A stretch of DNA of 62,206 nt, filler included, from Hausera hauseri (taxonomy: Eukaryota), in the NCBI GenBank assembly GCA_046269625.1. It is 10 parts of 10 records of this genome, joined end to end, with 100 filler letters (N's around TTAATTAATTAA, not from the genome) between each part and the next. Parts side by side here need not be neighbours in the genome. Positions count along the whole stretch, not along the records: positions 14,519 to 18,868 come from JBJURY010622886.1; 9 more parts are not named here. The stretch is one strand, 5' to 3'. The notes under the pieces were generated by a model. It searched no databases. It was not told where the DNA came from and saw only the letters and a program-made list of their open reading frames with translations. Below are positions 1 to 62,206 of the stretch, one piece after another; positions within the stretch are counted from its first letter, which is position 1; each line of letters opens with the position of its first letter. Position numbers and translations under genes: made by a program.

Positions 1-744
1 CATCAATGATTTGGACAGATTTATATTGTTTAAGTATTTCAATAGAAGGAATATTCTGAACCAATTGTTCTTTAGAAAAATTAGGCATGACGCTAATTGT
101 ACTAACCAATCGTGACAAAAAATCCGCTAGTAAATTATCTGTGCCAGAAATATGGTTAAACGTTGACAAGTACGAAATATGGCGTTCTTGTCTAAGTGAT
201 GGATGTTTCATGTTTATTACGTGAACGAGGGGCTTGTAATCGGTTTGAATGGTGAAAGACCGGGAGATAAGTAAATGTGAAAAATGTTTAAGAGCTAAAA
301 CGATAGCCAGGAGTTTCCTATAGAAAGTTGAATAACAGCATTCTTGTGGTTGGAGCTTACGTGAAAAGAATTCTAGTGGTTCATTTACTCCTTGAGTTAT
401 TTGATGGAGAACTGATCAGAGGCTGTAGTTGATGCGTCGGTTGTGAGGATGAGATCGTCATCAGGTATTGGATAAGCCAAGATTTAAACGGTTTTAAGAT
501 TGATGTGGAGCTCCTTAAACTGGTTTAGAAGTTCTGGCGTCTAATATAGATGTTTATTCTTTGGTCCTGCTCCTAGTTGAGCGAAAGGAGCAGTTAACTG
601 GCCGCAATGTGGGGCGTATTTATGAACGAAATGCAAAGTCCCGAGAAAGCTGCTCATATCAGTTGTGCATTTTGGTGATTCGATATTTTATAATTGGTGG
701 ATTCTATCAGGCTGTGACCGTCAGGCGTGATGATGTGACCTAGG
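1..744 (-). pseudogene. Gypsy pol fragment (RT C-terminus/connection/RNase H), degenerate; same family as the element at 4560-9217
   Basis: Reverse strand reads LGHIITPDGH, TDMSSFLGTLHFVHK, LILTTDASTTA, PLEFFSRKL, YSTFYRKLLAI, NLLADFLSR with frameshifts. Paralogous to 6900-7560. Confidence 0.9.
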
Positions 745-989
745 TGTAGTGCCTGAGAAGTGGTCGCGCTGGATGTGTTGGCGGATCGGTGAGTAGATTT
801 TTCCAAACATGTGAATACATATACATACTCTTGTTTAAAATGTTACGTTTCTTAGTTTTGAACTTCAGATTTAAATGTTCAAAGTACAACTTTCTTCTCT
901 GATTTTATTGTTCTAAACCATTTTACCATGATTTTATACCAGTGAAATAAAATGAAATTGTAAAATGTTCTATTCCAGTAAATACTACA
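745..989 (+). mobile_element. Solo Gypsy LTR (~245 bp)
   Basis: TGTAGT...ACTACA inverted termini and AATAAA near 946. The first ~55 bp resemble the LTR starting at 9218 behind a polypurine tract. No matching TSD. Confidence 0.75.
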
Positions 990-1337
990 CCAAAATGGGC
1001 TTGGGAAGCAACTTGCATTGTTTTGTATTCGTCAAAGGAGCTGTTAGCATCAGATCTTCGTTGTTCAGAACTTAGTGCAGATCCTCTTGGGGTTTATACT
1101 TTTGTGCCATATAGGAAGATTTCAACATTTGTAACATTATGATAACTGTTGGATGATTTGTTTAAATAGAAAAAATGATAGAAACGAGAAAAAAACAGTT
1201 TTGAATTTTGAATTTGAAATAAAAAATTTTATTTAATTTTATGTGGGTTATTTTGAACCTACATTGGTGTCAGAAGATTATTTGTCATACTTAGGAATTA
1301 TTTGCTTCGTCATTCGTAAATTATTCGATTCTCAGTT

Positions 1338-1974
1338 ATGGGTAAAGATTTTGTTTTAGACGAAGAATTTCATATATATTTCCTTGACTGTAAAGTAGCT
1401 TTTCAAAATTTATCTACAGAAGAAAAACGTTATGCACATTCTTTAGTCAAGGCTGGATGGTATGGCGGAATTATTGATTGTGCAATGCTCCCCAGAGTCT
1501 CCTGGTCTCTTTATAATTGCTCAGCGAATATTTAGAAAGCAGTTGCCTACTGATATAAAATGTTTAGTTCACTCACTTGGTTATGAAGTGGATTTCAGGA
1601 ATTTTTTAAATTTTGTAATTTACGACAATTTGGGAAATTACAAATCATTCAGTGATTCGAAATTTATTCCAAGAATCGACGAGAAATTCTATTCAATAAT
1701 TGCGATAACTAAAGCACACCACGAAAACGATCTTGTCAGGACGATGTATCAAATAATCAAACCGACAATTTATTCGTTAACAAATAAATATAAACAATTT
1801 TGCTTGGGTGAAGGAATCAGTACGTATTATTCGCACATCTGTACGATGGATGATGTGAAAATTGCACGGGAGTATTTGAATGAAAATAATATAAGTTCGT
1901 GCAATACCCGAGTTTTCAAGTCTGTTTCCAACGGAATAACAAATTTCACTGTTAGTAAAGCGTCATCGGAGTAA
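1338..1974 (+). pseudogene. DPP3: Dipeptidyl peptidase III N-terminal fragment, frameshifted near 1470 and truncated
   Basis: LDCKVAFQNLSTEEKRYAHSLVKAGWYGG, QCSPESP, GNYKSFSDSKFIP, GISTYYS and NTRVFK match the DPP3 N-terminal region. No HELLGH motif is present. Confidence 0.85.
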
Positions 1975-4559
1975 ATTTATTTAAGAATATTTACAAAAAA
2001 TATTCAATAAACAGATTACTGACGCATTGTACGATTACCTATGCAACGCAGTCACACGAATTCAACGATCAGCGACATATTACGGATGAGAGTAGTTTTC
2101 GAACTGTCGATGTGTTGATGTCTCGCCGACTAAACCTAACATTAGCTCAACGATATGGGCCAGTGATTTTAAATGGAATTCCAATGCTTCAAGCTGATTC
2201 ACATACGGAAATTGCATCTACTTTATTCATGTGTCCGAGACAAATGAATTCAAAAATATTGGACTCACCAGCTGCCACCAACAATACGGAGAAACCGCTT
2301 TCGGGAAAGTTGGTGGTATTTAAATTGCAGTCAGAGGATTGTAAATACTAGTTATTGGAACAAGTGATCACTAATTTGGACCTTGCCAAAACGGACCCAA
2401 CCTGCGCACAACTGAAATTCATTGATTTTAGTTTCTTCGAGAATGCTCCAGCCATTGACAGAAGACCTTCTGTCGGATATTCAGAAGGAAGTTCCAAATG
2501 TCTGTATAAAACAGGTTAACAACATCGTGCATGTCTTGTTGGTACAGTCTTAAAATGCTCGACTACAATACTGCAATCGCTCAGCTGCAAGATTGGCCAT
2601 GTTCACGTCTAACATTTTGAATGAGGTAAATCAGCAAAATAGTGCTGTAAACAATTCATCCCGACGATTTTTGAGAAAACTCAACATTCTTTTATACTTG
2701 AAATACAAGGAGGAAATATCTGTGGGAAATATTATTTATCCCGGTGATACAGTAATTCCCGATGCTCCAGAGACAAAGGAGATGATTATTTTGTCTATAT
2801 CGAATTGCGAAGAAAAATGGTTTAAAATTAAATACGGCCTGATTTGTAGTGACTCTCGCAAAATATGTTTCGACCTTTGGTTATGAAGATGCAAAATACA
2901 TGGAATTACTAAAAGAAAACACAAGCATGTTAAAAACGGGTATCGAACGTCCGGACGGTGGTTTTCAACTTCTTATTGTGGAAAAATTTCGTTTACTTAA
3001 TGCGAAGCTTTTTATTCATTCAGAGTGTGTTGAACCATTAATAACTGAGGTGGAGAAGAGCTCGATGTTGCTGCAACATTCAATGATGTTATTTGCAGAA
3101 AATAAATACCGATTATCCGTCATGTGAAATAGGAATGACGATTCTTTATCGGTCATAAAAATTGTCAATGTTTATTATAATATTTATGGTCTTACATGCA
3201 AGACAAAGCTCCTTCTTGGTATTGTTTGTAGGACACAACGAAAATTTGTTGATGGGAACATTGACAAATTTGCCCTTTGCGTGTCAAATTTTGGTTTGGA
3301 TGTATGTAGGAGTCTTAGTCTTCGAGAACCGAGAATCGAAGTCGAATTTTTACTAATTATTGAACATGTTAAGAGATTCCTTGTACTGAAACAATCCGTT
3401 AAGCCGACAGTGACGACATCTAATCTGATTAAGGCTTTTAAATTAGCTGCAATATCCTCCAATCACTTCGTGATCATTTATAACATGTAGTAACATGAGT
3501 TCAGAATCATTCAACGCGCGTGGTGAAATTGTGTGAAGTGCAATATTGCACACGTCTGCCGAAGAAACGAGTACAAGTAAAGAAGGAACTGATCAAACCA
3601 TTTCGAACGAATCTGCGAATTTTCAGAAACTGGCTTGGTTGAGCGTACAATTTATCAGTTATGTGAATGATTGCATAAGGAATTTGAATAGCTTGACAAG
3701 TGATTCGAGTCACATTGTTTAGAGTGATATCATTAATAGGTGGCCTCAGTCGATTTTGTTTAACTCTTGCGTTACAGAAACAGTATTACGCCGACGGAAC
3801 TCAACTGCTGCGGAATGAGTGGGTATTATTCGATCAACGGACATGTTATAGAATTGTATTAAATACCTGTCCATGGCGTCTGATTCCGGTTTGAACAAGC
3901 ATGTCAGAAGATTCCAACAGTGTCCGGTGGCATTCTCCGAGTATGTATCCCTCCTTTCAGTCGAAACTCGTCAATTACGAATTTTCTGGAGCAGGCCACA
4001 TTGACGCCTCATTGGACGTACCGCGAGCCAACGGCAACCTCACATTTGGACACAGGTTGGTGGAATTCTTTTTCCTGATTTGTGCCCGTCAGTGCGACCA
4101 TTTTTCGGACATGCATAAATCTTTAGTAGCCAAAAATAATTTTAATTTTAAAAGCCTATTAAGTTGAAACACTTTGGATATACTTTCACCACAATCGTCA
4201 TTTGCCACTACTTCACCAGCTGTACGTTCGAACCTATTCTTAACCCAAAGGGTAACCGCCCAAGCCCCTCATGCATCTCAACATTCTCCTGGGATTACTT
4301 CGCTGCAACTCTCCTTCCTGGTCTTCAGCAATAATCAACACATTAAAACCATTAGAGCTCCACTCAACGTCACAACGCAGCTTCTATACAACTCTATCCT
4401 CATCACTCAATACTTCTAACTTCTATTTCACGCATCAAGGTCTCACTGTACATCCTTCCGACTCGCTTTTGCCATTCACTTGCCATGAACGTCCGATCAT
4501 CTATCTCATGCTCCACTTCCGCCTTCGGGATGGATCGGACCCAAATCCATCTTTCTCGG

Positions 4560-7500
4560 ATGAAAAATCCACAAATACATGCAACATCTTTCGTTTGCCA
4601 CTCCCAACAATCACGAGCTTCGTTAAATCTGCCTTGTGTGGATATTTTTCTTGATAAAATAACTCCAGCAAACCATGGCTCCAATTCCACCAACAGTGGA
4701 TAAAATCCAACAAAATCACCGACTCCTTTGTGCGTGCCAATAGTCTTTTGATACTTCTGCGTGCCAACATTAAGCAGCAGATCAGTAACATCTCCGAACT
4801 GCTCTAATCATAGACACCATGCGAAACACTGTGAGGCTGTACTCCATATCACCGATCCCTCGATAGATCACATTATACAAAAATACTTTAACGATAATGC
4901 TATAGGAAACCAAAAATTATCCGATTTTCTTCAAACGGCCATTCTGCAGCTTATCACTTTAGGAGTAACACCTACGCATAAGGCGGATTTAATTTGTAGA
5001 TATTTTTGTCATCTTTGCCAACCTCAATCAGAGACTTGCTCACGGTTGTCGACGAGTCCACTGCTATTGAAAAACTAGCCATAATGGCTGACAAGTACTT
5101 TGAAATTCTCCATACAAGTAATTCTCTAAAAATTGCGGCTGCAACCACACATACACCAATTATAAACACCACGTCTTTCGCTCAACAACTGAAAATGATG
5201 AAACAACAATTCAACACGTTTCAGCATTCAATTTCGAAAATTACCACCCAACTAAGCAATCTAAATGGGTCGCGACAAAGTAAAACCAAACCTTCAAGAG
5301 GCGAAGCACTTCAAGACACGCTATTCGATCCATTTCGCCTGGTTGACGTATGACGTGATTCTATCACACGCGATTTCGTAAGGATGCAAGGAAATGCTTT
5401 TCCGGTTGTCGATTCTACAGCGAGCGATACGCGGTGGACAACCCTATTTGCATATACCACAACAAATATCAGTCGCAGGCCAGGTCATGTGTGCCTGGTT
5501 GTAAACACTACAAAGATGAATTTCTTCCTTTTCTTTCCTCTTCTTCCTTTCTCCATATCGTTCAAAAAACTAATAATGCCGCCAGATTTTACGGCACATT
5601 CTGGCGCAGGCAATATTGCTCAATCTTCTAGCCGTTTCAACACCGCTTTTGCAGTCTTTCTGTTAAAAGTTACACTGTTATGCAGAGATATCTCATATCG
5701 AATTCCTAATTGATTCAGGAGCTGTCTTTTCACTCCTTCCTTTGTCCTTCACTCCTATATCCACTATGATTTCCTGTCCCCCGCTCTTCACTGCCAGTGG
5801 GCAACCGTTGCTCGTTGCGGGAAAAACAGAACTGACTTTCACATTCTCCAACTTGCCAGATAAATTTGTCTGGAAGTTCCACGTGGACAATATTAAATCT
5901 CCCATAATAGGCTCATATTTTCTTGCTGAACATGATCTGTTGGTCGATTGCAAATACGGCTGTGTTCTGAGCAGGAACTCGATCGCAATTCCAAACGTAT
6001 GTCTCGCAGACAATCTAGCGAACACCTAAATGTACTCTTCTATAAACATACTGAATACCTCGTCAAATTCTCGTCAAATTCATCAATTTCGAAACAAAAT
6101 TCCAATCCGAATATTAACGATGGCAATGCCGGTTGTTCTTCGTCAATTACTGCAACTGGCTCGTCCGTTGATATGCCTCATTCATTCTTATTTCTAGACT
6201 CCAATCTTAAATCAGTCGTGACAACGTCTTGCTTTCGCATAGTTAAAAGAGACGTCAACTTCAAGCCTCCATCCACAACTTACCACCATATAGTAACAGA
6301 GCATCAGAGGCCTATCAAACAAAAAGGCAGACCCTTGTCGCTACGCAGACACAAAGCTGTGGAACAGGAATACAATGAACTGGAAAAGTCTGGAATCATT
6401 CGGAGATCGAATTCACTTTGGGCTTCTCCTCTTCATATAGTAGTAAAGAAAGATGGTACCTACAGGCCATGTGGCGATTATCGCCAATTAAACAACCTAA
6501 CTATTACAGATGCCTATCCACTACCACTCATTAAGGATATTCTTCATAGTCTTAATAACACCAATACCTACTCTACCATTGATCTGCATAAAGCCTACCA
6601 TCAAATCCCTGTTGCACCTGATGATATTCCAAAAACTGCTGTCATCACACCATCTGGCCTTTATAAATACATCTTCATGCCTTTCGGCTTACGTAGCGTA
6701 TCTCAGACGTTTCAGCACCACATTGACACCGTTCTCTCAGGTCTTGACGTTGCTTATCCATATATAGATGACATATTAGTCTGTTCCACCTCGATCAAAC
6801 AACATCATGAGCATTTAGAATTATTTTCCACAGATTGCATTAAAGCAACCTGCAAATCAATTTCGCCAAATGCAATTTCTTCCAGAAACGCGTCAACGTC
6901 TTAGGCCACATAAGTACTCCCGAAGGTCATTCGCCACAGCCTCATCGCTTATAACAATTAAAAAATGTGTCGTTACCAACTTCCACTACCGATATGAAGA
7001 GTTTCCTAGGGACATTGCATTTCGTACACAAAAACGTGCCATATTGCTACGAACTAACGGAACCTTTTGCGCTCCTCTCATCTGAGAAGAAAAAACAATT
7101 AATCCTTTGGACTCCCGATCTAGTAAATGAATTTGATCGCTTTCGTGAAGGTCTGAAAACCGTTGAAATCTCGACTTTTCCAAAACCAAACACGGAACTA
7201 ATATTAACTACCGATGCCTAAATCACAGCCACTAGTGCGATATTACTCTAAATATACAATGGTGTTGATAAGGCATTAGAATTCTACTCCAGAAAGCTCA
7301 CGCAACCAGCAAGCCGATACTCAACATTCCATCGTGAACTCCTGGCCATAATTCTAGCGGTAAAACATTTTAAGCATTTGCATCTATCACATCAATTTAT
7401 CTTCCAAACCGAGCACAAGCCTCTACTTCATATCATGACGCTGAAACAGCCATCATCCAGACATGAACGACAGATAACATACCTGTCGACATTTAGTTTT

Positions 7501-9217
7501 TCCATGAAATATATTTCAGGAACAAAAATTTAGTATCAGATTTTTTGTCGCGGTCAGCCAACTCAATTACAGTTCAGCCAGTTTTCTCCTCTGAAGTCCT
7601 AAGAAGTAATCAGTCACCACCTGATATTCTCCAAGCTTTTAAATCTGTTGAAATCATCGATGGCATCGCTTATGACATTTCCAACTCGACCAACAAGATC
7701 ATTCTTGCTTTATCGCTACAAAAGACAGCTTTCAATCACTTTCACTCTCTTTATCATCTGGGTTCAAAAGCCCCATTTCGTCTACTGGAACGCCATGTTG
7801 TATGGCCGACTATGCGTACAAATGTACAGGTCTGGGTTAAGGGATGTATAGCATATAAACAATATAAGGTTCAAAACACCTCAAACCACCACTTTACCAC
7901 TTCCCTTGTACGTTTCGTTTTGACACCGTTCATTTGGATCTTGTGGGTTCTTTACCATCCGATAACGGCTATCAATATATCTTATCCATGATGGATTGCC
8001 CTTCTCGCTAGCCGAAAGCCGTTCCTCTTCGATCAACCAACACTGACTCAATAGCAGATGCATTTATCAAAATATGGGTCAGCCGTTTTGGCTCACCACG
8101 TCACATCAAAACAAACCAGGGTCCACAATTTGAAGCTGATCTTTTTAAACCTCTGGTAATGCACTTGGCGATAGTCCATTTACATACGACGCCGTGCCAT
8201 CCCCAAGCAAATGGTCCTCTTAAGAGATTTCACCGAACCATGAAGATTTCCTTAAAAATCTTGTCAAATAACAATCATAACGGGACCTCAATTCTTCCTC
8301 TTGTCCTACTCGATTGGCGCAAAACGCCATCCACCACCACAGGTTGTGCTCCACCTGAGACTCTTTTTGGAACACCAATTTGTGCTTTATTTCAGCTTTT
8401 CAATCTCGATGAAAGTCCATTGGATGAAGTTATTCGTGCGGCACAGTCCCACTTTGTAGATGTGAACTCAAAAGCCTTTGCTATCTTATAAATAAAGACA
8501 AATCTAATATACTCAGCCAAGTTTTTATAGCTGAAGGATTCGTCACCTTCTGATTTTTGGCCTCAGTACGTTGGCCCTTATAAACCACTCAACCTTTCTT
8601 CGCCCACCGGTACTATTTTACGTAATGACAGACCTCAAAATGTACATACCTCTAATCTTAAGCTAGCATTCTTTGTCGAAGATGATCAGTATAACAGCCC
8701 TGTTTCAAATTCTAACTTTAACGTATCTCCTCTCGAGTCATCGTCTAATTTCCTCAATGATTTTGATCCGTCGCAGCAATTACTTTGGCGTCACAATCAG
8801 TTCTCTTCAGTTCCGTCGTCGTCCACTGCTCCCTCACCGCTTACGTCGCCGTCATCGCCTGCACATCCACTACTCATTTCACATTCATCGCACGATTCGC
8901 TTCCATCTACAGTCACGCCTTCTTCGCCTGATCTTTTTCCTTTTTCAGCTTCTTCTCCACTTTCACTTCTTCATGAAGCATCCTCCAAAAACACCACAAA
9001 ATCCACAGAATATCTCCCTCGAACAACTAAACAAGCACCAACAACATATAACAGACCACGCCAAGTAACATTTAGCTCCTACAGTAGGGAGAAGTTCACG
9101 GATGAAATCCAACGTTTGACACGTAAAAAAACCCAATAGGTACAAGTTCTTCTTTTTCTTACAATAATCTACCTCTATTTTTCTTCTTTAGTCTTCATTT
9201 TTGCTACAAGAGGGTGA
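4560..9217 (+). mobile_element. Degenerate Ty3/Gypsy LTR retrotransposon internal region (gag-PR-RT-RH-IN), CsRN1/Mag-like gag
   Basis: Gag LPTSIRDLL..LAIMADK and CIYHNKY..ARSCVPGC knuckle; protease FLIDSGA (~5704); RT WASPLHIVVKKDGTYRPCGDYRQLN and YIDD; RNase H LTTDA; integrase WVSRFG and HPQANG; PPT AAGAGGG before 9218. Many stops and frameshifts. The 5' boundary is approximate. Confidence 0.92.
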
Positions 9218-9290
9218 TGTAGTGCATGAAATGTGGTCGCACTGGCGAGGTTAGCGAACCGGTGAGGAGATTTCTCACTATGCTCATGAT
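9218..9290 (+). repeat. 5' portion of the 3' LTR of the Gypsy element
   Basis: TGTAGTG follows the PPT and resembles 745-800. The right end is not resolved. Confidence 0.65.
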
Positions 9291-10033
9291 AAAAAATCTG
9301 ATTATATTCCGCAGTTATCACACGTTTCTTTAATTCCTAATTTTCAATTTCGTAACTTTGATACACTCAAAGATATCTATTTCTTGATCATTTGCTGATG
9401 ATTTCACGAATTATAATTGGCAAAAACCGGATAAGGGATTGCCACCTTTACTAAAAAAATACAGTCAAAATTTACAGAAGAATACCATGGAGTCGATGCA
9501 TTGTACGTTATACTGACAATTTATATTGGTTGACGATTTTTATTTGATTAAGAAACCAATCTGTTTTATTCGGTTTTTTGAGTTTGTGTTTGGTGTTAGT
9601 TGACTAAATATTTATTCTGATGATATTTCGTTTATGGCGTATTTTTGATTTGTACGAAATTATTTATTATGCACTTCGGACGAATCAACAAACATTTGCT
9701 ATCTAACTATTACTGAGAAAATAATGTCTTATGCTTAATAATTAATTGATAATTGATTTAGTTTTTTTGAAAGTCAAAATAAATTATCGCTATATCTTAT
9801 CTCTTATCGGTTGGATTTATCTTGTCGTTATTTGGAACGACAATCTTCATTTGAACCATCTTCAACTCTTGACTTTTGAACAATTGATAAGATATCATGG
9901 GCTTCATACCTACCATTCTGACCCCATCATCTCCATAAAGATATGTAATATCCAATTGCTCTTTCAGCTTTCTCATGTAATCGATCAGATATTCAGACTT
10001 TCTCTTACAGTTTGGAAAGTCCAGCACCTCATC

Positions 10034-10133
10034 NNNNNNNNNNNNNNNNNNNNNNNNNNNNNNNNNNNNNNNNNNNNTTAATTAATTAANNNNNNNNNNN
10101 NNNNNNNNNNNNNNNNNNNNNNNNNNNNNNNNN
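10034..10133. other. Artificial contig linker (also at 14419-14518, 18869-18968, 23531-23630, 28235-28334, 33633-33732, 46830-46929, 52821-52920, 57331-57430)
   Basis: Identical N44-TTAATTAATTAA-N44 spacer carrying stop codons in all frames. Confidence 0.99.
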
Positions 10134-10178
10134 TTATATGGGGTAAAGGTATTTGATAGGTAATTGGTGGTGGTCTAC

Positions 10179-10776
10179 TTATTGTGGATGGCCTAAAACG
10201 ATGGATTGGGAATTCGATTCTATCTGAGGATTGCTGTTCCAACCGGAAATATCTTGTTGGCAATAACTGAGGAATTGGCGTGTTAGTAATAGTAAGTAAA
10301 GCTCTTCTAGGGTGGTGGAAGAATATATGAATTGAGGACAAAAATAACAAATGCTACAAATTAGATGTCGATGATGGCATTCCAGTTGGTAACAATGGGA
10401 GCAGTATTCGGCATTACAGCAACTAAGGTGGTAGGCTATTTTATTAGGCTTATGACAAAGACAACGTGTGTGGAGTTGGAAGTATGGGGTGCAAAAATGT
10501 TTTGATACATTCCAGGTATAGTAGTATGTAACGTGGTCAGTGGGTTTGATAAGTTCAAAGGTTCTAGCACCAAGTAGTGATTGATCAGCGTCTGATGGAA
10601 ATGCGTTATGCTGGATGCAATATACAATTTCATATTTACAGATTGGGCAATAAGGTGTAGGATTGGCTTGTGATCGGGCTCGATCTATACAATACAAGCA
10701 AAGCATGTACAGATATGGTGTTAATCTGTACACTACACTGAGGATTACTCTGCACTCCATACATTCTGGAAGATCT
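10179..10776 (-). CDS. Protein with two RING-like Cys-rich zinc fingers
   Basis: ECMECR..LTP(Y)LYMLCLYC..CPICK and CLCHK..LSCCNAEYCSHC..CSIC. Possible splice acceptor TTTTCAG just upstream. Confidence 0.6.
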
Positions 10777-11007
10777 GAAAATAAGTGGAATTAATTAAGG
10801 TTTAATTCAATTGTATTAAGATCTATACAATTATCAGTGTCTTCGATATACAATGGGTTCGATAGGTATTGATACAATTGTCTAAGTAGATGGGGTTGTA
10901 ATAATGGTGAACTATATGTAGGGATGATGGTGGTATGTAGTAATTGCTCACTTAAACGAATTATGAGTACCGGGTTTGTCGAGAAATTTGCATCGATAGA
11001 ATGGCGA

Positions 11008-11430
11008 CTAAGGTTGAAGAAGCCATTGGTATGAGTGGTAGGTATTTTCAGCGAGCATAAGTATAGATCTAGCTGTGGTAATGATTAATTTGTGCTTCAA
11101 CATGTCTTGTATAAAGGGTAAGAAGTCTTCGTTGTCGATTTTATTGAGGGAAAGATCGTCTGTTATACCTGTAAAGAATGTTCTCCAGTCTACGACTTTA
11201 TGTTTGGGGCACATTTGTTGTTGCAATAAAATTTCGCTTTTATGGTCTAGTATAGCGCTATCAATGATGGTCTGGTTGATAGTTGTCGGATTGGGTTGAG
11301 TGGTGACGTAATTATAAGATGCGAAGGTGAATAGGGATTCTAAGTCTGATAGGGATAATCCTTCTGGTGTTGAAGTGTATTCATTGATGAGAGTGATTTA
11401 GGTATAAGTATTGATTGATCATTGTCCTCA
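11008..11430 (-). pseudogene. Unknown ORF, frameshifted near its start, overlapping the stop of the upstream ORF
   Basis: Long open frame ITLINEYTSTPEG...WLLQP. No family recognised. Confidence 0.4.
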
Positions 11431-11858
11431 TTGTGGGTATATATTTATTTTGATTGAATTACTTCCACAGCATATATACAGTTGTTTGAAGAAATTGTAA
11501 GACAATAATTCCACAGGAGGGATGGTAATAATCACACTAGAGTTATCGAATAGTTCGTGATTAATGTCAAATATAGAATCACTATAGCTGATACTGACAG
11601 TTAATTTGCCACTGGCAAGATGAATGGCAATGATATCGAATTTTTGAGGCTGGTCTTTAAGAATCAATTGAGCTAATGAATTAGTGATGTCCGTTGATGT
11701 TTGTTGTATACACATTTTTCTGGGATAAAGTTGGAGTTTCTCAGACTTTAGGTTATTCAGGATAGTTGTTTGACTGGGAAAAATATGATACAATTGGTAT
11801 ACACTCAGATAGGACGCCAATGCCTCATAAAAGTTTGTGAATCAATATAGGGCTCCAT
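11428..11858 (-). pseudogene. Unknown ORF (~143 aa) with one frameshift
   Basis: ATG at 11858 (MEPYIDSQTF) joins the 130-aa ORF through a frameshift in a T-run. Confidence 0.45.
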
Positions 11859-12082
11859 TTTTAGTCTTAATACAAAACAAAGATAAAAGTTTATTTACAC
11901 TAATCGAATACAAGTTACATGCAATACTATAGTAAACATGAATTATGTACAATGATCATAAGATAAAGAATGTCCATAGTTATTTAAGATAGGAAACGTC
12001 AATAGTAAGATAATGACAGAATTAAATAGTCATGTCAGAATCTATACACATGGATAGAGTTAATACAATGTCTAAGAAATGT

Positions 12083-13950
12083 TTACACCAGAATTTCACG
12101 ATGCATAATATCTAATAAGCATTCGCGTTCGAAGGAGCTAACCATAGGATAACGTATCAGAATGTCATTAATTGTCAGGTTTCGATAATCGTGAGTTTCC
12201 GGGCGAATATCACGTCGTCGCATCAGGATGGAGACTGTCCTATAGGTTCGAGTCAAAAGTGCGGTTACTAGGGAGTCTCTTCATACGAATCATGAGCGTA
12301 GTTTACGTCAAATAGGTAAGTTCCGTTATCGAATTTCTTATTCAGAAAGGTTTCCAACAAGAGGAATCGTTTGAATACTATTGTATGATGTAATGGCGTA
12401 CTACGTAATTGTAGTTGGAAAATTGCTTGAAATACCTTATTGTCGTAGGCATAATCAAATATTAGGATTGCAAGATTATGTCGATTGTGCCGGATAGCGA
12501 GTAATAAGGGAATGTCTCCGTCGACGTTAGGTATGTGTAATTGTTCTTGTGACTGAATGAACATGAATATGAAGAAATCATGGCATTCACTCATAATGGC
12601 TAAGTGAATGATGGTATTGCTATTTGTATCTTGGAATTTTAACGCTTCCGCTGCTTCATCGCCTAATTGATATATAACTTCTCTAGCTCTTTCGTCCGTA
12701 CACCCCAACATGTATCGTTCCGCTTTTGGTAGAATTTGTTCCTCATGGCTTTTGACGTAAGGGTAATATTCTTCTTTGATAGTCGATAACCATTTTTCAT
12801 CATCATAAATTTTAAATTTATATTCCAAATTAGTTAAAGGAATTTCCAATTGTCTATTGTAATCAAGTATTGGTCTATGACGGGATATATCTCTTCTCCC
12901 GTGCTTGTTTATATACGCATATAACGATAATTGTTATTATAAGTATGACGCCAATGGGTACTACTATTACTATTAGCAGGAATATATTATAATTTATTTG
13001 GAATTGTTGTATTGGTTCAACTGATGATGGTATGATGCTCAACGTTTCATTATCTTTAGGAGAACTGGTATATATTCTAAAAATAAATTTTCCTCTTTTC
13101 ATTATTTCATTGAGTGTAGGAAATTTGAACAATGAATGTACTCCTTTCTTGAGTGTAGTGACTTCCAATAACGCGACTGTTTTTGGTTTTCGTAATGGAT
13201 CATAATGAGGTAACTGAATATGGGCTAAATAAGGATAACCTGATATTAATTGAGCACACTCGACGTATGTACTGGTAACTAGGAAACAGGCGTCATTTGC
13301 ATTTTCCAATGTGACGATAGTCAGGATTTGGTAAACTGAATATTACACGATCGGATTTCACTTGAAGGTAAATGTCCAGTGTTTTGAAGGGAATTATTTT
13401 AATTTGTTCTGGTGTTTGTCTTAACTCTGCTATTAGATAAGGAATTTGGTTATGAACCGAGTAGTAAAATCTATTTAGCCAAAAGGTATTTGGGCAGGAT
13501 GATTGTAATTGTAGTGTAAGGAGTATTTGTCGATTGTCGTGTTTTGTTTATGATACTGGAGGTCGAGGACTTGTGACTTCCAAAGTATACACTTCACTGT
13601 AGCGTTTTGCAGCACATGATAGGGCATAATGGGCTCTACTGATTTGTGGTGCAACCACTAGAATTTCATTCTCGTTAAATATTTGTGCTTTGATCCGTTT
13701 ATTATATTCAATAGAGGGGATGCATGGAATTATTGATGTCTTTCTTTCAATTCCAGTTGCTGTGCATCGCCATATACCATTTACAATACGAAACAGCGAA
13801 TATTAATGTATATTCCTGATCAGGTCGTGCAAAAATGCAGGTTGATTGATTATGTTCTCTGGAATAATGGATGTTATCACCGATGGTTACATCAGCATAT
13901 TGAGTGGTTATTTGCATTATTCTGCTTTTTGATATTTTTCTAACAATAGA
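12083..13950 (-). pseudogene. Type-I membrane protein with cytoplasmic ankyrin repeats (Notch-like topology), frameshifted
   Basis: TM IFLLIVIVVPIGVILIITIIVICVYK, then by frameshift near 12885 ankyrin repeats (NTIIHLAI, GDIPLLLAIRHN, STPLHHTI, ETPL), ending EILV* at 12083. The 5' end is approximate. Confidence 0.7.
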
Positions 13951-14170
13951 GACAAATGAACACTCTGAATTGCAGTCATTGCCTTCAATGGGAAATGATA
14001 AAATGCAGAATGACTTTAAGGGATTGGAATAGTAAATAAATCAACAAAGAAGGTTAAACACAGCTTTCAGAGTCATAGTGACAAACAAGCCTTCCAACCA
14101 CAACAAGGTATGACAATTCCCCAAAGAAAGGCGTGAGGAAATTCATGCGCTAAAACAGATGTGTTGCACT

Positions 14171-14418
14171 ATGTCTCCCTTCGCCCCTTGATACCATTGA
14201 TAGCTTGAGAATCCTAATGGATCATTCAGGGCTGGGGAAGCAGTCAATGCTATGGCTTGAGTCTGGGCCGAATCAACTAACTGGTCGCTTGGGGCAATGG
14301 TCGGAGGTTGGATGACGGTAACGGTTGCAGCGTTACTATTGGCTGTCCCCGCACTACTTGACAGTTGCACCCAGTATTTCGTGCTGCTCGTTAATGCGGG
14401 AGTAACAAAGGTTGCAAA
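14171..14418 (-). CDS. Fragment of a bacterial-type Ig-like repeat protein
   Basis: FVTPALTSSTKYWVQLSSSAGTANSNAATVTV and SYQWYQGAKGD are typical bacterial surface-protein Ig repeats. GC content is abruptly higher. Confidence 0.65.
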
Positions 14419-14518
14419 NNNNNNNNNNNNNNNNNNNNNNNNNNNNNNNNNNNNNNNNNNNNTTAATTAATTAANNNNNNNNNNNNNNNNNNNNNNNNNN
14501 NNNNNNNNNNNNNNNNNN

Positions 14519-15469
14519 TCCAGTCCAATCCGTTGGAATGTCATGGATGGAGTGGAGAATAAGGGGGTTTTGTCCGTGAGAGAGAGCGAATGAAGTTTTC
14601 CCAATATTAGCGGCCCCGAAAATGACGGCCGAATTTACCCCTAGTTCTGGTTCAAATCGAATAGGGGGCAAGAGAAATTCCTGATTGACCGGTTGATACT
14701 TTTCCCGGAACTTATTGCGCACGTATGATGTTAGCAGACGATGTCGAGTTATAAACTCAGATCTGTCGCATTCCTTCATCGTCTGGAGGGCCTCCTCAAC
14801 TGTCGGCGCCTCGTCGAACAGCTTATAGATGACCTTCTTGGAGGTATTTTCCCTCCAGACGTTAAATGGCTCCTTGCCAAATGCAGCGATAAGTGCACCA
14901 TCGAAGGTGTCCTTATGGTGAAATTGATACACCTAAAAAAATAATAATATTAATAAGCACACACACATACCTTCTGGATATCGGCGCGAAATGGAAGGAC
15001 GTGTGCTACAAGCACATTCCACATCGTAGATATCTTGTTGGGAGTCGGCGTATAAATGAGGACGTGCATGTGGTGAAAACCACTAGGTGCACGCTCCTCT
15101 TGAAGGCGAATATACCAGTGCTTTTTTAAATAGAGGCGCTGGTATTGGTCCAATCGGTACTCCGCATTAAACTGCTCGTCCAATTTATGGACTAACATAA
15201 AATGCCGGAACGTAGAATTTCTAGGGGGCATAGCAAGTGTTTTGACTGGTTCAGGGAATTTACTTTGGAGGGCCTCAAAAACCTCCGGAGGGAACTGATC
15301 CTCCTTAAACAGAGGCATGGGGTTCTCAGCATTAACAGTAATGTTTCGTTTGTATGATGTTCTACCGAAAAAAAATTAAACATCGAATAAAAATAAAATA
15401 AACCTACTCCGCGTTAGCTTTCACGGCGGGGGTTAATTTAATAACCCGATGCAAATTAAATTCATCCAT
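14519..15469 (-). CDS. rep: Spliced CRESS-like Rep, copy A (HUH endonuclease + SF3-helicase-like P-loop); exons 15469-15408, 15361-14971, 14932-contig end; 3' partial
   Basis: Motif II QEERAPSGFHHMHVLI and Walker A GAANIGKT. Motif III region VYQFHHKD. GT-AG introns of 46 and 38 nt give one continuous frame starting MDEFNLHRV. Confidence 0.88.
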
Positions 15470-16158
15470 TTTCAATAAATATATATTTAAAAGTTAAATA
15501 AAATTATGAGCCAGATTATAATATATATTTGAAATTGAGCTGGCTCAATTTTAAATAAGATTTTAACGGGGCACAAAAAATTCAAATTGATTCAACCAAT
15601 TACGCACACCAACAAGCGAACGGTTGATAATAACGTTACTAAGCAACCCGAGATAATGCACTAATTCACTGGCGCCTACAATATTGATTTATGTTATCGG
15701 CCGATACATATTAACAATGCGCGGAAAGTCAAGTGGCACTTGACTACCGCTGTAATTACCCGATGCTACTCGGACATTACATGCACCGGGTTTCCTTCAT
15801 ACAATGGACTGCCCGAGACACAATTAATACCGCACTTCAACACTACTAATGTAAATGGCCGAGACCCTATACGGCCGGTCTCGATACACTTAATATAGCC
15901 TTAAATCTGGTTAACATTAAAGTTCAAATATAGTCAGTTAGCTCAAAATAAAAATGAGCCAAATATTTAAATATCATTTATTTTATTATTATTTATTTAA
16001 TATTTTTAATTTATTTTATTATAATTATTATTATTATAATTCATATTTTTATTCTTATAATTTTTTTTTAAAACTTAAATTTTTTTCATTATTTTTTTTT
16101 TTTTAAAACTCTTAAATTTTTTTTAAGTTACTAAATTTATTGTTTATGTTCATTTTAG
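15470..16158. promoter_or_regulatory. Bidirectional control/origin-like region, copy A
   Basis: Palindromes at 15532-15551 and 15727-15745, plus a 28-mer at 15854-15881. All have collinear counterparts in copy B. Confidence 0.65.
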
Positions 16159-16629
16159 ATGGCTAACCAATCATATGCAGCAGCACTACTGAACTGGTAC
16201 AACCTTTTAGCAAAGAAAAGAATTGATGAGGACCTAAAACTTTATCGCAAATAATTTGAAAGGGTTCAAAACTTGGCTCATTCTTTTAATAGAATAATCG
16301 AGGAATCGATATTGAGAAATTGGGACGACACAGAAGCTCGGACCCGCCTGGACATGGCCCGGACTTCTTTGATAAATTGTGCTGAAGTCCGGGATAGGAT
16401 CCGGGAATATCTTAGACAATTGGAAGCTATGGAAGGCCAATGGGTCTTACCCTTCGATGGTGCGACCTATGCAGCTGACTCACCAGCACCCTTCTACGAG
16501 GCTTGGAAGGACCTCGACACACCTGCTCAGGTGAAATGGATCCGAGAAACCGAAGAAGACCTGAAGAACATGGCCAACATTGTGGATCATAACCTTTGGC
16601 CAAGGGTCGAAAACCTTTTTATCTTGTAG
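16159..16629 (+). CDS. Unknown ~156-aa Rep-partner protein (ORF X, copy A) with one internal TAA where copy B has Glu
   Basis: MANQSYAAALLNWYNLLAKKRIDEDLKLYRK*FERVQNL...ENLFIL is homologous to 17066-17293. TTTTAG lies directly before the ATG. Confidence 0.75.
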
Positions 16630-16736
16630 CTTGTTATATAATAAATTGATGTCTTGACTTTAGGTCTAAAGATGCCAACGGAGGTCCAAAGCCCTCGTGT
16701 AAATCTGATGGGACCTTTAACTTTATATTTAAAAAA

Positions 16737-16789
16737 AAAAGTAATTTGCTTTTAAGAGTCAAACGACTCTTAAAATCATTATTACTTTT
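16737..16789. repeat. Interrupted inverted repeat / hairpin downstream of ORF X
   Basis: AAAAGTAAT-n4-TTTTAAGAGTC-aaac-GACTCTTAAAA-n5-ATTACTTTT. Confidence 0.8.
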
Positions 16790-17065
16790 CTGATTTACTC
16801 AGAAATAAATCTGATATATTTTCAGAAATACTACTGAATACTACTGAAATACTACTGAACATATAGATTTCCCATCTTAACTACATTTCACGTACAAATT
16901 ACATATATTGCCTATACTTCTCCTAAATTACCTCCATATTACCCATATGCTACCATTATATTTTCCTATATTACTTATATATTCCCCACAATGTCTATAT
17001 ATTCCTCTCATCTTTCGCGAAAGAAAAATATTAGATGTATGCTGAATTGTAATATACCAGCTAAA

Positions 17066-17293
17066 CTATCTCAAGCAGAAGGTATCAAGCAGAGCCATTT
17101 CCATCCGGATCCTTGCCTGGGGGTCGTCCCAGTTCCGAAGAATACTCTCTTCAATAATTCCTCGGAAGCTGTTACCAAGGTTGGTGACCCTGTCAAGTTC
17201 TCGACGATACAACTTCAAATCCTCCTCAATACGTCTTTGGGCTAGAAGGTTATACCAGTTCAAAAGCGCACGAGCATAATTTCGGTTGGCCAT
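17066..17293 (-). pseudogene. ORF X copy B, 3'-truncated (homology lost near 17093)
   Basis: MANRNYARALLNWYNLLAQRRIEEDLKLYRRELDRVTNL..IIEESILRNWDD. Confidence 0.75.
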
Positions 17294-17912
17294 TATTTCT
17301 AAAATGAAAATAGAAATTAATTAGAGCCGCGAAAAAAATTTAAAAGTTATAAGGAAATAAAATAATAAAAGTAAAAGTTAAAAAATAATAAGTATAAAAA
17401 AATTAATGTAAAAAAATAAATAAAATAATAATAATAAATTAAAATATAAATTGAATTTAGGCCCGAAAATATTTTGAGCCACGTTGCAAATTTATTTCTT
17501 GCAGTTAACGCATTTTGAGCCAATATATTCATTGATTAGACCGGCCGTATAGGGTCTCGGCCATTGCATTGTCAATGTAAAGTCCGGTACACATGAAACC
17601 CGAGATAAGTAGTCTAATGTCAGCCGTCGCTCAAGTGCCACTTGACACGCTGACAATTAATTACACGTAGTGCCCGAGAGCAATTATCGATTAGCTGGTA
17701 GTTGCTAACTCTCGTGATTGTGTGCGTTGCTAGGCAACGTTAAAATCAGCCAAAATAATTTCAATGCGCATACCGACACACACACGGCTGATTCAAAATG
17801 TTATTTTTCTACCCAGACTTATTTATATAATTTTGAGCTAGCTCAATTTCAAATATAAGTTATAGCTAGACTCAATATTTTATTTGAAATTAAAAATATA
17901 AATTAAAGCGAA
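17294..17912. promoter_or_regulatory. Bidirectional control/origin-like region, copy B
   Basis: 28-mer at 17538-17565 (exact reverse complement of copy A); palindromes at 17631-17645 and 17833-17846. Confidence 0.65.
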
Positions 17913-18868
17913 ATGGAAGAAAATCATCTTGAAAGAACTGTGGTTTTACCCCCCCCCCAATGTTAAAACACACTTCTGAGTGAGATTTTGATTTAAATAT
18001 TTTATGAATATTTTTATTTTGCAGAACATCATACAAACGTAATGTTTTAATTGGTCCTGGATTAGAAACTCCATTGTTTAAAGAGGATCAATTCCCTCCG
18101 GAGGTTTTTGAGGCCCTCCAAAGTAAATTCACTGAACCGGTGAAATCTCTTGCCATGCCCCCTAGAAATTTTACCTTTCGTCATTTTATGCTTGTTCATA
18201 AGTTGGATCCTACTTATGATGCTGAATACAGATTGGATCAATATCAGCGCCTCTATATAAAAAAGCATTGGTATATTCGCCTTCAGGAGGAGCGTGCACC
18301 TAGTGGTTTTCACCACATGCACGTCCTCATCTATACTCCTACTCCAAACAAGATATCTACAATGTGGAATGTGCTTGGTGCACATGTTTTACCGTTTCGA
18401 GCGGATATCCAGAAGGTATGTGTGTGTGTGCTTAATATTATTATTATTTTTTAGGTGTATCAATATCACCATAAGGATACGTTCGATGAGGCAATTATTG
18501 CAGCTTTTGGCAAAGAGCCATTTAATGTCTGGAGGGAAAATACCTCAAAGAAGGTTATTTACAAGCTGTTCGATGAGGCGCCGACAGCTGAGGAGGCCCT
18601 TCAGACTATGAAAGAGTGCGACAGGTCTGAATTTATTACGAGACATCGTCTTCTTACTTCGTATGTGCGAAACAAGTTTCGGGAGAAGTACCAGCCTGTT
18701 AATCAAGAGTTTCTCTTATCTCCTATCAGATTTGAGCCAGAACTAGGCGTTAATTCAGCTGTAATTTTTGGAGCGGCCAATATTGGCAAAACTTCATTTG
18801 CCCTTTCTCATGGACGGAATCCACTTATTCTCCACTCAATCCATGACATTCCAACAGATTGGACAGGC
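17913..18868 (+). CDS. rep: Spliced CRESS-like Rep, copy B; exons 17913-17979, 18025-18415, 18455-contig end; 3' partial
   Basis: HHMHVLI, VYQYHHKD (YxxK) and GAANIGKT. Introns of 45 and 39 nt at the same positions as copy A. Exon 1 is out of frame by one base at the C10 run (17949-17958). Confidence 0.88.
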
Positions 18869-18968
18869 NNNNNNNNNNNNNNNNNNNNNNNNNNNNNNNN
18901 NNNNNNNNNNNNTTAATTAATTAANNNNNNNNNNNNNNNNNNNNNNNNNNNNNNNNNNNNNNNNNNNN

Positions 18969-19522
18969 GAGGAAGTTTAATTTCTCACTTTGAGGTGTGA
19001 GAAATTATAAAATAGCAGGGACATTGGGGACATCTGGACTCTTTACAGGGGACAAAGGTGTTTGCGCTTGACCTGGTCAACCAATTGGAGGGACTTTTTA
19101 ACTTCAAACCTCTGCAGCGGCTGTCTCTCATTGGATGAACAAAGAGACGCCTTGTTTGCTTCTGATTGGTTGTAAAATGGATACGCCTGATTTGAAAATG
19201 GCTTAAAAACTGTCCCACGCCGAAATAATTTAGATTTTACAGATCTCATGGTTGTAATTTCTCCAGAGACATCTTTTGTCTCTGTTTCTTTTTCTGTCTT
19301 TTATTTCTTTCGGTCCCAGAGGTAAATATGTATTGTTTCTATCCTGTATTAAAAAGTTATCGTTCTGTGATGTCATCATGTTGTGCCGGTTTTTGTTTGA
19401 GCATGCGCTCTTCACGTGCGTCTCCACGGGCACCGAGAGAACTCCGGGGACAGAAGGAAGATAGAGCTAAAGTTTAAACAAGCTAACAAGTTTGAACAAG
19501 TTCTGATCTTTTATTCTCAACA
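18969..19522 (+). mobile_element. 5' LTR (partial) of an ERV-like element
   Basis: CCAAT/ATTGG boxes, ATTAAA near 19348, and an ...AACA end followed by a tRNA-Pro-type PBS. Confidence 0.65.
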
Positions 19523-19524
19523 TT

Positions 19525-19544
19525 TGGGGGCTCTCGTCCGGGTC
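19525..19544 (+). promoter_or_regulatory. tRNA-Pro primer-binding site
   Basis: TGGGGGCTCTCGTCCGGG versus canonical TGGGGGCTCGTCCGGGAT (2-nt insertion). Confidence 0.7.
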
Positions 19545-22500
19545 TCTCGGTGGATGCCGGTGGAGATTGACTGATTCTCTCGGCCTGGTGCCGCTGTTTC
19601 TCAGGTGAGACAACTCTTTGTTGTTTCTTTTGCTGGTAGCATGTAGCTTTGGCTGTGGCTATTAGCTTAGCGGTGCGGACATGTGGGATTACAGATCGAC
19701 AGCAGATCCTGCGGTGAGATTTCCCCCTAAAAGAGTCGTAATTAAATTGATTAATAAATACACAGTAAATTGTAAATGTTTATACTGGGAGCTGTAGCGG
19801 GCTCTTACCGAAAGTGTTGCGCAGCTTCGGGGAATTAGCTGGGTTTGTGTATACAGTGGGTACTAGACTCGCTTAATATTTAAGTGAATATTGTCTTTAA
19901 GTATCTGTTGTATAGCGTTCGTTGCCCTGGATAGCCTCCAGTCTACCTCAAATACGAACTTATTTTGGCTTCTGTGTATTATTCGGTTTGGGTTTGCATC
20001 GCCCAGGAAAGTTCGGCTAATTTCCAAAGGAATTATGATTGAGTGGGTTATTTGATCAGTGGTCGCTTCATGTTTACTTATGTTTTAAGACGGCCGGTAA
20101 ATTTCTTAATTTGACACAGGTTCGGTCACCTTTGTATACTCTGAGTTTAAGGATATTGTTTGAAGACGCTGGCGAAATTTTTTAGAGTTTGACCCCGCTC
20201 TATAGTTTTTGATTGGAATCTCTTACTGCAGTGATCTTTTAGCGGCCGCTTCTGACTTTTTACCTGGGACCGTTAATCTATCCTATCTTCTTCTTGCCTT
20301 TAACCTCTATTGTGTGAGGCTTGGGGACCATTTGTCTGTTTGTGAGGAGCTCCGTGTTTGTGTGTCCATATTTGTGTGATTTGTATATTGGAAGCGCTCT
20401 GTCTGTCTCTGTGTGCGCGCTGCTGTGGAGCGCTACGTTTGTGTTTATTTCTATGTGTTTGTGATAAACTGTGTGTCTGTGTCCACTTTTCTGATATGTG
20501 TTTGCTTGTCTTGTGGAAGTTGTATTGCTGAATTAATGCTAACGCTTTGTCTGTCTGAGCTCGTGTTTTCAGGGGACATGCTTCCTGGTTCCCTCTTGGC
20601 TGAGGTAACGACTGGAAAAGGGGGGCGGACCAGGGGAGACTGTGGTTTTTCTGTTTCCATTTTTAGGAGTTCTTTTCATGCTGTATTCACTAATATATTT
20701 TTTTCCCAGGTTTGTTGGATTGGTTTATTTGGTGTCTTTTGAAATGTGGGTTTTCTGTGGAATGACAAGTGCAGAATGACTGATTTACTGATGTTTCTGT
20801 TTTCTGCAGGGGTGAGACAATGTCTCATCATCTTCTGGTTTTAGGTTGGATGGTGCAGTGGGATAAAATTGTTTAATCTGTGACGTGTGAGTTCTTTTAA
20901 TTCATACTTTTTCTCATTTAGGATGACATTTCCTCACTGCCTGGACAAAGGAAAACACTAATGCATAAATTTGTTTTTTTTTGTTTCTCCATGTTGATGT
21001 GTTCTGTGTGTACAAAGATGTTAATTTGACTTAGGACTGTATTTTTCTGTGTCGACTGGGGTGACATTTCTTTGACTCTGACTTGACTGTGTGAATGTGG
21101 ATCGCTGTGTTTTTTTTTAATTTTTTTTTACTTTTTGTTAAGCGATCTGGCTTATATGTGACGTCATTTGATACTTGTCTGTTTGATTTTTCTTTTATGA
21201 TTTCTAGGAATAGTGCATTTTTTATTATTTCATGGATTCACTCTGACTGTCTTTTGCAGACAGGCTGTCCCAGTCTGATTTACATTTTCTTTGGAGCTGT
21301 TTTAGACTGCTGGGTTCTCAGACCGGCCCGATTGTTCCATTTCTTTCATTTTATTTTTTTAACTTTACTAACACACTAACTTCTAACTGCACTAACTGTT
21401 ATTTAGTAAAAGTCACAAATGTTTATTTTAATTGGACATGGAAAATTTTAGCATATTGGGGAATTGGATTTTACTTTATTATTTTGGCTTGGTGGGAGTG
21501 ACTTGTGTTTCTTTTATCAGAACAAATATACGGGGGGATATTATGAAGACACATTACTTAAACAACTTTATAGTTTACAACTTTTGATATTGTTTTGAAT
21601 TTGGTTTATTTTAGTTTTCACTGCATTATTTTTTACAGTTTCTGTGGGTTCCAAATCATTAGTTGATTTTCAGACGGGTATGTCGAGGAACACACACTTC
21701 ATTGTACATTTTGCAGGATGGAGGGGGTGCCCAACTTGGATAGGAATGCATCTTGTCTTTGTGCTTCGTGAGGGTGTTCTGGGTAGTTTCCAGTTTCTTA
21801 GATGAGATGGGTTAACTGATTTTTTACTCCTCCTGCAGGCTTATCTAGATTCCAAATACGAAGGAAAAAGATGTATAGTTTAGCTAGGGCAAAGATCATT
21901 GCTTTCTCATGGCAGGGCACATCTGCGTTTTCTCCTGGTCCTTTTCCTCTGGACATTTTGGGCAGGTTTACGGTGCGGGGGTTGTTTACAACCTGGGCCT
22001 TGTCAGCAGATCTCCGTTTCTGATCTGTCCCTGGATTGACCTGTTGGTTGAGGGCACAGTTCAACTTTGGATATCTCTGGGTTGGCTGGTGCAGCCTTCT
22101 CTGCCAAGGGGAAACAACATTATCCACGCTTTTATCTGATTTAAGGTTCAGGTATTCACTAAGGTACCTCTTGCTTGGGTTTTATTTGGTAATCATTTAT
22201 TTTGATTTTTGTTTGGTTATTCTTGTGTACTTTTTTATTTACTTGCTCTAGCAGGTAATGCTTGATAAGACTTCCTGCTTTTATTTTTATTGTTTTTCAT
22301 TATGTTCACTACAGTGTTTTGAGAAATTGGGTTAAATCTACTGTTAAGTTTGGATTACATCTGAGCCATTTATGACCTCTTGGTGTGTTGTTGAAGTTAT
22401 TTGAAGGTGTCAGAAAACAACACCAATGATTTTATTTTACCATTACTGTGTTACGGCCTGTGGTAATTACTGGGACGTTCTGTTAGATAACATTGTATTC

Positions 22501-23530
22501 CTGTTTATTTGTGTGTTTTTATTTTTTGTTTTTCTCTTTTCTGGAGTGCAGAACTTGGAGCGGTTTCTCATGCTGTGACATGGCAGATGTGATGAGGGAT
22601 GCTTCACAGGATGCAGGAACATTTCTTATTACAGTTGTAATTTACACAATATGACATATGATTTTGTTTGTGTTTGATAATTTTGTGTTATTTTTTCTTT
22701 TGGCAGTATTTCCCCTCTGTGCATTGATGGTGATCTCTCTGGGTGGACTGGTTGGACTCTGGTGACATGTTCTGAGGTGTGCTGTTCGGTGATGTCTTGG
22801 TTTACACACCATCCTGTTCCTATCACATCTTGTTTTTCTTCTGCTGTGCTGCTATATGAGAGCCGACCGTTATCCAACGGCACTAAGGTCAGTGAAGATG
22901 TCTCGTGTGATATCGGCCAGAATGCTGATCGCAGGTTGCTGCATCAGGTGCCGACTTGGACTGTTTGGAGACAAAGGGACCGGGTGTCGTCTCTCAGTGT
23001 GAGTCCTCCTGCAGCTGCGCTCTGCAGGGTGTTGGGACTGCGAAAGATCACAGCCTTCTGTCCTGCGTGAGACGGGGGTTTGAGTGAATGACTGACACCA
23101 GTTTGAAGACAACAAAGGGCTGACCTTAGTTCGTCACAGCAGTTTGCCTGGGACTCCGCGCTGGTGGTGGGTGTGTATTGCCAAGATGGATCCTGATTTG
23201 CCACCACTGATCATGTGGCCTGAGCAGCTGAGTTCACATCAGAGTCCATAAATGCACAGATTGGTTCTGATGCCACTCGATTTGGTGATAGTTAATGGTT
23301 TTTCTAGGTTTTGCATTATTTCATGCCATTTTTTTTTCTTTCCTTGATGTTTTAAATATGCGTGGTTCGTTCCTCTGTTTGTATCCTGTGCTTTGTCCTC
23401 GGAGGTGTTGAAACATCTGGTCTCAGGCCCTTTTAGATGCTAATTGAGGACTGGTGCGATCTTTCCCATCCCGCTCTGTGTTTTTTGGGGTAGTGGTTTT
23501 TAGATTTTATTTGGCTTTGTCTTAGATTGG
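19545..23530 (+). mobile_element. Non-coding, T-rich internal region of a non-autonomous ERV-like element
   Basis: Follows the PBS and is strongly T/G skewed. No gag or pol motifs seen. Confidence 0.45.
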
Positions 23531-23639
23531 NNNNNNNNNNNNNNNNNNNNNNNNNNNNNNNNNNNNNNNNNNNNTTAATTAATTAANNNNNNNNNNNNNN
23601 NNNNNNNNNNNNNNNNNNNNNNNNNNNNNNGTTTAGACA

Positions 23640-24616
23640 AGAAATGTCAACGAAACGACAAGAAGTATCTGAAAAATCCGAAGAAGTATTGTGGAACTCA
23701 AAAGTGAAAGAAATTCATTCAATGACATAGGCTAAATTATGAAATAAGTCGATCTACATTTCAAACTATTGTCAGAAACGTTAACATGAACTAAACTGTT
23801 GCAAATAAGCCACAAACATGATGACCACATGAATATTACCAAAATATTTGAGAATAATAAAAAGAATGACGGCTATTGAAATAGTTAAGGATATTCAAAA
23901 GTTCCAGAAATAGATGTACATCTAGAATGTGTAAGGAGAATTTTAAGAAATGGAGGATTTAATAGCAGGGTTCCTAGAAAGAAACATTTACTTCAAAACC
24001 TAATTAAGAAAACGCTTGAACTTTACTAAGGACCACGAACGTGAAAGATATGATTTTTTGCAGAAAGTTATCTTTTCCGATAAATCAAAATTCAATATTT
24101 CCGGATATGATGGTCAGCAAAAGGTTTAAAAAACACAAAAATGTCAAAAAATAATGCTTCGATAATTAATCATGATGGGAGGTCAGTTAAAGTTTGGGAT
24201 TGTTTGTCAGCAGACAAAGTAGAAAATGGTATTTATTGACAAGATAGTGAATCAGTTAAAATATGGAAATATTGCGAGTTTATTTGAATGTATTTGTTCA
24301 TAATATGGGACTACAAAACGACCGGATCTCTCAATATGATGATGATTTCAAAACAGCCAGAAGTATGAAGGAATACAAACTGTATAATGTACTAAAACAT
24401 CTCAGCTGGTTTGCTTATTGACCAGACTTGAACATTGAAAATTTATGGGATGAGTTGAACAAAAATTTGTGCTAATAGCATAAAGAACTCAAATGACCTA
24501 AAATGTTTTCCGATTGAAGAGTAGGTAAAAATAACTTCACAGAGCGAAAAGTTTGTTCTTTCTACAATCGCATTAAAACAGTAGCAGGAACTAAAGAAGG
24601 TTCAACAAAATATTAA
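23640..24616 (+). mobile_element. Degenerate Tc1 transposase
   Basis: RVPRKKHLL, KVIFSDKSKFNI, GRSVKVW, QYDDD, PDLN-IENLWDEL and GSTKY*, with many lesions. Confidence 0.85.
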
Positions 24617-25039
24617 AAATTTTGTTTATTTGATAAAGTAAACATTAAATTCGTTTCAGCTCAAGTAAACTTTTGGGACATGAATTTTAATAATTATTTC
24701 ATTTTGAAAGAGAATAAAATAAAACTTATTTTGGGAGGAGAGTAATTTATTAAAAAGATATTTTAATAAAAAGAGAACATTTTTTAAAGATTATAAAAGT
24801 TAATTTCATGACCATTTATTTCGAGGTGTTACTCTCCGGGGGCCTCGCCCACCTTTAAATATTTGGATTAGGTCATGTATATCAATTTTGTCAGACACAA
24901 ACATCCATACCTATACAGATATCATCAGCGAATAAGAAAATAACGAAGCAATAACTATAATCAAAGGTACCTTTAAAGGCATTGTTATGTATGCACCCTT
25001 TTATAAGTCAATAGGTCTTCATGGTCTTCATGGCGAGTG

Positions 25040-25237
25040 AATTTGGATTCAGAAAAGATCAATTTGTCTTCATCAGCTTTGTTGTACGATATATGTCCCG
25101 ATACTGATTTAAATTTAATGTTATTGACGTATTTCAAAAGTATTTAAAATCCTCCATAACAAAATCACGAACACCAGTACCATTCGAGAAAACGTCTGTG
25201 TAGCTCACTTTGCCATACCGACGCTTAAATTCTTTAA
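25040..25237 (-). pseudogene. SRSF1/SRSF9-like SR protein, RRM2 C-terminal half (downstream of the piggyBac)
   Basis: VKEFKRRYGKVSYTDVFSNGTGVRDFV..NIKFKSVSGHISY aligns by eye with [40 protein letters not shown]. Confidence 0.8.
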
Positions 25238-27360
25238 CCCTCATCCTACCAACATATTTAATATACGTTGTTTATTAGCTGGGTCCGAAAGGACCCCATT
25301 TTCGATGTTTGTCTGGTCAATTTATTTGCATTCTGATGTATAGAATGCCATCAATGACTATTTAAACCAATATGACAGGCTTTATAATTACTGAATTCCA
25401 CTGAAAGTCATAAAATGAGCTAATAAAAACTAATTAAGCCACATTGTAGATTTTTAATTAAGGCTCCCGAACAGTTCAGTTGTGCTAGCTATAGGCCTAA
25501 TGTTTTATTGTTTCAACGTAAGTTGCTTCTCAATGTCATTGTGCTTGCTGGCACTCATCGCAGAGAATTTGTATCTGATTGTGTAGTGGGCAAAGTGACT
25601 TCATGCACGCCGAGCACATCCTGGAAACCTTTTGTCTTTATTTTGAGGACAAAGGCTGCATCGACGTTTCTTGTTGGAATTTGTTGAAGACCGAGTTGGT
25701 GTCATGTCATGCTCGACGCAAAATCATTTCATCGCCTGCCTGATTGAAAACTGCAACGTTGGAACAGATGATCTCCATTTCATTTGCGTCATAACCGAGG
25801 AGTAGCCAAGTTCTCTGAAATATCGCCCGCTGTCGTTTGCCTTCCGAAGCTTTCCACTCAGGATTGAGTCACAACCAAACAATGGATATTGCAATAGCAG
25901 TTACATCAATGATGTCAGAAAACAACATTGGTCACCTGTTCACCTTTCTCCTGTACATGTACATGGTTGCAAGATGATGAGATTATCTACTCCACTTTTA
26001 GTGGAATTGTAATGCATAATGATTTCCGCTTTTTTTCACATCTCCTTTGACAGTTGTGTCGTGATGCATAGATGACAGCAATCACTGCTTTTCTTGGCTT
26101 TGACACATGCTACAAGAATGAATTGGTCGTGAAATGCAAAGACTGAGCTGAATTGTTCACGACTGGCACTGGCTCTTAGTTCGGTTGTAATTTGTGGCTT
26201 GTTACTGCGTATGGTTCCAGTATGTCAGGCCATCAGCTAAAAGTTGCTCATCCAGAGGAACAGAGGTGAAGAAGTTGTCTCCAATAATATTTCTTCCATA
26301 ACAACGCCAAGAGGAAATCAAATGCTACCAGCTGTTAATTAACACAAATCATAGCCAGGTATGTAGTACTTTGGTAGCTGTTCAGTAAACAAGTTCCAAA
26401 TATCTTTTATGGGAGCAAGCTTGTCAGCCATTTGTTGTTTAGCGCAACTTCCTTTGTTATCAAATCGCATGTACTTGAATATACCAATGATTTGATTGCG
26501 AGGCATAGTTGTAGTACACACTGGTCTATCTTCTCTTTCTGATCACAAAGTAGAAACTGACTCATGGTTATTGCGGTATGCGCCAGCAAGCATGAAGAGG
26601 CCAATGAACGTCTTAATTTCGTCGCCATCTACAGGATTCCATTCACCACGCAGTTTTTCAGGATTGCCTTCATTCCATACCCTAATGCGTCTCCTGGCTT
26701 CTTTATTTGTTTGCAGGAGAGTTATTAACCATTCCATCTGTGATGAAGAACTGAAATGTTTCAATCAGACTCTTGCCGTTACTACGAACCAATGCAGTAT
26801 TGCCTGATACCTGCCAAATATCTTGTTCACGGCGGCTGCCTGTGGTAGGCAGATTGCGGTTCCAAGTGAATTTATCTTTACCAAGAAATGATGGACTTGT
26901 AAAGCTAGCTGCTGTTGGATTTCTGCTCCCATCACTGTTTAGTTGATGTCCACGACCGCAACCGCAACCACGACTTCTACCTCTACGAAAACGATATAAC
27001 TTCAAGAATTCAAGATAGCTTAGAGAAAAATCATTGCTGGGATCAATACCATGTTTTGACCAAGAATTACTGAAAAACATTTCAAATAATAAATTTTACT
27101 ATTATAGTGTTAACAGCGATAGTGACAGTCCGACGCTGCTACAAAGGCATGGCGAACAGCATTCAGCTTTGGGGTCTTTTTTACCTCAGAAGACAAACTA
27201 TATTTAAATTTCTGTCTAAAGTCTGATTGGAAAAATAAACCACACGCATGCCGTAAGAGAGTCTAGCAGATAAACTCCTAAAACGCCAGAATGTCAAGCA
27301 CAATAGACCAAGAGGTTATACGTGTTAGATCTGAACGAACCCCAGCTGGTAAGATGAAGG
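25238..27360 (-). mobile_element. piggyBac transposon (PGBD4-like transposase, degenerate) with TIRs and TTAA TSD
   Basis: TTAA at 25234-25237 and 27361-27364; TIR CC(C/T)TCATC(C/T)TACCA; motifs DEIKTFIGL, DKLAPIKDIW, GDNFFTSV, YNSTKSGVD and a Cys-rich C-terminus. Confidence 0.92.
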
Positions 27361-27675
27361 TTAACATCTTGCCAATTGCAGTTTGGTAGAATGTATGGAA
27401 CGTTATTATATCCAGAATAATTTTTGTAATCTCTCTTGCCTTGTTTAAGATCTCTAGGCAATTCAACTGTTAATGAGAATCCATTAATATCACAGCCATC
27501 TGTTTAATAGCGTCTTCAGCATCTCTTATCGTCAAAGGTTAAAAATGCAAATTACAATCCATTCCGGTTTTTAATACCAATATCAAGAAAATTTCCAGTG
27601 CAATTAAAAAGCTTTTCTAATTCTCATACTATCCAATAGTAGATTGTCGACATAAACCTTTCGTTCATTAACCAT
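27361..27675 (-). pseudogene. SRSF1/SRSF9-like SR protein, RRM1 and start of RRM2
   Basis: MVNERKVYVDNL, ELEKLF, DIGIKNRNG, FAFLTFDDKR, DAEDAIK, LTVELPR and NWQDV, with frameshifts. Confidence 0.8.
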
Positions 27676-28503
27676 ATTCATTTAATTGATAATTTAATTT
27701 TTGAATCTCTTTGCTATGCCGATTTATGATTAATCAATTTTTGATATACATATATGGTATGTTTGTATAGTTTGTATAATACAGTTTGCCGATGGAAACT
27801 GTATCAACATGCACCTATTTGTAATACATCAATCTCATACATAATTTTGCACATACACATTTATTCAATCATTCATTATTTTCACATACATTTTTGGATA
27901 CGTATAAATTTATTTACATCACACACCAATTTCGTATAATTAACACAATATACATAAAACAGTATATACAATATACAATATTCAACACACAATTGGATAT
28001 TTACCGGATTACCCAACTTGTCCGTCGGGTTCTAACAAGAGGGTAACATTTTAGATTTTTGATGTACGTTTATTTTTATGTAGGAAAATGTGAACAAAAT
28101 TTCGTTTCTTATTTATTGGAATATTATTCAAATTTCAATTAATGATCTTCTTAAAGCAACTACATATTACTTGGTGTTCATATAGTAACTCGTGGTAAAA
28201 TATAAAATTTGACGTGTATTTCATTAAATATAGCNNNNNNNNNNNNNNNNNNNNNNNNNNNNNNNNNNNNNNNNNNNNTTAATTAATTAANNNNNNNNNN
28301 NNNNNNNNNNNNNNNNNNNNNNNNNNNNNNNNNNTTCCCCCCCCCCCCCCGCGGGGGGTGGTAGAGCAGAACCGCCATTTTCCCCCTACTACTTTCAGAA
28401 GTTTTTTTCTGTTACTTGGTATTTCTGGCTGTTTGATTAGTGGTAGAATTTCCAGCAAATGAAATTTTATGATTAAAGTGTTGTTATTTGCCAAAAGAAG
28501 AGG

Positions 28504-28749
28504 TTACAATTTTGTTAATATATTAAATGTTGGAAAGGCTGTACTAAAAGTCCATTGCCACGTACAGTCGTGGTAGCCTTTTAAAACCGCGAAGAATACT
28601 GATAAATGAGCATTTCTTCCCATACCATTACCCTCCAGATAAACTCGTATACAGAAGTTGTACTGTTGAAGACTGAAGGAATCACTGGCTATTGTAACAC
28701 TGTTCTTGTTGTAGTTAAAGTTTTCTAATCGCCAAATGAAGGTATTCAT
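28504..28749 (-). CDS. TRAF-type MATH domain protein (partial domain)
   Basis: FIWRLENF..YNFCIRVYLEGNGMGRNAHLSVFFAVLKGYHD..QWTF matches the TRAF MATH consensus. No intron. Confidence 0.85.
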   Translation of the reverse strand: MNTFIWRLENFNYNKNSVTIASDSFSLQQYNFCIRVYLEGNGMGRNAHLSVFFAVLKGYHDCTWQWTFSTAFPTFNILTKL

Positions 28750-28799
28750 ATCACTGAATTCAGTGTAAATGTACTGTTATACATACAAGAATCCAACCA

Positions 28800-30940
28800 A
28801 TCAGAAAAGACACACTAAATTGTCCGTAAGCAACACTTTTGTCTTTATGAGTCCAATGCTGTTTTTGGAGTAAATGGTTTGTAGCGGATGGTTTTTTGTC
28901 TTAATTCGTTCGTGGGTAACTGTTGTACCATATCCGTTTTCATGCGATCTGGAATAATATTCAAACTGTAAATTGGTCTGTTTTAGATTAATCCCTTTGT
29001 ATTTGAAGACTGGTCTGTTCCGTGTTTTCAGAGTGTTTGATTTCGACCGTAAAAAATCTCTTTATACTCAACACAAACCTTACATTTAAATTTCCCAATA
29101 ACAGCTGAGCATCGAGATCAATACAGTGGATCACTCACATCATAGTTGGAAGTGTCCAACTATTCGTTAACTATCATTACCGGTAAAAGTTGTTATCGTA
29201 AATCAACACCATGGCACTCAAGAAAAAGGCAGTTTAACTGTTGCCTGCATGTCTCTAATTAGATATAGTTCAACTGATACATCCGTAACTTTGACAAATC
29301 AAGTACTGCCTGACCGATGTACGAGGGCCTATCTAAAGTAACCGTGTCTTTATCAAAGAGAACAGCAACTATGTCATCAGTTATAATAATGCTTTCCTTA
29401 AACTGCGTCTTGCTGGTATATGTAATAAGCTTCTTAGAATTATTACGTAGTTTCAAGTTGGACCTTTTAGGCGATTTCTACTGTTTTACTATATAAGTTA
29501 TTGCTTTTCTGCTTAAAGAAATCTTTCTCAAAAGGATTATTCGTCGCCGCCATTTTAGCAGTATTTAAATCGATGTAATTCTTAAACACATAACCCTGGT
29601 CAAATTCAACAGCCCTATGAACTTTTTCAACAAGAGCACCTAATTCAGTGCAAAACTGCAACACCCGATAGTGGAACACATAGTTGGTTTTATGCTCATT
29701 TGTCAACAACAATTTCTTAACTCTTGACCCAGGAGGACTTTGATTATCCAAAGCTCGCTTTTCCTTAACAGTGTCAAGATAATGCAACTGCTCCGTCGGA
29801 CTGTTTAAAGTATTTTCATTGTAAATGCATATTAAATTCCCAAATGGCAAAGGTTGTGATAAAGCCTAGCTGTACAAATTATTTACATTTATATACAAGG
29901 GACTGGTGCTTTCATCGGTAGTAACTCTATGCTTATTTTCAAAAGCCATGCAACCGCGAATACCCACTTGAAAGAAAGTGCACATTTCGGGACCTTGTAT
30001 AAGTTCAATCCTACAAGAAATTGATTTCAATGCTGTTGCCATAGATAAACCGGGAATTGAAACAAAGTTAACAGCCTCTAAACCATACTGCAACTTAACC
30101 TCTTTCCTAAATCGTTCAAAAATATCTCCTAACAAGTATACATCGAGTTTCATGTATACCAACATATAATAAAAAAGACTGTTACACCTATACCTCGAGC
30201 AAGCAAGTTGTGCTTCCTCATAATCACCATCATTAATATCATCCCATTTAGGTGGTAACTGACAAATAGACTGCAAATCACTAAACGATTTGGCTGCAGT
30301 ATATGAAAAATGCTTTTTCCCTTAATGATGTCAGAAGGAAAAGCTGATTATGTAAATGAATAACTGTCTAAATTCGAAGCTAAAGCCTTCAAAGAAGCCG
30401 GTAAGAACTGAAAGGAGTCCAGGAATCGAATAAAAATAGATTTCTAAGTGAACAGAGACTCATTGACTGCATAGTTAAAAAGTTTTCCGTTGTTTGAGGA
30501 ATTAGACTTAATTCCCAACTATGAAATTTACTTAAGGTCTATTTTAAGATATGATAAAGATCATATCCACACAAATTATGAAAAATAACAGGCAAATTAT
30601 GCCTAATCTAGAGTGCCAAGTTATATTTACTACAAGCTGGGACCAACACAAACTATAATCATTCTGTACGTTTTTAATGACCGTTGCATTTTTTAGTAAC
30701 AGGTGTTGGCAGATATGACTTTTCGGACAAATAAGATAATGGGTTTTTGACTGTGAAAACCTACTTCAAAATCTTAACAAATTTGAATCCATTACCAATT
30801 TCAACGGAATTTTCAATTTGCTCTTGCAAATTATCAGCAACAGATTGATGATAAGGAACAGCTCGGTGAGAAATATGTCTCTTTAATGTCACACTCAGCA
30901 TTCTCAGTTTAAAAACTGTACTGAACTTTACATGATGAAA
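28800..30940 (-). pseudogene. Protein-primed family-B DNA polymerase of a Polinton/Maverick/adintovirus-like element, degenerate
   Basis: IFHNLCGYD, RFLDSFQF, LDVYLLGDIFERFR, YINVNNLYS, FEKDFFK..NNLYSKTVE, YIGQAVLDLSKLRMY, LDTSNY. Boundaries approximate. Confidence 0.9.
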
Positions 30941-30955
30941 ATCAAGTGTACAAAT

Positions 30956-32644
30956 CTAAAGTTCCAGAATATCCATAATTGGTCGTTCTGTGTATAGTTG
31001 CTTGGTAGTTCTTATTGTTAATCCCTGGTGTTTCGTGGCAAGTGGAATCTCGTCCGGAGTGAGAATAAATTCGGTCGTGTTAAGTTCATCAATTGGACTA
31101 ATTTTAATATACATTTGGCGACAAATCAATTTCTGTCGTTTTTGGTTATTCGTTGACATTTTCGTTTCCGTCAGAAATTTGAATAAATCTTCGTCTGTAA
31201 ATTTATCCGGTTCCTGATGATAAAAATGGTTAACATGATTTAGTATAGTACCCATGTTCTGATAAGTGGAGATAAAAAGATGAGGGTATTACGTTAATGT
31301 CTTCGGATAAAGAGCGAGATGCCGATTGAATTGCAGCAGTTTCGAATGGCTGTTTTTTGACATTTGTTTTTGAATATTTAACTGATATTCTCGAATTGAA
31401 TGTTCAGTTATCAATGCTATTCTACGATTGATATTCATTTGGAGTCCTGCTCGTATTGGACAGAACCTTTTGAAATTCACTTGCGAATATACCGAATGGC
31501 ATTAGATACCAGGCCAAAATTTTGCAACTCCATTCAAAATGAGTCTTCAGCTTTCCTTGATGCATTTCATCTTTCATGTACAAATCAGCCACTTCGTTTA
31601 CATCTCCCTGTTGGAGAAACTTTACAATCCAAATAATTGTTGCTTGAGTCAACCTTTCTGAATAAAGAATCTGGAGTGTTTCGTCTAGCGTTTTATATTT
31701 TGAGTTATGATTTAAATCAAAGTAAAAGTTTTCAGAGATTTTTTTCCGGTTTTTCAGGTCATATAAACATACATTTCCAAATATCATCACCAAATCCGGT
31801 TCTGATCTCAGAGATTTCACGCTAACTTTGATTTATTTTCCTACTATTTCTGTTGGGAGATCAATGCCCGGTATTCGTTCAAATAATTTCTCTATTCTTT
31901 GGTTAATGTATATATTGAACAATTTGGTTTGACGAGCTTTCTGACGAAGTTTCAAATTTTGTTGCTCCTCCGTTTTTAGAACGAGGACATTTAACAAACC
32001 TGTAAGTAATGGATCATAGTCGATTTTATACAAACATTGATAGTTCGAATGACTAATATAGCCGTCGGCGGTCGATAAATATTCTAACTCTTGATCAATT
32101 TCGTATATTGGGACATCAACGATGTCGACATCATCTGGGAAATTATTATACCTTTCATACCTTGACTTAATAACGTTGAAATCCTTTGAATACGATTCAA
32201 TAAATCTGTCAAGGACAGGATTTTTCAGCTCGGAATTTTCAACATTCGACATTTTAACTGTTCTTGTTGGACGTGAATTTGTATATAACACAAGATTACC
32301 GCATGGCACTGAAAAATTGTCTGCTGTGGTATCAGTGGACTTTTTACCCGAATTATATTCTTCAATGAAGTTATTTTCTTCATTAACGTGGTAATCCAAA
32401 ACAAGCGTTTCGCTACTTTTAATATCAGCTTTCTTGACATTTGGTGTTGAATTCCTTTGTTTTGTATCTTGTCGCCAGAATTTACTGGTGAATTTTTTTG
32501 ATAAGATTTTAAATTTGATACAGATCCAATGTAGGCGGTACAATTGTGAAAAATCCATGTAAAATCTGAATAAAATGTTTCTGAAGAACAATAATCGCTA
32601 TCTATTGGTTCATGAACAGACATTGATTTGAAAGGTTCGTTCAT
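30956..32644 (-). pseudogene. Run of broken unknown ORFs upstream of pPolB (element accessory genes / terminal-protein region)
   Basis: Co-oriented 63-252 aa frames, tightly packed. No family recognised. Confidence 0.45.
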
Positions 32645-33296
32645 AAATGTAGACCTCTGACAGCAATTTAAAACCGTTGGAGTTGATTAACAAAAATCTA
32701 AAAGAACTGTAGTCTAACCAAAAATCGATTCTCTATTGACAAAATTATATTATCGCCCCGTTTACAAATTTTTAAAACAAACTTAATTTTTGTCAAAACA
32801 ACATTTGTTCATCTCAACCAATAATCACAAAATTACCAGACATTCAATAATTAACAAAACGAGAGTACAATTAACAAATAAAAATCACTCCTTTTCTCCA
32901 TTTGTCTAGTGGTTTAAAGAGGGAAAATTATCAACAGAAAATTATCAATTTTCAGCTGTTCACGCACTGTTAGACATTGTTAGCAGAGAAATTTGAAAAT
33001 ATGACAATGCGGATAAGGTGATCTACTACACTGGAGTACAAATAAGGAATTCTGTGTCATACCATTTGATTTTGTCTAGAGGCCATTTCATCAAGTATTG
33101 TGTGGAATCTTGTGTATTGTGATATATGAGATGGAATGTGCTGACTTTGTTAGTGAAGAATATTGACTGGAGGTGGCTTGACAGCATCCCAACCATTGCT
33201 ATCCGGCTAAGGCACGAGTGGTGCCCGCGACCGCGGCATCACAATAATCTACTCTAATGTGGATTTACGCATCACAAATAGAATGAAAAAACTCAT

Positions 33297-33419
33297 TATA
33301 TGGTATTACCGAGTAACAGTTGTTCAAAGATCAGACCAGACAATGAGGTTGGTAAATATATTGTTGATGTCGGTAAAAGAAGAGATTTGGAAGGCGATTG
33401 GGAAGTAACACTTACAGAA
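33297..33419 (+). pseudogene. Polinton/adintovirus minor capsid (penton) N-terminal fragment
   Basis: YMVLPSNSCSKIRPDNEVGKYIVDVGKRRDLEGDWEVTLTE fits the FY.TLPSNS..P.N...L.G.WEV.L.E pattern. Confidence 0.75.
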
Positions 33420-34372
33420 AAAATAAAGTCTTTTAGAGGACAATAATGTTGCGAGTTGTTTGGTACTGATATTTCGGTCTTGCTAAGACTTTCTTCAGAG
33501 TATGGCTATTTTGGTGTTGGTCTTCGTGAATGAGTCTATTTCTTTTGTTCTTTTCCTTTTTCTTTATTTTTATTGGTTCCTCAAAACAGTATGCTGTTTA
33601 TATCGCCGATTTCTTGTTTGATGTTCAGTTGGNNNNNNNNNNNNNNNNNNNNNNNNNNNNNNNNNNNNNNNNNNNNTTAATTAATTAANNNNNNNNNNNN
33701 NNNNNNNNNNNNNNNNNNNNNNNNNNNNNNNNCACAGCTGTGTAATGTCACATCCTTAGTAAATAAATATTTGTACCACATCATGAAAAGTCATGGTTTT
33801 ACAGAGAAACTACTCATTTGTAATCACGGCACTTATTTATTGTTTCAGAGCCAAATGTATGTGTTAATCTTTGATTTGGCCATCAAGTATAAAACATAAT
33901 GACAAAAAAATTACTTAGTTCTGGCAAGCCAGCGGCTGTCAAATAAATATTTAAAAATCACAGATAATGACGCTAGCGAAGTGGGAAAACGAAGAAATAT
34001 ATTTTTTTTTTTTTAAACTAACACAGTAAACAAACATACCAATAACTTATACAGCAAAATCAGCGGCATCACGCAAATGAAAACTGGCAGGAAATAATTA
34101 ACAACATTAACAAAATATTACAACAGATTAAACACAAATCTACACAAATATTTGGTAGCGGAATAATTAACACATTTATAAGCTCTAAAGTAATATACAC
34201 ATCAAACATTTAATTTACCACCTCTTCCTTGTAGCATTAATAGTGTGGAAAATTCTGGAATGGTATATTACATAAATATGCACTTCAAGTACAAAAGGAA
34301 ATTAAAAAAAGATACGTTGGTAAACAAGCAAGAAAGACACACTGGTAAATTTTAAATCCAGCTCTGCTCAAC

Positions 34373-34445
34373 GGTCTTCTGTGGCTCAGTGGTTAGGATG
34401 CTCGCCTTGGAATCCGATGGTAGAGGGTTCGAAACCACGCAGAAT
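34373..34445 (+). mobile_element. tRNA-derived SINE head
   Basis: A box TGGCTCAGTGG and B box GGTTCGAAACC, without a complete cloverleaf. Confidence 0.65.
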
Positions 34446-34479
34446 CCCACTCACGATGAACTGCCCATCTGCTGTGAGT

Positions 34480-35480
34480 TTTAGTGGGGAGGCCATTGAA
34501 ACGTTGGCGGCTCTTGTCGACGCCTCTATGCACCACACGGTGTAAGGGACTTTCACTCACTATATCTCTGATGAGAAGGTCAATTTTCTTAACATCACTG
34601 TCTCCACCAAACCCTCGATTCTCTCGACCATTGTCTCCTGTGAACCCAGTGATGCCCACAGCAACCTGATTCTTATCACCTCTCGCCCTGTTTGAACTCC
34701 CTGCTTTACTCTCAGTTCCTTCGTCTTCGCCGCATCTGCCAAGACGAAGAGCTCACGAAATGTTGGACTTTTTCCGCAGTAGACTCTAGCCGAAACGTAT
34801 TCTCACCTTCATTCTAGAGTGTGTCCTCCCCATTTCAATGGAAGCTGCCCTCACACCACAGCATAAGGACCCGCCAATAGGGTTAAGCTAGTTTTAGCCT
34901 GCTGCCCCCACAGCGTCCTTGTCAAGCGCATCCCGTTCCGTCATTTGTTCTCCGTAGCTCTCTTCCCTTAACGTGCAAGGTCTTCCCAGACACCCCTTTT
35001 TGTTGCATACAGGCGCAACAAAAATCAGAAACCTCCTGATCCACTGCCGATTCAGGAGGACAGTTCCTGGACAACAGGGAATCGTGGCATGTGGTAGGTC
35101 CAATGCTACACATGCCCGTGTTTCTGACACAGTCCATGTCTTTCCCTAATGGCAAATACACAATGAGGGATAGCTTCTCTTGCACGTCACGCGACGTTAT
35201 TTATACTACCCGTCGCTAGCGATGCGGCAAGTGCTATGTGGGCCAGACGGGTCGTCAACTAGGAGACCGCTTCTGTGAGTACCTTAGGGACATCGAGAAT
35301 GAGAGTGACACACCCTTCGCCAAGCGTTTCAACAGCCCCAACCTCCACGGTGTGTCTGAAGTTGAAGTCACGGCCATCAGATTCTGTCTAACACCAGGTC
35401 CCGCCTCGCTTTTGAGAACCAGTTGATTTTTCCTTTGGGTGTGATCCAGCCGGTCGATTTGAATACAGTCAATTCTTTTG
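34480..35480 (+). mobile_element. Penelope-like retroelement 3' fragment (RT thumb + GIY-YIG endonuclease), degenerate
   Basis: ISDEKVNFL, YSQFLRLRRIC, a Cys linker and YVGQTGRQLGDRFCEYLRDI. Confidence 0.85.
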
Positions 35481-36093
35481 ACTGACCAAGCCTCCCTAGA
35501 TTCTTTCTTTCCCCATGTCGTCTTCTCTGCTCTTCTCCTTTAACCCCTATTGGTATTTTCCTCTCGGTCTCTCCACCCTGCCCTTAGGTCCCATGCCCTT
35601 CTTCTCCCTTTCCCAACTCTCCTGAGTATAGTGTCCCTCCTTGTCTTCCTTTTTCGCCTTTTTATTCCGATCATTGCCCCGTCCTTCTAGTCCCCTCCCT
35701 TCCATCTTGTCTCACATGTCTATCTCCACGGTCCATTGGTGATTGGCAGAGGTCACTATTTCCATCCAGTCGTATCTCTTGACCATGCGTCTGTACTACT
35801 TCCGCCAGCGCCAATTTTGATTGTATGCGGTATCTGTATTTTTCAGTCATGAATCAGGATCGCAACATCAGATAAGATTGTTTCATCTATTGTAATTAGA
35901 TCATTTAATGTAATTTTATTATGTTTCATATATTTTATTTGATGTTAGTTTATTGTCAGTGTACTTCTGCTTGATTTTTGCTACCTCTATCTGCCTTTCC
36001 ATCCTATATACTATTATACCACGTGACTCTTTCCTACGCCCCCGATGAAGTTGTAGTGTGTGTTGCCTGTAAAGTTTTCTGTTTTAGATGTAC

Positions 36094-36120
36094 CTAACGA
36101 AGACCTTGTTGGTCGTAACG
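36094..36120 (+). ncRNA. Degenerate minimal hammerhead ribozyme core in the Penelope 3' region
   Basis: CT(A)ACGA-A-GACC-ttgtt-GGTC-G(T)AAC versus CTGANGA-stem II-GAAAC; two core mismatches. Confidence 0.45.
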
Positions 36121-36719
36121 TAGTCGGTTTTGTCTTTTTTCGCCATTCTCGAAAGACTCCACTACCCATTTTTTTAATTTTTTTTTCACTATTCCACAGC
36201 TCTATGTGAGTCACTCTAGGCAACCCTACCTTCATGAAGCCCGTCGCTGACTCTTGGTGCCCCCCGTTAGGAAGTGACAGGGCTCTGCCGACTCGTTCTG
36301 TACTCGAGTATGGTGAGGTGAAAGGTTTAGGAGATGGCTCAGTTAGATTTCCAGGCCACGGCATCAGATAAACTGACGAAGTTGCGAAAAAGATCAGATC
36401 TTGGTCTTATGTTTACAGTTTCATCGTTGCTTGTTAAGCACAGGCAGTGTTTTAATTGAAAGAATGTTTATAAATAGGGTGGCATTATTTTATTCAGTAT
36501 TTGATAGACGTATCGTGATAGTAGAAGAAGTTTTTGACAAAGAGAATATTTAGTAAGGAAAACATTTGTGTGCTTTCTGGGCTTCTATCTAAGCCAGTCA
36601 GAAGCATTATTCTCTTGGACAGATTCAAGCCTCATCAAGGCAGTAGAATTACCACGAATCCAAACACTGGAGCAACAGAAGAGGTGACTTTCTATATGCA
36701 CATGGTAAAATGCTAATCT

Positions 36720-37050
36720 AGAGTTAAGACAGTGTTTAATTTTGAATAACTGGTAAACGTTCTGAGCGATTTTCTTTGCCGTGAAGAAGATATGTGGCTC
36801 CCAGCTTAAAGACTGGAAGATCTCTGATAATGAGTGCTTGAATGCTCAATATGTTCTCCTTCCAATATAACAGACAGTTCGGTATTCTGGCAGTTTTTAA
36901 GTTTTTATTGCCCAGTAGATACTATTAACGATTTAGTCTTGGCGATATTGATGGACATTTTGTTATGTGATATCGTAGAAGAGACTCTACAGAGTGCATG
37001 TATGAGCTAGCGACTGTCAGAGTTGTATCGTCGGCAAACATAAGGGTCTT
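36720..37050 (-). mobile_element. CR1/L2-type LINE RT remnant
   Basis: Reverse strand reads TLMFADDTT at ~37022-37047. Confidence 0.5.
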
Positions 37051-38323
37051 CACCCAAGGACAGATGATGAAACTGACAAGCAAGTGCGGCAGAAAAGCCT
37101 AGACAGTGCTGGAGACGGCGCTGTTTGGGTGACGGGCATTACTCGATCCTATGTCTCAGACGCAATAAACTGCCGTGCAACGGAAAGGCCAGACCCCTGA
37201 AATGAAGCCGCTTGACTTGCCTAGCACTTCGGGAACACGCACATCACGGGGTGAATCTGTCCGAACGCTAAGAGAGAGGAGCGGTTTTTTAAGTTAATTT
37301 TTCATCTCCTCATACAAGTGCTGCTGTTTCAAGCGTTTCAATTTTCCTGCCAGGATGGTGAATTGCGTGTCAATGTCTTTTGTCTTCTAGTTTGTCGAAT
37401 ACTGATGTATCGAATGTTGCAATGTTTCCACATAGAGGTTATCTCCGTGCTGCAAGCTTTCGTCTGTCACAAACATCCATGATAAACTCATTCATTGATC
37501 GTTTTTCAGATATCTTTAAATCTCGTCTTTGTCACATCTGACAATTCGCCAAGTCTGGGAATGCGACTGTCCTTCATTCTACATATCCGAACCATCTGGC
37601 TTCTATTGCGAAAATGGATAAGAAAAACGATCAGGCGGGTAGACAGGACACGTCCTTAGGAAGCAGTCGGACTGCTATGTTATGGACACCAAAGAGAAGA
37701 AAAATAGAATGTCCGAACAGTGGAGACAAAGAGGTGAACGATATGAATCACAGCTGGGGTACTATATAAAGGCTTGATGCAGACCGAGAGAGGAGGTGAA
37801 CGTTTGTTGCTGCCCTTAAGACGCCACAAGGCGTGATGGATGGTGACTGCTTTGGTGGTTTTCACCCAAGGAGAGTTGATGAAACTGACATGTAAGTGTC
37901 ACAGAAACAGTGCTGTAAAATAGTAACCAGGGGAAATAACCTGTTTAGATAACAATGCATTTTAGAGTTGAATCCCTTGCAGAAAGGAGCACCACTGAAC
38001 AAATCTTTAATCTAAGGATAGTGAGCGAGAAATATCAGCAACAGCAACAAGACATGCTATACGTCTTCATAGACTACAACAAGAGCCAGCAAGAAGAGGT
38101 TTGTATATAACGAGGAAAAAGATATGAAAGAAAAGCTACTAATCATGCTCGGTCCTATATTGCAACAAAGATCGTGCACTGAGCTGTTCTCCTCGAGAAT
38201 GGTGGTAACCAATTACCCCAGATCTTCTCTTCTTAAAACATTACCAAACATAGGTCGTTGCTCTTTTTAATCTTAGTGATAAGTTAACTTTCTGCATCTA
38301 GTCAAATGTTTGTGACTTGAGTC

Positions 38324-38355
38324 ACTTTATCATAGCCAAAAGGCCGGGAAGCCAT
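38324..38355 (-). ncRNA. U2 snRNA 5'-end fragment inside a repeat
   Basis: Reverse complement resembles ATCGCTTCTCGGCCTTTTGGCTAAGATCAAGT. Confidence 0.65.
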
Positions 38356-52000: not shown

Positions 52001-52614
52001 CTTATAACCTGGCCAAAGTGGGAGATAAAAGCCACTGATATCAAGACACCAAAGCTCCTCACAATGCATATTTGAAATAATCCACATCTTTTGGATTTTA
52101 TATGGCACATTTTTAATCCTGTGCACAATCCCAATACCTTGTCTCTGTCTGTTCATCACATCAGGGTGGAGACACAAATTGGGTATGATGAATCTCAGTG
52201 AATTTTGCGTTCATAATGCAATAGATTTGTAAATCTTCCAGCTAGAGAAAGTAAAAGAATAAAAACTACAAAGTCATCTTATTTTAAGTAAAAGAGGTGC
52301 AGTAGTTAATGCACTAGCTTACAAATTAAATGGTGTGGAGTCTCCAGATTCATTATTTCAGCATGATTATGCAATACAATGGATTTCCTCTCTTAGGGCT
52401 ACAATACTGGATCCGCGACATATCAATCATCCTCTTATCAGCCATACACAACATGCAGGAAGTAAAAATTTCCCACAATGTGTGTTATTAGAAGATTTCA
52501 AGCACCCAAGTAGGAAAAATTCTAAAATGTTTTTTGGTGAAACCATCATGACATTAGCATGCACAGCCTCAGGGAAATTACAATGTGTAATGTAAATTGT
52601 CCGATTCTCAATGG

Positions 52615-52820
52615 GAGTAGGAGGGACCATATCTCACCAGTTTTAGCTTCTCTCCATTGGCTCCCTGTCAAAATCAGAGTAGAATTCAAAATCTTACTTC
52701 TAACCTACAAAGCTCCCAACAACCTAGCTCCATCTTATATTACAGATCTTATTGTTCCATATTTTCCTAACAGAGCACTTCGCTCTCAGACTGCAGGTTT
52801 ACTTGTGGTTCCTAGAGTTT
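52615..52820 (+). mobile_element. L2 LINE ORF2 C-terminal fragment
   Basis: RRDHISPVLASLHWLPVKIRVEFKILLLTYKA..LAPSYITDL. Confidence 0.88.
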
Positions 52821-53723
52821 NNNNNNNNNNNNNNNNNNNNNNNNNNNNNNNNNNNNNNNNNNNNTTAATTAATTAANNNNNNNNNNNNNNNNNNNNNNNN
52901 NNNNNNNNNNNNNNNNNNNNCGAAGTCCATTGCTCGACCTCCTTTTCGGCCGGGGGAGGGGGTCATCTGCAAAATTTTTAGTGAAATGTTCGAAATAGCC
53001 AATCAGGTATGGAAAAGTGGTTAACGGACCAATCAGAGAAGTGCGGCAGAAATGACACTTCTACCTACTGCTTAGCAACGGTGCCTGTCGGCACCGTCAC
53101 CTATCACTCTACCGATCGATAGTACAGTGTGCACTACCGATTGGCACATGTGCACTATAGATTTATCGACGCGCACACCCCCGGGGGTGGGCCAGAATTC
53201 CCATTTTTATCCTACTTACTTTGTTTCGCAAGTAGACAGAATTTTGAGAAATTGCTTGACCTGTTTCATTCAGTATTTAAAGCCTAAATTTGACATTTTT
53301 CTCTTTTTGAAATCTCCTATTTACTAGGATATTCATATATGTGAAACAACGATTTTTATTTTTTGTTGACGTCAAATATAAGAATCAGTTGCATTCCAAA
53401 ATTATTGTCTATGCATCACTTTGCCAAACGTCATTCTATTCCATTGTATATTAATAAAAACCAAAGGTGATGAATTAAAAAGTGTGATTTATTCAAAATT
53501 AACCTGTCTAAACTTTCGATAATTTTCGATATTCATGCAAAAATGACCAAATTGAAAAAAGTCAAAAGAGAATAGCATTGAAAAAAATAAAAATATAAAT
53601 TAGGAATAATAAAAATTAGAAAAATACAATTAAAAATAATACATATTATATAAGATGGAATAGAAATACAAAATAACAAATTTCCAAAAGTTATAATAAT
53701 ATTAATAACGATCCTCCGGTTTG

Positions 53724-53994
<271 letters not shown>

Positions 53995-55639
53995 TTATAC
54001 GATACCCTTCTATTCGTACATACAGTTATGTACTCTAAATCCGAATTTTATGTCATAAAATGTACTTGTTACATCGTGAACAAACCTTGTTATTATAAAA
54101 TTATGGAAGCATTACACAAGTATGCATTTAATAAGACATTTTGTTTATTGTTTTCCAGTAACTTTTGGTAATTTAGTATGATTTAAAAAATTTTGTAAAT
54201 AATTTGTAGGGTTCGTCTACAAGTGCCAGTCACAACTCATGTCACTCACAATTCGTGCCGAAGTTATTTATTAAATATATTTTAAAAGTTATTTAGAAAC
54301 AACCCTAAATCTTAACCAATAATTTGTTTCTAAATAACTTTTAAAATATGTTGAATAAATGACGTCCATACGAGCTGCGACTGGCAAAATTTGTGATTGG
54401 CGCGGTTGCGAGGCCTCCAATTTGTAGATTTTAAATTTAGTGATGTCGTGGATCATATTTTCTTCAAAAATGTAAGTTACTTATGATTTCGATCCGTGTT
54501 TCATTTTTGTGTATTTTACCAGAACTTTTCAAATATTTTACAACGTTTTGAGTTCCTTAAGACGTATAATGAAAATTCTGTTTAATAATTTTAGTAAATT
54601 CATATTTTTATCTCGATAAAATTTTCGTCGAAAATTTCTGAAATAATTTTTCTTTCAAATTATTTCGCATACTTTACACCATTTTCTGATGAGATTTCAA
54701 AAAAGATATTTGTGTGTCCACCGTGAACTGCGGTCCCTTGGTCCGTTTTGGCTGAGCATGGCCAGGAGCGTCGGTTTCGCACCAATTGTGCCATTAGTCG
54801 GGACCTGTTTCTCCTTTTCAGGGGGTTTGCTGTGGTCACACCATCCAACCGGTTCGATTTTGTCGAATATTCAAATTTACAAAACGTCTTGGATAGAAAG
54901 TCTCATTTGTGGTTAAATCATTTTAGTGAAAATGGTTAATACTAAAACTAATGAAGCCGATAAAATGGGAAATCTACCTTCGATATTTTTCTAAATTGGA
55001 AATATCATTAATTCTGAAGCGGCATGATCCTTAAGCCTGAAATCAAAACAGACAAAACACAGTTTTATAAATAAATCGCTATATGGAAAAAAGTGTTAAA
55101 TAGATATCTTCAATATCTTATGACCAGGAACAAAAAATGATGGCGTTTCGTTCGTTAGAATCAAAAGTTCCCAAAATATTAAGCTATCCGAAAGAAAAGT
55201 CCTTCGATACGCGTAATTCTATATTCAGTCGTAATGTATCAAATCATACCAAAAAAGAAATCAATATGAATCTTTTGAACCGAAAGCTATACCCGAAATG
55301 GTACAAAACGACAATTCCCTTAGATTAACACAATTTAAGAAAAGTCGCATTCGACAAATGGGTAAAGAATTTACTTTAAAAAAAATTAAACATTTTTGAA
55401 AAATCCATTTTCATGAAAGTCGTAGTTATCAGCATTTCTTGGCAATATTATATGCAATTTATTGCGAAAAAAGGAATCGCAATCAGTTTTTTCTAATGTC
55501 AAGAGCTCAAACAAAATTTTGAAAATTATAACTATATACTCATGAGCGCTAGTGAAAAAAAAGATTATATTTTAAATACTGATCAACAAGACAATTTATA
55601 AAGTAAATAATTACAAATCTATTTCACTGCATACATCAT

Positions 55640-57216
55640 TAAGAAATGTCAAAAATGAGGGCCTGTCTTTTGTACTGGCAAGAAACATCACGAACCAAAC
55701 CACACACATAGTCCCCCATCATAGCCGCATCCTATCGTCCTGGTGGAACCATTCGCCATGTTCTTCACTAACAACTCCCAAATTCGATCTGAAGAAATCC
55801 AGATGTGAATGGAGAAAATGCGTCTTTATTGACATTCGGCATCCGAGACTCTCATATGCCTTCATCAAATTCTCAACAAGATCTTCATAATTGGCACTCC
55901 TGTTTTTTCCAAGAAATCCATTCACCACCCCTCTGAACGCCTGCCATCTTCTCTATCTCTTCACATTGCAACATGGCACGAATTTGAGGTAAGGTAAAAA
56001 CACCGACTTTGAGTTTTGCGTCTGAGTTTCGGGAACATAGAGCAAATGTATTGGAATGCAGTAGACTGAAAATCCAGTGCAATAACATACTGCTTGGCAA
56101 GACCGAGCTTTATATGCTAGCAGAACTTTAGTTGGAGCAATCAAGCTGTCATGACGGACGTTGCACTGACCAACAGTTAAGTCAGGGCGAGCAGGCCAGT
56201 CACGAGTAATGTAATGTCGATTCGAGGCACTGCTATCTCATAAGCATGTAACACTTTGCAAACGAAATAGAAACCCAATGATTTAAGTCTCCACATATCT
56301 CTAATTGAATCTTTCTATAGTTTATTTTTTCGAGAATAAGATTGATATGTTCATCATCTTCTTTCAAATGAGTTGAGTGAGCCATTGGTACAGATGGATA
56401 TTCATTTTTATTATGTAAAATAACACTTTTGAGGCTTCTAATTTAAGTGTCTATAAACAATCTCCATTCTTCCGGTAAATGTCTAAAGCCAATTTCTCCA
56501 AAGAGGCCATTTACGTCTGAGCAGAAAAATAAGTTTTCGGCAACTTAAAAATATTTAGCAAACGATTGGTGTCTGTTTCGATACTTGCATATTTTGCATG
56601 ATGAATCCAACAAATTCCACTATTTCAACCTAGATGTGAGCAATTCTGCACCGGATTTCGACAAACACAAGTCACTGACCAAGTCATCCATTTCTTTCAC
56701 ACTTGGAAAATGTGGCTGTTTGTCCGTATTATGATTTAACTCCTAATCATCATCACCTGTTGAGATATCTTTGTCGGACATTTCTGAGGAAACTGGTGGA
56801 ATTGGTACAGGCAGCTGATCACTATGAGGAACTGGTGCAATAGATGATGGTATATCAGGATATGCCAGCTTTGCCCTGTCTATAGTTTTCTTGTATTTAG
56901 AGATGTCCACTATACAAAAATAGCAGTCATTGATGTGATTTGTGGGTTCACGCCACACATGAGGGATGGCAAATGACATGTTTTTTCTATATCCTATTAA
57001 ATATCTCTTTAAAGCTGACCTGCAAGTTGCACAGGACATATGAGGTGCCCATTTCTTATATGGGTAATCAATGGCCATACCAAAATAAGCAGAATATGCT
57101 ATCTAGAGTTTAGTACCACGAGATAATTGATGTTTCGGCTGTTTCAGACCAATGTAGAAACCATAAATGTAATAAAATGCAGCTGGTGAATGCTAACAAA
57201 GTCTAGATGAAGCCAT
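55640..57216 (-). mobile_element. Degenerate DNA transposase, probably Chapaev-3 (CMC) type
   Basis: WAPHMSCATC, WREPTNHINDCYFC, PVPHSDQLPVP, WRLFID, ICGDLK, MSIKTHFLHSHLDFF..SEEHGEWFHQD. The superfamily name is from recall. Confidence 0.75.
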
Positions 57217-57430
57217 ATTTAAAATCACTTGTGTTTATCTATGATCAATCTATATAGATAAATCTATACTAAATATAAACAAAAATCATTTTTCAACAAA
57301 AAACGGTTGAAGTCAGGGAAAAACTGACAGNNNNNNNNNNNNNNNNNNNNNNNNNNNNNNNNNNNNNNNNNNNNTTAATTAATTAANNNNNNNNNNNNNN
57401 NNNNNNNNNNNNNNNNNNNNNNNNNNNNNN

Positions 57431-60400
57431 TCAATTGCCAAAAGAACTAAGGAAGAAAGTAAGAAAACCAACAAAAACAATGGTTAATATTGGTGCATTC
57501 GGCACAGAGGAGGAAATAAAAACCGTTTTAGACGTAGAATTCAAGATTTGCAATCAAACAATAAAACATACTATAGGAATAGCCAAGAATCTGACTAATG
57601 AAATCCTGAATGGATGCGTTGTTCTGAATCAATTAGAAAATGTATATTTCGATGTAAAAACCGCTCAACTTAAGGAATTTGGTAAGGAACAACATGAAAG
57701 GTCAGTATCACTAACAAAGGACATAATAATCCCAGCACGCTCTGAAATAATAGTACCTGGAGAAATAAAAGGTCGATTATTAGACATTAATGTACATTTT
57801 GAACCGTTTTCACAAATAATGGAAAAATATGACATCTTCGTAGCTCCGAATATTGACAAAATAATAGACGGAAAAATTCATCTAAGAATCTGCAACATTT
57901 CAAATAATAAAAAAGGTTGAGGAAAAATACAAGATTAGGACAAGTAACGGTTATCGAAGAAGTAACAAAAGAAGAAGTTAATTCAGTGATTACAGATGTG
58001 GAAGAAATTGAGAAAATGATGACCCGAAAAGTAATGAAGAAGACAAACCAAGAAAAAGGGGAGAAGAAACATAGTAAAATTAATTGGGAAGAGAAATTGA
58101 GAGAAAATCAAATGTTGTCAACGGAAGAAAAGGATATGTTAATTCAATTATTAAAAAAATGATAACCGGTTTGCCCAAAATGATTATGACTTAGGGACAA
58201 TGAATGTGATACAACACACCATTAAACTAAAGAAAGGACAGGACAAGCCGATAAAGAAAAGACCATACCGACTGGCCTATGATAAGAATCAGGAAGCGCG
58301 AAAAATCATAAAAGAAATGAGAGAGCACAAAATAATTCGACCAAGTTGCTCTCCTTGCACAGTACCAGTGGTGATGGTAAAAAAGAAAGATGGAGCCATG
58401 AGATTCTGCATAGATTATCTAGCACTAAATGAAATAACCGAGACAGACACATGCCCATTACTGAGAATTGATGAAATTCTGGATAAACTACATGGATCAA
58501 CAATATTTACGACTATTGATTTACAGAAAGGTTATTGGAAAGTAGAAGCAAAAGAAGAGAATAGAGCAAAAACGGCCTTTTCAATAGGCGAAGGTTTGTG
58601 GGAATTAACAGAATTCCGTTCGGACTAAAGAATGGACCACCAACATTCCAAAGAGGAACAGAATTATTACATGCTAGATGCACCTCATGCCATGGTATAT
58701 ATTGACGATGTGATCATAGCGTCATCCGATTTCCAACAACACCTAAAGGATCTGCAAGACTTTTTTGATAGATCTGAAATAATGGGTTTAAAAGTAAACC
58801 CAAAGAAATGTTCATTTTCCAAAGCTGAAGTGGATTTTCTTGGACACCGAGTCGATAGATATGGGGTAAAATCCCAAGATAAACTTCTGGGTAAGATTAA
58901 AGATTTTCCAAAACCAACTACGATCAGAGAACTACGTCAATTCTTAGGACTGACAAATTATTATCGACGCTTTATAAAAGACTTTAGCAAAATAGTTAAA
59001 CCCTTATATGAACTATTACGGGAAGATTTAGAAGAAGTACTATGGATAAACTGGTGTCAGGAAACTTTTGAAAATCTGAAGAATAAGTTATTGGCAGTTC
59101 TAATTTTAATCTACCCAGACATGACCAAACCATTCATATTAGCAACGGACGCAAGCGATTACGGAGTTGGAGCAGTTTTATCACAGAAGGGTGAAGACGG
59201 AAAAGAACACCTGGTAGCATATGCTTCAAGGAAGCTTAATAAACATCAAAGAAAATACTCGGTGATAGAGAAAGAACTGTTAGCAGTAATATTTGTGCTA
59301 GAAGTGTTTTCTCCATACATTGGCGAGAATAAAGCCTTGATAATATATACCGATAATCGACCCTTACAATGGTTGAAGCAACATGAAAACCCGAATAGTC
59401 GATTATTACGTTGGACTCTAAAGCTACAACCATACACGTTGAGTTTTCAGTATAAACCCGGAACACGAAACGCGAATGCGGACTATTTATCCAGACTGCC
59501 TGCTAAACTAGAAATGGAAAAAGCAGTAGTGGCGGCCGTATTGAGCATGGATGGATCGCCAGAGAAAATAAAAACTAATCAAAATGAAGATTCTGAAATA
59601 AAAGCCATTAGAAAGTACATACAAAGTAAGGTAATAACAAAGAATAAGGAATTAGCCCACCATCTGGCCAGGTTTAGCGAAGCATACGAGGAAAAAGAAA
59701 GGTTTTTATATTACATTGATCAGAATGGACCAACCCCGGTAATCCCTCTGAAAAACATAGCAGTATTGTTAACACAATACCATGACGGATTATTAGGAGG
59801 CCACCAGTCAGCACGAAAGACAGTAAACAAACTAAAAAGGAAATATTTTTGGCCATCGTTGGTAAAGGACGTACAAGAATGGTGTGTTAGCTACAAACTT
59901 TGCGCTACGCGAAGGAACACCGGATCCAAATTTAAAGCTCCCTCAAGGTATGGCATAATCCACCTGCTCCTTTTGAATTCACAGCAATGGATATTACTGG
60001 ACCATTACCGCTACCCAGGAATGGAAATAGATATATTGTGGTCTTCATTGACAACTTTACTCGTTGGGTTATTGCATTGCCGATGGCCGACATGAAAGCC
60101 GAAACAATATCTGAAAAATTCGTAGAAAATATTGTGTTTAACTACGGAGCACCACGAATACTACTAACCGATCAAGCATCTAATCTAACCGAGAACGTAA
60201 TGCAGGCAATATACAATATCATGAAAATATTGAAATTACGATCTACATCAGGACATCCACAGAATAACGGAATGGTTGAGATATATCGGAGATTTAAAAG
60301 GGATGCTGCAAACAGTAGTAAATACTAGACAAAATGACTGCGATGAATACATCAATGCATGCATTTTTGTGAATCGAACATCAGTACACGAGGCTACTAA

Positions 60401-60790
60401 AGAAACCCCCTTCTATCTGATGTATTTACGAGACGCAAGGCTACCCATTGATTTAGACTTTAATATAAAACCCACATCACATCTGATGGAAGTAGAATAG
60501 CATAAGCAACTAATGCAAGAACGTCTTCAGCTTACATATAAAGTAATAGAAGGTAACCAGAAGGATTATAAGGCGAATTAGAAAAAGTAGAAGACCAAAC
60601 AACCAAAAATCAAAGTAGGAGATAAAATGATGCTATACACTCCATTAAGAAAGGTAAAACATCAATGTTGGATAGACCTTACAAGGGACAATATAAAGTG
60701 GAAAAAGTGGATTTACCTAACGTCTGTCTAAAAAAAAATAATACCTCTCTTAAGGTCCATGTCAATAGATTCAAACCGGCAGCTAAAGAA
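57431..60790 (+). mobile_element. Ty3/Gypsy pol (PR end, RT, RNase H, integrase), degenerate
   Basis: VKKKDGAMRFCIDY, YIDD, LRQFLGLTNYYRRFI, LATDASDYGVGAVLSQ, HDGLLGGH, MDITGPLP, HPQNNGMVE, KVHVNRFK. Confidence 0.95.
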
Positions 60791-60833
60791 AGTAAACTTA
60801 GAAGAGATGAACAAGATATAGTAAGAAGTATTA

Positions 60834-62171
60834 ATGAGACTTTTACGGGGTAAAGAAATATTTTGTCATAATTATTCTTATGCATATTCCACAATCTCTA
60901 AGTCAGATGACAAAGCAAGAAATAGAGCGAGCAAAAATTCGACCTGTAATAGTTACAAACGAAGACTTACTATTAAAGAATTTACGATATCGAGTAACAT
61001 TCCAATAAAGGCCAAAAATGTATTACATGGCATACACTAAGTCGTATGACCACCGACTATATGGTAGAAATCCAATTAATACCTTCTGACGACGATCGAA
61101 GAAATCCTAATGAACGACAGTATGACTGTATACTCCCTCCGTGGATGAACCAAACACAATGTGTTGTGGAAGATTCAGGAATCCATTATGTATATTTCAC
61201 ACTTATAAAGAAGAAAGGAAAGTACTATCGAAGTCAAATAACTAAATTTTCAAGAATTATAAAAGTTACCACTAGACACGAAATGAATAAAACATTATTA
61301 CATGAAATAACAATAACCCAGTTATCGGCTAGGTCAATCGGATTTAAAAGCGGAATAAGTTGCATCGAAGTAAAGAGCATGATAAAATTGGAATATATAC
61401 GATGGATAACCATATTCATAAAAGAGATGAACGCTAAAACGAATGTAGTAACAAGATATAGAATAACGAATGAACAACCAAAAGTTTGTTGTAACGTTAC
61501 TAGAGGTAGAATATATGAACGGAACTATAAGATCTCTCGAAAAGAATATGGTAAGTTTCTAGGTAGTATAAAGAGGAAAGGTCCAATAATGTACGTACGA
61601 TATCAAAATCGAATCAAACACGAGGAAAAAGAAAACGTTACGGTACCAACTGTGCATCCCTCACCTAGTAAAAAGAATGATCAAAAGGACTATCTTAATT
61701 AGACCACACGCATCATATTACCGCCAAAAGCGCTCAATATGGGAAAACATAACGACCACAGCGGCGCCGACCGCACTAATAATATCACTAAAACCAGATC
61801 TCGATTTTTCAAAAATAAAATTTACACCAGATGACCTAATAGTGTCACGCTTGGCATTAACTTTAAATACTAGATATACGATTATCTTACAGCTGTTTGA
61901 TGACGCTAATAAGCTCAAACGAAAAGTGAAGTAGAGATAAAACTACCATTTAAGAAAGTAACCATTAGCCACTTGATAACCATAATTCCTCCAAGTACAG
62001 GATTACACACTCACGGTTAGAGATAAAATATTATGCACAACAATCCCAGTAGCAGTAATAATCATGACACTATTAGTAGTAAAATTAACCTGTTACCTAC
62101 GAAAACGTCGCAGGACAAACTGGATAAGAATAGACCTGCGACGTATACCGCAAGCCTTGGATGTAGGATAG
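60834..62171 (+). pseudogene. ORF3 after integrase: broken type-I membrane protein
   Basis: Hydrophobic N-terminus via frameshift (FVIIILMHIPQSLS), 218-aa and 85-aa segments, C-terminal TM ILCTTIPVAVIIMTLLVVKLTCYL then RKRRR, stop at 62171. Confidence 0.6.
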
Positions 62172-62206
62172 TCCAAGCTGACAAATACTGATAAAGATTA
62201 CGACTA

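Follow-up and report, generated by a model that had tools for sequence, protein, structure and literature searches.

Two decayed, inverted units that pair a two-intron CRESS-type Rep with a predicted helical non-capsid gene: plausible copies of a capsid-less rolling-circle element

Where geminiviruses splice their Rep, the gene carries one intron, which lies after the nuclease domain, and alphasatellites possess a single Rep gene of the nanovirus type. The passages of the literature on which we draw describe, for geminiviruses and alphasatellites, spliced Rep transcripts and Rep-encoding molecules without a capsid (PMC13696870, PMC6186406), and capsid-less plasmids with a CRESS-derived HUH plus SF3 Rep are described there from the red algae Pyropia and Porphyra pulchra (PMC6668415, PMC4814812). 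Endogenous CRESS Reps occur in multiple, often decayed copies in eukaryote (animal and fungal) genomes, for which a spread by their own Rep has been proposed, and a truffle element has its own transposases and terminal inverted repeats (PMC3198968). Replitrons are eukaryotic multi-copy elements with a Y1 HUH nuclease that is related to CRESS Reps; they have no helicase and mostly show HUQ as motif II and GYxxK as motif III, Replitron-1 has two introns, and Helitrons possess a Y2 nuclease fused to an SF1B helicase (PMC10288648). In case of HthCRESSV1 (proposed ‘Mitodnaviridae’), a Repensiviricetes-type Rep is combined with a helical non-jelly-roll second protein of 363 aa with five transmembrane segments; this mitochondrial system is unisense, and the passages concerned mention no intron (PMC13499601). 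Precedents exist for spliced Reps, for capsid-less CRESS-type eukaryotic replicons, for an HUH gene with two introns and for a helical protein in the place of a capsid.

The locus described here is a new combination of such ingredients in a deep lineage, which does not yet make it a new class. It was found in a window (the whole stretch of DNA that was analysed, 62,206 nt) of ten unrelated contigs joined by N-linkers, in which it constitutes one entire contig of 4,350 bases (14519-18868); the adjoining contigs are unrelated to it. Two inverted units, A and B, are present, each consisting of a Rep gene, a control region and a divergent ORF X. A sequence-only reading had recognized them as diverged mirror-image copies, and they are indeed real inverted homologs, with 79.9% identity over 1,054 nt (Rep and the upstream part) and 70.6% over 282 nt (the start of ORF X and upstream). 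Both contig ends are cut inside Rep and stop at the same homologous base. Between the units lies a strong hairpin (16737-16790; z -5.15 and -7.99, 0/200 shuffles) with a perfect 11-bp core (16750-16775), which is a candidate element end, followed by three adjoining tandem repeats of 10-11 nt (16825-16859) and by a unique spacer (16860-17092) that contains no Rep piece and matches nothing in the rest of the window. The contig shows neither host flanks nor a target duplication, and no end of the element was recognized on it; an Rfam search of the whole window gave 0 matches. A 128-codon ORF (16859-17242) is likely spurious, as it has no family match above the cut-off and overlaps ORF X in antisense.

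In unit A, Rep is encoded on the minus strand. Exon 1 (15408-15469) is in frame with exon 2 (14971-15361), which codes for an N-terminal extension, a motif I-like stretch and motif II, and exon 3 (14519-14932), which is cut by the contig end, contains a motif III site without tyrosine, the oligomerisation region and Walker A. With intron 1 (15362-15407, 46 nt, GTAGGT..TAG) and intron 2 (14933-14970, 38 nt, GTATGT..TAG) removed, the predicted Rep has 289 codons and no stop. In unit B, on the plus strand, exon 1 (17913-17979) is followed by intron 1 (17980-18024, 45 nt, GTGAGA..CAG), exon 2 (18025-18415), intron 2 (18416-18454, 39 nt, GTATGT..TAG), which is positioned three codons ahead of the motif III tyrosine, and exon 3 (18455-18868), again cut by the contig end, with YHHK, the oligomerisation region and Walker A. 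Two introns per Rep had been claimed, and all four are found with GT..AG ends; they appear to be of the spliceosomal type and would be removed by splicing. The motifs HHMHVLI, YHHK (only in unit B) and GAANIGKT are likewise present as claimed.

Over its full length, the spliced Rep can be aligned with Reps of unclassified CRESS viruses (E 8.5e-16). Against a profile of 88 CRESS-type Reps, the spliced exons 2 and 3 reach 51.6 bits, compared to 41.6 bits with intron 2 kept and at most 3.3 bits in 200 shuffles; as the profile Reps were fished by a pattern from the query's own Walker A region, the Walker A part of this match is favoured. Motif II (HMH) and, in unit B, motif III (QYHHK, with a single tyrosine) match the profile at the spacing that is right for a Y1 HUH nuclease after splicing, and motif I matches by position only. 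Exon 2 alone leads to Cressdnaviricota Rep clusters in Atlas (0.93, 187 shared features), and the match to Pfam Gemini_AL1 lies below the cut-off (E 0.02). Walker A is collinear up to profile position 215 of about 310, and the contig stops ahead of Walker B; as had been stated earlier, Walker B and motif C would be located outside the contig, and no C-terminal Rep piece occurs elsewhere in the window. Among the reference Reps with the Walker A pattern, the Walker B pattern is found in 74/74 and the motif C pattern in 59/74. Rep is a putative SF3 helicase that would carry both of these motifs. The dN/dS ratio between the units is 0.14 for exon 2 and 0.014 for exon 3.

From the Rep ATG to the ORF X ATG, the control region measures 689 nt in unit A (15470-16158) and 619 nt in unit B (17294-17912), in agreement with the estimated 620-690 bp. 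The collinearity of its motifs, also noted in the first reading, is beyond chance: a block of 28 nt is identical in both units (15854-15881 in A, 17538-17565 in B), as compared to a longest exact word of 12 in 300 shuffles, and this block is a candidate Rep-binding or nick site. TGAGC(C/T) occurs in five copies in unit A and four in unit B (shuffle means 0.14 and 0.22; 0/300 shuffles reach either number). A palindrome (15532-15551) located 63 nt upstream of the unit A Rep ATG is kept in unit B (17833-17846), and so is a hairpin around TCAAGTGGCACTTGA, a candidate origin (15721-15750, z -3.79, 1/200 shuffles as good, in unit A; 17618-17655, z -3.37, in unit B). The conserved hairpins carry loops of 3-4 nt, and among the hairpins of the contig no canonical nonanucleotide was seen at an apex; the sole match to NANTATTAC (16777) is part of a stem arm, and AT-rich DNA would be expected to contain such a match by chance. 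A TAACGTT stretch near 15631 was rejected as origin (z -0.09 to -0.54).

ORF X comprises 156 codons in unit A (16159-16629, plus strand), with a premature stop at 16252-16254, and 75 codons in unit B (17066-17293, minus strand), of which the first 67 are 70% identical to unit A and the rest is unrelated. Directly before its start, a putative acceptor-like TTCATTTTAG follows a T-rich tract (16149-16158, plus strand), and unit B has the same 10-mer. An AATAAA 11 nt past the stop (16640-16645, plus strand) is likely the polyadenylation signal, after which there is a hairpin and no capsid gene. Silent changes between the units are far above replacements (pN 0.22 versus pS 0.89), which argues that ORF X is a real gene. 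Two predicted models are all-helical, one of them with five helices and no strand (pLDDT 68, core 75-83); there is no membrane segment (top 19-residue hydropathy 0.4), and the G+P+S+T content is 0.12, compared to 0.25-0.35 in the longest non-Rep ORF of 13 CRESS loci. No homolog was found in Pfam, PHROGs or PDB sequences, nor for residues 33-156 among proteins of near length, and a search of viral folds with a partial model gave nothing at E 0.001. Atlas matches to unnamed or dynein coiled-coil clusters were rejected for low recognition. A reassigned stop codon as explanation of the ORF X stop was also rejected, since in neither unit do the 268 Rep codons include TAA or TAG. On these models and this composition, the claim that ORF X is not capsid-like is upheld: it is predicted not to be a jelly-roll capsid, and the contig contains no other ORF for one. 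The proposed pairing of Rep and ORF X is seen in both units, and linkage was observed in these two only.

The sequence-only reading had missed four lesions. In unit A, the motif III site has no tyrosine and ORF X is stopped at codon 32; in unit B, a C-run (17949-17958) takes exon 1 out of frame, and the homology of ORF X is lost after codon 67. Both units are decayed, and therefore this contig is not itself a working replicon. One public sequencing run (X1), possibly the source sample of the contig, contains both units and at least four more diverged variants, with 42 contigs on 1,442 nt, of which 22 are below 90% alike, and third codon positions hold 30 of the 40 differences listed. At the motif III codon, the contigs that differ from unit A number eight and account for 244.7 of 250.3 depth; the lesion is thus nearly private to this unit. 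The piece that matches unit A has one difference and a depth of 17.4, and the one that matches unit B has 55 differences from unit A (unit B itself has 56) and a depth of 16.8; both stop 30 bases past the contig ends. Other variants reach depths of 110-142, contig depth in this run not being equivalent to copy number. None of the pieces listed spans both units, in a comparison that covered the Rep side. Many diverged variants would be equally compatible with an ordinary virus that infected repeatedly. A second run (X2, share 0.05) was rejected as evidence, its match being confined to the low-complexity intron 2.

As to a place in Gemini-, Genomo- or Geplanaviridae or in CRESSV6, a tree of 79 Reps without family names shows the two units as a long branch with a stem of 2.2 changes per column and an unstarred sister. 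No relative was detected in 2.9 million viral contigs searched with exon 3, exon 2, ORF X and the control block, in metagenome contigs searched with exon 2, in longer proteins searched with exon 3, or in prokaryote genomes, PDB sequences, and phage and plasmid records (including exon 3 against the plasmid collection), and an exact sequence look-up matched 0/5. Three matches to the Walker A pattern in metagenome contigs were judged to be chance, as was the one match of exon 2 among 1.84 billion representatives, a repetitive tape-measure-like protein. Literature searches revealed no CRESS DNA replication-associated protein with two introns, no eukaryotic rolling-circle transposon with HUH and SF3 helicase (from 2023 on), and neither the feature combination nor the lineage; the supplements of PMC3198968 and PMC6668415 may list closer sequences.

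How does the locus relate to the described systems? A nuclease of the geminivirus type is found in unclassified CRESS-DNA viruses (loci L005 and L013, proteins P0002-P0089), which share the ambisense layout and a collinear order of motif II, motif III, oligomerisation region and Walker A region, but the best BLASTP matches show just 23-33% identity over long alignments, and only the contig Rep has two introns, an N-terminal extension and no capsid. Geminiviruses likewise splice Rep, while in the units there are two introns, one of them just ahead of the catalytic tyrosine. With alphasatellites, the units have in common a Rep molecule without capsid, but they carry a second conserved gene, and the nuclease leans to Gemini_AL1. 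As judged from the descriptions in the passages cited above, the red-algal plasmids are similar as capsid-less eukaryotic Rep replicons, but these are known as free plasmids with a CRESSV6-derived Rep, and both units here are broken (PMC6668415, PMC4814812). Replitrons resemble the units in the Y1 HUH nuclease and, in case of Replitron-1, the two introns, whereas here an HUH motif, Walker A and a second gene are present (PMC10288648); a Walker A region that matches CRESS helicases follows the nuclease, and HMH and QYHHK replace HUQ and GYxxK. The short direct terminal repeats and target duplications of Replitrons pertain to element ends, which lie outside this contig. From Helitrons, the locus also differs in that motif III has a single tyrosine and the P-loop region is of the CRESS type. 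Endogenous CRESS Reps and geminivirus-like repeats are similarly multi-copy and decayed, but the word intron is absent from the main text, and the passages used mention no conserved non-capsid partner (PMC3198968). HthCRESSV1 and its proposed family share the Repensiviricetes-type Rep, the helical second ORF, a non-canonical hairpin sequence and related endogenous copies (PMC13499601); in contrast, the locus has introns of nuclear type, genes that diverge and a protein of 156 aa that lacks a membrane segment, and shows nothing that is unisense, mitochondrial or five-transmembrane. The earlier claim of a misfit to the named classes has some support insofar as no placement was obtained in the families that could be tested, but each ingredient has a precedent.

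In our view, a diverse family of units with Rep and ORF X is represented on the contig by two members, both damaged and in inverted orientation, with about an even chance that they are chromosomal copies of a rolling-circle element that derives from CRESS viruses and has no capsid. Four lesions that overlie a long history of purifying selection are what one would expect if inserted copies decay. Where a member is intact, both introns would be excised by the host spliceosome, and the product would combine a Y1 HUH nuclease, an oligomerisation region and a predicted SF3 helicase. The repeats and palindromes of the bidirectional control region would serve as binding sites for Rep, which may nick at or near the conserved hairpin, host polymerases would copy out a circle, and this circle would persist or reinsert. 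ORF X may be a small soluble helical protein for maintenance or control rather than packaging, and retention of intron 2 would yield a short Rep without catalytic tyrosine, a possible repressor. The previously suggested nucleus-adapted plasmid, transposon or satellite-like replicon is compatible with the CRESS-type HUH Rep with P-loop, the two introns and the conserved non-capsid partner, but both units are decayed.

Which other explanations have to be considered? The units could be endogenous relics of a true CRESS virus with Rep and ORF X as one genome part, the capsid being encoded by another segment, a lost part or, in case of a satellite, a helper virus, unless ORF X builds a non-jelly-roll particle; the copies would then result from repeated infection and not from self-movement. 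The ambisense layout with its bidirectional control region is a CRESS layout, the nearest Reps found sit on viral contigs of 2-3.6 kb with long capsid-like ORFs, and strong selection together with deep divergence fits a viral population. Moreover, up to about 60 independent Rep insertions within single arthropod genomes are given in the passages used of PMC3198968, and CRESS viruses and relics are reported from parasitic flatworms (PMC10269781). We nevertheless consider a virus relic unlikely, albeit worth serious attention, since the contig has no capsid ORF, ORF X is closed by a polyadenylation signal and a hairpin, and the 2.9 million viral contigs contain no relative.

It is less probable still that the units belong to a free nuclear plasmid, i.e. 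one circular or hairpin molecule with two Rep units that complement each other and have the same 3' arm in common, in the form of an inverted repeat. A lesion in each Rep and each ORF X would be hard to keep on an autonomous plasmid. Such a layout can be likened to that of the red-algal Rep plasmids or of the planarian element PEVE. The common end point of both contig ends would be in line with it, as would the two pieces of near-equal depth that end 30 bases further on as if they entered shared sequence, but any repeat family is expected to have shared sequence, and other variants are present at much higher depths; capsid-less CRESS-type plasmids do exist in red algae, as far as described in the passages used (PMC6668415, PMC4814812). 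Finally, the mirror arrangement might be an assembly or amplification chimera of two family members, with the single unit alone being biological. The assembly represents a mixed sample, ORF X of unit B breaks off near the junction, and no listed piece bridges the units in a run comparison restricted to sequence outside the junction. However, the sequence at the junction is unique, not a shared repeat, and carries a hairpin and repeats of its own, and both units occur at near-equal depth, which makes a chimera highly improbable.

If the chromosomal-copy reading is extended, the family might represent a third eukaryotic group of HUH transposons beside Helitrons and Replitrons: a former CRESS virus that dropped its capsid, kept SF3, acquired introns of host size together with a helical accessory gene, and spreads by rolling circle in an animal nucleus, possibly that of a parasitic flatworm, with intron 2 as a switch between active and nicking-dead Rep. 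This is a speculative extension that we hold to be rather doubtful. The transitions of Rep elements from virus to plasmid and from virus to transposon have been argued mostly from trees, and a capsid-less, helicase-bearing and intron-adapted family with many selected variants in one sample would, if true, be a living intermediate, with a new accessory protein and with nick sites that can be put to the test. Even as a mere relic of an unknown virus, the locus would still mark a deep CRESS lineage in which Rep has two introns and its partner is not of the jelly-roll type, and would point to its host.

The finding is confined to one entire contig (14519-18868) among the ten N-linked contigs of the window. 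Two units, A and its mirror copy B, make up this quasi-palindromic contig, each with an outward-facing Rep gene, an inward-facing gene, ORF X (156 codons at 16159..16629, plus strand, in unit A; 75 codons at 17066..17293, minus strand, in unit B), and a control region between them. The mirrored double unit had been proposed by the sequence-only reading, and BLASTN bears it out, the Rep sides being 79.9% identical over 1,054 nt and the ORF X sides 70.6% over 282 nt; the control regions, then estimated at about 620-690 bp, measure 689 and 619 nt. The neighbours in the window are retrotransposon, host-gene and virus-like pieces, in which family and BLASTN comparison found no homology to this contig, and they therefore provide no context.

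Among these neighbours, 1-10033 holds a decayed Ty3/gypsy pol (RT, integrase) adjoining a peptidase M49 gene fragment (1447-1971). The contig at 10134-14418 looks like a fragment of an undescribed DNA virus, with co-oriented, apparently intronless minus-strand ORFs that include an ankyrin-repeat protein (12271-12933, minus strand; Pfam Ank_2, E 8e-5), a Cys/His-rich RING-like protein without Pfam match (10182-10790, minus strand) and others without match. At 18969-23530, a retrovirus-like leader with an LTR-like start and no long ORF contains a primer-binding-site-like stretch at 19525, which we take to resemble that for tRNA-Pro. DOCK gene fragments at 29470-32597 adjoin broken ORFs that lack Pfam matches and presumably resemble a Polinton-type DNA polymerase. 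The direct repeats at 34554-35224 and 39510-40181 lie about 4.96 kb apart and are 80-93% alike. They and an array at 40464-41293, made up of short, diverged repeats, are possibly LTRs of a decayed element.

Both Rep genes are interrupted at the same two sites by AT-rich GT-AG introns (46 and 38 nt in unit A, 45 and 39 nt in unit B), and in silico splicing of unit A yields 289 stop-free codons, in agreement with the two-intron Rep claimed earlier. Unspliced intron 2 causes a frameshift in unit A and carries a stop at its end in unit B. Its retention would terminate the protein ahead of the catalytic tyrosine and may have a regulatory role. As intron 2 is identical at 35/40 columns, compared with 32/49 for intron 1 and 51/99 four-fold Rep sites, it is either constrained or lately converted. 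The introns would point to a nuclear eukaryote host with short introns. The intron modes of a monogenean flatworm, about 32 and 58 nt (PMC4040987), are compatible with this and not diagnostic; of two further sources, one reports CRESS viruses in parasitic flatworms (PMC10269781) and the other only cites a planarian element (PMC9241645).

Rep exon 2 by itself matches Pfam Gemini_AL1 weakly (E 0.02, under cut-off), and its five best sets in Atlas are Cressdnaviricota Rep clusters (0.91-0.93, at low recognition). Exon 3 aligns to all nine CRESS-like loci that were retrieved with a pattern drawn from the query's own Walker A region (E 6e-7 to 6e-5 within that small set). Among these loci is L005, whose nuclease is of geminivirus type; it yielded 88 relatives, and against the profile built from these, spliced exons 2+3 score 51.6 bits in unit B (E 8.5e-16) and 44.8 bits in unit A, the intron-2-retaining form 41.6, exon 3 37.0, exon 2 6.0, and 200 shuffles at most 3.3 bits, the Walker A share being inflated by the choice of references via the query's own motif. 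The unbroken alignment runs from motif II through motif III and the oligomerisation region to Walker A, and with intron 2 removed the spacing ahead of motif III is that of the reference Reps. The contig stops just short of Walker B; since the 74 of 88 references with the Walker A pattern have the Walker B pattern in 74/74 and the motif C pattern in 59/74 cases, the predicted helicase class is likely SF3. A quick tree was built from 81 rows (both units and 79 references without any named family; 236/718 columns; proteins below 260 aa and every second member of one close cluster omitted). It places the units on a stem measuring 2.21 changes per column, and their sister is unstarred. Small CRESS genomes that pair a geminivirus-type nuclease with a helicase region of non-geminivirus type form a sizeable group without a name, represented by the loci L005, L013 and L018-L020 and the reference Reps P0002-P0089; only 1/88 of these proteins is named.

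Sequence and family searches found no match for ORF X, and no membrane segment was found in it. AlphaFold models, which lean toward helices when alignments are shallow, are purely helical for residues 33-156 alone (pLDDT 56.5) and for the full frame, with X at the stop and unit B as second row (five helices, pLDDT 68.2, pTM 0.52). The composition agrees with these models: G+P+S+T is 0.12 and D+E 0.17, whereas in 13 CRESS loci the longest ORFs other than Rep have 0.25-0.35 and 0.05-0.10, respectively. Models and composition uphold the earlier view of a non-capsid gene: ORF X is no jelly-roll capsid.

In both control regions, a palindrome lies about 65 nt from the Rep start; a hairpin follows at about 260 nt (z -3.79 and -3.37), and beyond it comes an identical 28-nt block (longest shared word in shuffles, 12). 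This confirms the collinear motifs noticed before. The outer hairpin stems differ in sequence between the units and keep their pairing in both. TGAGC(C/T) occurs in 5 and 4 copies near both gene starts, numbers reached in 0/300 shuffles each, and these repeats may be iteron-like. No canonical nonanucleotide was found at a hairpin apex on the contig. The conserved hairpin (15727-15745, 17631-17646) includes TGGCA, the first five letters, in a different register, of the putative nonanucleotide of HthCRESSV1, a mitochondrial CRESS virus; the hairpin presumably is also a dyad of an NK-2 homeobox site. Both likenesses are probably due to chance. Past unit A ORF X, an AATAAA is followed by a strong hairpin (z -5.15, -7.99) and three tandem 10-11-mers, plausibly an element end or second origin. 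A T-rich tract and an identical acceptor-like 10-mer, a predicted 5' intron or trans-splice site, precede both ORF X starts; no consensus donor was found upstream.

Between the units, exon 2 of Rep has a dN/dS of 0.14 and exon 3 one of 0.014, and ORF X has pN 0.22 and pS 0.89 (65 codons). Purifying selection thus acted on both genes for a long time. Superimposed on this are four lesions: unit A lacks the motif III tyrosine and its ORF X is interrupted by a stop at codon 32, and in unit B, Rep exon 1 goes out of frame at a C-run and ORF X homology is gone beyond codon 67. The frameshift is possibly a sequencing slip, and an internal ATG after the C-run could possibly give a shorter Rep product.

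Two sequencing runs matched, of which X1, containing 0.60 of the sampled words, may be the sample behind the assembly itself. Across 14519-15960, the span compared, X1 has 42 contigs (6 at >=99% identity, 8 at 95-99, 6 at 90-95 and 22 below 90). Among the 8 pieces listed, one equals unit A with 1 difference (depth 17.4), and a second (depth 16.8) is most likely unit B, as it has 55 differences from A where B has 56. The remaining pieces, whose depths range from 6.5 to 141.9, represent further variants, at least four being distinct by difference count and depth, which is a single figure per contig and not a copy number. Third codon positions take 30/40 of the differences listed, with 157 further differences beyond those. 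The pieces of A and B both end 30 bases past the window's contig ends, and both ends of the contig fall at one homologous base; ends that coincide in this way typically arise where an assembly branches into shared sequence. None of the listed pieces bridges both units.

How are the units best explained? The reading we favor, at about even chances, takes them for integrated copies, now decaying, of a rolling-circle element that descends from CRESS viruses and lacks a capsid. Precedents exist for spliced Reps (PMC6186406; PMC13696870), for capsid-less plasmids, in red algae (PMC6668415; PMC4814812), for a helical protein in place of a capsid (PMC13499601), for a two-intron HUH transposase (PMC10288648) and for endogenous multi-copy Reps (PMC3198968). 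The relic of a virus, or a satellite, whose capsid is located elsewhere seems rather doubtful to us. Still less probable is a free inverted-repeat plasmid, against which the lesions in both units speak. A chimera is quite improbable.

The favored capsid-less element differs from Cressdnaviricota with respect to the capsid, and its Rep from those of Replitrons and Helitrons in helicase and motifs. Each part was known before, and no report of their combination was found in the literature searched, where most subscription papers were outside reach. By analogy, the units would work like a CRESS replicon, in which ORF X may serve maintenance or control.

Follow-up and report, generated by a model that had tools for sequence, protein, structure and literature searches.

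The window analysed here, a stretch of 62,206 nucleotides, is made of 10 contigs that are joined by N-linkers and need not come from one organism. The third of these contigs (14519-18868, 4350 nt), which is not circular and carries no host flank, holds the whole finding. It consists of two inverted units, each made up of a Rep gene, a small gene that we call gene X and, between them, 620-690 nt of intergenic sequence. Both Rep copies (A and B) are oriented outward to the contig ends and both gene X copies inward. The Rep copies are 3'-truncated soon after Walker A, leaving the helicase half incomplete, and the two contig ends fall on the same homologous Rep nucleotide. The features are collected in Table 1. 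Elsewhere in the window we observe retrotransposon pol fragments (1-10033 and 57431-62206), an ankyrin-repeat ORF (12271-12933) and, on a contig with a Ty3-type pol, a frameshifted fragment of dipeptidyl peptidase III (Peptidase_M49, 1340-2014) followed by a candidate 44-nt GT-AG intron (1971-2014).

Table 1. Features of the two inverted units on the contig, in window coordinates.
Feature	Position	Strand	Description
Rep A exon 3	14519..14932	-	414 nt to contig end; motif III position, central domain, Walker A; ends before Walker B
Rep A Phe codon at motif III Tyr column	14921..14923	-	
Rep A intron 2	14933..14970	-	38 nt, phase 0, GTATGT..TAG; UG repeat after donor; TTAAT 21 nt from 3' end
Rep A exon 2	14971..15361	-	391 nt; N-terminal extension, degenerate motif I FMLVH, motif II HMH, GRS-like W..LGAH
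Rep A intron 1	15362..15407	-	46 nt, phase 2, GTAGGT..TAG (GT-AG)
Rep A exon 1	15408..15469	-	ATG at 15469, 20 codons and a split codon, in frame
27-nt block, unit A	15855..15881	.	shared without differences by the two Rep-X intergenic regions; putative origin or promoter element
Gene X copy 1	16159..16629	+	divergent from Rep A; 156 codons, internal stop at codon 32
Gene X copy 2	17066..17293	-	divergent from Rep B; stop after 75 codons
27-nt block, unit B	17538..17564	.	same block; intergenic regions otherwise diverged
Rep B exon 1	17913..17979	+	from ATG 17913 out of frame; from ATG 17960 in frame
Rep B intron 1	17980..18024	+	45 nt, phase 2, GTGAGA..CAG (GT-AG)
Rep B exon 2	18025..18415	+	391 nt; motif II HMH at 18314-18322
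Rep B intron 2	18416..18454	+	39 nt, phase 0, GTATGT..TAG; acceptor TAG is an in-frame stop
Rep B exon 3	18455..18868	+	414 nt to contig end; YHHK (Tyr 18464-18466), central domain, Walker A 18770-18793

We consider the smaller components of the units before the Rep genes. The two gene X copies are identical at 47 of their first 67 residues, and gene X was once functional because pN over the 67 codons is 0.21 against a pS of 0.95. Its family was not found: there is no Pfam match below E=0.1, no PHROG match and no relative in viral contigs, and the Atlas gives weak matches only. Nor is a capsid gene found on the contig; the remainder of the element lies off it. Shortly 5' of the ATG of both gene X copies, after a long AT-rich stretch, there is an acceptor-like TTTTAG, and a 5' UTR intron in gene X is suggested. 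A candidate third mini-intron of 38 nt (GTAGCT..TAG, 16626-16663, plus strand) is seen where gene X copy 1 ends, and would add about 42 codons to it. In the intergenic regions, the 27-nt block folds no better than its shuffles (12 and 16 of 200), and the canonical nonanucleotide is absent from both. The pentamer TGAGC/GCTCA occurs 5 times per intergenic region versus 0-1 times per Rep gene. Strong DNA hairpins are located at 15721-15752 (z -4.2) and at 16740-16785 (z -6.6), the latter between the converging X genes and beside three 14-nt direct repeats (16825-16859).

Both units carry lesions, namely the Phe in Rep A, a frame shift in exon 1 of Rep B (reading from the first ATG across a stretch of ten C is out of frame, and an ATG further on is in frame), the stop in gene X copy 1 and the truncation of gene X copy 2. 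Since copy A has the Phe, copy B a first ATG out of frame, and both gene X copies look broken, the copies are probably partly decayed. We compare unit B (17520-18868) with the records of run X1, a run of uncertain kind that is possibly the source of the contig. Forty-nine records fall on unit B, 4 of them at 99% identity or above and 24 below 90%, and because of this variation unit B is taken as a member of a multi-variant family. A match in run X2 is rejected, being a simple repeat of 38 nt aligned with 8 gaps. Together, the two units (Rep, intergenic region and gene X, arranged tail to tail) are probably partly decayed members of a multi-copy family, either integrated or co-replicating, and the simplest reading is of decayed copies that are possibly integrated. 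Records 6 and 7 of run X1 have 1 and 50 differences, and both extend to the same point 30 nt beyond 18868. This shared stop suggests, by inference, an assembly branch point at which divergent variants have a common sequence around Walker B, and which would explain the matched contig ends at 14519 and 18868.

What kind of protein do the two Rep copies encode? From its motifs we read it as a highly divergent Rep of the CRESS-DNA-virus type, with an HUH nuclease and an SF3 Walker A, and copy B carries the motifs that can be looked for, motif I being degenerate. Pfam offers a weak match only (Gemini_AL1, E 0.02-0.06). A search of 1.84 billion representatives gives three matches, of which two (P0001 and P0003) are CRESS Reps with a Gemini_AL1_M domain; the third (P0002) is an FG-GAP repeat protein and is dropped as chance. 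A profile search leads to a 2166-nt CRESS genome (IMGVR_UViG_3300017598_001695, here L001), in which the Rep (578-1525) is a single open frame of 315 aa and the second gene is convergent. With L001 as the seed for 89 related proteins, an alignment set of 91 relatives at 15-26% identity is obtained. Searches of 5.8 billion proteins, 1.84 billion representatives, the viral, metagenome and genome contig collections, plasmids and phages turned up no close relative, and the 436 candidates of a homologous-protein search contained none either.

In the alignment with the 91 relatives, E89, H97, H120, Y147, K150 and the K/T of Walker A are nearly invariant. Motif II is HMH, with H97 present in 87 of the 91 relatives and H99 in 74. 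At motif III copy B has YHHK (YxxKD) and copy A has a Phe in the Tyr column, which is Y in 88 of the 91. The motif I columns align to FMLVH, with Val where 80 relatives have Thr, and Walker A is GAANIGKT in A and B. The stretch ahead of motif II is 103-117 residues here versus a median of 65 and a maximum of 129 in the relatives. In a quick tree, exon 3 groups with P0001 and P0003 (SH-aLRT 95) on a long branch (2.06), and in the Atlas exon 2 alone is placed near Cressdnaviricota clusters at 0.91-0.93, below the recognition line.

The alignment-based fold (pLDDT 70, pTM 0.43) leans on the supplied Rep alignment and is built on the read-through of intron 2, with low confidence at residues 126-170; as a model it supports the Rep family and is uninformative on the geometry of motif III. 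Compared with the PDB, its best 13 matches are all Rep nuclease domains, the best having an E of 1.6e-3 and none reaching E<=0.001. Compared with BFVD there are 225 matches at E<=0.001, and those named at the top are Reps of gemini-, genomo- and other CRESS viruses. The fold from the single sequence is uninformative (pLDDT 33).

We turn to the four AT-rich segments that interrupt the two Rep genes. A preliminary description of this DNA had placed two introns in each copy, with GT-AG ends, the same positions and phases, and an exon 2 of equal length in both; each of these points is borne out when the segments are read on the sequence. The segments have a GC content of 0.18-0.23, versus 0.41-0.48 in exons 2 and 3, and the 12 nt 3' of the first acceptor and the 12 nt 5' of the second donor are the same in A and B. 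If either segment is kept, a stop codon results in both copies. Each has what is expected of a U2 intron: GT-AG ends, a conserved position and phase, and a protein restored on removal. The same description had intron 2 separating the HUH motif from the catalytic YxxK and helicase half. The position stands, between motif II and motif III; the YxxK is found in copy B only, copy A having FHHK, and the helicase half is incomplete. Frame-keeping alternatives around intron 2 are numerous (42 splice pairs in B and 41 in A), among which GTATGT..TTTTAG has the best donor and retains both motifs; an alternative in-frame donor, GTGTGT, lies 6 nt downstream of the intron 2 donor in A and B. A scan of the other 9 contigs of the window for mini-introns gives candidates at 4 places, none of them confirmed.

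The exons that flank these segments are under purifying selection. Between A and B, pN and pS are 0.094 and 0.49 in exon 2, and 0.020 and 0.68 in exon 3. The selection reaches ahead of the first Met common to both copies (codon 44 of exon 2): codons 16-43 have a pN of 0.03 and a pS of 0.44, and codons 1-15 are unconstrained (0.44 and 0.46). Because codons 16-43 are constrained ahead of the first shared Met, translation is taken to start upstream, across intron 1. In run X1 the variants contain both segments in a DNA-like form, and 16 of 18 exon substitutions are at third positions among the 40 of 169 rows listed.

For intron 2 the spacing of the motifs gives a further measure. The first His of motif II and the Tyr of motif III are 35-48 residues apart in 87 of the 91 relatives (those with Tyr in the column) and 38-40 in 67; the distance here is 37 without intron 2 and 50 when it is read through. 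The GRS-like motif has a conserved His, H(PN), whose distance to the Tyr is 11-23 residues in 85 rows of the alignment and 13-15 in 65, and here 14 in the spliced versus 27 in the read-through form. The profile of the 91 relatives likewise scores the spliced form above the read-through, at 59.0 versus 50.3 bits for B and 52.6 versus 47.8 for A. Homologs that read through these segments as protein would speak against introns; the relatives are without these residues, and only the spliced reading fits their motif spacing, with the qualification that they are distant (15-26% identity) and come from gene calls made without splicing, which intron-bearing kin would escape. The MAFFT alignment gives the size of the surplus rather than where exactly it sits, with 3 of the 13 intron-coded columns being filled.

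We conclude that all four segments behave as introns, and we infer that they are excised, likely by a eukaryotic host. The reading we favour, and consider probable, is that both are ordinary spliceosomal mini-introns that are constitutively removed from a divergent CRESS-type Rep. The host would likely be a eukaryote with very short introns. One transcript would begin in the intergenic region and take in three (or more) exons, and with both introns out it would yield a single working nickase-helicase. Copy A, with its Phe at motif III, is predicted to be unable to nick. If intron 2 were kept, the premature stop ahead of the catalytic Tyr would leave a dead stub or a decayed mRNA.

Is intron 2 in any way special? 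It had been described as more conserved between the copies than intron 1, and we find it so: 35 of 40 columns are identical in intron 2, a score reached by 0 of 2000 shuffles, against 30 of 48 columns in intron 1, whose score is reached by 530 of 2000 shuffles and is thus no better than shuffled (Fisher p=0.014 for the difference), both identities being somewhat inflated by gapped alignment of AT-rich repeats. Intron 2 also exceeds the four-fold sites of the exons (51 of 99 identical, p=5e-5). Splice signals alone do not account for this, because intron 1, which is just as short, does not outscore its shuffles. Under constitutive removal, the identity of intron 2 would likely come from splice signals packed in 38 nt together with local exchange among the many variants. 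The synonymous divergence of the exons is patchy: 80 of 10000 shuffles attain its block variance, and 174 of 10000 match its quietest stretch of 25 codons; the longest unchanged synonymous run between A and B is not significant (548 of 10000). This is the pattern that exchange among variants would give, and two copies do not separate constraint from exchange.

The conservation could alternatively reflect regulation. Intron 2 may be an on/off switch whose UG repeat binds a host splicing factor, such that retention turns Rep off by decay or by a DNA-binding stub dead for nicking, with intron 1 being constitutive. Splicing regulators that bind UG repeats exist, intron 2 is placed exactly where its retention takes away the catalytic Tyr, and its identity exceeds that of both the four-fold sites and intron 1. 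Exon 2, however, has equally long identical runs (39 and 44 nt) besides the patchy divergence, and the whole comparison involves two full copies. In addition, the intron varies in its 5' half among the few run X1 records that bear on it: four 1-nt indels occur in the intron 2 of one contig, and in two further records the letters of its 5' part, ahead of 18432, are unrelated. We regard a regulated switch as unlikely.

A larger picture may be drawn if the Phe of copy A is included. The two copies differ at only 6 of 138 exon 3 residues, and this Phe is among the differences; a second Tyr, common to A and B, is found two residues upstream of the motif III Tyr column, to which the catalytic residue may have shifted. 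In work on a geminivirus Rep, the substitution Y103F serves to eliminate nicking (PMC6213642). A Rep mutated in motif III is described as inhibiting maize streak virus (PMC4148390). One could then imagine an uncatalogued gemini-like replicon lineage, without recognisable capsid, in a eukaryote host with tiny introns, in which the conserved UG-rich intron 2, lying between the HUH and the catalytic Tyr, controls replication as a splice switch inside the active site of the nickase, turning Rep off on retention, and the paired Tyr-to-Phe copy on the same molecule is a built-in dominant-negative brake or an antiviral decoy kept by the host. We offer this as a speculation that is distinctly improbable.

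Retention of intron 2 had also been likened to the Rep/RepA system of mastreviruses. The predicted stop is confirmed in both copies, and a short HUH-only product would follow from it. This product would span about 150-157 codons, include motifs I and II and end ahead of motif III and the central domain; since it stops before the Tyr motif, which has the cutting and joining function (PMC10288648), the stub is predicted to be unable to nick. The likeness itself does not hold up beyond this truncation and is a weak analogy; at most, intron 2 could be an off-switch. For the unspliced message to encode a second functional protein with a role of its own, as a true RepA analogue, one may point to the presence of motifs I and II in both copies, to the four residues VCVC that begin both retention tails, and to Rep and a second gene diverging from one intergenic region, which resembles the mastrevirus layout (PMC6333858). 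The tails, on the other hand, are unconserved, with 6 and 12 residues in different frames from introns of 38 and 39 nt. LxCxE is absent from the product of both copies, as are motif III and the central domain, and neither AATAAA nor ATTAAA is present in intron 2 or the next 60 nt. Mastrevirus RepA, as described, is the main product and comes from the unspliced message (PMC6333858, PMC2666655); it has the DNA-binding and oligomerization domains in common with Rep, and its LxCxE mediates binding to retinoblastoma-related proteins (PMC6333858). A true RepA analogue is thus very unlikely.

Least credible of all, to the point that we give it hardly any weight, is the idea that the segments are insertions of low-complexity sequence into an ancestor, already dead, from which both copies descend. 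In its favour, the segments consist of AT-rich simple repeats, other lesions occur in both units, and among the 5 joints listed for run X1, a run of uncertain kind, none skips either segment. Against it, the divergence of A and B under strong purifying selection came after both segments were in place, and all four segments keep GT-AG ends at the same positions and phases even with the interior of intron 1 fully diverged.

Introns of this kind would have consequences for how such elements are found. Gene callers that are blind to splicing break a Rep of this kind into short pieces, which may explain the lack of close relatives and could in this way conceal an entire lineage of intron-split CRESS elements. 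The intron size provides a handle on the host. If both introns are constitutive, the element is a modest addition to the known spliced Reps; if intron 2 is regulated, it would control rolling-circle replication in a way unlike the mastrevirus mode.

How does the element compare with the systems already described? Predicted GT-AG introns are common in CRESS Reps, as in the 36 crucivirus genomes of one report (10.1101/2020.02.27.967703). The Rep of Botrytis cinerea ssDNA virus 1 has a 381-nt intron (PMC8262958), and spliced Reps are described in arthropod-associated CRESS genomes (PMC6186406). As given in these reports, each has one intron and the helicase motifs are in the second exon, whereas the Rep described here has two introns and is split between motifs II and III. 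In the literature searched, whose coverage was incomplete, no CRESS Rep with two mini-introns or with an intron between motifs II and III was found. Mastreviruses share with our element an intron in Rep, a shorter product on retention, and a Rep and second gene that diverge from one intergenic region (PMC6333858, PMC2666655, PMC4148390). They are described with one intron, while there are two here, of 38-46 nt, and intron 2 lies inside the nuclease domain ahead of the Tyr. Replitron-1 is similar in that it is multi-copy and eukaryotic and encodes an HUH Rep akin to CRESS Reps, in a gene for which RNA-seq shows two introns (PMC10288648). Replitrons are described there without a fused helicase, and the SF3-type Walker A of the present Rep, which matches the viral Reps, sets it apart from them. 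The element cannot be filed under any named virus family or any Rep/RepA system. It is best placed beside the unclassified CRESS Reps (P0001, P0003, L001 and the 89 proteins), with which it has in common the HxH of motif II, the GRS-like ..G.H, the YxxKD (in copy B), the central domain and the Walker A GxxNxGKT. It differs from them in its 15-26% identity, its two mini-introns, a longer N-terminus, the missing Thr of motif I, a partner gene without a recognised capsid family, and the arrangement of two inverted units on one contig.

Follow-up and report, generated by a model that had tools for sequence, protein, structure and literature searches.

The window, the whole stretch of DNA analysed (62,206 nt), consists of ten contigs of ten records with N spacers between them, and the finding reported here is confined to the contig at positions 14519-18868. 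This contig of 4,350 nt carries two inverted copies of one element, which show ~80% identity over the Rep side. In each copy the Rep gene points outwards and a second gene, ORF2, points inwards, and the two are transcribed divergently. Element sequence reaches both contig ends, and the unassigned junction is only 466 nt. Neither terminal repeats nor host flanks are visible in the 4,350-nt contig, and no capsid gene was seen in it; such a gene could lie beyond its ends. Both contig ends (14519 and 18868) fall at the same Rep codon, after DWTG, with the last base differing between the copies, and the sequence past both ends may be shared or an intron may start there. The other contigs of the window have no physical link to this one, and carry what we take to be LTR-retrotransposon-like and other eukaryotic-looking ORFs. 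The neighbouring contig (10134-14418), with its dense short ORFs on the same strand (ankyrin, cysteine-rich, membrane anchor), resembles a piece of a large DNA virus, and at 33733-46829 there are duplicated blocks ~5 kb apart with a degenerate repeat array (50-125 nt) at 40464-41300.

Copy 1 of Rep (14519-15469, minus strand; exons 15469-15408, 15361-14971, and 14932-14519) and copy 2 (17913-18868, plus strand; exons 17913-17979, 18025-18415, and 18455-18868) are both cut by the contig end. Each is interrupted by two GT-AG introns, of 46 and 38 nt in copy 1 and of 45 and 39 nt in copy 2. A reassigned stop codon, and with it a reassigned genetic code, is excluded by the unequal lengths of intron 2 (38 and 39 nt). 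Intron 2 (14933-14970 and 18416-18454) is nearly identical between the copies, whereas intron 1 has diverged. Intron 2 also contains TAATATTAT, which was rejected as an origin because it has no stem. Among the HUH motifs, motif II (HHMH) is found in both copies and motif III (YHHK) in copy 2, while motif I is degenerate and lacks the threonine of the usual form (as given in the available text of PMC8780604). Walker A reads GAANIGKT. Each copy has lesions, which suggest that these are decayed element copies: copy 1 lacks the tyrosine of motif III and has a stop at ORF2 codon 32, and in copy 2 the first Rep ATG is out of frame with exon 2, an in-frame ATG following downstream at 17960, and ORF2 is decayed. 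The copies nevertheless differ at 60 synonymous and only 6 nonsynonymous codons in exon 3, and 46 of the 95 fourfold sites of exons 2-3 differ; from this synonymous excess it follows that the Rep copies diverged as functional genes under purifying selection.

The geminivirus Rep matches in Pfam were sub-threshold (Gemini_AL1 at E 0.018, below the curated cut-off). A profile built from 20 environmental Reps matches solved circo-, nano-, and geminivirus Reps; run on the 1541 six-frame fragments of the window, it ranked the four Rep exon fragments first, exon 3 scoring E about 1e-13 and exon 2 weakly (E 0.14-0.18). The match of E 1e-13 covers the central domain and Walker A of the putative SF3 helicase part; the contig stops at either end before reaching the positions of Walker B and motif C. 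Judging from its sequence, Rep appears to be a CRESS-type HUH-oligomerisation-SF3 protein.

Rep is very isolated among 1.84 billion representatives, since a search of these at E up to 0.001 returned three proteins, namely two Reps and one spurious match (P0002, an FG-GAP repeat protein that had matched the read-through intron). From the two true matches a set of 26 environmental Reps was reached, the best of which has 34% identity to the window Reps over 104 aa. Exon 2 had no BLASTP match among 27 proteins at E 0.05. A tree of 28 rows, from which P0002 and P0028 were omitted, places the window pair in an unresolved polytomy, with a long branch of 2.33 changes per column. Neither exon 3 against longer proteins (0 of 158 candidates) nor tblastn against plasmids gave a match, the PDB searched by single sequence gave nothing meaningful, and a Rep-family scan of GTDB confirmed 0 of 20 candidates. 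The environmental Rep P0006 had no match among phages, and weakly matched 11 phytoplasma plasmid Reps.

ORF2 of copy 1 (16159-16629, plus strand) has 156 codons with the internal stop noted above; that of copy 2 (17043-17293, minus strand) shows 70% identity to it over 66 codons and then decays by small deletions. The ORF2 product is predicted to be all-helical with low confidence (pLDDT 57), and no homologue was found: there was no useful Pfam or PHROGs match, a separate search confirmed 0 of 114 candidates, matches in the Atlas were at noise level only, and the best Foldseek match of the low-confidence model had E 0.28. By these searches ORF2 is an orphan. In both copies a very AT-rich tract (~15965-16158 and 17294-17450) ends in TTCATTTTAG at the ORF2 ATG or 5 nt before it, which could be a 5' UTR intron acceptor or a trans-splice acceptor.

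The preliminary description drew attention to a 28-mer said to be identical in both copies amid otherwise diverged intergenic DNA, and both parts of this hold. The 28-mer is exact at 15854-15881 (plus strand) and 17538-17565, where it lies on the minus strand since the copies are inverted, and no other site occurs in the window at up to 3 mismatches. It is the longest conserved intergenic block and lies between the two divergent genes; longer identical runs (39 and 44 nt) are found inside Rep exon 2. The spacers between conserved islands show 61-80% apparent identity, compared with 61-65% when shuffled, and two of three score above all 300 shuffles, so the intergenic region is homologous and largely diverged. 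When the intergenic cores were shuffled, none of 500 trials gave a common word longer than 14 nt, half the 28 nt observed. An identical run of 28 nt was not seen in 20,000 simulations at the identity of fourfold sites (0.52), and had P=0.0014 at identity 0.67 and 0.025 at identity 0.74. The 28-mer is a real, non-random footprint. Its distance to the Rep ATG is 385 nt in copy 1 and 348 nt in copy 2; that it is not equidistant is largely due to a 46-nt insertion found in copy 1 only (15807-15852, plus strand), which resembles a decayed copy of the 28-mer (P=0.0035, 2000 shuffles) and contains one CCCGAGA.

The two mutually exclusive hairpins proposed for the 28-mer do form. It is built in the order AAT, A (15857-61), B (15862-66), CTATA (15867-71), A' (15872-76), and B' (15877-81), in which either A pairs with A' (GGCCG/CGGCC) or B with B' (AGACC/GGTCT, a stem of 5 bp in copy 2 that is lengthened to 7 bp in copy 1). 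The loop measures 10 nt in either fold, and CTATA is unpaired in both; a full pseudoknot was rejected because its two connecting loops would be 0 nt. Two alternative stems of at least 5 bp arise in only 0.7% of 20,000 composition shuffles. The eight bases that pair in neither stem (AAT and CTATA) are invariant as well, which counts for an origin. Against an origin counts the rank of the stems, 20th among the non-overlapping 40-nt windows of the contig. The hairpins are weak, with estimates of about -5.6 to -6.6 kcal/mol; for the folds at -5.6 to -6.1 kcal/mol, 8, 21, and 11 of 200 shuffles did as well (z -1.2 to -2.0). Their stems of 5-7 bp compare with inverted repeats of 10-30 nt described for ssDNA-virus origins (PMC3187698, available text). 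Identity between the copies is 65/73 and 57/60 at stem positions, compared with 218/322 and 226/335 outside stems, which again speaks for an origin. Since the 28-mer copies are identical, covariation is absent.

According to PMC9973303 (available text), Reps need the bases at -4 and +1 of the nick to form a Watson-Crick pair. CTAT^AC in the 28-mer has -4C/+1A and breaks this rule. On the opposite strand, ATAGGGT^CT satisfies the rule; it has T at -1, and its end coincides with the 3' end of the loop. Because 8 of 48 positions in the 28-mer pass the rule, no more than chance, ATAGGGT^CT is the outcome of a filter that ranks candidates and is not evidence for a nick there.

As the preliminary description had noted, a canonical nonanucleotide is absent from the intergenic loops: there is no TANTATTAC in the contig, none lies at an intergenic stem-loop apex in either copy, and none is common to both intergenic regions. 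None of the 12 matches to Ori-Seek terms in the contig is in the intergenic region of copy 1, and the one well inside that of copy 2 (17754) has no counterpart in copy 1. A literature search for the loop 8-mer together with 'nonanucleotide' found nothing.

Two palindromes flank this region on the Rep side, and the equivalent distances reported for them were confirmed. TTGAGC-NN-GCTCAA (15524-15548 and 17833-17857; an 18-nt identical block) lies 66 and 67 nt from the Rep ATG, and TCAAGTG-N-CACTTGA (15728-15743 and 17631-17646; a 16-nt identical block, the arms extending to 9 bp in copy 1) lies 260 and 268 nt from it. At identity 0.67 neither island reaches significance by itself (P 0.10 for the 18-nt and 0.22 for the 16-nt block). 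With spacers of 1-2 nt, both dyads look like double-stranded protein-binding sites, comparable to geminivirus promoter footprints (PMC6344024, available text), and the TTGAGC block is likely to be a promoter or Rep-binding site. TGAGC occurs 5 times in each region, compared with 0.4 and 0.6 expected, a count that 0 of 1000 shuffles reach in either; CCCGAGA is enriched at 2 copies in each; and CCGAGA occurs 3 times per region, once inside the 28-mer, well above shuffles. All three motifs were chosen post hoc. The positions of TGAGC/GCTCA are largely conserved between the copies, with clusters upstream of Rep as well as of ORF2; copy 1 carries GCTCAAAATA with TGAGC motifs on its ORF2 side (15939-15959, plus strand), and copy 2 has GCTCAAAAT twice (TGAGC of the window at 17475 and 17516). 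The suggestion that these motifs recur like iterons is therefore not established: they are enriched, but CCCGAGA is at non-homologous positions and in opposite element orientation. The arrangement of iterons is described as conserved (PMC10653810, available text), and we count this flip against an origin. A 12-nt word, AACCCGAGATAA, is likewise found at non-homologous positions and in opposite element orientation (15645-15656 and 17597-17608).

The strongest hairpin of the contig lies elsewhere, in a 44-nt identical block of Rep exon 2 over motif II (18287-18330; about 15056-15099 in copy 1). It folds at -13 to -14 kcal/mol (z -5 to -6), which none of 2000 synonymous nulls equals, and on the antisense strand its loop reads GAAA. 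The identical runs of exon 2 (39 and 44 nt) exceed a codon-position model (second-longest run at least 39 nt, P 0.003). This hairpin is possibly a single-strand origin, a packaging signal, or an RNA signal, and it points to selection on single-stranded structure in the element. Because it is stronger than the 28-mer and equally invariant, an origin cannot be recognised by an invariant hairpin alone. The idea that folding and identity go together all along Rep was rejected (Spearman -0.04, P 0.61).

Downstream of ORF2 copy 1 there is a long AT-rich hairpin (16737-16789) with an 11-bp perfect core (16750-16775), and just 3' of this core is a canonical CATTATTAC (16777-16785). Together they are a candidate for a rival origin or an element end. 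CATTATTAC sits in a stem arm of the best fold, and the region around 16777 is absent from copy 2. The hairpin cluster (z -5.2) is followed within 16737-16859 by three tandem AATACTACTG units; their minus strand gives TAGTATT, which resembles the 5' part of a canonical nonamer. Beyond it (16865-17012) is a G-poor degenerate array with 9-11 nt periodicity and 5 G in 148 nt, in which ATATTAC occurs twice and CCTATAC once; the latter, at 16911, was rejected as a second origin, since this 7-mer occurs just once among degenerate repeats.

The analysis shows that the sequence is conserved and able to fold, which domains Rep has, and how the genes are laid out, and the following reading builds on this. 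The element may be a divergent CRESS-type rolling-circle replicon, present here as two damaged, inverted family members. We give about an even chance to the reading in which the region between Rep and ORF2 would serve both as origin and as bidirectional promoter, and the 28-mer would be the hairpin that is nicked, in a non-canonical manner. The adjoining CRESS-type Rep and the position of the 28-mer, as the longest block between divergent genes, argue for an origin or promoter region. Ambisense CRESS origins usually lie between divergent genes.

By analogy with the iteron-binding, melting, and nicking model of Rep (PMC10653810, available text), we infer binding, melting, nicking, the strand, and the assignment of proteins to dyads. 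Rep would bind the double-stranded repeats of the TGAGC/GCTCAA and CCGAGA families and melt the GC-rich 28-mer, which would then adopt one of its two short hairpins. A nick would follow in or beside the CTATA/TATAG core, for which two positions lead: the Rep-sense strand could be cut at ATAGGGT^CT, between 15864 and 15863, or the ORF2-sense strand at CTAT^AC, between 15870 and 15871. For the TCAAGTG and TTGAGC dyads a nicked loop is less likely than a duplex site bound by a dimeric protein, be it a host factor, Rep, or ORF2. Against the putative non-canonical nick site of the earlier proposal count the short stems, the failure of T^AC at -4/+1, and the canonical nonamer at 16777-16785.

The alternative offered in the same proposal, conserved promoter elements, is a strong rival, which we consider possible rather than probable. 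It holds that every conserved block, even the 28-mer, is a promoter or enhancer site of a divergent Rep/ORF2 transcription unit, and that the origin is at CATTATTAC and its 11-bp hairpin or past the truncated 3' ends of Rep. GCTCAA clusters upstream of both genes in both copies, the two dyads with their 1-2 nt spacers look like duplex binding sites, and dyad-symmetric promoter footprints of similar size are described in geminiviruses (PMC6344024, available text). The flipped 12-nt word at non-homologous sites is in the style of binding-site turnover (23 of 1000 shuffles reach at least 12 nt). Yet an unbroken invariant stretch of 28 bases, in which two stems overlap, is long for a site that a single factor binds. 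As for the origin at CATTATTAC, this match alone among the 12 to Ori-Seek terms has the cognate -4T/+1A pair, and the hairpin cluster with z -5.2 adjoins it; on the other hand, about one NANTATTAC is expected per contig of this size, 20 others occur in the rest of the window, and both the stem-arm position of CATTATTAC and the lack of this region in copy 2 weigh against it. TATTAC is found 4 times in the 466-nt junction compared with 0.7 expected (P 0.003), although one of the four is in decayed ORF2 and seven other 6-mers of the junction, which is repetitive, rank as high or higher.

A bolder reading, which we regard as unlikely, is that the copies belong to an undescribed family of host-adapted, capsid-less, multi-intron HUH-SF3 replicons (a eukaryotic nuclear plasmid or rolling-circle transposon) that would have a bistable double-hairpin origin, a Rep with new specificity, and an accessory ORF2. 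The invariant CTATA core would then be presented in two alternative folds, for example for initiation versus termination, and the dyads might be read by ORF2, as an accessory protein for DNA binding or partition.

It is improbable, in our judgment, that the element is an HUH transposon, or a cassette in a larger DNA element, nicked at its ends or at the Rep-internal hairpin, with the intergenic motifs serving as expression signals only. Multiple short spliceosomal introns, the lack of a capsid gene in the contig, and clustered diverged copies with lesions would suit such an element. Replitron-1 has two introns (PMC10288648) and geminivirus-like Rep repeats are reported in fungal genomes (PMC3198968), according to the available texts. 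The exon 2 hairpin is invariant over 44 nt and unmatched by synonymous nulls, but its loop is only 4 nt. Terminal repeats and host flanks are not visible, and Replitrons, as described in the available text of PMC10288648, are without a helicase, whereas the Rep of this element has Walker A.

We likewise give little weight to the idea that the islands are kept by mechanism and not by function (hairpin mutation resistance, self-correction by template switching, or recent gene conversion between the inverted copies): the excess of the 39- and 44-nt exon 2 runs over the codon-position model (P 0.003), the near identity of intron 2 and not of intron 1, the contig ends at the same Rep codon, as if the sequence past them were shared, and the palindrome self-repair ('melting pot') described at circovirus origins (PMC3187698, available text) speak for it, but conversion would not favour dyads, one of which is contained in each of the three longest intergenic islands, the unpaired bases of the 28-mer are invariant too, and palindrome self-repair is itself described as a property of origins.

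No third copy of the element was found in the window, plasmids, phages, or GTDB genomes. With the two-copy profile, nhmmer gave only self and palindrome matches plus one at E 8.4; blastn of the intergenic core gave three AT-rich chance matches in plasmids and none in phages; the 24-nt core had no match in GTDB genomes; and Rfam gave a chance mir-548 match only. The literature search, with most subscription journals outside its reach, found nothing describing either the element or the loop.

According to the available text of PMC9973303, the finding of CRESS origins relies almost only on the canonical nonanucleotide, and no canonical prediction was obtained in 4,169 of 25,735 CRESS genomes, about one in six. 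The two-copy footprint offers a candidate, short enough to be ordered, for a Rep that would cut at another sequence; if this is true, it would test the -4/+1 pairing rule outside known families and could give an orthogonal HUH tag. The element that carries it is unusual as well, since its Rep is very isolated and interrupted by several short spliceosomal introns and its partner gene is an orphan; this bears on the passage from ssDNA virus to resident plasmid or transposon. If the blocks are promoter sites only, the finding is a modest one.

The geminivirus and circovirus ambisense origin is alike in that Rep, here apparently of the HUH-OD-SF3 type too, is divergent from a second gene, and that short repeats and a GC-rich hairpin block, which is conserved, lie between the 5' ends of the two genes. 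In geminiviruses the origin stem-loop is highly conserved in intergenic regions, and iterons lie upstream or on both sides (PMC10653810, available text). The present element differs in that its copies have no NANTATTAC-type loop in common, its stems measure only 5-7 bp and its two folds exclude each other, its second gene is not a jelly-roll capsid (by the low-confidence prediction for ORF2), and its Rep has at least two short GT-AG introns. It would function like an ambisense CRESS intergenic region while lacking the canonical nonamer. Since neither this nonamer nor a capsid or circle was shown, we do not place the element in a virus family, and the available parts of PMC6668415 and PMC8780604 allow no group assignment of Rep.

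The environmental Reps P0001 and P0003-P0028, which we take to be CRESSV6-like, are of the GKTxFALxHFxxPLLV...DGIVFDDM helicase type and share the central domain and Walker A region with the window Reps; these differ from them by their long branch and by an exon 2 that has no BLASTP match. Replitrons and Helitrons share a eukaryotic, intron-containing HUH gene and hairpins. The helicase of Helitrons is of the SF1 type. In the text available (PMC10288648), Replitrons have no helicase and short terminal direct repeats, and Helitrons have a Y2 Rep with a fused helicase, whereas the Rep described here is Y1 with an SF3-type Walker A and central region, at odds with the absence of a fused helicase that marks Replitrons.

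HthCRESSV1 (PMC13499601) also combines a Rep with a hypothetical protein, and its proposed loop, TGGCAGTGT, is a precedent for non-canonical origins. It differs in its same-direction genes, mitochondrial location, and other loop, and the word 'intron' is absent from the available part of that paper. Rep proteins have reportedly also been captured by poxviruses. Intron-interrupted Reps and capsid-less 'circular molecules' (PMC6186406), as well as endogenous and transposon-like Reps (PMC3198968), are already reported in the available texts. Non-canonical origins had been proposed and intron-bearing Reps reported before; what appears to be new is an isolated, intron-bearing CRESS-like element with a 28-mer footprint.
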